The notes below the pieces were generated by a model, which was not told the origin of the DNA, did not search any database, and worked only from the letters and a program-made list of their open reading frames with translations. A DNA stretch of 64,000 nt from Promethearchaeota archaeon (GTDB taxonomy: Archaea > Asgardarchaeota > Lokiarchaeia > Sigyniarchaeales > SOKP01), in NCBI GenBank assembly GCA_048938445.1, contig JBHLME010000004.1:1-64000 (forward strand). Reading direction: 5' to 3'. Position numbers and translations under genes: made by a program. Below, piece by piece: positions 1 to 64,000 of the stretch. Numbering within the stretch: position 1 is the first letter of the stretch; each line of letters begins with the position of its first letter.

Positions 1-65
1 AATATTTTATATTATCAAGTAGAAAATAAAAAAAAGTAAATTTAGTATTTAAATTGATAAAACAT

Positions 66-332
66 TTAAGCCATCGTTAGTAAGGATTGATTTTTAACCA
101 AGTATAAAGTAATCTCTTCAGTAATTTGGTCTATGTTAGTTATATATACCCTTTCTAAACGTTCCTTTAACGTGGTATTAAATACTTCTTTTAATTCATT
201 ATAATCTAACTGTTCTGGTGTTTTATTTGGAAATTTTTCCTTCACTGCAATGCGAATCATTCCCCGACAAGCTCTTGGGTCTTTATCTGTCAACTTTGAG
301 AGATACTCTCCAAAATAATTCGTGATATTCAT
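66..332 (-). CDS. Small helical hypothetical protein
   Basis: 88 aa ORF; ATGA overlap with the upstream membrane-protein gene. Confidence 0.7.
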   Translation of the reverse strand: MNITNYFGEYLSKLTDKDPRACRGMIRIAVKEKFPNKTPEQLDYNELKEVFNTTLKERLERVYITNIDQITEEITLYLVKNQSLLTMA

Positions 333-1072
333 ATCATCCCCTCCGTTATTTCATCTTCCGAAAGTTCCTCAATCATGACAGGAGATATATATCCTCGATT
401 ATAATATTTTTTAAGAAAGTTAGGCATAATCCAAGCAAGTGCTTCTCCAGTTATTCTTAAGACATTAACTACAGTGAGTATTAATAGCGACCAATTTATC
501 GTGCCTTCTAGTGGAGTAAAAGGTGTCAATAATCCTACTATGATTATAGAACAACTATAGAAAATGACCAATTTATAACGACCTTTTACCCATGGCTCAA
601 CTGCTTGACTTGAAATAAATGATCTTAAAGACTTTCCTGAAGCTATTAATGACCAAGACCCATAAATGAGGAAGAGACCTCCAATGAAGATATTATGAAT
701 AAAAAAAGCGACTTCCGGTTGTAGAATAGAGAATTCACGAATTAAATTAAAAGCAATTACCAAACCTCCTAGAATAAAAGAAAGTATAAGCAATAGTTTA
801 AAAGGAGACGTTCGATCTTTATAGAAAGTACGATCAATAAAAACAAGTATTACAATTAACGCAGTTATCGATGATAAATCATAGATCCATAGATTTTCCA
901 GGATTAAAAAAATTAATGAATTTGCATTTACTAAAAAGTATATTAGTAATATCAAAAGATTTTTTTTCCCCGTTTTTCTCCAGTTGATAAATACTGCCCC
1001 ACCTGTAATCAGTCGAACAGCTACAAATATAATAAATATGATAGCGGCCTGATACATAACATTTACCTCCAT
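329..1072 (-). CDS. Multi-pass (about 7 TM) membrane protein, possible sensor
   Basis: About 7 hydrophobic segments, acidic C-terminal tail. Confidence 0.7.
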   Translation of the reverse strand: MEVNVMYQAAIIFIIFVAVRLITGGAVFINWRKTGKKNLLILLIYFLVNANSLIFLILENLWIYDLSSITALIVILVFIDRTFYKDRTSPFKLLLILSFILGGLVIAFNLIREFSILQPEVAFFIHNIFIGGLFLIYGSWSLIASGKSLRSFISSQAVEPWVKGRYKLVIFYSCSIIIVGLLTPFTPLEGTINWSLLILTVVNVLRITGEALAWIMPNFLKKYYNRGYISPVMIEELSEDEITEGMI

Positions 1073-1098
1073 TTATCTATTTTTTTGTAAAAAAAAGT

Positions 1099-1271
1099 TT
1101 TTACATATAAAGTATAAAACTATGCATATTTAAATATTTTTATATGTAAAATCCCTTTTTATAAATAAAAAGTAAAATGCATATATCATCATTATAATAA
1201 GTTAATGAATCAAATATTTTAAAATAAGGATCAACTTTAAATATATGTAAAATCTCTTATAATATGTAAAA
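1099..1271. promoter_or_regulatory. Four copies of ATATGTAAAA in a divergent promoter
   Basis: Copies at 1099-1108 (reverse), 1142-1151, 1243-1252, 1262-1271. Confidence 0.55.
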
Positions 1272-1274
1272 AAC

Positions 1275-2174
1275 TTGGTGAGAGTCATTTCTAATCACAT
1301 TAAAAAAACAAAAGAAATGGAAAAATATGAAGAAGAAACAGGTAGGAAGGCAATCTGGAGAGATCAAATTACTAAAAGTTTTAAAAAATGGCAAAAAGGG
1401 GAAAAAGATTATAATCTAAAAAAGGATAGAATTTCTCTTTATGTCCCTGAAGGAATTAAAGATGAATGGATAAGATATGCTGAGGAAAATAATTATTCTA
1501 CTCTCTCTAAATTAATACGAGATAGTTTAAAGTTCTTTATGGAATATTCTTCTCAATTTTTCAATACAAATAAAAATATCAATATAGATTTTTTATCCCA
1601 ATTGTCCCATGATTTAAAAGATCCATTAACATCACTTAAGGCATATATACAACTAATTATTGAAGAATATGGAGAATCATTTGAAGAGAATATTTTAAAT
1701 ATTTTAACTAATGCTTTTAATCAATGCCTCAATCTTGAAAAAATAATAACCGAAAAATTAGATTCAAAAAGATCTGAACCAGTACAAAGTAGACATAAAG
1801 AAAAAATTGAATGTGATATTCTCTTAATCGAAGATGATATCGAAATTGTCAAATTTTTAAAAACTTATTTTACTTCAAAAGGATATTCGTGTATTACTGC
1901 GACTGATGGAACTGAGGGTATAGAAAAATTGAGAGAATATATCCCTAAATTAGTCTTATTAGATATTATTTTACCTGATATAAACGGGTATGAAATAATC
2001 AAGTCAATAAGATTAGATGAAAAAACAAATAGTCTTCCTGTATTTTTTCTAACTGCTATTCCAAGAGCGGAAGCACTTAAAAAAGCAGAAGAATTTAATG
2101 CAACTGCTCTTATATCAAAACCATTCAATCTAAAAGACTTTAATATTATTTATAAATATTTAAATCGTAAATAA
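1275..2174 (+). CDS. RHH-like + HisKA + receiver-domain regulator
   Basis: RISLYVP...LSKLIRDSL (ribbon-helix-helix-like), LSHDLKDPLTSL (H-box), ILLIEDD/LLDIILP/KPF (REC); no HATPase domain; TTG start. Confidence 0.75.
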   Translation: MVRVISNHIKKTKEMEKYEEETGRKAIWRDQITKSFKKWQKGEKDYNLKKDRISLYVPEGIKDEWIRYAEENNYSTLSKLIRDSLKFFMEYSSQFFNTNKNINIDFLSQLSHDLKDPLTSLKAYIQLIIEEYGESFEENILNILTNAFNQCLNLEKIITEKLDSKRSEPVQSRHKEKIECDILLIEDDIEIVKFLKTYFTSKGYSCITATDGTEGIEKLREYIPKLVLLDIILPDINGYEIIKSIRLDEKTNSLPVFFLTAIPRAEALKKAEEFNATALISKPFNLKDFNIIYKYLNRK

Positions 2175-2191
2175 TTATGTTTTTTCTTCCT

Positions 2192-4651
2192 TCATTTAAT
2201 ATTACTACAAAGTCTCACAGTAAAAGTAGCTCCTTTATTTCTTCCCTCTGATTCAAGAAATATTTTACCGCCATGTAGCTCTACAAACTCTTTAGATATA
2301 TATAAACCTAAACCTGAACCTTCTATATGCACGTCAAATCCTTTCCCAAATCGTTCAATCTTGCCAAATTTTTGGAATAACCTTGATTTTTCATTTTCGG
2401 TTAACCCTATTCCCGTATCTTTTACTATTATATCATTATATTCTTTTGATTCAACAATAGTAATAAAAACACTTCCTTTTGGAGGTGTGTTATTTATAGC
2501 ATTAGAAACGATATTAGTGATCACTTGTCCAATCCTAATTTTATCGATGTTTATGATAGACTCATAAGGGAGGTCCAAATTAATTTTTATATCTCGCTCA
2601 TTGGCGTAATATCTCAAATCATTTACACATTCTCTAATAAGTTCAGAAAGATTCTCTCGATTAACTTTTAATTCAAAAACATTTGATTCTATTCTAGAAA
2701 TGTCTAACAAATTTTCGACTAGACTTTTTAATCTTTTACTCCCTCGTTGTATTATTTCCACGAATTCTAAGATATCTTTAGTCATGTCTTTTTGATGGAT
2801 TTCTAATAGAGCCTGCGATGCACCATATGTGGATGTTACTGGCGTCTTTAATTCATGAGAGATTCTCGTTATCAATTCTTGGCGAATTTCGCTTAACTCT
2901 TGTAATTTTTTATTTTCTTCGATAATGAGCCTTTCTGCTTCCTTTTGTTCAGTGATATCTATGACAACTGCTTGAATGATTTCTTTATTTTGTAATCGTA
3001 TTGTAGAACTTTGCCAGTATATCCATATCACATTTCCATCTTGTCTTATTGCCTTGAATTTTATCGGCTCTAATTTTTTTCCTTTCCTTTGTTCCTCATA
3101 TCTCTTCGAGAAGATTTCAAGAATTTCATTGGAATTCTTGAATAATGGTATGATTTCGGTGAATTTTTTTCCAATACTCATTTCAATAGGATATCCTGTA
3201 AATGTATTAGATGCTGTAGTATTACCATCGATTAAAATTCCATTTATATCAAATAAAAAAATTCCAATTGGAGAATCATTAAAAATATTACGATATTTTT
3301 CTTCTGATTCTTTTACTTTTTGTTCCGCTAGCTTCCGATCAGTAATATCTAGAATAATTTCGATAGCAGTATCAATATTTCCACTCATATTTGGAATGGG
3401 AGCAGAAATTAATTCATAATATTTCCCATCTGAACCTTTTAACTCGAACGTCTCTATTTTATTATATTTTATTGCTTCTCTCATTGGACAAATCTCGCAT
3501 GGTTCTCTTCTTCCCATGTACTTTCTATAACATGATTTTCCAGAAAGGTCTCCAAATCGATCCCTTAAAACCTTATTTTGAAAAAGAACTTTATAGTCTT
3601 TTGTTACAATATCTATCCCAATACTTGCACTAGTTAATCCATCCATAATAGCTTGTAATTTATCTCTTTCTGATTTCATTGCATCCTCGGCCTTCTTTCG
3701 GTCAGAAATATCATCAAAAACGGTAATAAAAATGCCTTTTTTTTGAGATATCACGGAAATTTTGAAATATATATTCATTGGTGCATAATACGTTTCAAAC
3801 GTGAGAGATTCTTGCGTATTCGCGACTCTTGAATACACATCGAGATAAGGAGGTGGCTCAACTAGGTATACCTCAGTACCTTTCCTATTTATAACATCTT
3901 TTCTTTTAAGTGAAATAATTTTTTCATATTGAGGATTTACATTTGTTATGATATAATCAATAGGATTTCCTTTATTGTCGTAAACAATTTCATGATAAGC
4001 AACTCCACTTGTCGCACTATTAAATAACACTTGAAATTCCTGCTTGCTTTCCTTTAATCTTTCTCTCGATTTGAGTAATATTTTTTCAGTATATGTAATA
4101 AGTGGAATGAATATGAAAAATGCAATAAATAAAATCGTGCTTATATAACTTAACTCCCAAGCTCCTACAATACCAAAACTATCTAAAAGACCATTGAAAA
4201 GAGAAAATCCTCCAGATCCTTGAAATAACATTATATTTATATGCCTGGGTGTTTTAAGTTTAAAAAATATTTTTAATTGTAGAAAACACACCATAATCAA
4301 CAAGATAATGATTAAAAGCTGAACCCCATTTAATATTATAGTTGTAAAACTAAAAAAAAATAAGGGGTATATATTTACCTTTAGTTTATTCATTCTAAAG
4401 ACTTCTCTATATTCAAGAAAGGTACCAATCATAGTTAGAATGATTGTCATAAAAAAAATAAGATTTCCAACTAATCTAAAGGAAGGATCAAAATGATGCA
4501 AGTAATAGATAAAATATCCTAGTGGAACTAAGGGATAAGCAGGAACATAATATTTTAACTCTCTCGTTTTTGTATAAACCAGAAAAAAAATTATAACTCC
4601 AATTAGAGCAAAAATGGATATTTGTAAATCTAAAATTGGTTCATTTATCAT
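2192..4651 (-). CDS. Membrane PAS-domain sensor histidine kinase
   Basis: N-terminal TMs, PAS/PAC repeats (DITDRK), SHELKTP H-box, NAIN, DTGIG, GSGLGL. Confidence 0.92.
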   Translation of the reverse strand: MINEPILDLQISIFALIGVIIFFLVYTKTRELKYYVPAYPLVPLGYFIYYLHHFDPSFRLVGNLIFFMTIILTMIGTFLEYREVFRMNKLKVNIYPLFFFSFTTIILNGVQLLIIILLIMVCFLQLKIFFKLKTPRHINIMLFQGSGGFSLFNGLLDSFGIVGAWELSYISTILFIAFFIFIPLITYTEKILLKSRERLKESKQEFQVLFNSATSGVAYHEIVYDNKGNPIDYIITNVNPQYEKIISLKRKDVINRKGTEVYLVEPPPYLDVYSRVANTQESLTFETYYAPMNIYFKISVISQKKGIFITVFDDISDRKKAEDAMKSERDKLQAIMDGLTSASIGIDIVTKDYKVLFQNKVLRDRFGDLSGKSCYRKYMGRREPCEICPMREAIKYNKIETFELKGSDGKYYELISAPIPNMSGNIDTAIEIILDITDRKLAEQKVKESEEKYRNIFNDSPIGIFLFDINGILIDGNTTASNTFTGYPIEMSIGKKFTEIIPLFKNSNEILEIFSKRYEEQRKGKKLEPIKFKAIRQDGNVIWIYWQSSTIRLQNKEIIQAVVIDITEQKEAERLIIEENKKLQELSEIRQELITRISHELKTPVTSTYGASQALLEIHQKDMTKDILEFVEIIQRGSKRLKSLVENLLDISRIESNVFELKVNRENLSELIRECVNDLRYYANERDIKINLDLPYESIINIDKIRIGQVITNIVSNAINNTPPKGSVFITIVESKEYNDIIVKDTGIGLTENEKSRLFQKFGKIERFGKGFDVHIEGSGLGLYISKEFVELHGGKIFLESEGRNKGATFTVRLCSNIK

Positions 4652-4975
4652 GATTTATACAAATTTGTAAGTATGCCCATATATCACTTATCCAATGAAT
4701 AATCCAAAAACTTGAATTTAAACTTTAGTAAAAAATGAAGCAAATTAATTAAGAGAATTTGAGAATTAAATATTTTATTCTACTTTTTATAGTTACAATA
4801 TTAAATATGCTCTTTGAATTGAGGATATGCTTTCAAGATTAATTAAAAAAACTAATTTGACCTCGAAGAAATTGAAAGTATAAAATTTTAATAAAATGAG
4901 ATATACTAAACGAACTATACGACTAAAATTTGAAATTATAAAATGAAAAATAATAATTACATATTTTTTTAAAAA

Positions 4976-6016
4976 ATGAAGTTTCTTGTTACTGGTGGAG
5001 CAGGTTTTCTTGGCATTAACCTCTGTAGATACCTTCTTAAGAAAAACCATGAAGTTCGAAGTTTAGATATAGCTGACTTCGATTATCCTGAAAAAGATAA
5101 AGTAGAATGCATTAAGGGGGATATCCGGGATGAAAAAGTGGTCAATAATATGATGAAAGGAATCGATATTGTCATCCATTGCGCTGCGGCCTTACCATTA
5201 TATAGTCCAGAGGAAATTTATTCTATAGATGTTCTTGGCACTGAAACCGTGATGAAATCAGCACTTCATAACAACGTGAATCGAGTCGTGATGATCTCGT
5301 CAACAGCTGTGTATGGTATTCCAGATCATCATCCTTTATACGAAAACGATCGCCTGGATGGAGTAGGGCCATACGGGGAAGCAAAAATATTGGCAGAGAA
5401 AATCTGTTATAAATATCGAAATAAAGGACTGTGTATACCTATTTTACGGCCTAAATCGTTTATTGGAGAGGAGCGCCTTGGTGTTTTTGCTATCTATTAT
5501 GATTGGGTAATAAGTGGTAAAAGTGTACCAATTGTTGGAAATGGAAAGAATCGGTATCAACTCTTGGATGTTCAAGATCTATGTGAAGCTTGCTACCTTG
5601 TTTCTACATTGCCAAAAGAAACTGTAAACGATATTTTTAACATTGGAGCAGAAAAATTCACCACTATGAAAGAAGATTTTGGAGCGGTCTTAACTGTGGC
5701 AGGTTTTGGAAGGACAATCATTCCTACACCCCCTAAATTAACCATATGGATGTTAAGAATCTTAGAAAAATTGGGTTTATCGCCATTATATAAGTGGGTT
5801 TATGAGACTGCCCCCGAAGATTCGTTTGTTTCGATTGAGAAAGCGAAAAATATATTAGGATTTAACCCTAAATACAGCACGAAAGCAACATTGGTAAAAA
5901 CTTATAACTGGTATAAGAATAACTATGAAAAGACGATTAATAAAACGGGTATTTCCCATCGTATGCCATGGTCCCAAGGAATACTCAAATATGCTAAAAA
6001 TTTGATGATAATATGA
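4976..6016 (+). CDS. NAD-dependent epimerase/dehydratase (extended SDR)
   Basis: TGGAGFLG and YGEAK (YxxxK). Confidence 0.9.
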   Translation: MKFLVTGGAGFLGINLCRYLLKKNHEVRSLDIADFDYPEKDKVECIKGDIRDEKVVNNMMKGIDIVIHCAAALPLYSPEEIYSIDVLGTETVMKSALHNNVNRVVMISSTAVYGIPDHHPLYENDRLDGVGPYGEAKILAEKICYKYRNKGLCIPILRPKSFIGEERLGVFAIYYDWVISGKSVPIVGNGKNRYQLLDVQDLCEACYLVSTLPKETVNDIFNIGAEKFTTMKEDFGAVLTVAGFGRTIIPTPPKLTIWMLRILEKLGLSPLYKWVYETAPEDSFVSIEKAKNILGFNPKYSTKATLVKTYNWYKNNYEKTINKTGISHRMPWSQGILKYAKNLMII

Positions 6017-6080
6017 TTAATTTCTTAAAAAAGTAAAATTTTTTGTTTTTTTAAAAATTAGGATAAAAATAATATTTGAA

Positions 6081-7133
6081 CTAATACATCTGAGCAATAG
6101 ATATTTTTTTAATTGAATTATACGCAGCTTTTAAGCATTTTTCAGCGTCATCAACAATAGAATTAATGATTTCAGAAACAGTTTCTACGCGATTCACGAG
6201 ACCAATACTCTGCCCTATATAAACAATTCCTTCATCGACATTACCTTGATATGTCTTTTCTAAATCCTGAGTTTCTTTTTCTAATTCCGTGATCGAAATC
6301 TCTCCAGATTTTTTTTCTTCTTTATTTTGAACAAGTTCTTGATTGCTTGATTTTTTGTTTTTATATACCCTTGCTGGTCCAAATATGCTAGTTTTTAATT
6401 CCGTGTCAGTGGCATCAGATTTTGTAACTAAGTTTTTATAATTATCATGAAATTCACATTCTTTTGTTGCAATAAATCGAGTTCCCATCGCAATTGCTCC
6501 TGCTCCCATTGTTATTGCCGCAGCTAAGCCTTCTCCCGTCGCAAATCCTCCAGAAGCAATAATAGGTAGGTCTGGAAACCTCTTTATTATTTGTTGTAAC
6601 AGTATTATAGTACTGATATTATTATAGGATTGATGCCCACCACCTTCTCCCCCCGCAGCCATTACTCCATCAACACCCATTTGTATTACCTTTTCAGCCA
6701 TTTTTAAAGTAGGTGTCACATGGTAATGTTTAATGTCCGAACCACTTTCTTTTAGTTTTTCAAAATATTTATTGTAGATTAATCTTGGAGAACCTGCACT
6801 GGTAATTAATAATACACATTGCTCCTTAATCTTGGGATTGTTCATGATGAATTGAGGAAGTTTTCTACATAATTTTACCGCATCAGGTTGTAATCGGGCA
6901 GTTCTGATATTAAATCCGAATGGTTTATCTGTATGTTCAACAATATATTCCATGCTCTGCTGGATTCCATCTAAACTAACAATTTCATGTAATGTTATAT
7001 GGCTTAAAATCCCCAATCCTCCTGCTTCTGAAACTGCAGTGGCTAATTTTGTTGTATAAAAAGGACCCATTGGTGCATTTAACACGGGATGTTTTATTCT
7101 AAACATTTTAGTTATGTTTGTTTCTATAACCAT
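6081..7133 (-). CDS. Nitronate monooxygenase/FabK-like flavoprotein
   Basis: NAPMG, GGEGGGH, ASGG, MGTRF motifs. Confidence 0.85.
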   Translation of the reverse strand: MVIETNITKMFRIKHPVLNAPMGPFYTTKLATAVSEAGGLGILSHITLHEIVSLDGIQQSMEYIVEHTDKPFGFNIRTARLQPDAVKLCRKLPQFIMNNPKIKEQCVLLITSAGSPRLIYNKYFEKLKESGSDIKHYHVTPTLKMAEKVIQMGVDGVMAAGGEGGGHQSYNNISTIILLQQIIKRFPDLPIIASGGFATGEGLAAAITMGAGAIAMGTRFIATKECEFHDNYKNLVTKSDATDTELKTSIFGPARVYKNKKSSNQELVQNKEEKKSGEISITELEKETQDLEKTYQGNVDEGIVYIGQSIGLVNRVETVSEIINSIVDDAEKCLKAAYNSIKKISIAQMY

Positions 7134-7185
7134 TTTAATTCACCCCTTTACAAATTATATGGTTTACTATTTTTTTATTTAATTA

Positions 7186-7214
7186 AAAACTGCTTTAATT
7201 AAATAAGCAGTTTT
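7186..7214. promoter_or_regulatory. Inverted repeat AAAACTGCTT-N9-AAGCAGTTTT, candidate operator
   Basis: Perfect 10-bp arms 53-81 nt upstream of the 7133 start. Confidence 0.45.
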
Positions 7215-7426
7215 AAGAATTAATGCATGTGAATATTTAAGTCTTTGCTTAAGTAAAAATCATTTTACGTCAGTAATTCCCCGCTAAATTATACTCTTAA
7301 TTTTTTTCTATTTTTATTAAGAGAAGACTGAATATAGGTCTTTGATGATTATATTTTATTTATATATGGTTGAAGAACTGTAAATTAAAAAAAGAAATAA
7401 AAAACCTATTAATTAAAAAATTAATA

Positions 7427-8779
7427 TTATAATCTAGTAATGTATCTATCTCGTTCCCATTGAGAGACATTAGTCCGATATGCGTCAAATTCCTCAAGCT
7501 TAGCGTAATAAAAGTTCTTGAATGGTTCTTCACCAAAGACTTCCTTCATATATTCAGATGATTTGAATTCAACTAAAGCTTGTCTTAAGCTTCCTGGTAA
7601 TGAGATGATTCCGGATTTCTCCAAGTCTTTGGATGAAAAATGATAAACATTTTGATCTGTTGGTTGAATAATCTCTATGTCATCTGATAAGATACCCTCC
7701 AATCCTGCAGATAAAAGCACTGCGAATTGCAAGTAAGGATTTCCCGCGGGATCGGGGCATCTAATTTCACAGCGAGCAGCATTTGGTCTACCATGAAAGT
7801 CTGGTACTCGAATCAATGGAGACCTATTTCTGAAACCCCAGGCAACATACACTGGTGCTTCATAACCGGGGACTAATCTTTTATATGAGTTTGGCCAGCT
7901 GCTCAACACGGCACACATTGATTTTGCATGTTTTAGTTGTGCTGATATCCATTTCTTCATCATCATTGAGATACTATCCTTGTCTTTTTCGTCGTAAAAT
8001 ATATTTTTACCATCTTTCCATAAGCTCTGGTGAACATGCATTCCCGAACCGTTTATCCCTGGAAATGGTTTTGGCATGAAGGTAGCAGTCATGCCATTCT
8101 GGGCAGCTACCGTTTTAATTATTGTTTTAATTGTAATGGTATTGTCTGCGGATTCCACTGCTTTATCATATTTAAAATCAACTTCATGCTGGCCGAAGGC
8201 AACCTCGTGGTGTAAAGCTTCGATTTCTATTCCCATTTTATCACAATAATTTGCAATAGTATATCGCATCATCTCGTTAATATCATATGGATCATAATCG
8301 AAATAACCTCTCAAATCTGAAGGTTTAAATGCTTCTTTAGTATCTTTATTCAAGATGAAAAACTCCATTTCAGGAGCACAATAAAAACTTAGTCCATGAT
8401 CTTCTGCTTTCTTCACTGCTTTTTGAAGAATATATCGAGGATCACCCTCATACCTCTCTCCATCTGGTTTATAAATATCACATATAAATCGAGCAACTTT
8501 TTTCTCCTTCCTCCATGGCAAGAGATAAAATGTTGATGGATCAGGTAACGCAACCTTGTCGCTCTCTTCAATTGCTCCATACCCCGTGATGCTGGAGCCG
8601 TCAAAATTTTCTCCTTCTTCGAGAAAATCTTCAATCCGTTTTGCGTTTATTTCAAAGGATTTGATGATACCATGAATGTCGGTAAATTGGAGGTAAATAA
8701 ATTTGATATCTTGCTCTTTTACCGTCTCAATCACGTTATTACAAATTTTTTTCCTGTTTGGATCGGTTTTTTCAATCAT
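7427..8779 (-). CDS. glnA: Glutamine synthetase type I (alpha-like)
   Basis: FDGSSI, HHEVA, ATFMPKP, NGSGMHVH, SYKRLVPGYEAP, NRS. Confidence 0.95.
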   Translation of the reverse strand: MIEKTDPNRKKICNNVIETVKEQDIKFIYLQFTDIHGIIKSFEINAKRIEDFLEEGENFDGSSITGYGAIEESDKVALPDPSTFYLLPWRKEKKVARFICDIYKPDGERYEGDPRYILQKAVKKAEDHGLSFYCAPEMEFFILNKDTKEAFKPSDLRGYFDYDPYDINEMMRYTIANYCDKMGIEIEALHHEVAFGQHEVDFKYDKAVESADNTITIKTIIKTVAAQNGMTATFMPKPFPGINGSGMHVHQSLWKDGKNIFYDEKDKDSISMMMKKWISAQLKHAKSMCAVLSSWPNSYKRLVPGYEAPVYVAWGFRNRSPLIRVPDFHGRPNAARCEIRCPDPAGNPYLQFAVLLSAGLEGILSDDIEIIQPTDQNVYHFSSKDLEKSGIISLPGSLRQALVEFKSSEYMKEVFGEEPFKNFYYAKLEEFDAYRTNVSQWERDRYITRL

Positions 8780-8810
8780 TGTTAAAAAAATCTTATGTAA
8801 ATTTTTAATA

Positions 8811-8861
8811 TTGTTATGATCAAAAAGTGCATTATACTTTAAATAGTTATATACTTTGATT
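8811..8861 (-). promoter_or_regulatory. glnA promoter with a conserved 23-bp element (copy 1)
   Basis: TTGTTATGATCAAAAAGTGCATT (8811-8833), 22/23 identical to 17419-17441, next to a TATA-like box. Confidence 0.65.
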
Positions 8862-9094
8862 CATTAATTTTCCAAAAAATATATCAAATTTACATAAATC
8901 CTCAAGAAAAATATATCATATTTATATTAAAATAATAATAATCTTATGTAAAAATTCATTTAATTGCTTATAATATCTACTATTGTATTAAGGTTAATTT
9001 TTTAAAATTAAATATCTTATTAGGTTTTTAAATATCAATCTGATCATTTTTCTTTGAAATTGTAAAACAAACATACTAGTTTTTTTATATTTTA

Positions 9095-9610
9095 ATGCCT
9101 ATAAATCTAGTAATGTCAAAGTATAATCTAATTGATCTAGATGAAACAGATCTTGAAATTTTAAAAATACTCTGTAAAGATGGACGAAAATCTCATAGAA
9201 GCATCGCAGATGAACTTCAAAAATCTCCCGTCACGATTAAAAAGCACGTGGATAAGTTAGAAGAGGGAATCATAGATAATTATGGTGCGACAATTAATTA
9301 TGACAATTTAGGGTACGATATCATCGCATTTATTGAATTAACGATATCTAAAGGTAAAATGTTGGAGGTTGAGAAGGAAATTGCCCATTATCCAAATATT
9401 TTCGGTGTTTTTGACGTTACTGGTACGTATGATGCGATCTTACTAGGTAGGTTCAAGACAAGAAGTGAACTGAGTGAAATGGTAAAAAAAATAAATTCAT
9501 TCGAATTTATTGTAAGAACCAACACTCATTTAATACTAAATGTAATAAAAAATGGGACGGATTTCACTAGCTTAATTGAAGAAGAGAACAAAAAAGCTCA
9601 AAAACAATAA
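9095..9610 (+). CDS. Lrp/AsnC family regulator
   Basis: LDETDLEIL...DGRKS HTH; VTGTYD RAM domain; divergent from glnA. Confidence 0.92.
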   Translation: MPINLVMSKYNLIDLDETDLEILKILCKDGRKSHRSIADELQKSPVTIKKHVDKLEEGIIDNYGATINYDNLGYDIIAFIELTISKGKMLEVEKEIAHYPNIFGVFDVTGTYDAILLGRFKTRSELSEMVKKINSFEFIVRTNTHLILNVIKNGTDFTSLIEEENKKAQKQ

Positions 9611-9632
9611 GCTTTTCTATATTTTTTCACTT

Positions 9633-11282
9633 TTAAAAATTTACTCGTTTTAAAACAGGATATCTTCTTCCAATTCCAAATGCACTTTCGCTTACTTTAA
9701 TTGATTGTACCAATTGTCTACGCTTATATTCCGAATTTAAATACAATTTTCTTACTCTATTAATTGTATTTGAATCAATTCCCTGTGTCTGTAAATGGGA
9801 TAATTCAGATCCTATCCCGTATTTTACAATTTCTTCTAAAATTTTATCTAATACTTCATATGGTGGGAGTGAATCACTATCCTTTTGATTTTCACGCAAT
9901 TCAGCAGTTGGTGGTCGTTCTATTATTCCTTTCGGGATTATTTCTTCGTTTTTATTTATCCATTCGCAAATTTCATAAATCTGAGTTTTAAAAAGATCGC
10001 CGGGTATATTTTTCCCTCCATTAGTATCACCATACAACGTGCAATATCCAACACCAATTTCAGATTTGTTACCCGTGGAGACTAATAACCAATTAAACTT
10101 GTTTGAATAGTACATTAGAATGGTGGCTCTAATCCGTGCTTGTAAATTTTCATCGGCAATGTCAAAATCCACGCTTCCAAGATTTTTTTTGATGTCATTT
10201 TCATAAGTTGCAAAAAGATCATCGATTGGATGGATAATGTATTTTATATTAAGGTTATTACATAGCTCTCTTGAAAGATCTATACTTTCTTGTGAAGTAT
10301 ATCTAGTAGGCATCATTATCGCTGTAACTTTATCTGATCCTAATGCTTTAGCACTGATATATGCAGTAAATGCGGAATCAATACCCCCACTTAAACCCAA
10401 TACAACACCTGAGAAAATAGCACTTTTGTGATAATAATCACAGAGGTTTAATTTTAATGCACCTAACACTTCTTCCCTCCAGTCTAGTACTGGTTGAGAA
10501 GATCCAATAATTCCATCAGCATCCAAATTCATCTCAACTTCAGTGATGTGTTCTTTAAAAGCTTTGGCTTGATACATGACTTGACCTGATTTATTCGTAA
10601 TAAAACTTTGCCCGTCATACACTATCTCATCAAGGCCACCTACCATGTTCACATATATGATTGGGATGGAAAATATTTTCGATTTTTTTTTTATTAGCTC
10701 ATGCCTTAACGTGATTTTATTAATATGATAAGGAGAAGCATTAATTACTATCAAAATTTCAGCACCATTTGATACGAGGTTATTTGTAACCTTTATATCA
10801 TACGTGTCATCCCACACGTCTTCGCAGACTAAAATCCCTACTTTTACTCCCTTAATCTCAATGGGTTTAAACTTATTATCAAATGAAAAATATCTACGTT
10901 CATCGAAAATATCATAATTAGGTAAAAGTCGTTTATTTTCAATATGTTTTATTTCATTACTCTCAATGATAACCGCTGAATTGTAAAATGGTTGGAATTT
11001 TCCACTTAAATTTGAAGGTTGAGTGAAAGTGCCTACTATAATCGTTGCTTTAGTTTTTATACTTCTTATTCTATTCAATGCTTCTTGGTTTTTCTTTTGT
11101 ATTAAAGGATCATGAATATGATCCATTAAAGGATACCCAACCAAGCTCATTTCGGGGAAGATAATAATATCAGCATTAGGATGGGTTTTAATAACATTAA
11201 TAATCTTATTTGCATTATATTCAATATCCGCAACGATCGGATTTACTTGTCCTAATACCAATGTTAATTTTTTTATTACCAT
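9633..11282 (-). CDS. nadE: Glutamine-dependent NAD+ synthetase
   Basis: Nitrilase domain (FPE, K, CED) plus GLSGGIDS, NLQARIR, TGNKSE, PPTAEL. Confidence 0.93.
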   Translation of the reverse strand: MVIKKLTLVLGQVNPIVADIEYNANKIINVIKTHPNADIIIFPEMSLVGYPLMDHIHDPLIQKKNQEALNRIRSIKTKATIIVGTFTQPSNLSGKFQPFYNSAVIIESNEIKHIENKRLLPNYDIFDERRYFSFDNKFKPIEIKGVKVGILVCEDVWDDTYDIKVTNNLVSNGAEILIVINASPYHINKITLRHELIKKKSKIFSIPIIYVNMVGGLDEIVYDGQSFITNKSGQVMYQAKAFKEHITEVEMNLDADGIIGSSQPVLDWREEVLGALKLNLCDYYHKSAIFSGVVLGLSGGIDSAFTAYISAKALGSDKVTAIMMPTRYTSQESIDLSRELCNNLNIKYIIHPIDDLFATYENDIKKNLGSVDFDIADENLQARIRATILMYYSNKFNWLLVSTGNKSEIGVGYCTLYGDTNGGKNIPGDLFKTQIYEICEWINKNEEIIPKGIIERPPTAELRENQKDSDSLPPYEVLDKILEEIVKYGIGSELSHLQTQGIDSNTINRVRKLYLNSEYKRRQLVQSIKVSESAFGIGRRYPVLKRVNF

Positions 11283-11419
11283 TATTGAAACCTTATTGCG
11301 TGAATGAAAAATTCTTTACTTATCTATATTGTTATATTCCTTATTTACTCTTTTATGAACATGTCATAAGTTTTCTCAAAAAAATTATAGTATTTAATCA
11401 TTGTTGATTTCTTTATAAT

Positions 11420-12211
11420 ATGAGTAAATTAAGAAGAAAGTTAAGACAATATTTAAAATATTTAATCGAACGATACCCTCCAATTGGTAAATTTTTATCT
11501 ACTCGAATGAATGATGTTGAAGTCATATCATTACAAATTTTGAACTGGATTGATAAACACGTAGTAAAAAATTTTAAGATTCGTGTTATGAAAATTTTTA
11601 AAGGAATTTGGGGTTCGAGAGTTGTCCCTCTTAATTATAATATCGATGCTGAGACAAAATTTTTACCAAGGCAAGAAATATTTGAACTTATTAGTAGATC
11701 TGAAGTATTTGCGATTGGAGAATGTTATTGTCGAAAAAAGCATCAAAAAGAAACTGGGTGCACTCATCCAAGGAATACGTGCATCTTGATAAATGCACCC
11801 CAAGGAAAATCGCTTTATGATATTGGTGAGCGTGAAATCCTTTTTAAAAATGTCTCTAAAGATTATATTATCGCATTATTAGATTACTGCGATAAAAAGG
11901 GGTTAGTTCATCAACTCATTCATTTTCCTTCTCCAAATTATTTTTATGTTATTTGTAATTGTTGTATTTGCTGCTGTGAAATTCTCTCTAATTATAAAAA
12001 GTTCTTAACACCTGCAGTGGTAAAATCGGATTTTATTGAAATAACAGATACAGAAATTTGCATCAATTGCGGGAAGTGTGTAATTAATTGTCCCTTTGAA
12101 GCTAGAAAATTTAATAATAGCAGATTAATAGTAGATGAATTGAAATGTTTTGGATGTGGATTATGTATAAGAAAATGTCCACAAAATGCGATAAAATTAA
12201 CTAAACGTTAA
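11420..12211 (+). CDS. 4Fe-4S dicluster protein
   Basis: CYCR, ICNCCICCC and two CxxCxxCxxxCP motifs. Confidence 0.85.
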   Translation: MSKLRRKLRQYLKYLIERYPPIGKFLSTRMNDVEVISLQILNWIDKHVVKNFKIRVMKIFKGIWGSRVVPLNYNIDAETKFLPRQEIFELISRSEVFAIGECYCRKKHQKETGCTHPRNTCILINAPQGKSLYDIGEREILFKNVSKDYIIALLDYCDKKGLVHQLIHFPSPNYFYVICNCCICCCEILSNYKKFLTPAVVKSDFIEITDTEICINCGKCVINCPFEARKFNNSRLIVDELKCFGCGLCIRKCPQNAIKLTKR

Positions 12212-12534
12212 AAATCTTAAATTTTATGATCAGTTGGAAACCACTCACTATTAGTTTTATTTATTTTATAATTTCAAATTTATGCCCCTTCCCCTTATAC
12301 AGAAGATTTTAATTCTTATCTATATATTTATGAAAAATTCATAATGATTATTACTAATTTTAAAATTTTTCATACATTTTTAATAAATCCTGAATAATTA
12401 GAGCGTATTATTCATATTGGTTAATTAAAGTTCTCAAATAGACTTATATAGTGATTTACTTTACATTAAGTTAATAAAATCAAATAATTTTAATTTAAAA
12501 AAAAATAAATAGGAAAAAAGTAGGAAAAAAAAAT

Positions 12535-13734
12535 ATGACAGCAGCAGATACAGCATTTATACTTATTTGCACTGGTTTAGTATTTATCATGACGCCTGGT
12601 TTAGCGTTCTTCTATGGTGGATTGCTTCGTAAAAAAAATATGATCAATATGATGGCAATGTGCTTTGTTTCCATAGCGATTGTAAGCATAATATGGTATT
12701 TCATAGGATATAGTCTAGCTTTTGCCCCAGATGTGGGTGGTGGATTTATCGGGGGTGTTGACTTCTTTGGATTACTTGGAGTAGGCAGTGATCCTTATGC
12801 AAACTATTCGACGGAGATTCCTCATATGCTCTATATGGTCTTTCAATTAATGTTTGCGATTATTACCGTCGCGATTATTGCAAGCCCTTTCGCTGAACGT
12901 GTAAACTTCGCCGTATTTTGCATATTCATCTCCATATGGTTGATCATCGTCTACTCTCCAATTGCTCATTGGGTATGGGGTTTTGGAGGGTGGTTAAAAA
13001 CTTGGGGTGCTTTGGACTTTGCCGGTGGAACTGTCGTTCATATTAATGTTGGTTTTGCAGCACTTGCAATCGCTCTCGTGATTGGACCGAGAAAAGGATA
13101 TCAAAAAGAGCCAATGGAACCTTCTAACATCCCATATGTTCTTTTAGGAACGGGTTTATTATGGTTAGGATGGTTTGGGTTTAATGGAGGTAGTGCTTTA
13201 GCTGCAGATGGAACTGCCGTGTTAGCATTATTTAACACGCATTTAGCCGCATCAGGAGCAGCAATAGTATGGATGCTCATAGAATACTATAAGACTTCAA
13301 GATTTAGTACTTTAGGATTAGCTTCAGGAGCTTTAGCAGGACTCGTAGCTGTAACACCTGCAGCAGGTTTTGTTGAACCGTGGGCCGCTCTAAGTATAGG
13401 AGCAGTTTCAAGCGTTGTTTGCTTTTTCATACTTTCGATAAGATCTAAATCAAAAGTTGATGAATCATTGGATGCAATTTCCATACATGGAACAGGTGGT
13501 ATCATTGGTGCTATTTTGACGGGTGTCTTTGCAACCGTGGGTGCAAGTGGGCTACTTTTAGGTAATCCTGGACAAGTATGGATACAAATAGTTGGAGTCA
13601 TTGTAACATTAGCATATTCATTTGGTGTAACATTTGCATTAGCATGGGTATTGAACAAACTCTTAGGTTTCAGAGTACCTCAAGAAATCGAATATGTTGG
13701 TCTAGATGTCTCACTGCACGGAGAAAAAGCCTGA
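12535..13734 (+). CDS. amtB: Ammonium transporter
   Basis: MTPGLAFFYGG, DFAGGTVVH, GWFGFNGGS. Confidence 0.97.
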   Translation: MTAADTAFILICTGLVFIMTPGLAFFYGGLLRKKNMINMMAMCFVSIAIVSIIWYFIGYSLAFAPDVGGGFIGGVDFFGLLGVGSDPYANYSTEIPHMLYMVFQLMFAIITVAIIASPFAERVNFAVFCIFISIWLIIVYSPIAHWVWGFGGWLKTWGALDFAGGTVVHINVGFAALAIALVIGPRKGYQKEPMEPSNIPYVLLGTGLLWLGWFGFNGGSALAADGTAVLALFNTHLAASGAAIVWMLIEYYKTSRFSTLGLASGALAGLVAVTPAAGFVEPWAALSIGAVSSVVCFFILSIRSKSKVDESLDAISIHGTGGIIGAILTGVFATVGASGLLLGNPGQVWIQIVGVIVTLAYSFGVTFALAWVLNKLLGFRVPQEIEYVGLDVSLHGEKA

Positions 13735-13743
13735 GGTGATAAA

Positions 13744-13893
13744 ATGAGCCAAAATTCAAACTACATTAGAGCAAAAAATGATAATCAAAACCAAAAATAT
13801 TATGAACAATACTTGGCTTTCGGAGAAAAAAGAGCTGAAATGTTAAGACTGGAGATTCTATATCAAAAAATTTTGAAAAAATTTGAGGTGTAA
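13744..13893 (+). CDS. 49-aa small protein between amtB and glnK (not in ORF track)
   Basis: MSQNSNYIRAKNDNQNQKYYEQYLAFGEKRAEMLRLEILYQKILKKFEV; GAGGTGA SD at 13733-13739; fills the gap. Confidence 0.6.
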   Translation: MSQNSNYIRAKNDNQNQKYYEQYLAFGEKRAEMLRLEILYQKILKKFEV

Positions 13894-13895
13894 AT

Positions 13896-14237
13896 ATGAA
13901 AAAAATTGAATGTTTTATCCGACCAGAAAAATTGGAACCTGTAAAAGAAGGTTTATTTGAGAAGGATATTAAAGGCATGAGTATCTATGAAGTTAAGGGT
14001 CACGGAAGTCAGCGAGGTATAAAATTAGTCGGGAGATCTGGAGAATACTGCATACAATGGATTGATAAATTGAAATTGGAAATTGTAGTAAGTAGTGAAG
14101 TAAATATCGATGAAATTATTGATATAATAATTGAAAAAGCCCAAACTGGACAACCTGGTGATGGTAAAATCTTTATTACACCCGTAGAAAAAGCGATTAG
14201 AATCAGGACTAAAGAAACCGGCGAAACAATCCTATAG
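13896..14237 (+). CDS. glnK: P-II nitrogen regulatory protein
   Basis: MKKIECFIRPEKL, TGQPGDGKIF, IRIRTKE; in the amtB operon. Confidence 0.93.
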   Translation: MKKIECFIRPEKLEPVKEGLFEKDIKGMSIYEVKGHGSQRGIKLVGRSGEYCIQWIDKLKLEIVVSSEVNIDEIIDIIIEKAQTGQPGDGKIFITPVEKAIRIRTKETGETIL

Positions 14238-14585
14238 AGCTTATAAAATAAATATATAATTCTTAATCCTTTCATTTTTTTTATTTTTTAAAACTATCAT
14301 TCAATAAAAATTAGAGGTGGTTCATGAAAACAACTCGAAAAAACTAAAGTAATACTTTTTATTCTTGTATCTTACCCCTAAAAATTATTAATCCCATTTA
14401 CTTTTTTTTTAAATCTTGCTCCAAATTATTGGAAATATACTACAAAATAAGCTCATAATGTATAAATCATTATGATTGGAAAACTTCCTGAATTTTATGG
14501 ATATTTTCTATAATATGAAGTAGTTTTGTGAAAATGATTTTCCTAATTAATATGAATATTTATGTATGAAATAGAGAAATAAAGA

Positions 14586-14699
14586 TTATAGATTCTTTAA
14601 ATCATCTATTTTTGTATAAGTAATTACACTAGATTCTTCAATTTCAAGACTTTCTATTTCTTTTTCTGGTTCTCTACTTTTTTGTTCCATATTACTCAT
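14586..14699 (-). CDS. Possible 37-aa acidic small protein
   Basis: MSNMEQKSREPEKEIESLEIEESSVITYTKIDDLKNL; 14 nt after the 14714 ORF. Confidence 0.35.
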   Translation of the reverse strand: MSNMEQKSREPEKEIESLEIEESSVITYTKIDDLKNL

Positions 14700-14713
14700 C
14701 TTAATTCACAATT

Positions 14714-14956
14714 TTAATTATAAGTTAATTCTATTTTATTCACTACATCAAGTTTCTTTAACAAACCAATTTTATAGCCTAAATGATTATATTCTATTTT
14801 ATATATCTCTATTGAACCCGACCTTCCTTTGGTTAGATCCAATAGCGTTTCAACTAAATCATCCACCGATGTTCCCCTGATGATGGGAGTTTCTTGGCTC
14901 TCATCATCAAACCACATTACTTCAAAAAATACTTTATTTGTCCTTGAAGAACTCAT
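14714..14956 (-). CDS. Hypothetical protein
   Basis: 80 aa ORF, co-oriented downstream of glnA2. Confidence 0.65.
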   Translation of the reverse strand: MSSSRTNKVFFEVMWFDDESQETPIIRGTSVDDLVETLLDLTKGRSGSIEIYKIEYNHLGYKIGLLKKLDVVNKIELTYN

Positions 14957-14972
14957 TTTAATTTTTTTTCTT

Positions 14973-15575
14973 TTATTTAATAATCAATTTAAGCTTCGAT
15001 AATCCCTCTCTAATTTCCACATTGAATCCCATTTTAAAAAGAACTTCTTCCAAGAAAGTTTTTATAAAATTTTTCTGAATCTCGGAACCAAGCAATAGCG
15101 TATAGCGTTGAGACGTATCTTTTACAATTTTAAAAAAATTACATGCCTCCAAGCGCTCTATAACTCTTTCAACTGTTAAAAATTCAAATTGGTCTGAAAA
15201 TTCTTCCGCATGTGCAATCCCGATTGATTTGTTCATTTTCCAAAACTGATCTTGATCTGGAGATTCCTCAATAAACTTCAAGAAGGAAAGAAAATGATCA
15301 ACATCCAATATTATATGTTCTCCGTGAGAAAGTAAGTCTAAGTAAGTATTAATACGTTTTACTATACCATTTTTGCTGCTTCCAATTGTCTCTTTGAATT
15401 TATGATAAAATTGAATTGACTTTCTTATTATTTCTGATTGTGATTTATGTGATTCATCTTTTAATTCCAGTAATAAATTATGTGTCATATCATCCAAAGC
15501 TATGGTTATTCTATTATTTATCTTTCCATTTCCATTTGTTGCCACATTCACCACGTTTTTTATTAATCCCATCAT
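14973..15575 (-). CDS. RHH/CopG-type regulator with C-terminal effector domain
   Basis: RITIALD...SQSEIIRKSI N-terminus. Confidence 0.75.
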   Translation of the reverse strand: MMGLIKNVVNVATNGNGKINNRITIALDDMTHNLLLELKDESHKSQSEIIRKSIQFYHKFKETIGSSKNGIVKRINTYLDLLSHGEHIILDVDHFLSFLKFIEESPDQDQFWKMNKSIGIAHAEEFSDQFEFLTVERVIERLEACNFFKIVKDTSQRYTLLLGSEIQKNFIKTFLEEVLFKMGFNVEIREGLSKLKLIIK

Positions 15576-15640
15576 TTTTTTTCATTTTATTCTTACCCCT
15601 AAGAATCTTTTTTTATTAAATTTGTATTTATTAAATTAAT

Positions 15641-15808
15641 TTATGTGAATGTCGTTTCTTGTTTTTTAAAACAGGAGCAACAATAAAATTCAATATAATC
15701 TTTCTCCCATAATGATTCTAAATATTCTTGACCATGAGGATAATTTTTGAACATGAAATTTGTCCATGTCAGGATTTTTCCACATTTGTAACAATGTCTT
15801 TCCTTCAT
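15641..15808 (-). CDS. 55-aa zinc-finger protein
   Basis: CYKC...CCSC; start moved to ATG 15808 because the track ORF overlaps glnA. Confidence 0.7.
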   Translation of the reverse strand: MKERHCYKCGKILTWTNFMFKNYPHGQEYLESLWEKDYIEFYCCSCFKKQETTFT

Positions 15809-15885
15809 TTCTTCTTTTCGATGTTTTATTTCTTTAATAATAAAAAAAAATATAATTTCAATAAATATTTTTGATTTTGGACGTT

Positions 15886-17382
15886 TTAATAGTCCAGATA
15901 TTTCATTATTTCCCATGGAGTCACGTACAAACAGAATTGGTTCCATTCATTTCCCTTGAAATCTAAGAACGCATCATAGATATGGTTACCTAAGATGTCC
16001 TTGAAAAGATCATCACTTGCTAAAGCATCTAATGCATCTTTAAGCGTAGTTGGTAATTGTTTGATACCTTCAGCTTTCTTTTCTGTGGCGGACATCTCAT
16101 AAACATCCTTATCGACAGGATCGCCAGGATCAAGTTTTTTCTTGATACCATCCAAACCACAGCGTAAGATAGAGGCAAACGCAAAATATGGATTGCATGA
16201 AGGATCAACTCCACGATATTCAATACGCTTGCGTTTCTTGTATTTATCCCCTCTTAGATACATTGGTATGCGGATTAAAGCAGATCTGTTCCTTCGGCTG
16301 TAGAGAATGTTAATAGGTGCTTCAAAACCAGGAACTAACCGTTTATAAGAGTTAACCGTTGGACACGTGATAGCTGTCAAAGCTTCAGCATGTTCTAGCA
16401 ATCCTCCAATGTAATACCTTGCAACTTGGCTGATTTCAGCATATTCATCAGCAGGATCATAAAACGCATTTTCAGAACCCTTAAACAAGGAATTATGACA
16501 ATGCATCCCTGAAGCATTATCTAGATAGATTGGTTTGGGCATGAACGTCGCTATCCAGCCATAGGTTGCTGCAATATTTCTGGCAGCCAATTTATACACT
16601 TGTACTTTATCTGCAGTTTCAATTAAAGGACCATACCTGTAGTTGAGCTCGACTTGACCATGCGTTGCTACTTCGTGATGATGCATTTCAATAGTATAAC
16701 CCATTTCCTCTAAGGTTGAGGCAAGATCATTACGATAGGATGTTGTCGAATCTTCTGGAGGATTTCTAAAATAAGCTTCTTTTGGTCTTAGAATATACCT
16801 TCCATAACCTACATCAGGTGACTCCGGAGTGATCCTTGGTGGACCCCAACTGTCTCCTGCTCCTCCTTTGGGACTAACAAACAAGTCATAAGAGAGCCTG
16901 CTGGGATCTATTGATTTGAATACAAAGAATTCAATCTCGGGTCCAAAATAAGGGGTATATCCCATATCCTGGGCTAAATCTATGGCTCTTTGTGCTACAT
17001 AACCTCTCGGATCGCAATCAGCAGCTTCTATACTTCCAAAAGGTTCTCGAATATCTCCTATTATAACTGCTGTTTTTTGATTTCCCTCAGTCCAAGGCAA
17101 CACGTAAAGTGCATCTGGATTAGGATAAAATATCATATCACTTGTATGAAGTTCTTTGAAACCCCGAATACTTGAACCATCGAAACCAATACCCGTTTCA
17201 AAATATTGATCACCTTCTAAAAAGTGATGCGCGGGAGAGCTAAATGATTGAAAGATTCCCCTTATATCTGTAAACGCACATAACACGTATTTAACATGTT
17301 CTTTCCTTAAAAGACTTTTAGCGGCATCAACGGCATCTACACCTTTAGGTAAACCACCTGCAGTACTTTTTACTTCTGTCAT
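15886..17382 (-). CDS. glnA: Glutamine synthetase type I (beta-like, with insertion)
   Basis: FDGSSIRGF, HHHEVA, TFMPKP, NASGMHCH, SYKRLVPGFEAP. Confidence 0.95.
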   Translation of the reverse strand: MTEVKSTAGGLPKGVDAVDAAKSLLRKEHVKYVLCAFTDIRGIFQSFSSPAHHFLEGDQYFETGIGFDGSSIRGFKELHTSDMIFYPNPDALYVLPWTEGNQKTAVIIGDIREPFGSIEAADCDPRGYVAQRAIDLAQDMGYTPYFGPEIEFFVFKSIDPSRLSYDLFVSPKGGAGDSWGPPRITPESPDVGYGRYILRPKEAYFRNPPEDSTTSYRNDLASTLEEMGYTIEMHHHEVATHGQVELNYRYGPLIETADKVQVYKLAARNIAATYGWIATFMPKPIYLDNASGMHCHNSLFKGSENAFYDPADEYAEISQVARYYIGGLLEHAEALTAITCPTVNSYKRLVPGFEAPINILYSRRNRSALIRIPMYLRGDKYKKRKRIEYRGVDPSCNPYFAFASILRCGLDGIKKKLDPGDPVDKDVYEMSATEKKAEGIKQLPTTLKDALDALASDDLFKDILGNHIYDAFLDFKGNEWNQFCLYVTPWEIMKYLDY

Positions 17383-17418
17383 GATTTTAGTTATATTTTT
17401 AATTCAAAGTTATATTAA

Positions 17419-17470
17419 TTGTTATGATCAAATAGTGCATTCTCGTATATAAATATTATACTTTTGATTG
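17419..17470 (-). promoter_or_regulatory. glnA promoter with a conserved 23-bp element (copy 2)
   Basis: TTGTTATGATCAAATAGTGCATT at 17419-17441 followed by a TATA-like box. Confidence 0.65.
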
Positions 17471-17628
17471 CATTTTCATTATTGTGCTATTATTAATGAG
17501 CATAATATTTAAATTTCAATAAAAACTTGTTAACATAACACCAGAAAAAATGTATAACTTTATATCATAACGCATTTTTTTTAGCCTTAAAATAAACATT
17601 TGATATAGTTTATGTCCAAAAAATAACC

Positions 17629-18132
17629 ATGATCTTGGAAGAATCGGAATCGACAAAATTAGAAGAGGTAGACTTAGCAATCCTTGAAATTTTTAGTGAA
17701 GATGGGAGAGTTTCACTTCGGAAGCTTTCTGAAAGATTAGGGAAATCACCCTTGACGATAAAGAAACATGTGAAAAAGCTCGAAGAAGGAGGCGTCATAG
17801 AAGATTATGGGGTAACCATCAATTATGAAAAGCTCGGGTATAACATTATGGCATTAATCGAGGTTATGTTACACAAGGGGGTGATTATGGAATTTAAAAA
17901 GGAGGTTTCACTCCATCCGAACGTGTTTGCGGTGTATCAAATAGCTGATAGTTATGATGCCTTGCTCTTGGTAAAGCTACGATCGAGAGAGGAACTAAGC
18001 AATTTATTAGAGACAATCACCGGTTTTAAGAGCGTAATGAGGACGAATACGCACTTAGTTCTTAACGTGGTCAAGGAAGGAACTAATTTTGGAGAGCTCC
18101 TCGAGTTCATAAATGAACAAGGTAAAATTTAA
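17629..18132 (+). CDS. Lrp/AsnC family regulator (paralog of 9095)
   Basis: Shares KSPxTIKKHV and RTNTHL with the 9095 protein. Confidence 0.92.
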   Translation: MILEESESTKLEEVDLAILEIFSEDGRVSLRKLSERLGKSPLTIKKHVKKLEEGGVIEDYGVTINYEKLGYNIMALIEVMLHKGVIMEFKKEVSLHPNVFAVYQIADSYDALLLVKLRSREELSNLLETITGFKSVMRTNTHLVLNVVKEGTNFGELLEFINEQGKI

Positions 18133-18588
18133 TTTTTCCTAAATGATAATGAATCTTCTAAATATTAGTCTAATCTAGAATTAAAAGGATAAAAGATTAA
18201 AATTATAACACCCAAAAGATAAAATTGATGAACATAAAAAGAAAGTAAAAACCTATATATACAATTTTTTAATTTCTAAGAGCATGGGGATTAAGAAAAT
18301 GAGAACCTTATTTACAAAGCAATTCTTCAGAATATAGATGCCAGATGTTATCTCGTTGCTCTTTTGCTTGTAATTGTAATTCTTCATTTAACCAAATTCT
18401 AAATTTAATTTTTTCTAGTATGTCTTCCAATCTTAGGTCATACATTATCTCTATGTCCGACATAATTACTAGAATTCTATTGAAAATTTAAATGTGCTCT
18501 CTATAATCTATAAATAATATATATGGTATTAGCGGATTAATATAAATTATTATCTGATTAATAATAACAAAATATGAATTATGAAGAA

Positions 18589-19512
18589 TTATATCCAAAA
18601 TTTGATACTCTCAAGCTCGTTTAATATGAGATCGTGAATTTCCCCATTAGATGCAATTAATCCCGGTGTGTTACATATCATGTGTTCTGCATTAAATTGT
18701 AATTCCTTTCCGTTCAAATCCGTTATTTTTCCTCCCGCTTCCTTCATAAGTAAATATCCTGGTGCAAAATCCCAAGAAAAAGAATGATTTTTATCAATTG
18801 GTTTTATATATAAATCTGCCTTTCCATCAGCGACCATACAAAATTTTGCCATGCTATCAATTTGAATCAACTCCTTGAATCCAATTTTTTTAGCAAATTT
18901 CACGACCCAGGGTTCGTCATAATGTAATGAATGACACATTTTTATCTGATTCAAGTCATCTTGCTGGTTTACTTGTATTGATTTAAATTTAGATCCGCTT
19001 ATTGAACAATAAGCACCTTTCTCTTTTTCAGCAATAAAGATTGTGTTGGATCTATCATTATAACGTGGCACTCCAATTACACACATTCTTGGATCATTAT
19101 CTATCATAAAACTAACTCCAATAGCATAAACAAGTCCACTGGAAAACCCTTCAGTGCCATCAATCGGATCAATTGTCCATTGTCTATGTGAATCAATACC
19201 TTTATGACCCATCAATTCATTAATATCGAGAGAATCGTTTAATCCGACCTCATGAAAACATCTTTTTATTATTTTTTCAGTTGTTTCATCTATGAATTCC
19301 TGGTCTTCTTCAGCAATAATCATGTCTTCGGGATAATTTTCTTTAATCCTGGATACTATGAGAATCTGAGAAGCAAGATCCGCATGAGTAACTGGAGTTG
19401 TATCCTGTTTTCTATAAATCTTAAAACCTTCTTTTTGAAACCATTCTGTTACTCTCATCGCATCCTTGATTGCATCAATTATTTTTTCAGTTTTTTGCGA
19501 GTATTTTGACAT
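18589..19512 (-). CDS. Inositol monophosphatase / 3',5'-bisphosphate nucleotidase family
   Basis: PVTHAD, AEE, WTIDPIDGT, WDFAPG, EAGG. Confidence 0.9.
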   Translation of the reverse strand: MSKYSQKTEKIIDAIKDAMRVTEWFQKEGFKIYRKQDTTPVTHADLASQILIVSRIKENYPEDMIIAEEDQEFIDETTEKIIKRCFHEVGLNDSLDINELMGHKGIDSHRQWTIDPIDGTEGFSSGLVYAIGVSFMIDNDPRMCVIGVPRYNDRSNTIFIAEKEKGAYCSISGSKFKSIQVNQQDDLNQIKMCHSLHYDEPWVVKFAKKIGFKELIQIDSMAKFCMVADGKADLYIKPIDKNHSFSWDFAPGYLLMKEAGGKITDLNGKELQFNAEHMICNTPGLIASNGEIHDLILNELESIKFWI

Positions 19513-19704
19513 TATAATTCATTCATTTACTTGTTCTAAGATATTAAAAATTGAGTTGCATTATAAACTTGACCTCTATATAATGTATGCACATGAGATA
19601 TTATATTAAATAGGTCTTCAAGTGAAAATTTATATATATGTATTAATTCAATTTTTTATCATATTGTTCAATTAATAGGTTAAAAATTGTAGAAGGGGAA
19701 AGCT

Positions 19705-20568
19705 ATGGAGTTTAAGAGGTATAGAAAATGGATTTTCTTATATTTTGGAGTGTTGGTTTTTATAATAATACTTATAGTAATACAGGTGATTCTGTACAAT
19801 TATCCCTCAGATTATAATATCACAACAAACAATCTCATGTTAGATTTTTTAATTCTTTTTATTTTGGTCTCCATTTTTTCCACGATAGGCGGCATTTTTC
19901 TCGGTTATTTATTTGGACCTTTATATTTATGGTTTCATGAAAAATTAATAGGAAAAAAGATGCTCTATGGTTTCAGATCTAAACCAAATTCTGAAAAATT
20001 GAAGGGTATATTTACAAAGTTATTTTTTCCAGCCTTGATGGTAATGAACTTTAGTTTTTTACTTTATGACAATCCAATTCTTAGAAATATCCTCATAGAT
20101 CCAGATACCTCTTTTGGATTAGATAGGCTCATGGTTATTACTTGGCTTTTTCCATGGTTTTCTATAGTCGGGTTAGGTTTTTTTTCAGGAGCTTATTTTT
20201 TAAACGATGCGGGAATTATTTATTCTAATAAGAACAAAGTGAGAAATGATGTAAGTCCAGTAGAACTTAGAAGTGTTGGTAATTGGTACATTCAATTCCT
20301 CAAAGGTTATGCGGGTATTGCGGTCTTTTTAAACCTTTATGAGCTTATTACAAGTATGGTTAATGCTCTTAATCAACCTGGACAATTAATTATAATAATA
20401 ATATTTTTAATTTCTTGGCCATTCATGCCCTTTATATTGGCATTTCTAATGATCCCTGCAATAATTGGATTAGATCTCACGTTTGAGAGAAGAAAAAAAT
20501 ACATGTTAAAATATGCTGAGAAGAGAGGTATAAAAGGAATGATTGATGACCCATTAGATCTAAAATAA
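19705..20568 (+). CDS. Multi-pass membrane hypothetical protein
   Basis: About 6 hydrophobic segments. Confidence 0.7.
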   Translation: MEFKRYRKWIFLYFGVLVFIIILIVIQVILYNYPSDYNITTNNLMLDFLILFILVSIFSTIGGIFLGYLFGPLYLWFHEKLIGKKMLYGFRSKPNSEKLKGIFTKLFFPALMVMNFSFLLYDNPILRNILIDPDTSFGLDRLMVITWLFPWFSIVGLGFFSGAYFLNDAGIIYSNKNKVRNDVSPVELRSVGNWYIQFLKGYAGIAVFLNLYELITSMVNALNQPGQLIIIIIFLISWPFMPFILAFLMIPAIIGLDLTFERRKKYMLKYAEKRGIKGMIDDPLDLK

Positions 20569-20610
20569 TCAATCAAATTGATAGAATCTTAAAATATATT
20601 TAGGTGCCTA

Positions 20611-23600
20611 TTAATTATTTTTAATAGCTAATCCATATATAATTCTTCTTAGATGACTATTTTCTGGTTCTCTTACACCCATTTTAAGTGCACTATGTAT
20701 GTAATAGAGTGCTTTTATGTTTTGGCCTTCTTTTAACAAGTTAAGTCCATTGTTTGCATAAATTAATGCTTTTTGTCCTAAGGGTGAATCTTCTGGTACT
20801 GTCGGAGGTAATCCGTTTTGAATTTCTTTAATTATATTATTTAATTTATCTGATTCCGAAGGTTTTCCTTCATTTTCTAGGATTTTATTAGATTTTTTTG
20901 GTTTTTGAGGTACTTTATTTACCTTTTCTCTTAATCTTTCTTTATTTTTTGATTTTTGTTTAAAAGCATATCTTATAGTTAAAAAAGTACCTATTAATGA
21001 GATGAAACCTATAATTAATATTAAAATATCTAAAAAATCTAAATATTGACTTCCTATAATTTGGAATGATTGTAAATTAGACCACGGTCCTTTTAATATA
21101 CTATAAGTAGGTGAAACTCTCCAGTAATACATCCCTTCGGGTAACATTATAAATAAACTTATATTTGTTGATATAGGAGTTTCAGCTATATCGTGTATTT
21201 CATATAATATATTTGAGAAGTCGAGAATATTTGAGATTTGTAATGTATAATTTACCACTCCAAAGAGGACTTCTAAACTATCCCAAGAAAATTCATTATA
21301 TCCATTATATATAAAATTTCCATTTGGAGATATAAGAGTAACTGGATCAATATTTAGGAAAGGTGTAACTTCCGGACCATCAATCAGTTCCGTATTAAAT
21401 GTATTTAGACCATCTGAACAAGTAAATTTAAACTGATAATAATCAAAATTCAGAAATGTTTCGTAATAATATTCTATTCCATCAATGTAATTATTATCAA
21501 ATGGTTCTTGTTTTTCCATACTATATTCATTGCCATTAATCAGAACATTTACAAATAGTGGCGCATTATTATCAGCATCGCTATATACAACACTAAATGT
21601 AAACGGTGTATCTTGATCACCTGAAGTGGGCGTAACCTTTGCATCTGTTAAAGCTGGTGGCCAATAATTAGTTTGGGGGAATAAAGTAGCTGTAGGATCA
21701 CCAAATAAATTAATTTCATAGTAGCACCATCTAATAATATTATTTGAAACGAATCCAATACTATCTTCTTTTGAATCTTGATTCGCCTTACCAATTTCAA
21801 AAATATTTTCAGCAAAAATAGCATCAAAGAATTCTCTGTCAAAATGCTGAGAAGCTCCATTAGTGGAATAATAATTTCCCCATCCATACCGACTATTTCC
21901 AATAAACGCGAATGCCCCATGAGCTGTATTTACAAGATGTTCGGCAATACAATCATAATTCCTGTACGAACCAGATGTCCCTCTATTGTCAAACGATCCG
22001 TCATAGCAACCTTGACTGTAGCCAAAAAAATATTTTGTATTGGTAAGTAAGGTATCGACATCATTGTTAACCATTTTCATTACATAATTTACATTTGCGT
22101 GACCCATGTGATTTATCACGTTCACATCATTATTGATCAAATCAATCAATTCATATTTACTCCATATCGAATCACGATCATAAAGGGTGTCTACAATATA
22201 ATCATCAGGAAATCCTGCGGTTTCATAACCAAATGAATTTGAACCGAGTCTTATTTCTTCCTTATAGTCTGATCCCCATACGGACCAATCCAAATCTTCA
22301 CCAACCATGAGGGCTTTATTTAAATATGGATCGCTACTTGTTTCATGATTTATTGTTTTTTCTATAAAATTACTAAGTTCAATCTCAGAATCAACCGGAG
22401 CCCTTCCCACATATATTTCAGCAAAAAGATCATCTTCTCCTATTTCACCCCAATAAGAATCACTATCATCATTCCAAGTACCATCTAATGCCGCATAATA
22501 TAGGTCTGAGGGTATGTTAGAATCATTTTCACCAGACCCACCGTAATATAAACCTCTTGCAGGAATAATCGGTGCTTCACTTTCTCCACCTACATCAGAA
22601 CCATCTCCATCACCACCAAGCAAAACATATTCAATCCCCCATTCATTGTATGCATCTATTATGAAGTTTCTTATTTTTTCAGCATCATCCCGGCCTGAAT
22701 AATTTGAATATATATCTTCAGTTGTTACAATTATCGTGTCAATTCCCCGTGAGTTCTTAAGTTCAACTAAATCTTGGAATTTGTATTCTTCACTTGAATC
22801 CCTTAATCTATTGTTAGTTATTATAACATAATCATATGAACCTTCTGGTAATGTCAATTCTCCTGATTCGGGTAAATAACTAGATTTGAGATATGAACTA
22901 ATATCTTCTGGATTATAAACATTATTTATAATACTTTCTACGTCCTTAGGTAAACCTCTATAAAGAGGATTGATGTCATTATCATCAATTAAATTAACTT
23001 TTATCTCCATTTCATCATAATATTCAATAGAATTAGTTTTAGTATTATATTGCAGGGGAAATACATTTAAGATTAGTATTTTAAAACCTCTTGATTTTTG
23101 AATACCTTCTATAGAATAAAATTTGCCAGGAAAGTGATTTAATGATTCATATATAGATTTATCAAAAAAATATTTAGCATCAACATTTGAACTTAGGGGA
23201 TATTGAGTTTGAGAAGGTTCAATTTTATATTTTAGGTCTAAAATTTCTGCTTTATCCATCCCAACTTCAATATTTTCTAGATTTTTATCCATTGGCAGGA
23301 GTATCTTTAAAGTTTTAAATGGTATTGCTGGCATTCCCGCATCCATTAGTTTATTATTATCTTCAAAATTTACACGAGTGCAAATTTCTCCATTGGGTGT
23401 ATTAATTTCATTAATTTGGGGTTCTGGTATGGATATTCTAAATTCTAGCTTATCTTTTTCTGTTTTGGAAATATCATTTGTTTCATTAAGAATGTCATTG
23501 TAATTAACCTGAATTTCAGATATTTGTTTTAAATATCTTGAATCATCATTTTGTTGGTTTAAGAATTTTGTATTTAAAGAAATAAATATTGCAAATCCAA

Positions 23601-23679
23601 ATCCATTTAATATAAAATTAAATAAGATAAATAATAAGATCAAAATATTTGATACTCTAGATTTTTTTTTTCTTCTCAA
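20611..23679 (-). CDS. Peptidase C25 (gingipain-like), membrane anchored
   Basis: Propeptide (GMPAIP), YVLLGGD, SDLYYA, GRAP, HMGHA, SQGC, NLFGDP; N- and C-terminal TMs. Confidence 0.85.
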   Translation of the reverse strand: MRRKKKSRVSNILILLFILFNFILNGFGFAIFISLNTKFLNQQNDDSRYLKQISEIQVNYNDILNETNDISKTEKDKLEFRISIPEPQINEINTPNGEICTRVNFEDNNKLMDAGMPAIPFKTLKILLPMDKNLENIEVGMDKAEILDLKYKIEPSQTQYPLSSNVDAKYFFDKSIYESLNHFPGKFYSIEGIQKSRGFKILILNVFPLQYNTKTNSIEYYDEMEIKVNLIDDNDINPLYRGLPKDVESIINNVYNPEDISSYLKSSYLPESGELTLPEGSYDYVIITNNRLRDSSEEYKFQDLVELKNSRGIDTIIVTTEDIYSNYSGRDDAEKIRNFIIDAYNEWGIEYVLLGGDGDGSDVGGESEAPIIPARGLYYGGSGENDSNIPSDLYYAALDGTWNDDSDSYWGEIGEDDLFAEIYVGRAPVDSEIELSNFIEKTINHETSSDPYLNKALMVGEDLDWSVWGSDYKEEIRLGSNSFGYETAGFPDDYIVDTLYDRDSIWSKYELIDLINNDVNVINHMGHANVNYVMKMVNNDVDTLLTNTKYFFGYSQGCYDGSFDNRGTSGSYRNYDCIAEHLVNTAHGAFAFIGNSRYGWGNYYSTNGASQHFDREFFDAIFAENIFEIGKANQDSKEDSIGFVSNNIIRWCYYEINLFGDPTATLFPQTNYWPPALTDAKVTPTSGDQDTPFTFSVVYSDADNNAPLFVNVLINGNEYSMEKQEPFDNNYIDGIEYYYETFLNFDYYQFKFTCSDGLNTFNTELIDGPEVTPFLNIDPVTLISPNGNFIYNGYNEFSWDSLEVLFGVVNYTLQISNILDFSNILYEIHDIAETPISTNISLFIMLPEGMYYWRVSPTYSILKGPWSNLQSFQIIGSQYLDFLDILILIIGFISLIGTFLTIRYAFKQKSKNKERLREKVNKVPQKPKKSNKILENEGKPSESDKLNNIIKEIQNGLPPTVPEDSPLGQKALIYANNGLNLLKEGQNIKALYYIHSALKMGVREPENSHLRRIIYGLAIKNN

Positions 23680-24020
23680 GAGGATTACCCCATCTATTAT
23701 TTATTAAATAAATTTACTCTTCTTTTATTTATAAATGTATATGATTCATTTTGTTTTGATATATAATTTAGAAAGTTCTTATTGCACTATATGTAAAATA
23801 AATCAATAGTAGTATAAATCAGAATAGATTGCATATGTTTTGAGCCTTTACCAACATAAATTTTAAGTCAAAAATAGTTATATTGGATATATTAAATATA
23901 TATGTAAAACTGATAATATATAATATAAGGGTGTATTAACCTATTTAATTCCATATTCATAATTTGTAAGAATTTTTATGAAGATGTGTTTAAAAACAAG
24001 CTATTGAGGTTTTAAAAAAC

Positions 24021-25667
24021 ATGACAAAATTTGGTATTGTTACAAACAGAAATAGCATGATTGGCTCTCGAACGCGTGTAGAGGATGCATGCGAATCGGG
24101 ATTATGTCCAATTTGTATTGCTGATTGTCCCGTGTTCTGTGAGGTTTCCAAATCTGCTCTTCGAGGAAGAGAAGTTCTTTATCCTTCAAGAGAGTTTTTT
24201 GGCGACTCTACAGCAGGGACTCCAAAAGATTTTGGTTTGGGCTACAGGGATTTCCAAATTCAATTTGAAGTCAGAGGTGCCCTAGGAATAGAAGAAGACA
24301 TGGACAAGGTAATTTTTCCTAATGCAGATGTAAGCACGATGTGGGGTAATATTCCTCAAAAAGTTCCTATAGTCATAGCAGGTTTAGGAAGTACTTATGT
24401 TGCCAAGAGAAACTGGGATGGATTAGCAATGGGTTCAGCCCTTGCAGGTTGTAGTATTACTGTTGGAGAAAATGTCTGCGGTATGGACTCAAATGCAAAA
24501 TTCACTGATGATAAACCATATCCAAAAGTAATTGATACAGTTGATATGAAGTATCGTGTTGATGCCTTTAGGGAATTTTGGGATGGAAAGCATGGAGACA
24601 TCATTATCCAAAAAAACGTAGAAGATACAAGATTGGGAGTTTTTGATTATGTTACTTCCAAATTAGATATTACATCTTTAGAAATAAAATTTGGACAAGG
24701 TGCAAAAGCAATTGGTGGAGAAGTAAGATTGGCAACCTTAGAACGAGCACAATTGCTCCAAAGCAGGGGATATTTGGTCTTACCTGATCCATCAGATCCA
24801 GTGGTCATCGACCAATGGAAAGCAGGATTGATTCCTGATTTTGAGAGGCATAGCCGGGTAGGTATCGCTTCCACGGAAGATGTATTGGAAGAGATTGACC
24901 AAATTAAATCAATGGGCGTGAAAAACGTCTTTATCAAGACTGGTGCATACAGACCTGCATCTACTGCGTGGATCATTCGATTAGGTGTTGAAGGTAAAGT
25001 TGATGGTATGACTTTTGACGGCGCTGGTGGAGGTACAGGAATGAGTCCCGTGAGTATGATGAACGAAGGCTCGATTCCAACGGTTTATTTGGAAGCTTTA
25101 GTTGTTGGTTGCTTGGATATGATCAAGAAAAAAACCCCTAGTGCCAGAATCCCAACTATTGCGATTGCTGGAGGTATTGCTAGCGAGACACAAGTTTTCA
25201 AGGCATTAGCTATGGGTGCACCTTATGTTACATGTGTAGCAATGGCAAGAGCACCAATCACCGCGGCAATGAAAGGTAAGTACATGGGTGAAATAATAGC
25301 TGATGGAGCTGCAACTCCTGCAATGTTAAAAACTCTAGGATTTCCAAAAGAAAAGGAACCTGATACGCTTACTGTTGAAGAAGCATTTGCAGAGTATGAT
25401 TCACTCAAAAGGGAACATGGTGAGAGAGACATCCCTACTGCTGCTGTTGGTGTTTATAGTTATTTCTCAAGCAAGATCGGCACGGGTTTAAAGCAATTGC
25501 TAGCTGGTGTAAGAAAATTTAAATTAGACTTGCTTAAACGAGATGATATTGCAACTATTTCTACTCGTGCAGAAACAGTATGCGCAAAATGGAAGATTGG
25601 AGTTCCCCCTCAAGAAGATTTAGATATTGAAGATGTCAAAAACGAAATTTACTCTGGAAATTATTAA
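24021..25667 (+). CDS. Archaeal FMN-binding glutamate synthase subunit
   Basis: N-terminal Cys cluster, EIKFGQGAK, DGAGGGTGMSP, AGG, KALAMGA. Confidence 0.88.
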   Translation: MTKFGIVTNRNSMIGSRTRVEDACESGLCPICIADCPVFCEVSKSALRGREVLYPSREFFGDSTAGTPKDFGLGYRDFQIQFEVRGALGIEEDMDKVIFPNADVSTMWGNIPQKVPIVIAGLGSTYVAKRNWDGLAMGSALAGCSITVGENVCGMDSNAKFTDDKPYPKVIDTVDMKYRVDAFREFWDGKHGDIIIQKNVEDTRLGVFDYVTSKLDITSLEIKFGQGAKAIGGEVRLATLERAQLLQSRGYLVLPDPSDPVVIDQWKAGLIPDFERHSRVGIASTEDVLEEIDQIKSMGVKNVFIKTGAYRPASTAWIIRLGVEGKVDGMTFDGAGGGTGMSPVSMMNEGSIPTVYLEALVVGCLDMIKKKTPSARIPTIAIAGGIASETQVFKALAMGAPYVTCVAMARAPITAAMKGKYMGEIIADGAATPAMLKTLGFPKEKEPDTLTVEEAFAEYDSLKREHGERDIPTAAVGVYSYFSSKIGTGLKQLLAGVRKFKLDLLKRDDIATISTRAETVCAKWKIGVPPQEDLDIEDVKNEIYSGNY

Positions 25668-25873
25668 ATCTAATATTTTTTCTTTTTTTTTCTTAAAAAT
25701 TTCCTAAAATCTTATTTCTAAGATTATTTATATAAAATTTTAAATTTAGATTTATTAGACTTATTGAATTACTCTATTTTCACACAATTTCAAATAATTC
25801 AATTAAACAAATAAAACCCTTATTTTCTAAATGAGTTAACTATCAAAATTTTATTAGAATAAAAAAAGTAAGT

Positions 25874-25952
25874 TTTGAATAAATATTCACAAGACTTTTA
25901 TAGCTTCGAGTTTTTTAATACCTAAAAATAGACCTATGAATAATTATTCATA
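25874..25952. promoter_or_regulatory. Two palindromic operators upstream of cdhA
   Basis: TTTGAATAAATATTCACA (25874) and perfect TATGAATAATTATTCATA (25935). Confidence 0.7.
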
Positions 25953-25989
25953 ATAATAAAAATTTAATTAATTGGTAGAGTAAAGAACA

Positions 25990-28341
25990 ATGAGTAAACA
26001 TGGAGCAAGATTAAAAATTGACTCTTATAAAGGACCACTTGGCACTATTAAGGGTTTTGAGTTTACAACGGGCAAGATCGTGCGTGAGGGAGATGAAAGT
26101 GAGTGGGAACCAATGGGCCCACACCCAAAACCTCATATTCCCACATTACGCTCTTGGTTCTTCAAATTAATGGATAGATACAATCCAACATACATGCCAA
26201 TCTGTGATATGTGCTGTTTATGTACGTATGGGAAATGTAATCTTTCCAAGGGAAGAACTGGAGCATGTGGTATTAATATGGAAACGCAGAATGCTCGAAT
26301 CGTAGAGATTGCCTGCTGTATTGGTGCAGCATGTCATAGTGCCCATGGGGACCATCTGCTTCACTGGTTAAAGGAAAAATATGGAAACATTCCTATTAAT
26401 TTTGGTAACAATATTGCTGTTGAAATGCCCTGTACAAGATTAATAGTGGGTATGAAACCAGAGACATTAGAAGATTTGGAAGCAGCAATGGAATGGGTTC
26501 ATTTTACAATAACTCATTTATTAGCAGCGGGTCATACTGGTCAAGAAAGTTCTAATCTTGATTATGAATCTAAAAGTTTTCTCGCAGGTTTAGCAGATTC
26601 CGTTGGGATGGAAATATCTGATGCCGTCCAAATTGCAGCATATGGATTTCCTGTTGGTGATCCCGATGTTCCAATTGTAGAATTAGGTATGGGGACCATT
26701 GATACTTCAAAAGCTACGATATTAATGATCGGACATAACGTTGCACCTGGTGTTGAATTAGTTGATTACCTTCGTGAAAAAGGAATTGAAGACCAAATAG
26801 AGGTTGGTGCGATTTGTTGCACTGCTCATGATTTAACTCGGTACTATAGTGGTGCTAAAATTGTAGGGTCAATGTCAAGACAATTACATTTCATTAGGTC
26901 TGGAATACCTGATGTGGTAATGGTTGATGAACAATGTGTTAATCTTCGTGCATTTGAACAAGCTCAATTAATTAATGCACCATTTATAGCAACGAATGAA
27001 AAAAATATGGGGGGTTTACCAGACAGGACAGCCGATAATATCAATGATATTGTCCAAGATTTAGTCAATGGTAAAATCCCTGGAGTTTTAATCCTTGATC
27101 CAATTAAAGCAGGAGCGATTGCAGCAGAAACAGCAATAAAAGTGAAACCCAAAAGAGCAGGAAAGAGCGCGGTTCCGGACGAAAAAGGATGTATCGACAT
27201 GGCAATGAACTGTAATGGATGTGGTAATTGTCAGAGAAATTGTCCTAATGATTTACCACTTGTAGAGGGAGTAAAGCTTGCTAAGGAGGGGGATTTCTCA
27301 GTGCTTGCTGATGTTTTCGATTTATGCTTAGTCTGTGGACGTTGTGAAAGCGATTGTATGAAAGAAGTCTCTCCACTCACGCTAATTATGCATGCTGGAA
27401 GAGAGAAAATTAAAAATGAGACGTTTAATTGTAGAGTTGGGAGAGGTCCTATTAAAGATACAGAAATTCGGAATGTTGGAGCACCAATTGTACTAGGTGA
27501 GATTCCGGGAATTGTCGCTATAATTGGATGTGCAAATTATGCAAAAGAAATCCAAGAGTTATATAGAATGGCTGAAGAATTCTTAACGAGAAATTACATT
27601 GTCGTCGTTTCTGGATGTGGTGCAATGGATATTGGTCTTGTAAAAGATGAAGATGGTAAGACTCTTTATGATAGATTCCCTGGAGACTTTGATAGGGGTG
27701 GTTTGGTTAACGTAGGTTCTTGCGTATCGAATCCTCATATTACTGGCGCTGCGTGTAAAGTAGCAAATATTTTTGCAAGACGTCCTCTCAGAGGTAACTT
27801 CGAAGAAATAGCGGATTATATATTAAACCGTGTTGGAGCTGTTGGAGTTGCATGGGGCGCAATGAGTCAGAAGGCAGCAAGTATTGCAAGTAGTGCTAAT
27901 AGTTTGGGAGTTCCTGCGGTAGTTGGACCACACTCTGCTGAATATAGACGTTTATATCTTGGTAAGACTTATGATGTAGAAAATTGGAAGGTCTATAATG
28001 CCAGGGATGGTTCGAAAGGTCATTTAATTGGCCCCGGTCCTGAACATTTATTAACTACTGCGGAATCCATTGAGCAAGCAATATGTCTTGTTGCGAAATT
28101 AGCTTTAAGACCTGCAGATAACTCAAAGGGAAGGATGATAAAAATCTCTCATTGGATCGACTTGGAGAGAAAATATAAAGGCGTTATGTTCCCCAATGAT
28201 TTAGAGAAATTCGTTCGGGTTGAGGCCGATATTCCAATCAATTTGAAAGATGAGATAGTCGCATATCTGAAAGAAAAGGGTTGGAAACAGAAAGAACTAA
28301 TTGATCCTACTCTTATTGAAAGATTATGTCATAATAAATAA
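25990..28341 (+). CDS. cdhA: CO dehydrogenase / ACDS alpha subunit
   Basis: CDMCCLCTYGKC, HSAHGDH, IGHN, ICCTAHD, two 4Fe-4S motifs, GSCVSN. Confidence 0.95.
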   Translation: MSKHGARLKIDSYKGPLGTIKGFEFTTGKIVREGDESEWEPMGPHPKPHIPTLRSWFFKLMDRYNPTYMPICDMCCLCTYGKCNLSKGRTGACGINMETQNARIVEIACCIGAACHSAHGDHLLHWLKEKYGNIPINFGNNIAVEMPCTRLIVGMKPETLEDLEAAMEWVHFTITHLLAAGHTGQESSNLDYESKSFLAGLADSVGMEISDAVQIAAYGFPVGDPDVPIVELGMGTIDTSKATILMIGHNVAPGVELVDYLREKGIEDQIEVGAICCTAHDLTRYYSGAKIVGSMSRQLHFIRSGIPDVVMVDEQCVNLRAFEQAQLINAPFIATNEKNMGGLPDRTADNINDIVQDLVNGKIPGVLILDPIKAGAIAAETAIKVKPKRAGKSAVPDEKGCIDMAMNCNGCGNCQRNCPNDLPLVEGVKLAKEGDFSVLADVFDLCLVCGRCESDCMKEVSPLTLIMHAGREKIKNETFNCRVGRGPIKDTEIRNVGAPIVLGEIPGIVAIIGCANYAKEIQELYRMAEEFLTRNYIVVVSGCGAMDIGLVKDEDGKTLYDRFPGDFDRGGLVNVGSCVSNPHITGAACKVANIFARRPLRGNFEEIADYILNRVGAVGVAWGAMSQKAASIASSANSLGVPAVVGPHSAEYRRLYLGKTYDVENWKVYNARDGSKGHLIGPGPEHLLTTAESIEQAICLVAKLALRPADNSKGRMIKISHWIDLERKYKGVMFPNDLEKFVRVEADIPINLKDEIVAYLKEKGWKQKELIDPTLIERLCHNK

Positions 28342-28380
28342 AATAAATAGACAAAGCTCTACTGTCAGTAATCACGTGAA

Positions 28381-28435
28381 ATATGCGAATTGTCTTAAGA
28401 CTAACAGAAATGGTAGTTTTAAGACAATTCCATAT
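28381..28435 (+). other. Long stem-loop downstream of cdhA
   Basis: GAATTGTCTTAAGACTA (28387-28403) pairs with TAGTTTTAAGACAATTC (28414-28430), one G-U; GAAA in the loop. Confidence 0.65.
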
Positions 28436-28543
28436 TCTTTTATATTTTAATATAGCTTTTTGTATTAAATATAACAAATATCAAATTTAATTAATGAATA
28501 ATTAAAAATAGTAAAGAAAAAGCAGTCAATAAAAAGTATTACC

Positions 28544-29551
28544 ATGATTAAAACAGAAATTATTTTGCTATGTAATAATTATATTGCTCCATTTCAAGAT
28601 ATAAATTTGGATTTTATCCAGTTCAATAAATTATTTGCTACGAGGTCAATTGCAGAACACGGTTTAGGTTTTATGATTAATCTTTATGATACTAAAGATT
28701 CTAATGAATGGAGCTTTAATTTGTTGAAAACTATTGTCTTTGACACTGGAAGCCTAAATAAATCATTTTTACATAACATGGACGTGCGAGCGTATGATCC
28801 ACAAATAATAGATGAAATTTTAATTTCTCATTGGCATTATGATCATATTGGAGCACTTTATCCCTTACTTGAACGAATTGATAAAGAGATTCCCGTTGTT
28901 TGCCATGAGTCTGCCAAACGTGAAAGGTTTTTTAAGAGATCGAAGGATGTAAAAAATAGTGATTTAGAAGGAAAAAAAAGGGAAGAAATTTTACCCCTTT
29001 TATCAGTATCTAAGATCGTGAATCAAGAACCTATTGATTTAAAACGAATAGAAGAATTGAAAGCAAATGTCATTTTTTCTAAAGATCCTTATGTGGTTTT
29101 TAAAGATCAGGGATTAAAAATAACATTGAGCGGAGAAATTCCGAGGATACATCCTGAAGAATCATTTTACAACTTTTTTTCACTTCAAGGTGGAACACTT
29201 CAAAAAGATATGATTTTAGATGACAAGTGCCTTATCTTAGAATTTCCAGAAAAAATTATTGTATTAAATGGTTGCTGTCATTCTGGATTAATGAATACGC
29301 TCGATTATGTAAAGACTTTAACTTCGAAACGCATTTCACATGTGATTGGTGGATTTCATATGGTTGGTGCAAGTGAACAAAGAATCAATAAGACATTAAG
29401 TTTTTTAGAAATCTTTCAGGATAATTATGAAAATCTATATTTATTTCCAATTCATTGCACGGGAGATAAATTTCTTTCGATTTTACAAAATAAAAAAAAC
29501 GCGAAATGGAAAGCATTTAATGCAAGTGTTGGGACGGTCTTTAGTTTTTAA
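28544..29551 (+). CDS. MBL-fold metallohydrolase
   Basis: EHGLG, FDTG, SHWHYDH, GCCH, GGFH, HCTG. Confidence 0.88.
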   Translation: MIKTEIILLCNNYIAPFQDINLDFIQFNKLFATRSIAEHGLGFMINLYDTKDSNEWSFNLLKTIVFDTGSLNKSFLHNMDVRAYDPQIIDEILISHWHYDHIGALYPLLERIDKEIPVVCHESAKRERFFKRSKDVKNSDLEGKKREEILPLLSVSKIVNQEPIDLKRIEELKANVIFSKDPYVVFKDQGLKITLSGEIPRIHPEESFYNFFSLQGGTLQKDMILDDKCLILEFPEKIIVLNGCCHSGLMNTLDYVKTLTSKRISHVIGGFHMVGASEQRINKTLSFLEIFQDNYENLYLFPIHCTGDKFLSILQNKKNAKWKAFNASVGTVFSF

Positions 29552-29561
29552 TTGATGGATA

Positions 29562-29765
29562 ATGAACAAGATAAAACAATGTAAATGGTATTTTTGTTGT
29601 CCAATAAAGCGCTTCGTGGAAGAAGATAAATTGGATAAGAAATGGGTCCAAAATTATTGTCTCATTGGGAATAAAGATTGCGTGAGATATAAGATGGAAG
29701 AGTCTAATGAACCACATCCAGATAATCTCCTTCCGAATGGTGAAATAAGGAGCGGTTTAGAATGA
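29562..29765 (+). CDS. Small Cys-rich protein
   Basis: CKW...CP...YC...CVRY...HPDNLLPNG. Confidence 0.75.
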   Translation: MNKIKQCKWYFCCPIKRFVEEDKLDKKWVQNYCLIGNKDCVRYKMEESNEPHPDNLLPNGEIRSGLE

Positions 29766-30455
29766 ATAGCTATCTCCTACGCAAACTTTCCTATAATTTC
29801 CAGGCAACTTCATTTTTATATCATTGATATTTGCAGTACAATGACAAGCTCCAATAAAATCAATACCATTTAGATAGGAATATTTTCTAAAGCCGTGAAA
29901 ACCACCTATTATCGCTTTAATTGGATTCATTTTTCTCGCTTCTAAGATAAAATTTTCTAATCCAGGGTGAGTGCATCCCACTAACAATATTAAATCATGA
30001 TCTCCAGTTTTTAAGAATAACGCTTGTTCTTTAATTGAAGTTCCAAATTGACCCGAAACATATATATTTTGTTCGATTTCGGTACAATCGGTTAATAAAT
30101 GGATTTGAGCGTTTGAGAACTGTCTCTGGTAATTTTCTATGTTATCAGGTATATAAAGCGATATTTTGTTGTTTAAATGATATAAGTCATATAAAGCGCC
30201 ATTATGATCATGATGATTATGAGAGATGATTATTTTGCTGATATCTAATAAATCAACCCCAAATTGGTTTATATTGTGGATGAGCACTTGACTATTACCT
30301 CCCGTGTCAAATAATAAGTACTTATCAGTTAATAAATTATGGATCAATGCTGAAAATCCAAAACCCGGTAAAAAACCATCCTTAACACATTTATTATCGA
30401 ATACAATTTTCACTTCAAAACTCATTTTCCTTCTGATCACTTCATTCAATTGCAT
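29757..30455 (-). CDS. MBL-fold metallohydrolase
   Basis: FDTG, SHNHHDH, GCTHPG, GGFH, CHCT; real start may be about 9 codons downstream. Confidence 0.85.
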   Translation of the reverse strand: MQLNEVIRRKMSFEVKIVFDNKCVKDGFLPGFGFSALIHNLLTDKYLLFDTGGNSQVLIHNINQFGVDLLDISKIIISHNHHDHNGALYDLYHLNNKISLYIPDNIENYQRQFSNAQIHLLTDCTEIEQNIYVSGQFGTSIKEQALFLKTGDHDLILLVGCTHPGLENFILEARKMNPIKAIIGGFHGFRKYSYLNGIDFIGACHCTANINDIKMKLPGNYRKVCVGDSYSF

Positions 30456-31572
30456 CTAAAATATAATCGGTAATGTACTTACTTTCCTTATCCTTTTTAA
30501 TTTTATAATTTACATATCGAAAGTTAAAAACACATAAAGGACATGATGATACAATTTCATTTGTTTCAACTCTATCAAAGAGGTCTTTTCCAATTTTAAT
30601 ACATATAGTACTATCAACGCCTCGTATCCCTGATCCAGCTCCACAGCATGGACATTCTTCATGAGTTTCAATTAATTCTTTAATTTTTACACCACATTGT
30701 TGTAGTATTTCTCGAGGTTCATTAAAAAGAGGTCCATTTTTGTATTTCCTTCCAAGCCTGCAAGGATCGTGATAGGTAATAGTTTTATCCAAATCTTTAA
30801 ATTTAATTTTTTTTTGGATCATCATTTCATAAATTATATCAACAACATGTCTTACATTGATATTAAATTCCTTGAAATACTTGCGATATACCGTATCAAA
30901 TGCATAAAGACACCCTCCGCACGTCACGATTAAGTTTTTAATTCCACATTTTATGAATAACTCGATATTTGTTTTAAAAATATTCTTCGCTAGATCCAAA
31001 TTTCCCGCAGAATATGCATATTCACCGCAACATGGTTCATTTTTCAATATTTTAAAATCATAACCTGCTTTTTTTAGAATTTCATAAGGTGCAGTAGCAC
31101 TTTCTTTAACTCTATAAGATGACATGCAACCTAAAAATAATAGCGTATCGGAATCCGCATTTTCGAATAATTCTGTTTTCAAATAGTTATTGGGTAACCA
31201 TTTAAGTCGTTCTTCTGGATTTCCCCCCACTGAATTGTTATTATCAACAATTCCTTTTATTATTTTTTCGTGTATCTCTAATGGGGCCTTTTTTCTGTCG
31301 ACTAATTCGAGTTTAGATGCATGTATGATGTTTGCAATATCAATTGGTTGCGGACATACGATGTTGCAAGAAGCACAGAGAGTACAAGTATAAAGAGACC
31401 GTACTTCTTCTTCTGATATCTCTATGTTGTTAAACACTTTCTCAGCAATTTTTAATCTCCCATTTGGAGATTGTAAAATATCATTAGTTACTTTAAATGT
31501 ATCGCACGCATCGAGGCAAGTAAAACAGTTTTGGCAATAACTAATGCTTCTTAATATATCATCTTCATTCAT
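30442..31572 (-). CDS. Fe-S oxidoreductase with CCG domains (HdrD/GlpC-like)
   Basis: Two 4Fe-4S motifs, FLGC, CCG, YHDPC, CCGAG, SCPLC. Confidence 0.88.
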   Translation of the reverse strand: MNEDDILRSISYCQNCFTCLDACDTFKVTNDILQSPNGRLKIAEKVFNNIEISEEEVRSLYTCTLCASCNIVCPQPIDIANIIHASKLELVDRKKAPLEIHEKIIKGIVDNNNSVGGNPEERLKWLPNNYLKTELFENADSDTLLFLGCMSSYRVKESATAPYEILKKAGYDFKILKNEPCCGEYAYSAGNLDLAKNIFKTNIELFIKCGIKNLIVTCGGCLYAFDTVYRKYFKEFNINVRHVVDIIYEMMIQKKIKFKDLDKTITYHDPCRLGRKYKNGPLFNEPREILQQCGVKIKELIETHEECPCCGAGSGIRGVDSTICIKIGKDLFDRVETNEIVSSCPLCVFNFRYVNYKIKKDKESKYITDYILDAIE

Positions 31573-31622
31573 GGTATATAATAAAATAAAGATTATAATA
31601 TAATTTTATTTACAATTATCAG

Positions 31623-32009
31623 TCAGATTGCTTCGAGGGTGATCAATTCTTGTAATGCATTGGAAACTTCTGGAGTGATAAAATGCTCGATTTTACAGCA
31701 TAAATCTTGAATTAATTGTTGATTTTTCAAGTTTAAAACAATCTTGAAGAATTCCTGTAAACGACTGAAGTTAACTAGAAGTTCTTTCACTATTTTTTTT
31801 CCCTTTTTGGTTAACCTAATGGGAGAGCGTGGTTTCCAATAAATTAAATCCTGAGCGTTTAATTTATATAACATGTTACTAACTGAAGCTGGCTTTTTTT
31901 TTAAGAATTCAGAGATTTCTTTATTGGAAACCCAGCCCCCCTTATTTTTTTTTGAAATCAAATAAATAGCTTTTAAATAATCTTCATGAGCTTCAGAAAT
32001 TTCTTGCAA
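31623..32009 (-). CDS. DtxR/MntR family metal-dependent regulator
   Basis: EDYLKAIY, PASVSNML, LTKKG, CKIEH. Confidence 0.88.
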   Translation of the reverse strand: MQEISEAHEDYLKAIYLISKKNKGGWVSNKEISEFLKKKPASVSNMLYKLNAQDLIYWKPRSPIRLTKKGKKIVKELLVNFSRLQEFFKIVLNLKNQQLIQDLCCKIEHFITPEVSNALQELITLEAI

Positions 32010-32049
32010 TACTTCTTATCCTCCTTCTTACTTTTTTTTTAAAAAAAAA

Positions 32050-32223
32050 TTATTTGGATACTTTTTCCAAACAATCCTTACAGAAAAATATCCTGCGCAT
32101 TTTTTGCTTGCTCCATACCATTATTCCTTGTTCAAACTTCTTTAAACAGGTCCAGCATAATTTAGGTTTTCCATCAACATCATACCTGTTATTATAATCA
32201 AAATCATATTCGGCAACATTCAT
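32050..32223 (-). CDS. 57-aa zinc-finger protein (not in ORF track)
   Basis: MNVAEYDFDYNNRYDVDGKPKLCWTC...FFCKDCLEKVSK; fills an operon gap. Confidence 0.7.
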   Translation of the reverse strand: MNVAEYDFDYNNRYDVDGKPKLCWTCLKKFEQGIMVWSKQKMRRIFFCKDCLEKVSK

Positions 32224-32273
32224 TTTTTTATATCACTTGGTTTAATATTCTCATAATATATTTTGGATTATTC

Positions 32274-32663
32274 TTATTTCTCTAAATCTTCAATTCTTTT
32301 AGAAACATCTTTCAGGGCATTCTGAATAGCAGTTAATTCTGATTCTAGGTATTCTTTATCCTGTTTTAATGCTTCTAATTTCTGCTCTTCTGTTAATTCA
32401 GGGGGTACGGGATAAATTGGAGCATTAAAGAAAATACCTGCACGTCCACCTCTAAAATATCCTCCGCCTCCCCACCATCGAGCGCCTCTACCCCAGGCTA
32501 ATCCCCTACCATAAGTATTATAGCCCCTTCTTCCAGCACCCCAGGCACCTCCTCCTCCAGGTCCTTTAGTAAATCCAGGGGTATCATATCCTGCGCAATA
32601 TCCTAGTCCTCTTCCAGTTCTAGATCCTAACCCTGCAGGACCAGTCCTATCTCCACCAGGCAC
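32274..32663 (-). CDS. DUF5320-like Gly/Arg-rich protein
   Basis: PGGDRTGP.G.G.RTGRGLGYC, RGG-rich middle, C-terminal coiled coil. Confidence 0.85.
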   Translation of the reverse strand: MPGGDRTGPAGLGSRTGRGLGYCAGYDTPGFTKGPGGGGAWGAGRRGYNTYGRGLAWGRGARWWGGGGYFRGGRAGIFFNAPIYPVPPELTEEQKLEALKQDKEYLESELTAIQNALKDVSKRIEDLEK

Positions 32664-32694
32664 TTTTTTACCACCTCAATTATTAACTAATTAT

Positions 32695-32763
32695 TATGAA
32701 TAATAATTCATTACTAGATAATAATCAACCTATCTTAATAAATGTTATGAATGATTATTCATA
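32695..32763 (-). promoter_or_regulatory. Promoter with two palindromic operators flanking a TATA box
   Basis: Operators at 32695 and 32746; near-copy of 38732-38800. Confidence 0.75.
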
Positions 32764-33001
32764 ATTTCGCTCATTTTTATTTATTTTTAAACATATATTT
32801 ATGACAATTTATCAAAATATATCAATGAATAAGCTAATATAATATAAATAATCTAATATTAAGTGAAAAATGGACATTTCAGAAAACATTTATATAAATT
32901 AGGAAGAATTAAACAAGAATATGGCTAAAGTATAAGTGAAAAAGCGATCTTGACAGCCTTCCTGAATTTTATTAGTTTAATTACAAATCATAAATGATTA
33001 T

Positions 33002-33019
33002 TATGAATGATTATTCATA
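33002..33019. promoter_or_regulatory. Palindromic operator TATGAATGATTATTCATA
   Basis: 17/18 match to consensus, upstream of 33079. Confidence 0.7.
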
Positions 33020-33078
33020 ATATTTAAATATCTTATTTTATATTAAATTTATTGAAAAAAACAATTTGAGGTAAAATT

Positions 33079-33825
33079 ATGCCAAGATGTCATAGACATG
33101 GATATCATAACTCAGGTTATCCTAATAGATATCGACCAAATTATTTTGCAGGAAATGGTAACAATAAACTAAATATATACAAACCTAAGGAAATCTTATA
33201 TATCTCAACCAATAAACGTGTTCCTATAGAATATCAAAAACCACCAAGTCTGAATCACCATTTAAATCAAAGAAGGATGAATAATATTGACCTAAAAATC
33301 AAGGATATTCAATCTAAAATAAAAGATGAGATTAAATCAAGAAAGATCATTATTAAAAACCATATTTCAAAAGACGATGAAACTTTAACGTGGCAAGAAG
33401 GAAATATCTATCGTTTAAAACCAGAATATATAAATTTTTTGTCAGAAAATTCTAAATTTGGCTTTTTAAAAAGAAGAAAATTAAAAAAAACATTGGAATT
33501 TATCAGATTTAATCTCAATCATGACTCCGAAGATATATTAATAGATTACAAAAAAAATAAAATATTTAGCTCAGATTCCCTTTCTTCAGTTTTAAAAGTA
33601 AAATCTTCAGAATGGAAAAAATGGGAAGATATAATCAAACTAATTGGGGCTAATATTAATGACTACAAACTTTCCATAAAAGAACAAGTACTTGATCAAT
33701 TGTATCACGATTACGATGACATATTTTTCCCTGATAATAAAGAACAAGTAAAAATTTGCGAGAAATGCGGTTTAGAAAATAAGAGGAAAGCACTCTATTG
33801 CTATTATTGTGGTAATAAATTTTAG
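33079..33825 (+). CDS. Hypothetical protein with C-terminal zinc ribbon
   Basis: CEKCG...CYYCG. Confidence 0.7.
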   Translation: MPRCHRHGYHNSGYPNRYRPNYFAGNGNNKLNIYKPKEILYISTNKRVPIEYQKPPSLNHHLNQRRMNNIDLKIKDIQSKIKDEIKSRKIIIKNHISKDDETLTWQEGNIYRLKPEYINFLSENSKFGFLKRRKLKKTLEFIRFNLNHDSEDILIDYKKNKIFSSDSLSSVLKVKSSEWKKWEDIIKLIGANINDYKLSIKEQVLDQLYHDYDDIFFPDNKEQVKICEKCGLENKRKALYCYYCGNKF

Positions 33826-33874
33826 AAGTTAATTTTTGATTTAGAATTTATCAAAATTTTTGAGATATTTGGTA

Positions 33875-34831
33875 ATGAATAAAAAAGCAGAATATAAGTG
33901 GAAATATGGATTTTTCTTGGGTTGTGTCATTCCTAATAGATATCCAATGATAGAAATTTCCATTCGAAATGTTTTTGATTATTTAGGTGTAGAATTAGTA
34001 GATCTGCCAGGAGCCTCGTGTTGTCCCGCGCCGGGAGTATTTCGTGCTTTTCATATTCCTAGTTGGTACGTTATTGCTGCCAGAAATATCTCCATAGGTG
34101 AGAGTTTAGGTGTTAATCTCGTAACAGGTTGTAATGGTTGTTATGGAACTTTAAGGGATGTCTGGTATGAGCTGCAGCATGATAAAGAAATGAAAAAAAA
34201 GGTCAATGAGGAATTAGAAAAAGTTGGAAGAATTTATAAAGGTAATTTAGAACCCAAACATCTAATGGAGGTTTTCTATTTGGATATGGGAATAGATTAC
34301 GTAAATGATTTTATTCGATATAAATTTAAGGACTTAAAAGTTGCTGTACATTACGGATGTCATATTATTAAACCAAGCGATAAAAGACCCTGGAATGGCG
34401 AATATGAAGTCCCAACCTTCTTTGATGAAATTGTTGAATTAACAAGCGCAAAAAGTATAGACTATAAAGATAAATTCATGTGCTGTGGTGCTGGAGGAGC
34501 ATTAAGAACGGCAGTGAAGGAAGTCGCAGCGGATTTCACTCGAGAAAAATTAATTAACATTCGTAATGCAGGAGCTGATATAATCGTTGATTGTTGCCCT
34601 TTTTGTCACCTACAACTGGACCTTGGACAAGTGGAAGTAAATAATATTTATAAGGACATAATTGGAGAACCATTTAATATTCCAATAATATATATCACTC
34701 AACTTTTAGGCGTTTCTTTTGGAATGGATCCTAATTTATTAGGTTTGGTAAAGAATCATTCACTCTCTGGCGTATCTCCATTTATTTCAATTGATCCTTT
34801 TGTTGAAATTGTTAAAGAACAATTAGGTTAG
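33875..34831 (+). CDS. hdrB: Heterodisulfide reductase subunit B
   Basis: FLGC, SCCPAPG, GCNGC, HYGCH, CCGAGG, CPFCHLQLD; ATG at 33875. Confidence 0.92.
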   Translation: MNKKAEYKWKYGFFLGCVIPNRYPMIEISIRNVFDYLGVELVDLPGASCCPAPGVFRAFHIPSWYVIAARNISIGESLGVNLVTGCNGCYGTLRDVWYELQHDKEMKKKVNEELEKVGRIYKGNLEPKHLMEVFYLDMGIDYVNDFIRYKFKDLKVAVHYGCHIIKPSDKRPWNGEYEVPTFFDEIVELTSAKSIDYKDKFMCCGAGGALRTAVKEVAADFTREKLINIRNAGADIIVDCCPFCHLQLDLGQVEVNNIYKDIIGEPFNIPIIYITQLLGVSFGMDPNLLGLVKNHSLSGVSPFISIDPFVEIVKEQLG

Positions 34832-35073
34832 AATTTTAATCTTAACTTGAGAATATGTAGCTCCTAGGACTTAAAAAAATGACCTTAAAATGGAAGATCT
34901 GTCTGATATATCTCTACTCAATAATCAATTAAAAAAGAAAAATTTCAAATTAGCTGAATTTAAAGAATTGAATTTTTTAAGGATTTTCTATATGCAACAT
35001 ATGAAAGGAGCTCATCTTACAAATTTTTGCAGAAATCTCGAATCCATTTTGAAAATTATAAAAAAATAATGCT

Positions 35074-36006
35074 ATGAAGTATATATATGGACCTGTTCCA
35101 AGCAGGAGATTAGGAAGATCTTTAGGAATTGATCCAATTCCTTCAAAAACATGCAATTATCAATGTGTGTATTGTCAATTAGGAAAAACAACGAATTTTA
35201 CAAATCAAAGGAAAAATTATTTTCCCAAACAAGAAATAATCTCCGAAATTTCAGAAGTCCTTGAATATGGTGATACAAATTTTGATTATGTAACATTTGT
35301 AGGAAGTGGAGAACCAACATTGTTTAAAGATTTGAAGGACTTAATTTTAATAACAAAAAAACTCTCTCACAAACCTATCTGCGTAATTACAAATGGGGCA
35401 TTATTATATCAAAAGGAAGTAATAGATTCATTATTACTCTTCGATATTGTTTTGCCTAGCTTGGATGCTGGAGATGAGCCCTCTTTTATCAAAATTAATC
35501 GACCACATCCATCTATAAAATATAATTCTGTTATTCAAGGGCTTATTGACTTCAAGAATAAATTTAAGGGCAAATTCTGGGTGGAGATCATGTTGATAAA
35601 AGGAATAAATGATTCAAAAAAAGCACTTTTAAAAATTAAGGACAAAATTGATCTAATAAAACCAGATAGAATTGATATAAATGTTCCAATAAGACCCCCT
35701 GTTGAAGAGTGGGTTAAAATTCCGGATAAATCTGTCTTCTCCTTATTAAATGAGGTATTTAGTGAATACAACAATATTAGTTTCCCTGAAATTGGATCTT
35801 TCGGATTTTATTCATCAGATTTCGAAAAAGAACTCTTATCAATAATAGAGAGACATCCAATGAGACAAGAACAGATATTAAAAACGTTTTCCTCTAAAAA
35901 TTTAGATAAGAATGATATTTTAACAAGATTAAAAAAACTAAAATCCCTAAATGTAATTGAAAAAAAAAAATATTCGAATATAATTTATTGGAAATTAAAG
36001 ATCTAA
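35074..36006 (+). CDS. Radical SAM protein
   Basis: GPVPSRRLGRSLG, CNYQCVYC, GSGEPT. Confidence 0.9.
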   Translation: MKYIYGPVPSRRLGRSLGIDPIPSKTCNYQCVYCQLGKTTNFTNQRKNYFPKQEIISEISEVLEYGDTNFDYVTFVGSGEPTLFKDLKDLILITKKLSHKPICVITNGALLYQKEVIDSLLLFDIVLPSLDAGDEPSFIKINRPHPSIKYNSVIQGLIDFKNKFKGKFWVEIMLIKGINDSKKALLKIKDKIDLIKPDRIDINVPIRPPVEEWVKIPDKSVFSLLNEVFSEYNNISFPEIGSFGFYSSDFEKELLSIIERHPMRQEQILKTFSSKNLDKNDILTRLKKLKSLNVIEKKKYSNIIYWKLKI

Positions 36007-36145
36007 CAAATTTAGAATTCTCATTGAAAAAACAACTTTATTTGTTAAAAATGTTGATGTGATTAAGGACATTCCTGTTTTAATTATTTAATAGGCACAA
36101 GATCAAGATGGTAATTTTTTAGGTAATAAATTAGAAATTCCTACG

Positions 36146-36574
36146 TTATTCTATTACAGGGATAATTGCATTATTAGGGCAATTTTTAAAGCATTTTAAA
36201 CAATTGTTGCATTCTAAAAGGTTGTTTTTCTGAAATACAATTTTTTCTTTTCCAATTTTATCCTTTTGGAGCTTATATAGATTTTTAAAGCAAAAATCAT
36301 CATTTATACATATTTTACAAAAATTACATTTATCAGAATCAATTTCAAATCCTTTCAATTGACCATCTTCAATAGAAATTACTTCGATGGCTCCATGTTC
36401 ACAAACTTCCACGCATTTTAAACACCCCTCGCATTTATTATAGTCTACATAGCGCAAGGAATCTTTAAAAAAAATTGCTTTTGTGGAGCAACTATACATG
36501 CACCGCTGACATCTTACACATAAATTCGGATTTATACTAATCGGAAATAATTTTTCGTTTATAATGTCATTCAT
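36146..36574 (-). CDS. Polyferredoxin
   Basis: Four CxxCxxC-type motifs. Confidence 0.85.
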   Translation of the reverse strand: MNDIINEKLFPISINPNLCVRCQRCMYSCSTKAIFFKDSLRYVDYNKCEGCLKCVEVCEHGAIEVISIEDGQLKGFEIDSDKCNFCKICINDDFCFKNLYKLQKDKIGKEKIVFQKNNLLECNNCLKCFKNCPNNAIIPVIE

Positions 36575-36600
36575 TTATGATTACTCTTGATTTATAGGAA

Positions 36601-37377
36601 TTAAACTAAATTTTTAAACAATTCTTTAGCCTTGATGTAAGCTAAATTATTCTTAGGGAGATTTAAAAGATTTTTACCTAATAAATTATATTTCATGAGT
36701 TCCATATCTAGTGGAATGTATCCCAATAGATGAATATTTGGATCATTGAGGGATTTTAATTTTTCATTAAAAAGATCTATTCTATCGTTTGGAAACTTAT
36801 TTCCCAACAACCAATAATTTTCAAATGTCAAGTTGACTTCTTTCGATACTATCAGAATATTTTTTAAAGTACTAAATGCCATTTTACTTGGCTCAACGAT
36901 TATCAATAAATCTGATACGTCTTTTCCCGTCTTTCGTGCAAAATGTTCTAAACCTGCTGGTGAGTCAAATAAAATGAAATTATAAGTTTCTGAGAGGATA
37001 TCAAGCGCATTTTTTAACACATTATTTACGGAGCAATAGCACCCCTCTCCTTCCGTACGTCCCATTTCTATTAAATCAAATGCATCCTTATTGATTATAC
37101 AATTAAAAATTTCCGCTTCGATCGCTTGCTTTTTATCTTTATAAGGAGCAATCATATTTTTAGCAATTTTATCTTGAAGGGTTTTCATTTTTCCAGCAAT
37201 TGTTTCATTAAAATGAATTTTTTCTCCAATTAAATCTGCAACATTCGCATCAGGATCTGCATCTATAACGAGAATTCTATAATCCTTTTTACTTTCAATT
37301 AGGAATTTTAAAAAAAGAACCAAGCACGTGGATTTTCCAACACCCCCTTTTCCCGTGAATGCTATTGATTTATCCAT
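36601..37377 (-). CDS. cooC: CooC/AcsF-like nickel-insertion ATPase
   Basis: GKGGVGKS, DADP, GEGCYC, DSPAGLEHF. Confidence 0.85.
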   Translation of the reverse strand: MDKSIAFTGKGGVGKSTCLVLFLKFLIESKKDYRILVIDADPDANVADLIGEKIHFNETIAGKMKTLQDKIAKNMIAPYKDKKQAIEAEIFNCIINKDAFDLIEMGRTEGEGCYCSVNNVLKNALDILSETYNFILFDSPAGLEHFARKTGKDVSDLLIIVEPSKMAFSTLKNILIVSKEVNLTFENYWLLGNKFPNDRIDLFNEKLKSLNDPNIHLLGYIPLDMELMKYNLLGKNLLNLPKNNLAYIKAKELFKNLV

Positions 37378-37395
37378 TTTTTTATTTCTATTTTT

Positions 37396-37881
37396 TTAAC
37401 TGTTCAGTAGATATTTTATGTCTACTTTTTCATGTTTATTATATCCATTTTCACGCTTAATTATTCTTCTTTTTATACGACTTGATGAATTTAATTCATA
37501 TTTATCGTAATATATATTTAATCTTCTAACATCAATTTGGCTTAAACCTTTGCTTTTTAAAGTTTCTTTTAAAATTTTTTCATCAAACCTTTGATCTGGC
37601 CCTAAGAGAATAATATCTGGATTAATTTCCAAAACAGTTAATAAAATGTTTTTATCTTTTCTTCCTAATACTACTTCTTTTACATTTTTCAGATTTTTTA
37701 TAACTTCTAATCTTTGTTCTTCAGGTATTATTGGCGGTTTTCCAGAATATCTTTCTCGATTTTCATCGGTAGCTATAATTACATGAACTTCACCTAATTT
37801 AGCGGCTTCATTTATTAAAAATATATGACCTGGGTGTAAAATATCAAAAGTACCTGCTACTAGTATTTTTTTATTATTCAT
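37396..37881 (-). CDS. ribL: Archaeal FAD synthase / cytidylyltransferase family
   Basis: GTFDILHPGH, EQRLEV, LGPDQ, SSSRIK. Confidence 0.75.
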   Translation of the reverse strand: MNNKKILVAGTFDILHPGHIFLINEAAKLGEVHVIIATDENRERYSGKPPIIPEEQRLEVIKNLKNVKEVVLGRKDKNILLTVLEINPDIILLGPDQRFDEKILKETLKSKGLSQIDVRRLNIYYDKYELNSSSRIKRRIIKRENGYNKHEKVDIKYLLNS

Positions 37882-37985
37882 TTAAGATAACTATTTTTTA
37901 AATTAATTTCTCAATTAAATATATCTCCATTTATACTTTCTTTACATTCCTTTTATTGAAGTTGACATTAGAAAGTTATAATTAT

Positions 37986-38330
37986 TTACATCTTTTCAAT
38001 TATTTCTTTTAAGATTAGCTCCCCCGTAGCACCAACCATTACGCCTTTTTTTACGATAGCTTCACCCATAACTTCAATGTTTTTATCCAATAGCTTACCA
38101 TCTTTAAAAAACAATAGAGTTGGTACGGCGAATATATTTAATTTTTGACCCATCTCACGATTTTCATCAATATTAATTCGTATTAAATTAATTAACCCTT
38201 TATTCTTGAAATTCTCTAAGATTGGAGATATTAACTTACAAGGTCCACACCATTCAGTATATAAGTCAATTATAAGTTTACCTTCCACAGGACCATCAAT
38301 TCCATATTGTTTAAAATATTCAATGTTCAT
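37986..38330 (-). CDS. trxA: Thioredoxin
   Basis: WCGPC, VPTL; start moved to ATG 38330. Confidence 0.85.
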   Translation of the reverse strand: MNIEYFKQYGIDGPVEGKLIIDLYTEWCGPCKLISPILENFKNKGLINLIRINIDENREMGQKLNIFAVPTLLFFKDGKLLDKNIEVMGEAIVKKGVMVGATGELILKEIIEKM

Positions 38331-38383
38331 ATATTTACACAATTTAAAAGTTAATATTTTCAAATTAATAAATATTAAATTAC

Positions 38384-38563
38384 TTATTTTCTTACCAATC
38401 TTGACCCACAAGATGGACAAACTTGTTGGTAGCACGGAATTCCTATTTGATGCGGAAATGTTTTGCCACAATTTGGACAGAAACAGGCTCCTCCAGGACC
38501 TGCAGCTTGTCCGCCTCCCATCCTACCTCTACCCCCTCCTTGTCCTCTTCCTCGACCACTCAT
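38384..38563 (-). CDS. 59-aa Gly/Arg-rich zinc-ribbon protein (not in ORF track)
   Basis: MSGRGRGQGGGRGRMGGGQAAGPGGACFCPNCGKTFPHQIGIPCYQQVCPSCGSRLVRK. Confidence 0.85.
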   Translation of the reverse strand: MSGRGRGQGGGRGRMGGGQAAGPGGACFCPNCGKTFPHQIGIPCYQQVCPSCGSRLVRK

Positions 38564-38731
38564 TATTATTCCCTAACTAGTAATTTTATATTTTCTTTCT
38601 AAGATGTAAAAAAATCTAGTTTTAATGATTTAGTAGATATCACTTTAGATTTTCTACTTACAAAGTATTACAAATATCCTTTTCTTTGTTTTTTTTTAAT
38701 TTATAGAATTTTTTTAATAATTCTTGATAAT

Positions 38732-38800
38732 TCTGAATAATTATTCATTACTAAGTGTTAGTTAACCTACCTTAATAAATGTTATGAATAATTATTCATA
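38732..38800 (-). promoter_or_regulatory. Promoter with two palindromic operators flanking a TATA box
   Basis: Operators at 38732 and 38783 (perfect); near-copy of 32695-32763. Confidence 0.75.
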
Positions 38801-38978
38801 AATCACTTAATTATTTCTTATAATCCTTAATGAAAACTTGGGATTAAATTTGATTTGTGGTATAATTATTTTAAGGAAAAATTTTTTCAGATGCTATTTT
38901 TAATAATAGTTATTTTTTAGTATGAGTAAGTCTTATTATTTTTATTATTAATAATTATTCAAAAAAACTTGATTTAAT

Positions 38979-39983
38979 ATGGATATTGGAAGTATTGAAA
39001 GTGGAAAACTTGATATCAAAGTCTTAACGACAAATACCACACTAGCGACGTTGTTAGATAAGGAGAATTTAAAAGGAAAAGTAAAACAACCAGGTCCTTT
39101 AGGTGCAAGGTTATTAGGAGAACATGGGTTATCACTCTTATTTGATATAAAGGACGGGGACCAGAAAAAAAAATTACTTTTAGATGCGGGAGGAGCTAAT
39201 GAAAGTATATTATATAATGCAAAGATCTTGCGTCTTAAATTTAAAGAAATAAATACATTCATCTTGAGTCATGGTCATATTGACCATTTTGGGGGAATGG
39301 AAAAATTATTACCAAATTTAAAAGAAGGATGTGAAATCATTATAAGTCCCGAAGCTTATCTCAATAATGTAATTTTAGTTCCTGCTGATAATAACTATTA
39401 TAGTCCAGAAGAATTATCGAAAAATTATGCTAATTTAGCGAAACAGATAGATAATAAGTATAGCATTCCATTACCTCCCTTCAGTAAAAAAATGGTAAAT
39501 AATCTCGTAGCTGAAAACAAACTTAATTTAATTGAAGCTAAAGAGCCGATCAAGCTAAATGAGGGGATCATAACCAGCGGACCCATTGAACTATTTAATG
39601 AGGATGAATCCACCAAAGGATTTTATCTCAAGAAAGATAATGATACTTTTGTAAAAAATACCTTCAGGGATGAGAATTCTATATATATAAATGTAAAAGA
39701 TAAAGGATTAGTAGTGATTACTGGTTGTGGGCATGCGGGAATAGTGAATACGATTAAGCATGGTCAAAAATTAACTGGAGTAAATAAAATTTATGCCGTA
39801 ATTGGAGGCTTTCATGAAGAATGGAATCCAATAGAAACCGTTCAAAGAAAAGTGAATTTTATTAAGGAACTGAATCCAGAAATTATCTGTGGAATGCATT
39901 GCACGGGATTTATATTTAATAAATTGATAGCTGACCATCCTGCTCATGTTTTAGGGATTTCAGGAACAGAGTTTCGGTTTTAA
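38979..39983 (+). CDS. MBL-fold metallohydrolase
   Basis: EHGLS, SHGHIDH, TGCGHAG, GGFH, MHCTG. Confidence 0.88.
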   Translation: MDIGSIESGKLDIKVLTTNTTLATLLDKENLKGKVKQPGPLGARLLGEHGLSLLFDIKDGDQKKKLLLDAGGANESILYNAKILRLKFKEINTFILSHGHIDHFGGMEKLLPNLKEGCEIIISPEAYLNNVILVPADNNYYSPEELSKNYANLAKQIDNKYSIPLPPFSKKMVNNLVAENKLNLIEAKEPIKLNEGIITSGPIELFNEDESTKGFYLKKDNDTFVKNTFRDENSIYINVKDKGLVVITGCGHAGIVNTIKHGQKLTGVNKIYAVIGGFHEEWNPIETVQRKVNFIKELNPEIICGMHCTGFIFNKLIADHPAHVLGISGTEFRF

Positions 39984-40064
39984 ATTAATTTAATTTATAG
40001 AATTTAAAAAAACTTTAAAGATTCTACAAATAGCGTATTAAATTAGAAAATTCAATCATTAAGT

Positions 40065-41297
40065 TTAATTTGACTTCAAATTGATTATTTCTTGTAATAT
40101 GTTAAAATCTGTAATTTCTAAATCTACAAAATTATTTTCAAAGATAAGAGAAGGCCCTTTATTTAGTGGTTTCTTCAAAAATATGTAATCTATTTTTTTA
40201 GATATTAAAAAATCAGAAACTAACAATCCTTTCCGTTTTTCTACTTTTCGAAAAGGATTTTCTAAAATTTCCATTTTTTTTAATCTATTTTCCTCGAAAT
40301 CTAAAAGAGCAAAATAATTACTTTCTCCAAAGTGTTCAGAAATGGGAGAACTATTAGCCAAATTATCTTCTAATGGCACTGCAATTCTTAATTCCTTGAT
40401 TTGCTTTCCATGAGTGTTAAATACTACTTTAAAAATTTTAGGAAACTTTGCTTTTATTTGATCGGTTAATTTACTTTTTAAAACATCTACTTTATACTGC
40501 GGAATGTTTTCATTTAATGAAAAACTTACTTCTAAGAAGATAAATCTTCCATAAGATCGTATTTCGATATTTTCGACTTCTTTAATGGTAGGAAAATTCT
40601 TAATTAAATCATAAAGCTCTGTTCGTTTATCAAATTCTACCACGGCATCTAATAGGGTACGCATTGAAGAAATAAAAATTTCATAACCACCTTTTACTAT
40701 AAATATAGTTATTAATAGTCCTAAAACAGGATCTAATAGATATAATTTAAAAAAAGCACCTATAACTCCAATAAATACAGATGTAGATATTAAAACGTCA
40801 ACTTTCTTTTCATTTGCTTCAGTTTCAATTATTGGGACATTTGTTTTCTTACTAATTATTTTTAAATAAATGGTCATTAAAGACGAAATCAAAATGGAGA
40901 TAATTAAAAATAAAAATAAATCATTAGAAATTTCTAAAGGATTAGGATTTCCATTGATAAAAGCAATAATACTTGAAATCGATTCTATAAAAATGTTATA
41001 AGCATTAAAAAAAATAAATAAAGCAAAAAATAAACTAATAATATTTTCAATTTTATAATAACCATAAGGATATTGTTTATTTGGCTTCTTTCTTACTAAA
41101 ATAAAACCAAGCATTGCTGTAGCATACATTACAATATCATTTAAATTGTCGAAAGCATCTGCTCTGAGAGCGATACTATTTGAAATAAAGCTAAAAGCCA
41201 ATTTTAAAATTATCAAAATTATATATGTAATTAAGAGTACTAAATTAACAAATTCAGGTTTTGTGTATAATTTTTCATTATCTTTAATTATAGACAT
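40065..41297 (-). CDS. Cation diffusion facilitator fused to a NifB/NifX-like domain
   Basis: SIALRADAF, YPYGYYKIE; C-terminal IAVP...SEHFG. Confidence 0.85.
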   Translation of the reverse strand: MSIIKDNEKLYTKPEFVNLVLLITYIILIILKLAFSFISNSIALRADAFDNLNDIVMYATAMLGFILVRKKPNKQYPYGYYKIENIISLFFALFIFFNAYNIFIESISSIIAFINGNPNPLEISNDLFLFLIISILISSLMTIYLKIISKKTNVPIIETEANEKKVDVLISTSVFIGVIGAFFKLYLLDPVLGLLITIFIVKGGYEIFISSMRTLLDAVVEFDKRTELYDLIKNFPTIKEVENIEIRSYGRFIFLEVSFSLNENIPQYKVDVLKSKLTDQIKAKFPKIFKVVFNTHGKQIKELRIAVPLEDNLANSSPISEHFGESNYFALLDFEENRLKKMEILENPFRKVEKRKGLLVSDFLISKKIDYIFLKKPLNKGPSLIFENNFVDLEITDFNILQEIINLKSN

Positions 41298-41410
41298 TTT
41301 CTTTCAAATGTGTTCAATGGTTAAATTATGATATTTTTCTTTTTTTTATAAAAATTAAATAATCTATGTTATAAATTGTAGAATAATTATTTTTTAAAAA
41401 ATTTAAGAAT

Positions 41411-41483
41411 TATGAATATATATTCATAAAGCTTAAAAGCAAAAAAAAATTAATTAAATTGTATAAATGAATAATTATTAAAA
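41411..41483. promoter_or_regulatory. Palindromic operator(s) upstream of the NifX operon
   Basis: TATGAATATATATTCATA at 41411; partial copy at 41466. Confidence 0.65.
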
Positions 41484-41541
41484 ATCATTTTTCGGGTCAT
41501 TTTAAAATAAAAATAATAAATTTAAGCAGGTTTTTAAAAAA

Positions 41542-41949
41542 ATGAAATATGCAATAAGCACTGACTCCGGTCAAGTGTGTCCTCATTTTGGACGGGCTCC
41601 AGAATTTACTATAATAACTATAGAAGATGGTAAACTAATAGAAAAAAATGTATTTTCAAATCCTGGACACACAGTTGGGAGTATTCCTCAATTTATTAAT
41701 GAAAAAGGGGCAAAATGTATGATTACAGGTGGAATGGGTCATAGGGCAGTTCAATTCTTCCAACAGTATGGCATTGAAGTTGTAATGGGTGTCAGTGGAG
41801 ATATTAACGAAGTTATTGAAAACATCATAAATGGAACATTAATAGGTGGTGAGAGTTTATGTGCTCCAGGAGCGGGGAAAGGATATGGAGTAGAAAAAAT
41901 TCATACTGAAGCAGATGATGATCATCACCATAATCATGGATTGAGCTAA
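41542..41949 (+). CDS. NifB/NifX family protein
   Basis: HFGRAP, GGMG, His-rich tail. Confidence 0.88.
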   Translation: MKYAISTDSGQVCPHFGRAPEFTIITIEDGKLIEKNVFSNPGHTVGSIPQFINEKGAKCMITGGMGHRAVQFFQQYGIEVVMGVSGDINEVIENIINGTLIGGESLCAPGAGKGYGVEKIHTEADDDHHHNHGLS

Positions 41950-41986
41950 AATAATATTCAAAAGTAATAATAAACCAACAAATATT

Positions 41987-42376
41987 ATGACTCATTTAAA
42001 TAGAATTATCGGAATACCTTCAGTCGGTCCTGAATTATTTGATAATATTTCAGAACATTTTGGACATTGTGAATATTTTATTGGAGTAAGAATTGATGGT
42101 AATAATAAGTTAGAAAAAGCATTCACTCTACAAAATCAGGGGCATTCTGGATGTATGGAACCTGTAATAAATATGAAACAGAGGAGTGTTACAGATATGA
42201 TTGTGGGGGGGATAGGAGGTCGGCCTTATATAGGTTTTATTCAAATGGGAATAAATCTCTATCAAGGTGTGGAAGGCAACCTAAGGAAGAATGTAGAATT
42301 ATTATTAGAAGGAAAATTAAAGCCTTTAGGCGGACCAAGTTGTGGAAATAATTCTGAAGGTGCTCATGTTCATTAA
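41987..42376 (+). CDS. NifB/NifX family protein
   Basis: SEHFGHC, GGIG. Confidence 0.88.
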   Translation: MTHLNRIIGIPSVGPELFDNISEHFGHCEYFIGVRIDGNNKLEKAFTLQNQGHSGCMEPVINMKQRSVTDMIVGGIGGRPYIGFIQMGINLYQGVEGNLRKNVELLLEGKLKPLGGPSCGNNSEGAHVH

Positions 42377-42414
42377 TTAATCTCGTAATTAATGAAATTA
42401 AAAATAAGAAAAAT

Positions 42415-42933
42415 GTGAAAAATATGCCAAGTTTTAAAGAAACATATGAAGCAATTAAAGCCGACTGGAATGCAGGGGAGAAGAACTTTAATATTGAATG
42501 TGAAATGCTTTCAGAAGGTATGCAAGTGAAATGTACTATGGGAAATCCCGCAGGAGATCCATTTGAGTTGTTAATTGATGCTCCTGGAGGGTTAGATGGA
42601 ACTAATAAAGGCCCATCTCCATTGTTGGTAATCTTATCATCCGTAGGCGCATGCATCGTAGCAGTTACCAAATTTTGGGCTAAGATCATGGATATTAAAA
42701 TTGAAGAGTTAAAGGTATTTTCTCGTGGACACATAAATCTTGGTGCTATCTTTGGAATTGATGATTCTAAACTCGCGGGTTATGATAACCTTGAACCCGT
42801 AATAAGAATCAAGGCAGATGCGCCTGAAGAAAAGATTAACGAGTTAATGGATAAAGTGTTTTCCCATTGTCCAATTATTACCAATATGGGTGGAGCTTCT
42901 CCCATTACACCTAAAGTCCAAATTAGAAAGTAA
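42415..42933 (+). CDS. OsmC/Ohr-like protein
   Basis: GTNKGPSP, GAC, HCP. Confidence 0.85.
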   Translation: MKNMPSFKETYEAIKADWNAGEKNFNIECEMLSEGMQVKCTMGNPAGDPFELLIDAPGGLDGTNKGPSPLLVILSSVGACIVAVTKFWAKIMDIKIEELKVFSRGHINLGAIFGIDDSKLAGYDNLEPVIRIKADAPEEKINELMDKVFSHCPIITNMGGASPITPKVQIRK

Positions 42934-42989
42934 TTTGAAATCAAATAAATAAAAATTTTTAAATTTTTTTTTTTTTTGAGGTTAAAAAA

Positions 42990-43838
42990 ATGCAAAAAAA
43001 TATTACTCCTGATGAAAAACAAAAAGTCATTGAGAAACGAGAAGAAAATATCAGAAAAAATCTTGAAAAGATTAAACATAAATTAGTGGTTATCTCTGGT
43101 AAAGGAGGGGTTGGTAAGACTACTGTAGCGGTGAATCTTGCTATTAGTTTAGCTAGCATAGGCCATAGAGTAGGGATCTTGGATGTCGACATTACAGGAC
43201 CAAATGTATTAAAGATGTTAGGAGTCAATCCCGAATTAAAACCCGTAGTCGATCCTCAAAATGAAAAATTCTATCCCGTTAATGGTCCTTTAAATATGAA
43301 AGTAATGAGTATGGCTTTTTTATTAGCAGATCAGGATAGCCCAGTAATATGGAGAGGTCCCATGAAAATGACCGCGGTGAGACAATTTTTGGGTGATGCT
43401 GAATGGGGTGAACTTGATTATTTGATTTGTGACTTACCTCCGGGAACATCTGATGAAACATTAGATATTTTACAATTAATACCAGATGAAAATGTAATAA
43501 TCGTGTCAACACCTCAAGAAGTAGCTCTGATGGATGCCCGAAAGACAATTAATATGGCACAAGTCATGAAAAGGAATGTTATAGGGATAATTGAAAATAT
43601 GTCAGGATTCAAATGTTCTAAGTGTGGTTCATTCATAGAGATTTTTGGTAGTGGTGGAGCAGAGAAGGCTGCAAAAGATTTTGATATCAAATTATTAGGA
43701 AAGATTCCTTTTGAAACAGAGATAGGCCAGCAAGGCGACAAGGGGATACCATTTACGATAAAATATCCTGATTCTGAGAGTTCTAAAGCTTTTAGAAACA
43801 TTATAAAAGTAATTCAAGAAATATTAGAAAAAAAATGA
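42990..43838 (+). CDS. mrp: Mrp/NBP35 Fe-S carrier ATPase
   Basis: SGKGGVGKT, WRGP, DLPPGTSD, ENMS, CSKC. Confidence 0.92.
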   Translation: MQKNITPDEKQKVIEKREENIRKNLEKIKHKLVVISGKGGVGKTTVAVNLAISLASIGHRVGILDVDITGPNVLKMLGVNPELKPVVDPQNEKFYPVNGPLNMKVMSMAFLLADQDSPVIWRGPMKMTAVRQFLGDAEWGELDYLICDLPPGTSDETLDILQLIPDENVIIVSTPQEVALMDARKTINMAQVMKRNVIGIIENMSGFKCSKCGSFIEIFGSGGAEKAAKDFDIKLLGKIPFETEIGQQGDKGIPFTIKYPDSESSKAFRNIIKVIQEILEKK

Positions 43839-43853
43839 TTAAATAAAAAGAGT

Positions 43854-44330
43854 GTGAATATTCTCGTGAAAAAAGATTCTTTTGATGATTTTGTTGAAGA
43901 GCTACAACAAGAAATCATTGATAAAGAACTAGAAGATTATAATGAGTATATTGTAGAATTATTCCATAATCCAAAAAATTGGGGTAAACCCCCTGATGAT
44001 GAAATTACCGTTTCTCAAACGTATTTAGGACCCTGTGGAGACACGATGCACTTCTTCTTGAAAATTAATGATAATATTATAGAAAATGCTCATTTTATAA
44101 CAGATGGTTGTGGTGCTTCAGTTGCGACTGCAAGTCAAACCACACTCCTTATCAAGGGAAATTCAATAGAATTTGCTAAAAAATTGAAACCAGAAGATAT
44201 TGATAAAGCTTTGAAAGGATTACCAGAAGATCATAAACATTGTGCTGAATTAGCCGTAAGAACTTTATCACGGGCAATAGATCAATATGAAATAAATTAT
44301 AAAAAAAAAAAAATAAAATATAAAAAATAA
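43854..44330 (+). CDS. IscU/NifU-like scaffold
   Basis: NPKNWG, CGD, GCG, HC. Confidence 0.88.
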   Translation: MNILVKKDSFDDFVEELQQEIIDKELEDYNEYIVELFHNPKNWGKPPDDEITVSQTYLGPCGDTMHFFLKINDNIIENAHFITDGCGASVATASQTTLLIKGNSIEFAKKLKPEDIDKALKGLPEDHKHCAELAVRTLSRAIDQYEINYKKKKIKYKK

Positions 44331-44351
44331 ATTAAAGAGGTAGAAAATAAG

Positions 44352-44789
44352 ATGGTTATAGTAGCCATACCTTCTAGTGGAGAAGGAGGTTTAAACGAAA
44401 GTATGAATCCCCGATTTGGACGCTGTCCTAGCTTTACATTAGTAACTATTGAAAATGGAGAGATAAAAGAAGTAAGGGGGGTCCCAAATAATGCCGCAAA
44501 TTCGATGGGTGGAGCAGGAATCCAAGCAGCACAGACTATAGGGAATAATGGCGCGGAAGAAGTTATCGTTGGCTTTTTGGGACCAAATGCTGCTGAGTCT
44601 TTAAATGCAATGAATTTAAAGATATATCAAGCACCAAATCAACAATTAACGGTTAAAGATGTAGTAGATTTATATTTAGAAGGATCACTTCAAGAACTAG
44701 ATTCTGCAAATGTAGGTGCTCATCATGGTATGGGTGGAGGAATGGGGATGGGCAGCGGAATGGGCGGTGGAAGAAGAAGACAATTTTAA
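44352..44789 (+). CDS. NifB/NifX family protein
   Basis: RFGRCP, GGAGIQAAQ, GPNA, Gly/Met tail. Confidence 0.88.
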   Translation: MVIVAIPSSGEGGLNESMNPRFGRCPSFTLVTIENGEIKEVRGVPNNAANSMGGAGIQAAQTIGNNGAEEVIVGFLGPNAAESLNAMNLKIYQAPNQQLTVKDVVDLYLEGSLQELDSANVGAHHGMGGGMGMGSGMGGGRRRQF

Positions 44790-44821
44790 ACAAATAAGCA
44801 AAAATAAAATCAATTGAAATT

Positions 44822-45742
44822 ATGGTTAGAACTCCTAAAATTATTACTATTACAGGCGGTAAAGGAGGTACTGGTAAGACACTTTGTGCAGTTAATATTG
44901 CAACCATGTTTAAAAATGAAGGAAAAAAAGTTTTATTAATAGACGGTGATGTTGAAAATCCTAATACTTATTTATTACTCGGTGGAACTTTACTAAATAA
45001 AAAGGAAGTACATTTCTTTAAACCTAATATTCTTAAAGATAAATGTACCAAATGTGGATTATGTGCAGAAAATTGTGCACCACATGCTCTCCTTTATTTA
45101 GAAAATGCGATACCAATCCCTATTTTAAGTGTATGTTCCGGTTGTAAATTATGTTATAAAATTTGTCCCTCTGAAGCAATTCTACCGGATAGTAAAATAA
45201 TAGGATGGAAATATCAAACGAAAGTAAATCAAATCTCCTTGTTAATTGGTGAATTAAAACCATCAGAAGCCCGTTCAGCAGCAGTAGTTGATGCACTTTT
45301 ACAAGATCTTGAAACCATTATTGATAATAATCCTGAGACCTATGATATAGTTATTTTAGATACGGCGCCAGGAGCTCACTGTGATGTGGAATTATTAATT
45401 GAGAAATCAGATTTTGTCATTCCTGTAACTGAACCAACTAAATTTGGAAAATTAGATTTATTACGGATAATTGAATTGATTGAGCTATTACAAAAGGAAT
45501 ATAAAGTAATTGTGAATAGATCTTCGTTATTAGGGTATCGAGAACCGTTTTTGAGGGAATTATCCGAGAATAATATTGAAACACTTGGAGATATCCCATT
45601 AGATGATGAGGTTGTCAAATCTTATTGCCAAGGAACACCATTAATGGACTCTGAAAGTGTTTTTAATAGAAAAGGAGATGCATATTTAGCTTTTATAAAA
45701 ATTTTTGAAAATTTAAAATCTTGGATTAAAGACAATATTTAA
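44822..45742 (+). CDS. MinD-family P-loop ATPase with inserted ferredoxin
   Basis: GGKGGTGKT, DGDVENPN, two 4Fe-4S motifs, VTEPT. Confidence 0.9.
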   Translation: MVRTPKIITITGGKGGTGKTLCAVNIATMFKNEGKKVLLIDGDVENPNTYLLLGGTLLNKKEVHFFKPNILKDKCTKCGLCAENCAPHALLYLENAIPIPILSVCSGCKLCYKICPSEAILPDSKIIGWKYQTKVNQISLLIGELKPSEARSAAVVDALLQDLETIIDNNPETYDIVILDTAPGAHCDVELLIEKSDFVIPVTEPTKFGKLDLLRIIELIELLQKEYKVIVNRSSLLGYREPFLRELSENNIETLGDIPLDDEVVKSYCQGTPLMDSESVFNRKGDAYLAFIKIFENLKSWIKDNI

Positions 45743-45759
45743 ATGGTGACTAGTTTCTC

Positions 45760-46680
45760 ATGGAAAAAAAAATTATAGCGGTCATTTCAGGAAAAGGTGG
45801 TGTTGGAAAAACATCTCTTACAGCATCTTTAGCAAGTTTGGCTTCTAATGAAATAAAGATTGCACCAATTATTTTAGATTGCGATGTAGATGCTCCAAAT
45901 TTGGCTATAATTCTACCAGCAAGGTCAGAGAAGGAGATAGAATCAATTGATACTTATACTACTTTAAAAGCTGAATTTATAGAAGATAAATGTGTTCAAT
46001 GTAAAAAATGTATCGATGAGCATTTTTGTGAGTTTAATGCTTTAAGATGGGATGCTGAAAGTCAAATACCAAAAATTGATTATTTAGCATGTGAAGGATG
46101 TGGAGCGTGTAAAGTATTATGCTCTGAGCATGCATTTAAAATTGATGCGGTTAAAAGTGGCGAAATCATCTCTTATAAGATTAATACTGGTCATCCATTT
46201 GTATATGGAAAAACTAGGTTAGGAAGTACTACATCAGGGAAATTGGTGTCAGATATAAAAGAATATACTAAAAATTTAAAAGAATTTAAGGAGAGTAATT
46301 TAATCATAATTGATGGTCCACCGGGTATAGGATGCCCCGTAATAGCTACTGTTTCGGGATTAGATTTCGTTATTACGATTACTGAACCTACTCCATCAGG
46401 TCTTCATGACCTTATTAGAGCAATTGAAGTAGTACAGGAATTTAAAATCCCGTTTGGAATAGTCATTAACAAGTCTGATTTAAAAAGTCCTTTTCAAGAG
46501 AAATTTAATGAATATATAACTCAAACAGATTATACTTTAATCGGAAAAATTCCATATGATGTAAATATTCCTCGAGCCTTGTCATTTGCTAAACCAGTTG
46601 TTGATTTTGACCCAGATACAAATGCGAGCATCGCAATTAAAACAATTTATAAAAATTTAAAAAAGTTGTTATGGTCTTAA
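45760..46680 (+). CDS. MinD-family P-loop ATPase with inserted ferredoxin
   Basis: SGKGGVGKT, DCDVDAPN, CEGCGAC, DGPPGIGCP. Confidence 0.9.
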   Translation: MEKKIIAVISGKGGVGKTSLTASLASLASNEIKIAPIILDCDVDAPNLAIILPARSEKEIESIDTYTTLKAEFIEDKCVQCKKCIDEHFCEFNALRWDAESQIPKIDYLACEGCGACKVLCSEHAFKIDAVKSGEIISYKINTGHPFVYGKTRLGSTTSGKLVSDIKEYTKNLKEFKESNLIIIDGPPGIGCPVIATVSGLDFVITITEPTPSGLHDLIRAIEVVQEFKIPFGIVINKSDLKSPFQEKFNEYITQTDYTLIGKIPYDVNIPRALSFAKPVVDFDPDTNASIAIKTIYKNLKKLLWS

Positions 46681-46708
46681 CCGTCTAATTTTATAAATAG
46701 TACAATAA

Positions 46709-47131
46709 TTACTTAATTACATCTAAAATTAAGCATGCTTCTATTATTTTTATACCCTTAATTAAAGCAATTTTTTCTTCTATTATAGGATTAAATTGTG
46801 TCATGGAGGGTATTTTTACTTTAAGAAATAAACCGGCATCACCACTTAACCTCCAAATGTCCGTAATTTCTTCCATTAAATCCAATTCATGTAATATTCT
46901 TTTAATATCTTTTAAATTTGGTTCGATTTTAACTAATATATGAATACTTGATTTAGAGTTTATACTAAATTCTGTAGTGTATTTTTTAATTACCCCATTT
47001 TTTTCTAATTTTTTTATTCTACGTCTAACTGTAGCTTCCGTCTTACCTATCTTATTTGCTATTTGTTGATATGATCTCCTGCTATTCTCTTTTAATAATT
47101 CAAGTATTTTTAAATCAATAATATCGATTAT
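46709..47131 (-). CDS. Lrp/AsnC regulator (not in ORF track; apparent ATA start)
   Basis: (I/M)IDIIDLKILELLKENSRRSYQQIANKIGKTEATVRRRIKKLEKNGVIKKYT...LSGD...ILDVIK; 140 aa. Confidence 0.85.
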   Translation of the reverse strand: MIDIIDLKILELLKENSRRSYQQIANKIGKTEATVRRRIKKLEKNGVIKKYTTEFSINSKSSIHILVKIEPNLKDIKRILHELDLMEEITDIWRLSGDAGLFLKVKIPSMTQFNPIIEEKIALIKGIKIIEACLILDVIK

Positions 47132-47192
47132 AAATCATCTTCTGAATAATTTTTTTGTTCTTGATGTAAAATATTTTTTACTCAAGTATAAT

Positions 47193-47210
47193 AATGAATA
47201 AATATTCAAA
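47193..47210. promoter_or_regulatory. Degenerate palindromic operator AATGAATAAATATTCAAA
   Basis: Core TGAATA-N2-TATTCA. Confidence 0.5.
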
Positions 47211-47516
47211 AACTTTTCTGAGTATTTTATTGAAGTTTAATTTTGGGATGAGTTTATATAAAATATATCATTACATTTAATTAGGTTTAATTAAATATAA
47301 TTGAAACTCATTAATAAATATATGGTATAATTGTAAAAATTACATTGGTAAATTTAATTTATCGAGATATTGAAACCATAACAAGGAGAATTGAGTCCAA
47401 AACTTTGATAATAATGATGAAATTAGATGAAAATCTTCTAGAGCAAATTTTCCTTGCTGTTTTTTATTCCCCTATGAATACTATATTTTTAAATATAAAA
47501 TAGGAAGTGATATGAT

Positions 47517-48296
47517 ATAATACAATTAGAATTATTAATAATTATTATAATTTTTGCATTCATTTTTGAATTTGTTGATACTGCTTTAGGTGGGGGTTAT
47601 GGAACAATAATGACTCCATTGCTATTGATATTTAGCTTACAGAGACTTGATATCGTTCCAGCAATTCTCTTTTCAGAAATATTTACAGGGATTTCAGGTG
47701 CAACAATGCATCATTTCTATGGGAATGCTGACTTTTCACGCGAGGGTAAAACAAATTGGAATATATTTATTCTAATAAGCATTATTGGAATAGGAGCAAC
47801 TATTTTTGCGGTTTTCTTAGCTGTTGAATTAGATAAGTTAATTATAAATACATATATTGGAATTTTGGTTTTATTTATAGGAGTCCTGATGATGTTAAAT
47901 AGAAAATATAAATTTTCATGGAAAAAAATAGGAATCGTCGGTACTATAAGTGCATTTAATAAATCGATATCTGGAGGAGGATTTGGACCATTAATAACTG
48001 CTGGTCAAGTTGTTTCAGGTAGGGATACTAAAAATTCAATAGCCACTGCATTAGCTTGTGAGGCACCAATTTGTTTGGCAGGATTAATAACATATTTTGT
48101 TTTAGAATCATCCACAACTGATTTTTTATTATTATCATTGGCATTAATTATTGGAGCTGTTCCAGCAACAATAGTTGGAGCCTTTACTACTAAAAAAATT
48201 AAAGATGAATATAGGTTCAAGCAATTAACAGGTGTTTTTATTATATTATTAGGAGCATTTGTTTTATTAAAAACGTATAAAATAATTTTCCCATAA
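47517..48296 (+). CDS. TauE/SafE (TSUP) sulfite-exporter family membrane protein
   Basis: Frame open upstream of 47610 through EFVDTALGGGYGT; second repeat SGGGFGP; start uncertain (ATA). Confidence 0.8.
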   Translation: MIQLELLIIIIIFAFIFEFVDTALGGGYGTIMTPLLLIFSLQRLDIVPAILFSEIFTGISGATMHHFYGNADFSREGKTNWNIFILISIIGIGATIFAVFLAVELDKLIINTYIGILVLFIGVLMMLNRKYKFSWKKIGIVGTISAFNKSISGGGFGPLITAGQVVSGRDTKNSIATALACEAPICLAGLITYFVLESSTTDFLLLSLALIIGAVPATIVGAFTTKKIKDEYRFKQLTGVFIILLGAFVLLKTYKIIFP

Positions 48297-48348
48297 AGTA
48301 TTAATTATGAATATGAAAAAATTAAAACCAAAAATTGATTGAGTTAAT

Positions 48349-49359
48349 TTATAAAGCTTTAATCTTTTCTTGAAAAATAATTTTATTTCTTTTCTCTTCT
48401 ATTAAATATAAAATATATTCATGATCTTGGGAAATATCCGGAAGTATGAATAATACTTCTTCACCTGGAAGCCATTTTTCTATATTATCATAAAGAATCA
48501 ATTGTTCAAAAAATTCATATAATGATGAGACCTTGATAATTATTTTATCGAATATATCTTTTGTTCGATTTGTTATAATTATTTCTACTTCTTTTCTATC
48601 ATTAATTACATTTATTTTATTTATTCTGAAAGGATTTTCGCTTTTATAATATAGATCTTGGACTTTAGGCTTATCAAATAATTTGATATTTGAGAATCCA
48701 ATTTTTTTATCATTACTTACAATATAACTTATAGGAACTCCTTTTAATGAGAGATATGAAATTGCTTTTTGAATTTTTAAAATTGTTGTATCAGTTTTTT
48801 TTATTACCGATTGAAAATATTGCGAACAAATGTTTTTAATAAGTTTACTAATTCTTTTTTTTATCTTGTCTCCCCTTTCAATTAATTCTTTAGATTTTTG
48901 AGTTTTTATCATATCCAATTTTTCAATTTCAGCTCTAATCAATTCCGAAAGGTAAAATTTAAAATGTTTATTGATTCTTTCTGTCATTTCTTTGATTAAT
49001 GCACCACCAAAAATGTCCATCTCAATGGGTAATGCAAGAATTAATACTATAGTATCATAATTTTCTTCTTCTAATCCCGCTCTTCTTTTAATTCGCTTTG
49101 AAGGAACTAAGAATTTTTTCGCAAAATACATTTTATCCCCATATTCCAAATCTACCCGATCAAGAGAGGTCTTATCACTAAGATCTAAGAACCATATGGA
49201 ATGGATCCGAAGTATGTGCATTTTTTCTTCATTTTTTTTTATAACATCCTCTGGACTTACTAAAATTGGAATATGACCTAATTTCTCATCAAAATATAAT
49301 AAAAAAACTTCACATAATTGTTCTGCTTGAATAATTTTTCGTTCATTCTCAGTTAACAT
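48349..49359 (-). CDS. Hypothetical protein, longin/uDENN-like N-terminus suspected
   Basis: VFLLYFDEKLGHIP motif; beta-rich C-terminus; last gene of the hydrogenase operon. Confidence 0.6.
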   Translation of the reverse strand: MLTENERKIIQAEQLCEVFLLYFDEKLGHIPILVSPEDVIKKNEEKMHILRIHSIWFLDLSDKTSLDRVDLEYGDKMYFAKKFLVPSKRIKRRAGLEEENYDTIVLILALPIEMDIFGGALIKEMTERINKHFKFYLSELIRAEIEKLDMIKTQKSKELIERGDKIKKRISKLIKNICSQYFQSVIKKTDTTILKIQKAISYLSLKGVPISYIVSNDKKIGFSNIKLFDKPKVQDLYYKSENPFRINKINVINDRKEVEIIITNRTKDIFDKIIIKVSSLYEFFEQLILYDNIEKWLPGEEVLFILPDISQDHEYILYLIEEKRNKIIFQEKIKAL

Positions 49360-49401
49360 GTTATAAAATTATTTTTCCTCCATTAATTTTTTAAATTCTA
49401 T

Positions 49402-50703
49402 TTAATGTGTAGCACAAGAGATACAAGGATCAAATGCTCTTATCATCATTTGAATTTTTTTTTTTACAAATTGTAGATCTTTTTTTTCATATAATTTTTG
49501 AGCATATTGTGTAATCATTTTATTAATTAGTGGGAGATTTATTTCAGTGGCTATAAAAAGTTTTGCCTCTTCTATAATTTTCTTATTATTTATGCGATAA
49601 TGATGGATTAGCGTGCCTCTTGGAGCCTCAACAACTGCAATTCCATTTTGGTTTTTGATTGTAGATATTTCAGGGAGTGGAAAAGAATTCTTTAAAATCG
49701 GATCTTCCAAGAGATATAATGTTTTAATTACTTCAACATCCATTTCAATTAATCTTAAAAAATTAGCATATAAGAGATTGTTCCGCCATGATTTTTGAAA
49801 AAAATTGAGGTATGAGGAAATTTGATCCGTTCCATAACCTTCTATAATTTGATTTCGAGCTATTGGTCCGACTATATAATTTCTATTATTTTCAATGTTG
49901 AAATCAATTCCATGCAGATTAGGATCTTTGTCAAAATATGAGTTATAATGAATCTCGGAAAAATCTTCGTATTTAGTGTTGCTCTTTTTAAGTGTTAAAA
50001 CACCCGCATACCTATCATAATCTTTATTCCTGTTTAATGCCAAATAATAGGGATTTGGAAGCATAAATTCTTCTGGAGGTGTAAATTGTGAAAAAATATT
50101 GATGAATTCTTCAATAATTGCTTCTAAAATAAACGATGATTTCTCAAGATATTTTTGGGCAATTTTTATGTTTTTTAATGAAGGTTGAAATATAGTACCT
50201 CCCGGTATGGGTGTTATTAAATGTATGGAACGGCCTCCGAAAAGAATATCAAGATCATTACCAATTTTTATTATATCAAAGATATTTGAAGTTAATTGAC
50301 TATTATATTTCAATAAATCATTTAAATTAAGAGTATTTTTACTTAAATTAAAGATTTCTAAAAGATCAGGAAATGATTGAAAATAAAAATGCATCGCATG
50401 TGATTTTAACAACTCACCGACCATCAAGATGCGTCTTATAAAAACAGCTTGTTGATGAGGCTTGATATTATACATTGTTTCTATAGTTTTACAGCTTACA
50501 ATACTTTGTGATGCATGACATAATCCACATATTCTTGAAATTATTCTGGGAACATCTGTTATTTTTTTTCCTATAAGTAAATTTTCAAATCCTCTGTATG
50601 GTCCAATTTTAAATTCTACATGAGATATTTCATCATCTTTCATAAAAATTTCCAAATTTCCATGACCTTCGACTCTCATGCATACATCTACCACCTTTAG
50701 CAT
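49402..50703 (-). CDS. Group 3 [NiFe]-hydrogenase large subunit
   Basis: RVEGHG, RICGLC, EAPRGTLIHHY, DPCISCATH then stop. Confidence 0.92.
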   Translation of the reverse strand: MLKVVDVCMRVEGHGNLEIFMKDDEISHVEFKIGPYRGFENLLIGKKITDVPRIISRICGLCHASQSIVSCKTIETMYNIKPHQQAVFIRRILMVGELLKSHAMHFYFQSFPDLLEIFNLSKNTLNLNDLLKYNSQLTSNIFDIIKIGNDLDILFGGRSIHLITPIPGGTIFQPSLKNIKIAQKYLEKSSFILEAIIEEFINIFSQFTPPEEFMLPNPYYLALNRNKDYDRYAGVLTLKKSNTKYEDFSEIHYNSYFDKDPNLHGIDFNIENNRNYIVGPIARNQIIEGYGTDQISSYLNFFQKSWRNNLLYANFLRLIEMDVEVIKTLYLLEDPILKNSFPLPEISTIKNQNGIAVVEAPRGTLIHHYRINNKKIIEEAKLFIATEINLPLINKMITQYAQKLYEKKDLQFVKKKIQMMIRAFDPCISCATH

Positions 50704-50704
50704 A

Positions 50705-51466
50705 TTATCGCCTCCAAATTTTTGGTTTTGAAAATCTATAGAATATGCCAGAATATTTTTTTAAATCTTTCACAAGATTAAGCAAACTTAAGAAATTAAT
50801 TATACTCGAAGTAAAATCTCTTGAGACGGGTCCAAGACATCCTTCACATGGAATTCCTCGCTTTATGCATTCATGATCACATCCCTCTCTAGTAATAGGT
50901 CCTAAGCACATAATTCCTCTACTTAAGAAGCAATTGGTATTTTCTTCATAATTATTGAGTTCAATATTGTGAGGATATAGCTGATTAATCTGAGTAATCG
51001 GATTGAATTTAAAAGTAGTTTTGTAGGGACATTCTGAACATAAATTCTTTTTAGATAATTCAATATTTTTTCTCTCTAATAGTTTTATCAGACAATTTCC
51101 AAATAATTTTGACGGTGGAGGACAACCTGGTATGATTCCATCTATCTCTATAAAATCTGATAGAGGGGCGGCAATCTTTTTTTTTGATAAACTTAAAATT
51201 CCTCCAAAAGCGGCACATGTCCCTAATGCGTATACTTTTTTTGTAGATATTCTTATATCTTTAAGAAAGTCAATCTGTGAATCCTCTGAAACACATCCTT
51301 CTATCAATGCTATATCACATAAATCTGCCCGAGGTTTATCAGATATAAAAGGAAAGTAAGATATTTCTGTTCTCTCTAGAAGTTGAGGAAAGATATCTAA
51401 GGAAATCAAAGAAGATATACAACCGCTACAAGATGTTAATGAGGTAATTAGAAATTTAAGTTTCAA
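50705..51466 (-). CDS. [NiFe]-hydrogenase small subunit (MvhG/HydD-like)
   Basis: SCSGC, GTCAAFGG, PGCPP, CLGPIT, CEGCLGP. Confidence 0.9.
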   Translation of the reverse strand: MKLKFLITSLTSCSGCISSLISLDIFPQLLERTEISYFPFISDKPRADLCDIALIEGCVSEDSQIDFLKDIRISTKKVYALGTCAAFGGILSLSKKKIAAPLSDFIEIDGIIPGCPPPSKLFGNCLIKLLERKNIELSKKNLCSECPYKTTFKFNPITQINQLYPHNIELNNYEENTNCFLSRGIMCLGPITREGCDHECIKRGIPCEGCLGPVSRDFTSSIINFLSLLNLVKDLKKYSGIFYRFSKPKIWRR

Positions 51467-54002
51467 ATTTGTATTCCTCCTTTAATAGGTTATAAAATCT
51501 ATTACTAATGTTTGAAAATTTTATTCCTTCTACAGCATTTAGGTTTTTAACAATTATATTCCTGCCTAACCTTGGCCCTAAGACCTTTTTTAATAATTGC
51601 ACTTTTTTCTGTATTTTTTGAATGCCATCTAGATATCTGCAAGCATCTTTCCTACATCCAATAATCATTACTCCATGAAATCCCCTTTCAAGAGCTCTTA
51701 TTATGAAATTAGTATCAACCCGTCCGGTGCAAGGAACTCTAATGATAAATATATTGGGACGATAAAATTGTTTTTTAAGACCAGCATCATCGGCTGCAGC
51801 ATACCCACAAGATTTACAGCAAAATGCTAAAATCTTAGGAGAAACGTTAAATTTTGAGTAAATGTCTATAGTTTTAAAAATCTTTTCATTGGTATCAATA
51901 TTCATCTCAATAGCATTAGTTGGACAGACGCTTACACATGTTCCACATCCTTTACATTTAAATTTATCAATATTTATTTTTTCCCCTTCAATCGTTATGG
52001 CATTGTATGGGCAAGCATTAACACACAATGAACAAAGTCCGCATCTTGTCTCATCAAGTTCTATCCCTGTGAATTCTGAAATTAAATAATCTTTCGATAG
52101 AAGTGATATTATTTTAAGTGCAACATTATTGGAAATATTTATTGTTGATTGATAGTTAAAAGGACCTAGTATTGTTCCAACTCCATAAATCCCTGAGGCC
52201 AATGTTTCTTCACTCATGAAACCGTTATCATTTAAAGTAAAATCAAGAGTTTTTCTGAGGGTTTTTAAATCCTTATTGGGCATTAAATTGAGGTTCAAAA
52301 TAATCAAATCACTTGGATATTCTTTTGAATCTGCAATCACTATATTTTCTTTATCATTTTTTTCTATTTTGACTTGTGAAACATAATGAACTCTTGAATC
52401 CATAGATTTCATAATTGGCTCATGGTTATGATGGAAATTTTTTAAATCATAAAAGGTATTTACGTGACAATCTGGGTTTTTTACTTTAATGCAATTTAAG
52501 TATTTTAGAGCAATATTATCTGCAAGTTCGGAATGATCGTGAGCAGGTCCAACATCCTGAATGATGGAGATGGATTTTGGAGGTTTTCTATCAGATAATT
52601 TAACTATTTTACCTTCAGTAGGACCATCTGAAGATAATATCCTTTCAAATTCTACTGAAGTTATGATATTATCCTGAGGATTATAGTGATAATCTTTCAG
52701 ATCTGAATATAAATCAGCACCTATAGCGATAACTTTCACACCCACTTTAATTTTAATTTCCTCTGGTTTTTGAGTTAAATCTATGGCTTTATTCACGCAC
52801 GCTCTTTCACAAATCCTACAATTTAAGCAATTTTTAATATCAATTTCTTCTATTAAAGGAGCATAGGGATATGAATTTTGAAAAGGAAGAAAAATTACTT
52901 TCCTGTTTACAAGATTAAACTCATATTGATTGGGTTTTTCCACACTGCATACTTCTATACATTGTTTGCATCCAGTACATTTTTTTTCATCTACAAAGCG
53001 AGGTTTTTTAATTAAATTTATGGCGAAATTGCCGACTTCACCAGAAACACTCTTTATTTCCGTATTAGTGAATATTTCAATGTTTTTTTCTTTTACAATT
53101 TCTCCTATCAATTCTGAAATGAAACATATTGAGCAATCCCCCATTTTATAGATTCTATGCCACCGTGCCACTTTTCCTCCTAAAGTTGGAGATTTTTCAA
53201 TTAAATACACTTTAATACCTGCTCTCGCCAAATTTAAACCTAAGGTCATTCCTGCTATACCCCCTCCTAATATAGCACAGCTTTTTTCAACCTCAACTCT
53301 TTTTACTTTAATTTCTTTTTGCAGATATATACGCTCGACAGCGGCTTCGATTAATAATTGTGCCTTTTTTAAAATCAGAGCTGAATCATCTTTGCTATTA
53401 ATCATTTGATGCACCCAACAACATTGTTCTCTAATATTTGCTATTTCAAGATTAGATCGATCGATTAATCCCTCAAAAATCCTTTCAAAAACATGTTGAT
53501 GTGTCTTGGGAGAACATGCCGCAATTACGATTTTATTCAAGAAGTTTTCTTTAACCCAATTGGAAATTTTATCCAAATTTTTCTCTTGACATAAATTTTC
53601 AAATATCTTTACTGAAACAACATTTTGTATTTTATTGATATAGTTCTCTAAAGCGTTGATGTTAATTGTATTAGAAATTTCAGTATTACAGTTGCAAATA
53701 ATCACTCCAATTCGATTTATTTCACTGCCTTTTGAATTAAGATATTCTATTTCTTCTCCTGATAAAATTCTTTTATTTATATTAAGAATTTTTAAAATTC
53801 TTTTACCATCTTCAGTTAAAAAATATGATTTTTTATCTTTACCAATAAGAGAACCGAGTTTTCTTAGGTGGAAATTTAATTGTCCTGTTTGATCTAAACC
53901 CAATTTATCCATTAAATCTGTGTATGGTATGTAACCCTCTTTTTCAAGGAGTAGTAAAATTTTTCTTCTAAACTCATGAGACAATATTGAGTATATATCC
54001 AT
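51456..54002 (-). CDS. Winged-HTH + HdrA-like + MvhD fusion protein
   Basis: aa 1-75 ArsR-like wHTH; CNC, AACSP, NIREQC, GGGIAG, ferredoxin motifs; C-terminal AFCC, RVPCTGRVD, GCRKDAC. Confidence 0.88.
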   Translation of the reverse strand: MDIYSILSHEFRRKILLLLEKEGYIPYTDLMDKLGLDQTGQLNFHLRKLGSLIGKDKKSYFLTEDGKRILKILNINKRILSGEEIEYLNSKGSEINRIGVIICNCNTEISNTININALENYINKIQNVVSVKIFENLCQEKNLDKISNWVKENFLNKIVIAACSPKTHQHVFERIFEGLIDRSNLEIANIREQCCWVHQMINSKDDSALILKKAQLLIEAAVERIYLQKEIKVKRVEVEKSCAILGGGIAGMTLGLNLARAGIKVYLIEKSPTLGGKVARWHRIYKMGDCSICFISELIGEIVKEKNIEIFTNTEIKSVSGEVGNFAINLIKKPRFVDEKKCTGCKQCIEVCSVEKPNQYEFNLVNRKVIFLPFQNSYPYAPLIEEIDIKNCLNCRICERACVNKAIDLTQKPEEIKIKVGVKVIAIGADLYSDLKDYHYNPQDNIITSVEFERILSSDGPTEGKIVKLSDRKPPKSISIIQDVGPAHDHSELADNIALKYLNCIKVKNPDCHVNTFYDLKNFHHNHEPIMKSMDSRVHYVSQVKIEKNDKENIVIADSKEYPSDLIILNLNLMPNKDLKTLRKTLDFTLNDNGFMSEETLASGIYGVGTILGPFNYQSTINISNNVALKIISLLSKDYLISEFTGIELDETRCGLCSLCVNACPYNAITIEGEKINIDKFKCKGCGTCVSVCPTNAIEMNIDTNEKIFKTIDIYSKFNVSPKILAFCCKSCGYAAADDAGLKKQFYRPNIFIIRVPCTGRVDTNFIIRALERGFHGVMIIGCRKDACRYLDGIQKIQKKVQLLKKVLGPRLGRNIIVKNLNAVEGIKFSNISNRFYNLLKEEYKFET

Positions 54003-54246
54003 TTTTTCATCCCTTCCACCAATTAAAGGATTATTTTTTTTTGAAAAATTAAATTTTTAAAAAAAATAATTTTGAAAATTTTTTTTATCGAACTATTTTC
54101 ACTAAGATATTAATAATATGAATAATATTTAAATATTTTGGTTAAATCCGAAAAATATTCGATAAATATATAAGTTACTTCAAATTATATTCTATTATTA
54201 GTTAGTAGAATTTGAATAACTAATAAAGTTGTTAAAAAATAAACTT

Positions 54247-54300
54247 TGACAATTAGATTTATCAAACCAAATGAAATTCTTGTTGTCATTTTGTTTAAAT
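54247..54300 (+). promoter_or_regulatory. Promoter element TGACAA-N30-TTGTCATTTTGTTTAAAT (copy 1)
   Basis: Same layout at 59857-59910. Confidence 0.7.
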
Positions 54301-54358
54301 CTCTTAAAAAGATTCTTTACATAGGATATTAAATACCATAAAAATAGTTAAAACTGAG

Positions 54359-54985
54359 GTGGAAAGTCGAATGGAAGTGCTTGAATTAAAGCCGTTGAAA
54401 AAAAAAAGAGTTTGCGCATATGTTGCCAAGAAAAAAAAAGATGATTTTAATGATTTTTATCTGGATAAATTAAGAGATTTTATTATTAGGAAAAAAATTG
54501 ACTTTATAACAATCGATTTCAATGTGGATATGAAAGAGTTTAATGATTCAGAACTTGCAAAAACATTAAATGAGATGAATATTAGATATTTTCAAGTGGA
54601 CATACCAGAATATGCAATGGGATATATCTATCAAGAAATTGTAGAAAAAACTGAACTACTAAATGATTTATGTGGAGAATTTGAATCAATGAAAGAAAAA
54701 GATACTTTAAAAGGAGAAAGTCTAAAAAATTGGATAGATGTATTGAGAGAAGATATTCAAGAAAAAGAAATATACATTAGTTTGAGATTAAGACCACAAT
54801 GGATTGTCAAAAAAATGTTAGATATTGCTAAAACCATTAAAACTGAAGAGGTATCTTTACTTCATCTCGTCCAGGCAGACATATGCGAGGATATTTGTAA
54901 TCAAGTTACAGAATATTTAAGAGAATTAGACGTGAAAGTTGTTCAATATACTAAAAAACATAATATAATAAATGTAGAATTTTAA
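54359..54985 (+). CDS. Uncharacterised paralog family, member 1
   Basis: VLELKPLKKK N-terminus, YFQVDIPE, LKNWIDVL. Confidence 0.8.
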   Translation: MESRMEVLELKPLKKKRVCAYVAKKKKDDFNDFYLDKLRDFIIRKKIDFITIDFNVDMKEFNDSELAKTLNEMNIRYFQVDIPEYAMGYIYQEIVEKTELLNDLCGEFESMKEKDTLKGESLKNWIDVLREDIQEKEIYISLRLRPQWIVKKMLDIAKTIKTEEVSLLHLVQADICEDICNQVTEYLRELDVKVVQYTKKHNIINVEF

Positions 54986-55006
54986 AAAAAAGAGGTTGAA
55001 AAAAAA

Positions 55007-55738
55007 ATGCCAAAAGTATTAGAATTAAAACCATTGAAGAAAAAACACCTAAAACTGATTATGGTTGAAAGCGAATTTCCGGTTGAGTGGTGGTTTGAGG
55101 CTCCAAAAAGAGCAAAAGAAGATTTAGTCTGGAATTTACATTTAATATCTAAGGAATATCTTCAAGTTATTGAAGAATTAATTAATAAATATAAACCAGA
55201 CTTCGGAACGGAAGAAAAACCAGCGAATTGGGATGATTCACCAAATCAAATAGATCCATTAGAGGAACTATTCAAACTAAAAAATATTTCCTTCCAACAT
55301 GTAGATATTGATGATAACGCTAGAGATTATTTATCATCTGCATTGGATGAACATAGATCTACTATAAAAAAATTAGAAAACAGAATTCGAGAAATAATGG
55401 AAAAAAATGGAGTTATTCCTGAAAATGATGAATTATTTCAAAGATTAGTTCTGTGGAAAGAATATTTAGAACAAGATTATGAACAACAAGAAGATGAAGT
55501 TCGCTATAATATTAGAGAAGCTTGGATGATGATGAATATCATAAATCTTGCAAAAAATATTGATGGAACAAAACTCAAAGGATTATTCATATGTGATCTA
55601 CGACATTTCAATGGAATTGAAAAACTCGCAAGTGAATTAAATATAGACATTGAGAAAATAAAAATTAAGAGATCTATTAAAACTGAGGATGTTGAAGAGG
55701 AGCTAGAAAAAAATGTCGAAATTGAAGTTAAAGAATAA
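55007..55738 (+). CDS. Uncharacterised paralog family, member 2
   Basis: VLELKPLKKK, FQHVDIDD, LVLWKEYL, ICDLRH. Confidence 0.8.
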   Translation: MPKVLELKPLKKKHLKLIMVESEFPVEWWFEAPKRAKEDLVWNLHLISKEYLQVIEELINKYKPDFGTEEKPANWDDSPNQIDPLEELFKLKNISFQHVDIDDNARDYLSSALDEHRSTIKKLENRIREIMEKNGVIPENDELFQRLVLWKEYLEQDYEQQEDEVRYNIREAWMMMNIINLAKNIDGTKLKGLFICDLRHFNGIEKLASELNIDIEKIKIKRSIKTEDVEEELEKNVEIEVKE

Positions 55739-55752
55739 TTAATTTAGAGAAT

Positions 55753-56769
55753 ATGAGGAGGAAAATAAAAATGCAAAAAGAAGATCTGGAAAAAAAAGTA
55801 CATTCTATTCTTGGAAGAAAATCTATTATTGAATTAACTCCAATAGTTATAAAAAAAAAAGAAACATCCGATAAAATCTGTTACTTCTTTGATACTGATG
55901 AAAATGCTTCTCCTTTTGACATTAATATGGCCTATGATGCTGGTTTTGATATTGTGGTTCCAATTAGTAGGATGACTGCTGATCAAGTTCCCAAACTCGT
56001 TCAAGATGCAATTTTTTCTAGGAAACCAAATGCTCCCACAACATTTTTTATAGGGGGGTCCAATGTTAAAGAAGGTGAAAAAATAGCCAAAAAAGTCTTA
56101 AAGTCTTTAGTACCACCCTTTGAATGCCCTGTTATTATCGATCCAAGAGGTTCACACACAACAGCTTCAGCAGTCGTCGCAATGACAATTGATGTTGCTC
56201 TAAAATTTCATAATATTAAAGATTTAAAAGGCAAAAAAATAGTAGTATTTGGAGCGGGGCCTGTTGGAAGGATTGCAGCTATTTTGGGAGCAAAAATTGG
56301 AGCTGATACGTGCATTGTGGAAACTTGGGATAAATCAAGCCAAGATTTTATCACGAATTTAGCAAATGAATTGAAAGAAGAAGCAGGTAAGGGTGCAACT
56401 GCTATTAAGGGAATATTTGCCCCAAATCTCGAAGATCGAGAGAATTTAGCTATTGATGCTGATATTATATGGTCTTTAGCAGCAGCAGGAATTGAAATTT
56501 TGTCAGAAAATTTAATGAAAAAATTGCGCGGAAAGAAAATTGTGGTAGATATAAATCTTGTCCCACCTTATGGCATAGAAGGCATTAAGCCAAAACATTA
56601 TAACGAAGAACTTTATCCTGGGATGTTTTGTATCGGTGCATTAGCGTTAGGTAGATTGAAATCTAATTCTGAGAGTGAAATTTTAAAAGAAGCCGCTAAT
56701 ACCAAGGGATCAAAAGTATTTGACTATAATTATGCATTTGAAGTTGCTAAAAAGCTTTTAAATAAATAA
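55753..56769 (+). CDS. MtdA/MtdB-like NAD(P)-dependent methylene-H4MPT/H4F dehydrogenase
   Basis: SPFDINMAYDAGFD, DPRGSHTTA, GAGPVG, DINLVPPYGIEG. Confidence 0.82.
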   Translation: MRRKIKMQKEDLEKKVHSILGRKSIIELTPIVIKKKETSDKICYFFDTDENASPFDINMAYDAGFDIVVPISRMTADQVPKLVQDAIFSRKPNAPTTFFIGGSNVKEGEKIAKKVLKSLVPPFECPVIIDPRGSHTTASAVVAMTIDVALKFHNIKDLKGKKIVVFGAGPVGRIAAILGAKIGADTCIVETWDKSSQDFITNLANELKEEAGKGATAIKGIFAPNLEDRENLAIDADIIWSLAAAGIEILSENLMKKLRGKKIVVDINLVPPYGIEGIKPKHYNEELYPGMFCIGALALGRLKSNSESEILKEAANTKGSKVFDYNYAFEVAKKLLNK

Positions 56770-56786
56770 ATTTAATTTTTTTTCTC

Positions 56787-56811
56787 TGGGATCGTGATTC
56801 TTACGATCCCA
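56787..56811 (+). terminator. GC-rich hairpin between mtd and cdc48
   Basis: TGGGATCGT-N7-ACGATCCCA. Confidence 0.55.
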
Positions 56812-56843
56812 TATTTCTGAAATAAAAAAAGGGAGGTTTAAAA

Positions 56844-59132
56844 ATGGTCGAATTTTCGAGGGCTCCTAAATTTTTGAAAAAAGTTAGAATTAAAGATGCT
56901 TTTAAAGAAGATGCTGGGAGAGGGATAGTCAGAATAGATCCTGAAATTATCAAGGAATTAAATTTTAAGTCTGGAGATGTTATTGAAATTATTCATCCCA
57001 TCGTAAACAAAAAAACAGCAGCAGTTTTAATGACAGGTAAAAGTGAAGATGCCAATACGAATATCATCCGAATTGATCCTTCATTAAGAAGAAATTTAAA
57101 TGCATCTATTGATGATTACGTGGAAATTAGAAAGATTGAAGCCATTTTAGCAGATAATCTAATTCTTTCAGGATTAGATCAATCATATATCATTAGAGAT
57201 ATACAACAATTGACTAGGATCTTAGACAGTCGTGTAGTTACCAAAGGTGATAGTCTCAGTTTTTATGCAATGGGACGTAGAATCGATTTGGTAATACTTG
57301 ATTATTTACCAAAAGCTGATGCTGTGAAAATACATTTAGGAACAAAAATTAAGCTCTCTGAGAATATAACTAAAGAACTTATAAAACAAGAACCATCTAG
57401 AGTAAAAAGAATAAAATATGAAGCAATAAGTGAATTAGAAGAGGAAATGGAAAAGCTTCGAGGACGAATAACTTATGAAGATATCGGTGGATTAGAAAAC
57501 ATTATTCAAAGAGTTAGAGAAATAATTGAATTACCTATAAGACATCCAGAATTATTTAAAAAAATTGGTATTGATCCTCCTAAAGGTGTTTTATTGCATG
57601 GCCCGCCTGGTACGGGTAAGACACTGCTTGCTCGAGCTATAGCATTTGAGACAGATGCTCAATTTATTTCTATTAGCGGTCCAGAAATCATGAGTAAATT
57701 TTTTGGTCAGAGCGAAGAAAATTTGAGAAATATTTTTGAAGAAGCAAAAAAAAAGGCACCTACAATAATATTTCTTGATGAATTGGATTCAATTGCACCT
57801 CAACGAGATGAAGGTAAAGGACAAGTAGAATCTAGAGTTGTTGCTCAATTACTTTCATTGATGGACGGATTAGAAAATAGAGGTGAAATAATTGTAATTG
57901 GAGCAACTAATAAAATTAATAATATAGACATTGCTTTGAGAAGACCCGGGAGATTTGACAGAGAAATAGAAATCGGTGCGCCGAATTTAGATGGGAGATA
58001 TGAAATCTTATTAATTCATACTCGAGGAATGCCTCTATCAAAAGATTTAGACTTAAAATTAATTGCAAATAAAACACATGGATTTGTTGGAGCAGATATT
58101 AAAGCATTATGCAAAGAAGCTGCAATGCTAGCGATAAGAGAGATCCTTCCTGATATTAATTTAGAAGATCCTGTTCCCGAAGAAATATTAAATAAAATTG
58201 AAATTAGAATGGATCATTTTATAGAAGCATTAAATAGTATAGAACCTTCTGCTTTAAGAGAAGTTCTAATAATAAAACCAACAGAAACATGGGATGACAT
58301 TGGAGGGCTAGATGAGGCTAAACAACAGTTAAGAGAAACTATAGAATGGCCTTTAAAATATCCAGGATTTTATAAATATATGAAATCCCAACCTCCAAGT
58401 GGAATCTTGCTATATGGTTTACCAGGAACAGGGAAAACTTTATTAGCAAAAGCACTTGCTCATGAAACAGAGGTAAATTTTATTTCCATCAAAGGTCCTG
58501 AATTTTTATCTAAATGGGTTGGTGAAAGTGCTAAAGCTGTGCGAGAAACCTTCAAAAAAGCACGATCTGCTGCCCCTTGTATCATCTTTTTTGATGAAAT
58601 CGATGCTATAGCTTCCAGAAGGGCTGAATCATCTAGCTCTCGTGTAGTTGAACAAGTTGTTGCACAACTTCTAACAGAGATCGATGGATTAGAGGAATTA
58701 CATAATGTTGTATTATTAGCTGCAACAAATAGACCTGATATGCTAGATCCTGCTCTATTGCGTTCAGGAAGATTTGGGCGCCATATTGAAGTTCCATTGC
58801 CAAATCAAGTCTCAAGACAAAAAATATTTAAAATTCATTTAAAAGAAAAACCCCTATCTGATGAAATTGATATTAATAAACTAGCTGAAAAACTCGACGG
58901 ATATACGGGTGCTGATATTAAAGGAGTGTGTGAAGAGGCTACCATATTAGCTATTCGCCGGGGAATTTATGAACAATCAGTAGATGAGATCAATCCAAAA
59001 TCTTATGATAGTGTTAAGATTACTATGAGCGATTTTGATAAATCAATTGAAAAGATCTCCAAAACAGCAGAAAGAGCGAAAAAGTCCTATCAAGAAAATT
59101 TAAAAGAACCTCTTGAAAATTTGTATGGATGA
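56844..59132 (+). CDS. cdc48: Cdc48/p97 (VAT) AAA+ ATPase
   Basis: N domain, two GxPGTGKT modules, DELD/DEID, RPGRFD; C-terminal LYG (HbYX). Confidence 0.95.
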
Positions 59133-59375
59133 TTTTTAAACCTCCACCCCTTTTTTATTAATAATAAAATGCATTTAGATAAGATATTGAAAATAATTTA
59201 ACTTTTAAAACGTTAATTGACTCCGTAAATTTAAAAGACTATTTTTTTTATTAAAATGGAATTTAGATAATTAAAATTATCAAATTGATAAAAATTTTTC
59301 TTATCAAACTATTTAAATTTAGATCTTCTGATTATTTAATTAGAATAAAATAAATTGATATAAAAAATAAAAAAG

Positions 59376-59642
59376 GTGAATAAATATATGGAGACCATAA
59401 CAAGAGTGGAAATGGATCAACTTATTGGTGGAAGGGTAAATAATTCTGATGCAGAATTTCGCTCTGAATTTCTGAAGGGATATTTATGGGCTGAAATTGA
59501 CAAACAAGAGCAATTTATAGAAAAACTCAGCCAAGAACTTAAATCTATGAAAAATAGAGACTCTTTTGATGCCCAATACCTTGAGACATGGATTGAGTCC
59601 TTAAAAATTGATCTTGAAAAAGAAAAACAATTATTAAAATAA
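59376..59642 (+). CDS. Short member of the paralog family (helical hairpin only)
   Basis: KGYLWAEI...SMKNRDS...LETWIESL aligns with MGYIYQEI...SMKEKDT...LKNWIDVL of 54359. Confidence 0.7.
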   Translation: MNKYMETITRVEMDQLIGGRVNNSDAEFRSEFLKGYLWAEIDKQEQFIEKLSQELKSMKNRDSFDAQYLETWIESLKIDLEKEKQLLK

Positions 59643-59856
59643 TTTTTTTTCCTGCTTTTTTTCCAAAAATTAATATAATGAAAAAGGATTTGGTATAGAT
59701 TCTAAATTAAAACTTTTACTTTAATTTGCATATTAATTTACATATAATTAACAAAGAATGAGATTAAAATAGATAATAAATAATGATATAAAATTTAAAA
59801 ATTATCTAATTTGTTTTTGGTATTTATTCTGATTATCCTAGTTTATTATAAAAAAA

Positions 59857-59910
59857 TGACAATAAAAATTATCAAAATTATGAAAAGGAAAATTGTCATT
59901 TTGTTTAAAT
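59857..59910 (+). promoter_or_regulatory. Promoter element TGACAA-N30-TTGTCATTTTGTTTAAAT (copy 2)
   Basis: Same layout as 54247-54300. Confidence 0.7.
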
Positions 59911-59969
59911 TTTGATTTCAATTACATAAAATATTAAAGATTTTAGCTATAAAAGAGGTGTAATTTAAT

Positions 59970-60560
59970 TTGGTAGCTATAAATAATCGAGCAAGGTTAA
60001 AAAAAAACTTAATAATATATTTAGTCGGATTTGAGAATAATAGCACAAAATTTGAAAATTTAAAAGAAATATTTTGGTTATTCAAGGATAGGTTGGTTAA
60101 TTACGCAACATTCTATATTGCTGATGACAATTCTATATTATGGCAAGATTCTCCTCTTCCAGATTTATTAAAATCATATAATATTCCTTATTTTGAAATA
60201 GAAATTCCTAAACAAACAAAAATGTTTTTTGATGATAAAGTTCAAACAATTAAAAAATATATGACTAAGGATTTGCACGAATATAATCTTTTAGTTGATA
60301 AAAATTGTGCTAGAGGTCGTTATTTAAAATTTTGGAAGGAATTATATGAAAATGAACTCAAAGAAATTAAACGGTTTTTTGAATATAAAATTATACCAGT
60401 TTACATAGCAGAATCTATATTAGAAAAACTTGAAGGAATGTTAGATGAAGATTTATTGTTGTTGCATTTTGGTGAGATAAGTACTTTTGGAGAAATAATG
60501 AAAGTAGTAAAACATGTTAATTCAAAAATTGATATCTCCTATATACACTATATGAGCTAG
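59970..60560 (+). CDS. Uncharacterised paralog family, member 4
   Basis: YNIPYFEIEIP, GRYLKFWKEL, IPVYIAESIL, LLLHFG. Confidence 0.75.
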   Translation: MVAINNRARLKKNLIIYLVGFENNSTKFENLKEIFWLFKDRLVNYATFYIADDNSILWQDSPLPDLLKSYNIPYFEIEIPKQTKMFFDDKVQTIKKYMTKDLHEYNLLVDKNCARGRYLKFWKELYENELKEIKRFFEYKIIPVYIAESILEKLEGMLDEDLLLLHFGEISTFGEIMKVVKHVNSKIDISYIHYMS

Positions 60561-60711
60561 TATATCAAGTTGGATTTGTAGAATCATATAATATTTTTAA
60601 AAATTAAAGAAAGGAAAGTAGATTTGGATATAAGTTCGAAATTAATCATAAACAATTAAAAAATGGAGGAAAAAAACTAAAATAAAAACAAATAAAGGTA
60701 ATGCAAAGATT

Positions 60712-62652
60712 ATGGATACAAAGGATAAAAGTCGAATTTTCGTAGCTATCTGTCAATGAGGATTAAATATCACGGAAGTAATTGAATGTAAGACTTTAGC
60801 AGATTATACAAAAAATCTTCCTAATATTGTAGGCAGTGGGAGTTATATCAGTCTCTGTACTGCTTCGGGATCATCATTTATTCAGCAAAATATTGAGTCC
60901 ACTAAAGCCAATCGATTGATTATTGTTGCTTGAACGCCAAAGACACATGAGCCTGTTTTTAAAACAATATTAAAAAATATTGGAATTGATTCATCTTATT
61001 TAGAATTTGTAAATATAAGGGAACATTCCTCATTTGTCCATAGAAACGATAAGAATGGTGCATTGAATGTAGCAAAAGATCTTATTAGAGGAGCAATTGC
61101 TAGAGCCGCAAATTTAGAGAAAATTGCTATTAAAAAAATCGATTTAACTAAAAAAATATTAATAATAGGTGCTGGAGTAGCCGGATTATCAGCAGCAATA
61201 GATTTAGCGAATTTAGGTTTTGATGTGAATATCGTTGAAAAAAGACCTAGCATTGGGGGTCTTATGGCTAAACTTGATAGAACCTTTCCTACGGATGATT
61301 GTAGTATTTGAATATTAGGGCCGATTATGTTAAAAGTAGCGAATATTCCTAACATTCAATTGTTTACATATACAGATATTGAAGATATTTCAGGTCATAT
61401 TGGAAATTTTAAAATTCTTATAAAACAAAAAGCAAGATATGTTACTAATGATTGCAATGGATGCGGAGCCTGCGTAGAAGCGTGTCCTGCATATGGATTT
61501 GATGAATTTAATGAAAATCTCAACTCAAGAAGGGCAATATATATTTATTTTGCTCAAGCGGTACCTTTAACAGCTCAAATAGATATGGAACGTTGTATAA
61601 ATTGTAAATTATGAATAGATTCTTGTGAATTGAATGCTATTGATTTTAATCAGAAGGATGTATTTACAAATTTAAATGTGGGGTCAATAATTGTTACAAC
61701 CGGTCTCGATGTTCATAAAGGAAGAGAATATGGCAGAGGAAAATATCAAAACATATTAACTCAGCTTGAATTGGAAAGAATATTGGCTCCAAATGGACCA
61801 ACTTCTGGACATTTAGTAAGACCTTCTGATGGAAAGCGACCTAAGAAAATATTATTTATAAATTGAGCTGGCTCAAGAGATCGTAATAGTCATCCCTATT
61901 GTAGCGTTGTATGCTGTAATTTATCCGTAAAAAACTCAAAATTAATAAAAACAGAATACCCTGATACAGAAATAGTTGTAAGTTTTATAGATATGAGATG
62001 TGCTGGAAAGGACTATGAAGAATATTATAATAGAGCAAGAGATTGTGGAATAATATTTCTTAGGGGTCATGTTGGAAAAATAAAAGAAGATCCTACAACA
62101 AAAGACCTACTCGTACAAATTGAAGCCTTTAATATGGAACACTACTTGGAAATGAAATTTGAACTTATTGTGTTGTCTTCAGCGTCAATTCCTTCAAAAT
62201 ATGCAAAAAAAATAAAAAAAATCTTAGCTTTGGAAACAAGCAGAGATGGATTTTTTAAAGAAGTTCATTCACGTTTAAATTTAATCGATACTAAAATTCC
62301 AGGAATTTGCATTGCAGGAGCTGCACAAGGCCCAAAGTCAATACCAGAAGCGATAATTCAGGGAAGAGCTGCAGCATCTTCTTTGTCGGGTATTATGAAT
62401 AAGGATAAATATGAAATACTTCTCATTCGAGGATATATAGATAATCATTTATGCTCGAAATGTGGATTATGTCAATTAAATTGTCCTTACAATGCAATTA
62501 CAATAAATAATAATCATGCTGAAGTCAATGAGATTACTTGTAAGGGATGTGGAACTTGTTTAGCAAATTGTCCATCCGAAGCGATAACACTAAAATATTA
62601 TAGAGAAGCTCAATATGAAGAACAAATTGATGCTATACTATTTGAATCGTAG
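60712..62652 (+). CDS. hdrA: Heterodisulfide reductase subunit A, selenoprotein with 5 in-frame TGA (646 aa)
   Basis: Track ORFs 61063, 61327, 61630, 61993 share one frame; TGA at 60757, 60931, 61309, 61612, 61864, all at Cys motif positions; ends at TAG. Confidence 0.9.
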
Positions 62653-62703
62653 AATTGAATTAAAAATTAACAGTGTCTAAATTTAACAATATTAGCTAAT
62701 AAT

Positions 62704-62778
62704 AAAGCCCGTAAGAAGGATTCCTATGAAGAAATGCTAGTCATATGAGGACTCACCCTGCAAGGGAGCGGGTTTTTT
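62704..62778 (+). ncRNA. Structured 3' UTR element, SECIS candidate
   Basis: Closing stem AAAGCCCG/CGGGTTTT, inner TCCT-ATGA...TGA-GGA arm, CCCT-GCA-AGGG hairpin. Confidence 0.55.
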
Positions 62779-62819
62779 ATTAAATTTTTATATATAATAT
62801 CCTGTCAGGTGTTAATGAA

Positions 62820-63326
62820 ATGGTTGCAATTAATTATAAATTTCGGAATCAGATTCTTGAAAATGTTAATGGTTCAACATTGGCTTGTTGTTATCAATGT
62901 GCAACTTGTTCAGGAATTTGTCCTGTAGCACAAGTCACAAAAGGCAAATATAATCCTAGGAGATTAATACTTGATGCACTTTTGGGTTTGAGACACATGA
63001 TATTCGGTTTAGATAAAAATTTTAATATTTGGGGTTGTACTGTCTGTGATACATGTGATGAGGTTTGTCCTCAAAATGTTAAACTCACTGAAATCTTTAC
63101 CATTTTAAAAAATATAAGTGTCGAAAAGGGTGAAGCACCCGATTATTATTACATTCAAGCATCAAATATACTCGAGACTGCAAAAGCAATTCCAAGTCAA
63201 CCCGCTATCCAAAGAAGACGAAATCAATTAGGATTGCCTAAAATAATGGAGCCTGATGTTGCTGAAATAAAAAAACTCTTAAAAGCCACAAACCTTTCAA
63301 TGAAACTTCGAAAAATTAGAGAATAA
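62820..63326 (+). CDS. hdrC: Heterodisulfide reductase subunit C
   Basis: CYQCATCSGICP, NPRR, WGCTVCDTCDEVCPQ. Confidence 0.9.
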   Translation: MVAINYKFRNQILENVNGSTLACCYQCATCSGICPVAQVTKGKYNPRRLILDALLGLRHMIFGLDKNFNIWGCTVCDTCDEVCPQNVKLTEIFTILKNISVEKGEAPDYYYIQASNILETAKAIPSQPAIQRRRNQLGLPKIMEPDVAEIKKLLKATNLSMKLRKIRE

Positions 63327-63649
63327 TTGTTTTTTAAGAGTTGTATTTAATTTTTCACTCAACGATTTTTCTATATAATATCTAAAAAGAAATTATAAAT
63401 ATTTTCTTATATATTAAGTGAAAATACCTATACGAATACTCCAGTCAAACTCATCCTTTTTTATAACACCAATGATAAATTTAATAATCATATTTTTTAA
63501 ATTTATTAATATTTATCAAGAGAATAAAATTTCATTTCCTTTTCAAATTATTTAATCACATATACTTTCTAGGTTTTTGATTTCTATTTTTTACTCTAAA
63601 TAATCTATTAGTTTAAAAAAAAAAGAAATAATAATTTCATATCATTAAA

Positions 63650-64000
63650 TTAGCCTTTAACAACTTCAATAAGCTTAGGAAATATCCTAGGATAATGGAC
63701 TGCCATGCAGTGAACTCCTGCTAATAATTTTTTAGCTTTTAATTCAGTTACAAAAGGTTTTAAGAATTCATAGTTAGCTTGGTCGTATGCTTCATTTTGA
63801 TCCTTTTTATCTGTTATTTCTGTTTTTATTTTTTTCCATTTTTCAAGAATATCCTTCGGTACGTCCACCCCTGGAACAAACATATCAAATCCTTTTGCAA
63901 TCGCATAACTTTTCATTGGAAATAAGCCAAGTAAAACAGGAACTTTATATCGAAGGATTGCTCTTAAAAATTCAATAGTCTTATCTAGGTCATAAACAAC
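63650..64000 (-). CDS. Methylenetetrahydrofolate reductase-like protein, C-terminal part (runs off the window)
   Basis: Frame open to the window end: VVYDLD...VPVLLGLFPMKS...PGVDVP...GVHCM. Confidence 0.7.
   Translation of the reverse strand, partial: VVYDLDKTIEFLRAILRYKVPVLLGLFPMKSYAIAKGFDMFVPGVDVPKDILEKWKKIKTEITDKKDQNEAYDQANYEFLKPFVTELKAKKLLAGVHCMAVHYPRIFPKLIEVVKG

Follow-up and report, generated by a model that had tools for sequence, protein, structure and literature searches.

A [NiFe]-hydrogenase-linked HdrA-MvhD flavoprotein with a fused, putative DNA-binding domain that may control its own locus

Hydrogenase chemistry or redox state is linked to the transcription of hydrogen metabolism by the regulatory hydrogenases HoxBC/HupUV with HoxJ-HoxA (group 2b), which pass their signal to a kinase and a response regulator that are separate proteins, and by SurR of the Thermococcales, a stand-alone, redox-switched winged helix-turn-helix (wHTH) protein of ArsR type. 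Among bacterial enzymes, PutA, BirA and NadR are bifunctional enzyme/regulators. The archaeal enzyme-wHTH regulator RbkR joins a riboflavin kinase to a wHTH and has experimentally validated operators, according to the accessible part of its description (PMC5397151). HdrA2 of Methanosarcina acetivorans partners HdrB2C2 and F420H2, as stated in the available portion of PMC5861303, and in the solved Mvh-Hdr complexes the N-terminal domain of HdrA belongs to a 'mobile arm' that swings during turnover (PMC13580544). The first-pass annotation of the DNA analysed here knew of no description of a wHTH-HdrA-MvhD/hydrogenase system, and our literature searches likewise found no published one.

In the stretch of DNA under study (the window, 64 kb; all coordinates are positions within it), the gene for an 848-aa wHTH-HdrA-MvhD fusion protein was assigned to 51456-54002 on the minus strand from its open reading frame, translation and Pfam, NCBIfam and PDB matches. 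The frame is single throughout, with zero internal stops, and more than 120 full-length homologues were found at 67-85% identity, which is high over the entire 848 aa. Residues 1-80 (53763-54002, minus) are predicted to form an ArsR-type wHTH by Pfam, PDB profile and AF2/Foldseek, Pfam DUF7347 matching residues 2-71 above cut-off (E 6e-11). Residues 81-96 (53715-53762, minus) were assigned from AF2 pLDDT to a linker of about 12-16 residues, pLDDT falling below 50 at residues 83-93 between confident domains in the full-length model. The HdrA body (51867-53714, minus), recognized by alignment of residues 94-712 to PDB 8rvu_a (E 3e-115) and by cysteine conservation in 120 homologues, consists of N-terminal 4-Cys, FAD/thioredoxin-reductase-like, inserted ferredoxin and C-terminal ferredoxin domains, and is followed at residues 724-841 (51480-51833, minus) by an MvhD/FlpD [2Fe-2S] domain (Pfam FlpD, E 5e-31; PDB MvhD 5odc_D, E 8e-22). 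The protein still has its GGGIAG FAD motif and CSIC pair, together with the 4-Cys cluster at the N-terminus and the two ferredoxin domains; the MvhD cysteines and five of the six HdrA clusters are conserved, and all catalytic and electron-transfer ligands except those of the HA4 cluster are 100% conserved in the 120 homologues. These matches agree with the first-pass annotation, which had proposed an ArsR-like wHTH, an HdrA body with FAD motif and ferredoxin clusters but without its CxGSR and CSxxCC ligands, and a C-terminal MvhD domain.

The architecture recurs in other genomes. Among 400 sampled Asgard genomes, 133 matched the fusion protein at E <= 1e-140 and about 119, from 8 families, carry the full wHTH form (rows counted by hand); the fusion with its hydrogenase synteny recurs in Bathyarchaeia too, and all 11 related loci that were fetched have the order fusion, MvhG, MvhA. 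A feature unique to one genome is thereby ruled out. The same holds for the possibility that a separate regulator gene was joined to hdrA by chimeric assembly or by a wrongly called start, to which we give a negligible probability: no evidence supports it; a few 816-821-aa database entries without the DUF7347 label would fit a start call at Met31. It conflicts with the single open frame, with the independent assemblies that supply the homologues and with the alignments of the survey rows free of contig-end cuts, which begin at residue 1-2. The fusion junction (53714-53759), where misassembly near position 53750 had been a concern, is bridged by contigs of two studies. Among RNA runs, none contains the locus.

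The fusion gene overlaps by 11 nt the gene for an MvhG-like [NiFe]-hydrogenase small subunit (253 aa; 50705-51466, minus; TTG start; Pfam Oxidored_q6, E 5e-17; NCBIfam VhuG, E 4e-35, below cut-off), and after a gap of 1 nt follows the gene for an MvhA-like large subunit (433 aa; 49402-50703, minus; domain matches and ligand motifs), an arrangement already noted at first pass and confirmed by the ORF coordinates. The large subunit retains RICGLCHASQ and DPCISCATH, the His of the latter being its C-terminus, and all Ni-Fe ligands are conserved; the hydrogenase is group-3-like by best matches, and the enzyme looks intact from these motifs. A 336-aa ORF (48349-49359, minus; from the ORF list), formerly included in the span of the system, has no Pfam or NCBIfam family match and no counterpart among 8 related loci, leaving its membership unsupported. 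Divergently oriented genes (54359-56769, plus) encode two paralogues of unknown function, of 208 and 243 aa, and a 338-aa MtdA-like homologue of methylene-H4MPT dehydrogenase (Pfam Mpt_N, E 9e-26); they are linked to the hydrogenase genes in loci L038, L039, L041, L042 and L045, and in L041 a single 564-aa ORF combines the MtdA-like part with the 243-aa type. The enzyme genes that accompany the operon are FrhB-like and MtdA-like. An hdrA that had been described as intact and 7 kb away is indeed located there (60712-62652, plus; 6.7 kb from start to start), but it is open, and its motifs are whole, only when five in-frame TGA codons, the first HA4 ligand among them, are read as selenocysteine. 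Elsewhere, the genome of the window encodes another [NiFe] large subunit, and it also has separate MvhD genes and numerous further HdrA paralogues.

The HA4 [4Fe-4S] ligand site is lost at residues 483-497 (52512-52556, minus), where D...LAD replaces C...CxxxCC. All four cysteines, which Wagner et al. 2017 are reported to assign to HA4, are gone, the reference CvGSRd...yCSrvCC facing DvGPAh...eLADnia. The loss is seen only in the clade of the window and a few other clades, and all four cysteines are kept in wHTH fusions of families f19, f28 and f31 and of Bathyarchaeia. Judged from these alignments, HA4 was lost after the DNA-binding domain had been gained, as a separate change that did not accompany the gain, because older wHTH fusions keep the four cysteines. 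On its way from FAD to HdrB the high-potential electron passes through HA4, as given in the accessible parts of PMC13580544 and PMC12350162. Lacking this wire to HdrBC, the enzyme of the window clade probably does not serve a heterodisulfide but passes electrons between H2, FAD and either ferredoxin or another partner. The first-pass annotation had seen in the loss a degenerate, duplicated Mvh-Hdr module repurposed as a pure transcription-factor complex. Such a dedicated H2/redox sensor, no longer metabolic and with transcription as its sole output, would be a one-component counterpart of the bacterial regulatory hydrogenases, whose large subunits likewise have no C-terminal extension; here the large subunit ends at the His of the last Ni ligand, the family showing 0-10 residues past it versus 25 in PDB MvhA, and the further [NiFe], MvhD and HdrA genes of the genome point the same way as the HA4 loss. 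We nevertheless consider it improbable, and do not uphold the pure transcription-factor reading, since HA4-complete wHTH fusions exist, no ligand of [NiFe], FAD or the other Fe-S clusters has been lost, identity is high along the whole protein, and FrhB-like and MtdA-like enzyme genes travel in the same operon.

The wHTH itself looks like a DNA binder from its Pfam, PDB-profile and AF2/Foldseek matches, its basic charge and its invariant recognition helix. The best PDB match of its profile is the putative ArsR repressor 1y0u (E 5e-6), and its AF2 model (pLDDT 87) predicts the HTH fold anticipated at first pass, resembling ArsR/SmtB repressors. The best Foldseek matches, CadC, NolR-DNA, YodB, HlyU, PagR and SmtB, are all DNA-binding regulators of ArsR/SmtB/MarR type, at TM 0.6-0.73 with E values of only 1e-3 to 2e-2. 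Residues H9, R12, L19, G40, N43, H45, Y60, L62 and G66 are invariant across 38 sequences, and T39, G40, N43, H45 and L46 of the recognition helix are invariant or nearly so even at 35% overall identity. All 17 sequences compared carry a basic wHTH, with a net charge of +1 to +6, the remainder of the protein being near neutral. With a mean column identity in 120 homologues of 0.84 for residues 1-80 versus 0.79-0.81 for the body, the wHTH is conserved as strongly as the enzyme to which it is tethered and is under selection. A precedent, besides RbkR, is the DUF7347-ATP-cone-NrdD fusion that is also encoded in the genome of the window.

A rare 16-bp palindrome, GAYAAW-N4-WTTRTC, is present at the fusion locus in three Asgard families (f1, f21 and f19), some 85-125 nt before start codons. 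In the divergent promoter region of the window it occurs as GACAATTAGATTTATC at 54248-54263, at -261 from the fusion ATG and -111 from the start at 54359; a one-mismatch copy, weak alone, lies at 54074-54089, at -87 from the fusion ATG, the sites in related loci being at about -91 to -96. Further exact copies are at 59266-59281 (-110 from the start of an 88-aa ORF at 59376) and 59858-59873 (-112 from the start of a 196-aa paralogue at 59970). An 18-mer search detected a TTGTCA half-site followed by TATA-like TTTAAAT at 54283-54300 (plus), repeated identically at 59893-59910 (2 exact copies in 64 kb). When every 5-mer inverted repeat in the 1.49 kb upstream of 37 loci was counted without bias, GACAA-N6-TTGTC ranked first (10 observed versus 0.03 expected), and strict 16-mers were found upstream in 20 of the 37 (23 sites), counts that overstate independence as 30 of the 37 loci belong to one family. 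About 250 kb of coding and downstream sequence contained no strict 16-mer, and of 25 sites 24 fall between genes, most of them at 83-126 nt from a start codon. Genome-wide counts are near the reversed-pattern control in five genomes (18/13, 17/13, 7/10, 8/9 and 6/1), in each of which 1-2 matches lie directly upstream of the hydrogenase-fusion operon; the genome of the window has 34 matches versus 13-26 in shuffles, 3 of them inside 5.6 kb at the locus. No strict site was found in 94 kb at 16 HdrA-MvhD paralogue loci without wHTH, two of which share genomes with positive loci, nor at the 243-aa/MtdA-like gene of one genome without the fusion gene (n = 1). The palindrome, a new element, is specific to the fusion locus. 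The strict site is absent in 17 of the 37 loci, and even a one-mismatch site is absent within 500 nt in 8; in 6 of these 8 an FrhB-like gene directly upstream moves the promoter close to the end of the fetched sequence. L040 (f28) and L044 (f6) have half-sites only, and a strict upstream site is absent from all three Bathyarchaeia loci.

The wHTH and the palindrome are connected only by co-location, and another regulator could bind the latter. The wHTH might then be a protein-protein docking or assembly module that does not bind DNA, its candidate partners being the 208/243-aa proteins, the MtdA-like enzyme and the FrhB-like subunit, whose genes co-vary with the operon, and the palindrome would be the operator of that other regulator. 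In the accessible part of bioRxiv 10.64898/2026.04.10.717634, the wHTH of BamF, an MvhD-like adaptor in an HdrA-type BamE complex, contacts BamI. The available text of PMC11216029 suggests in addition that the enzyme may be very abundant, and if the abundant enzyme is the fusion enzyme, such abundance would be unusual for a specific regulator. A docking role is possible but rather unlikely in view of the invariance of the recognition helix, the uniformly basic charge, the DNA-binding repressors that are the closest matches in sequence and fold, and the locus-specific palindrome, the conserved six-gene cluster encoding no further recognisable DNA-binding domain among ORFs of at least 80 aa.

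Our preferred reading, at a probability of about 0.55, is a 'trigger enzyme': a hydrogenase-flavoprotein that is active and whose tethered wHTH autoregulates its locus. The MvhA/MvhG-like [NiFe]-hydrogenase encoded by the operon would be cytosolic and catalytically competent, the fused MvhD domain would wire it to a flavoprotein of HdrA type with FAD and Fe-S clusters, and the N-terminal wHTH of this flavoprotein would hang on a flexible linker. Because HdrA is dimeric in the solved complexes, two wHTH domains would be on hand for the 16-bp palindrome, which is placed shortly before the likely BRE/TATA, both in the promoter of the operon itself and in the adjacent promoters driving the unknown-function paralogues and the MtdA-like gene. 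The complex bound at these palindromes would regulate its own locus; we infer this binding, as well as the direction of regulation, its redox dependence and the enzymatic partners. The DNA affinity could depend on redox or catalytic state, since the N-terminal domain of HdrA sits in the swinging arm. The same cis-element and wHTH evidence would fit DNA binding irrespective of redox, by an unassembled subunit that balances stoichiometry or as a constitutive local regulator, and no datum requires a redox signal; we hold this very improbable on the argument that a 16-residue tether to the catalytically moving domain (PMC13580544), kept over more than 60% divergence, is easier to explain if the state of the enzyme matters. 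Under the trigger-enzyme reading, a hydrogen-metabolising enzyme complex with a fused regulator-type DNA-binding domain may control its own genes.

Compared with MvhAGD-HdrABC of methanogens (PDB 5odc, 8rvu, 9sw2-6), the locus shares all HdrA domains, MvhD, the MvhG/MvhA homologues, the FAD motif, the CSxC pair and five HdrA clusters, but has an N-terminal wHTH, MvhD fused to HdrA, no adjacent hdrBC, HA4 ligands lost in its clade and an MvhA C-terminal extension that is absent or short in its family. NCBIfam scores are far under equivalog cut-offs (584 versus 1100 for HdrA2), and HdrA2 (NF040770), the best NCBIfam match though below cut-off, has the same HdrA with C-terminal MvhD, from which the window protein differs in its wHTH, hydrogenase linkage and HA4 loss. 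BamF of class II benzoyl-CoA reductase is, in the accessible part of its report, likewise an MvhD-like adaptor with a wHTH in an HdrA-type bifurcating complex; its wHTH lies inside the adaptor and touches BamI, whereas that of the window is N-terminal on an HdrA homologue, basic, ArsR-like and beside a conserved palindrome. Unlike HoxBC/HupUV and SurR, the window locus has its wHTH covalently within a hydrogenase-associated flavoprotein, next to a group-3-like hydrogenase. As in RbkR, PutA, BirA and NadR, an enzyme is combined with a DNA-binding domain and predicted operators at its own locus, the enzyme here being a multi-subunit [NiFe]-hydrogenase/flavoprotein complex with putative DNA binding.

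On the minus strand of the window, four consecutive open reading frames (ORFs) are located at 48349-54002, in agreement with the first-pass annotation: the wHTH-HdrA-MvhD fusion gene (848 aa; 51456-54002), an MvhG-like [NiFe] small-subunit gene (253 aa with a TTG start; 50705-51466), which overlaps the fusion gene by 11 nt and was recognized by Oxidored_q6 and VhuG-like matches, an MvhA-like [NiFe] large-subunit gene (433 aa; 49402-50703) after a gap of 1 nt, and a 336-aa ORF (48349-49359). The first three genes stand as a unit, whereas the fourth, included in the originally proposed system, gave no match in the family search and has no counterpart in the related loci inspected. The domain order of the fusion protein also agrees with that described before: Pfam places a DUF7347 wHTH at residues 2-71 (E 6e-11; 42.8 bits against a cut-off of 27.6) and an MvhD/FlpD domain at residues 724-841 (FlpD, E 5e-31; 107.6 bits against 22.3), and the HdrA body between them, residues 94-712, was aligned to the solved HdrA 8rvu_a (E 3e-115). 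The FAD motif GGGIAG matches the reference, G246, G248 and G251 are invariant, and the thioredoxin-reductase-like body is confident in the AF2 model. Among the best 120 of 4544 homologues, the N-terminal four-cysteine cluster (C103, C105, C138 and C163) and the ferredoxin cysteines [C342-352, C392-402 (inserted), C654-664 and C683-693 (C-terminal)] are 99-100% conserved, and the MvhD cysteines (C728, C729, C732, C758, C783 and C788) 97-100% conserved. In NCBIfam the protein comes closest to HdrA2, the model for HdrA-MvhD fusions, and the scores against the HdrA/HdrA2 equivalog models, 584, 435 and 374 bits, stay below the cut-offs of 1100, 1300 and 1400, respectively. Current annotation gives the fusion no other name than 'hydrogenase iron-sulfur subunit' or 'HdrA'.

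The large subunit carries the Ni-Fe ligand motifs RICGLCHASQ (L1) and DPCISCATH (L2), and the Fe-S cysteines of the small subunit are present. The best NCBIfam matches of the large subunit are ShyA (170 bits against a cut-off of 700) and VhuA (158 against 800), both below cut-off, and its best PDB matches are 7t2r_D and MvhA (5odc_F); group 3c (Mvh-type) is a candidate assignment. Assignment to the regulatory group 2b is disfavoured, since the cluster includes neither a kinase nor a response-regulator gene and the best matches are group-3 enzymes. As a side observation, the large subunit ends directly at the His of DPCxxCxxH both in the window (gene end at 49402-49404) and in the fetched Asgard locus L043; the tail past this His measures 5-10 residues in 8 of the remaining 10 scanned loci (L038-L045 and the Bathyarchaeia loci L067-L069; L040 gave no motif match) and 25 residues in the solved MvhA and in a bifurcating [NiFe] hydrogenase. 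The usual C-terminal cleavage may perhaps be dispensable for maturation of this subunit.

A chimeric origin of the fusion by mis-assembly, which the first-pass annotation had raised as a concern, is rejected by three lines of evidence. Firstly, full-length homologues are abundant: a word-indexed search with the fusion yielded 4544 proteins at E <= 1e-10, of which the best 120, nearly all labelled DUF7347, share 67-85% identity and are mostly 843-855 aa in length (816-855 apart from one of 749), and further full-length fusion clusters were found at 34-40% identity (after 50% clustering). Secondly, two studies supply public-run contigs (X1, 53413-54124; X2, 53418-53984; X5, 53609-54124) that span the wHTH/HdrA junction at 53714-53759. 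Thirdly, among 400 sampled genomes of the phylum (Asgard archaea), 133 match the fusion at E <= 1e-140 and about 119, as counted from match rows, have the full form, which begins at residue 1-2, so that the fusion is not unique to this genome; the other matches in the phylum start near residue 95 and represent HdrA-MvhD paralogues. A separate regulator gene with translation from an internal start is likewise rejected: the frame is continuous and conserved, and a nearby ATG is absent. The full form was identified in 92 of the 134 genomes of the window's own family (f1), in families f4, f5 and f6 of its order and class, and in the more distant families f21 (56% identity), f28 (51%), f19 (39%) and f31 (37-38%). 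By the depositors' own labels, the database entries include Lokiarchaeia/Promethearchaeota, Helarchaeota, Freyarchaeota and Jordarchaeum, and one cluster comes from Bathyarchaeia; the architecture is widespread in Asgard archaea and extends to Bathyarchaeia. In the window's own genome, only one of 37 HdrA-like matches, the fusion itself, carries the wHTH.

The order fusion-MvhG-MvhA is retained in all 8 Asgard loci fetched, even at 37% identity, and in all 3 Bathyarchaeia loci. The HdrA-MvhD paralogues lacking the wHTH were considered as possible orthologues and rejected, because hydrogenase genes adjoin none of the 16 loci concerned. Neither hdrB nor hdrC adjoins the fusion operon in the 11 loci inspected. 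Directly upstream of the operon in one Bathyarchaeia locus (L069, 1510-5629) are NuoF/HydB-like and NuoG/HydD-like genes together with a [NiFe] small subunit-[FeFe]-hydrogenase fusion, a trio that corresponds to the 'hybrid hydrogenase' gene set reported in PMC11216029.

The loss of the CxGSR and CSxxCC ligands from the HdrA body, reported earlier from the sequence, was verified by residue-by-residue alignment with 8rvu_a, in which the reference 'CvGSRd...yCSrvCC' stands opposite 'DvGPAh...eLADnia' of the fusion; therefore all four Cys of one [4Fe-4S] site are gone. The other clusters remain, as do the CSxC pair and the FAD motif. These four lost Cys are reported to be the ligands of HA4, the HdrA cluster between FAD and HdrC/HdrB (Wagner et al., 2017). 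The high-potential electron passes from FAD to HdrB by way of HA4 (PMC13580544; PMC12350162). The motif is absent from all sampled members of f1 and also from f4, f6 and f21, whereas the fusions of f19, f28, f31 and Bathyarchaeia keep QC...CSxYCC complete. On comparison of these sequences, HA4 loss is an event separate from wHTH gain. The first-pass annotation regarded the fusion as a degenerate duplicated Mvh-Hdr module repurposed as a sensor; since wHTH fusions with HA4 intact exist, this scenario does not fit the order of events. The existence of HA4-less HdrA variants is to be considered when electron bifurcation is inferred from gene content.

The N-terminal domain has the features of a candidate DNA binder. 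The profile of the N-terminal 140 residues matches the putative ArsR repressor 1y0u (E 5e-6) and, more weakly, PagR, PH0140 and MntR. The AF2 model of residues 1-92 (pLDDT 87) predicts the ArsR/SmtB topology H-H-(E)-H-H-E-E-H, in support of the ArsR-like fold proposed before; the structures ranked highest by Foldseek are CadC, NolR (in one entry together with DNA), YodB, HlyU, PagR and SmtB, with TM 0.6-0.73 and E values (1e-3 to 2e-2) that are modest, in keeping with the shortness of the domain. Other DUF7347 proteins of the same genome also match the arsR HTH_5 family. In the full-length model (pLDDT 85.9), linker residues 83-93 (pLDDT <50) separate two confident domains. The wHTH is basic in all 17 sequences compared (net +1 to +6), the remainder of the protein being near neutral, and its conservation equals that of the enzyme body (mean column identity 0.84 vs about 0.80 among the best 120 of 4544 homologues), with H9, R12, L19, G40, N43, H45, Y60, L62 and G66 invariant in 38 sequences. 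A two-copy complex prediction of residues 1-92 scored 0.34 against a mark of 0.42, which counts neither for nor against dimerisation. The wHTH dimer may be a sequence-specific DNA binder, for which the circumstantial support is the conserved 16-bp palindrome at the locus. Elsewhere in the same genome (L062, contig C64), a DUF7347 wHTH, an ATP-cone and NrdD were found in one frame of >588 aa, a second candidate enzyme-regulator fusion, suggesting that this lineage repeatedly makes fusions of this kind.

By repeat finding, we identified the same module ahead of three paralogous genes of the window, composed of a 16-bp palindrome, GAYAAW-N4-WTTRTC, a spacer of about 20 nt, and TTGTCA plus a TATA-like TTTAAAT. 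The palindromes (54248-54263, 59266-59281 and 59858-59873) begin 110-112 nt ahead of the three start codons, and both regions proposed earlier as binding targets, 54003-54358 and 59857-59910, hold the module. The strict palindrome was found upstream of the fusion operon in 20 of 37 fusion loci (23 sites), 30 of the 37 belonging to one family, and never in coding or downstream DNA of these loci. Fifteen of the 23 sites are within 500 nt, and the other eight are at -1062 to -1482; in the distal-site locus examined in detail (genome G188), an FrhB-like gene lies between the palindrome and the fusion gene, and the palindrome moves with the first promoter of the operon, at -91 from the FrhB-like start. 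One-mismatch copies recur near -95 and -74. When all 5-mer inverted repeats with spacers of 2-10 nt were counted without bias, GACAA-N6-TTGTC ranked first (10 observed vs 0.03 expected). The palindrome is also present in f21 (L038 and L045) and f19 (L041), the one-mismatch form in f31 and f4, and half-sites only in two other Asgard loci (L040 and L044).

No strict palindrome was detected in 94 kb of the 16 paralogue loci that served as controls, including two from genomes with positive loci, nor upstream of the 3 Bathyarchaeia loci; in two of the latter (L067 and L068), an inverted repeat of the form ATAAG...TTTAT, its arms farther apart, was noted by eye about 100-155 nt upstream. At genome scale the palindrome is rare: the window's own genome contains 34 sites against 13-26 in shuffles, while in five other genomes the counts are near those of a reversed-pattern control, with 1-2 of the few sites in each located directly upstream of this operon. 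A search of the window's genome for a wider regulon (site pairs with <=1 mismatch within 250 nt) gave 19 clusters, noise-like except for this locus. The palindrome, newly reported here, is a conserved operator-like element and a candidate operator.

Two genes accompany the module, one encoding a 243-aa protein and the other an MtdA-like protein with an Mpt_N domain (Pfam, E 9e-26) and a Rossmann part (55753-56769, plus strand). The pair is divergent upstream of the fusion in the window and in three fetched loci (L038, L039 and L045), whereas in L041 and L042 it lies downstream and shares the strand of the fusion; in L041 the two are joined in a single 564-aa ORF. The 243-aa type is linked with the hydrogenase operon across clades, and the MtdA-like gene keeps its place beside the hydrogenase module in loci that range from the Lokiarchaeia type to f19 and f31. 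This conserved neighbourhood hints that the fusion module might feed or drain the H4MPT C1 pathway. In four genomes of 96-99% completeness that lack the fusion, the 243-aa gene is also absent, as judged with this query. The sole genome with the 243-aa/MtdA-like gene but without the fusion (n=1; G190, contig C30, locus L072) lacks the palindrome at that locus, which appears as a decayed one at 8614-10544, with a fused 243-aa/MtdA-like ORF beside a 74-residue MvhA remnant. In a protein atlas search, the 243-aa protein gave high scores only from unnamed Asgard clusters, and a TraB/GumN match (0.82) was discounted as below the meaningful level. On the plus strand of the window, paralogous proteins without a Pfam family are encoded at 54359-54985, 55007-55738, 59376-59642 and 59970-60560 (pairwise E 5e-11 and 1e-5). 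An FrhB/FdhB-like gene (363 aa; 6685-7776 in L043) heads the fusion operon in many genomes of one genus; such an insertion was noted in L043 and in the upstream regions L017, L019, L027 and L031-L033.

Two further gene sets of the window were noted. The nearby hdrA described as intact by the first-pass annotation does exist as a second hdrA (646 aa; 60712-62652, plus strand), but its frame stays open only with selenocysteine read at five in-frame TGA codons. Each of these codons takes a Cys position of HdrA, in the CxC and AACSP motifs (N-terminal cluster), in the CSxC pair, at one of the ferredoxin Cys and at the first ligand of HA4. Selenoproteins among Asgard HdrA have been described (PMC11227280). 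An hdrC-like ORF lies beside this gene, 9 kb off the fusion operon. At 44822-46680 (plus strand) lie two neighbouring paralogues of 306 aa, each with both a MinD/ParA/NUBPL-type P-loop NTPase and 4Fe-4S ferredoxin motifs; they may be Fe-S cluster carriers.

Taken together, the fusion complex is most likely a bifunctional enzyme-regulator, of which the enzyme part looks functional. The wHTH is tethered to the HdrA N-terminal domain, which in solved complexes forms a 'mobile arm' with the C-terminal domain and MvhAGD (PMC13580544). A dimeric HdrA would present two wHTH domains to the 16-bp palindrome directly upstream of the likely BRE/TATA, where binding could lead either to activation or to repression. 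Two reports count against the enzyme-regulator reading. In BamF, an MvhD-like adaptor, the wHTH serves as an interface between proteins (bioRxiv 10.64898/2026.04.10.717634), and a [NiFe] hydrogenase, possibly the one of this operon, is reported to be among the most abundant complexes of a cultured Lokiarchaeon (PMC11216029). Dependence of the regulation on redox or catalytic state is plausible, though inferred. In the most far-reaching reading, to which we give roughly three chances in ten, the whole hydrogenase-flavoprotein complex would be a one-component H2/redox-to-DNA transducer, in which electron flow (H2/reduced ferredoxin) shifts the mobile arm carrying the wHTH and sets the wHTH spacing in the dimer, and hence palindrome occupancy. 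Were this the case, the promoter of the hydrogen-metabolism locus in Asgard and Bathyarchaeia cells would itself be the place where H2 or redox state is read, and no separate sensor protein would take part.

H2 exchange is central to current models of Asgard syntrophy and eukaryote origins. The locus provides a testable handle on its regulation, a candidate DNA-binding domain inside a hydrogenase-associated flavoprotein together with a defined 16-bp candidate operator, and the candidate regulon is small, consisting of the fusion operon, the MtdA-like C1 enzyme and an uncharacterised paralogue family. No published description of a wHTH- or HTH-HdrA fusion was found in the literature searched, supplementary tables aside, and no paper found mentions 'DUF7347'; HdrA-HdrA-MvhD fusions, but no HTH, are named in the available part of a paper on protein fusions in archaea, and the words 'DNA' and 'helix' are absent from a preprint on HdrA domain architectures. 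Enzyme-regulator fusions and hydrogenase-linked regulation are already known, and the fusion would be a variant of these. A precedent is the archaeal RbkR, a validated regulator that joins an enzyme to a wHTH and whose own genes carry its operators (PMC5397151): both systems join an enzyme to a wHTH and have operators at their own locus, validated for RbkR and predicted for the fusion.
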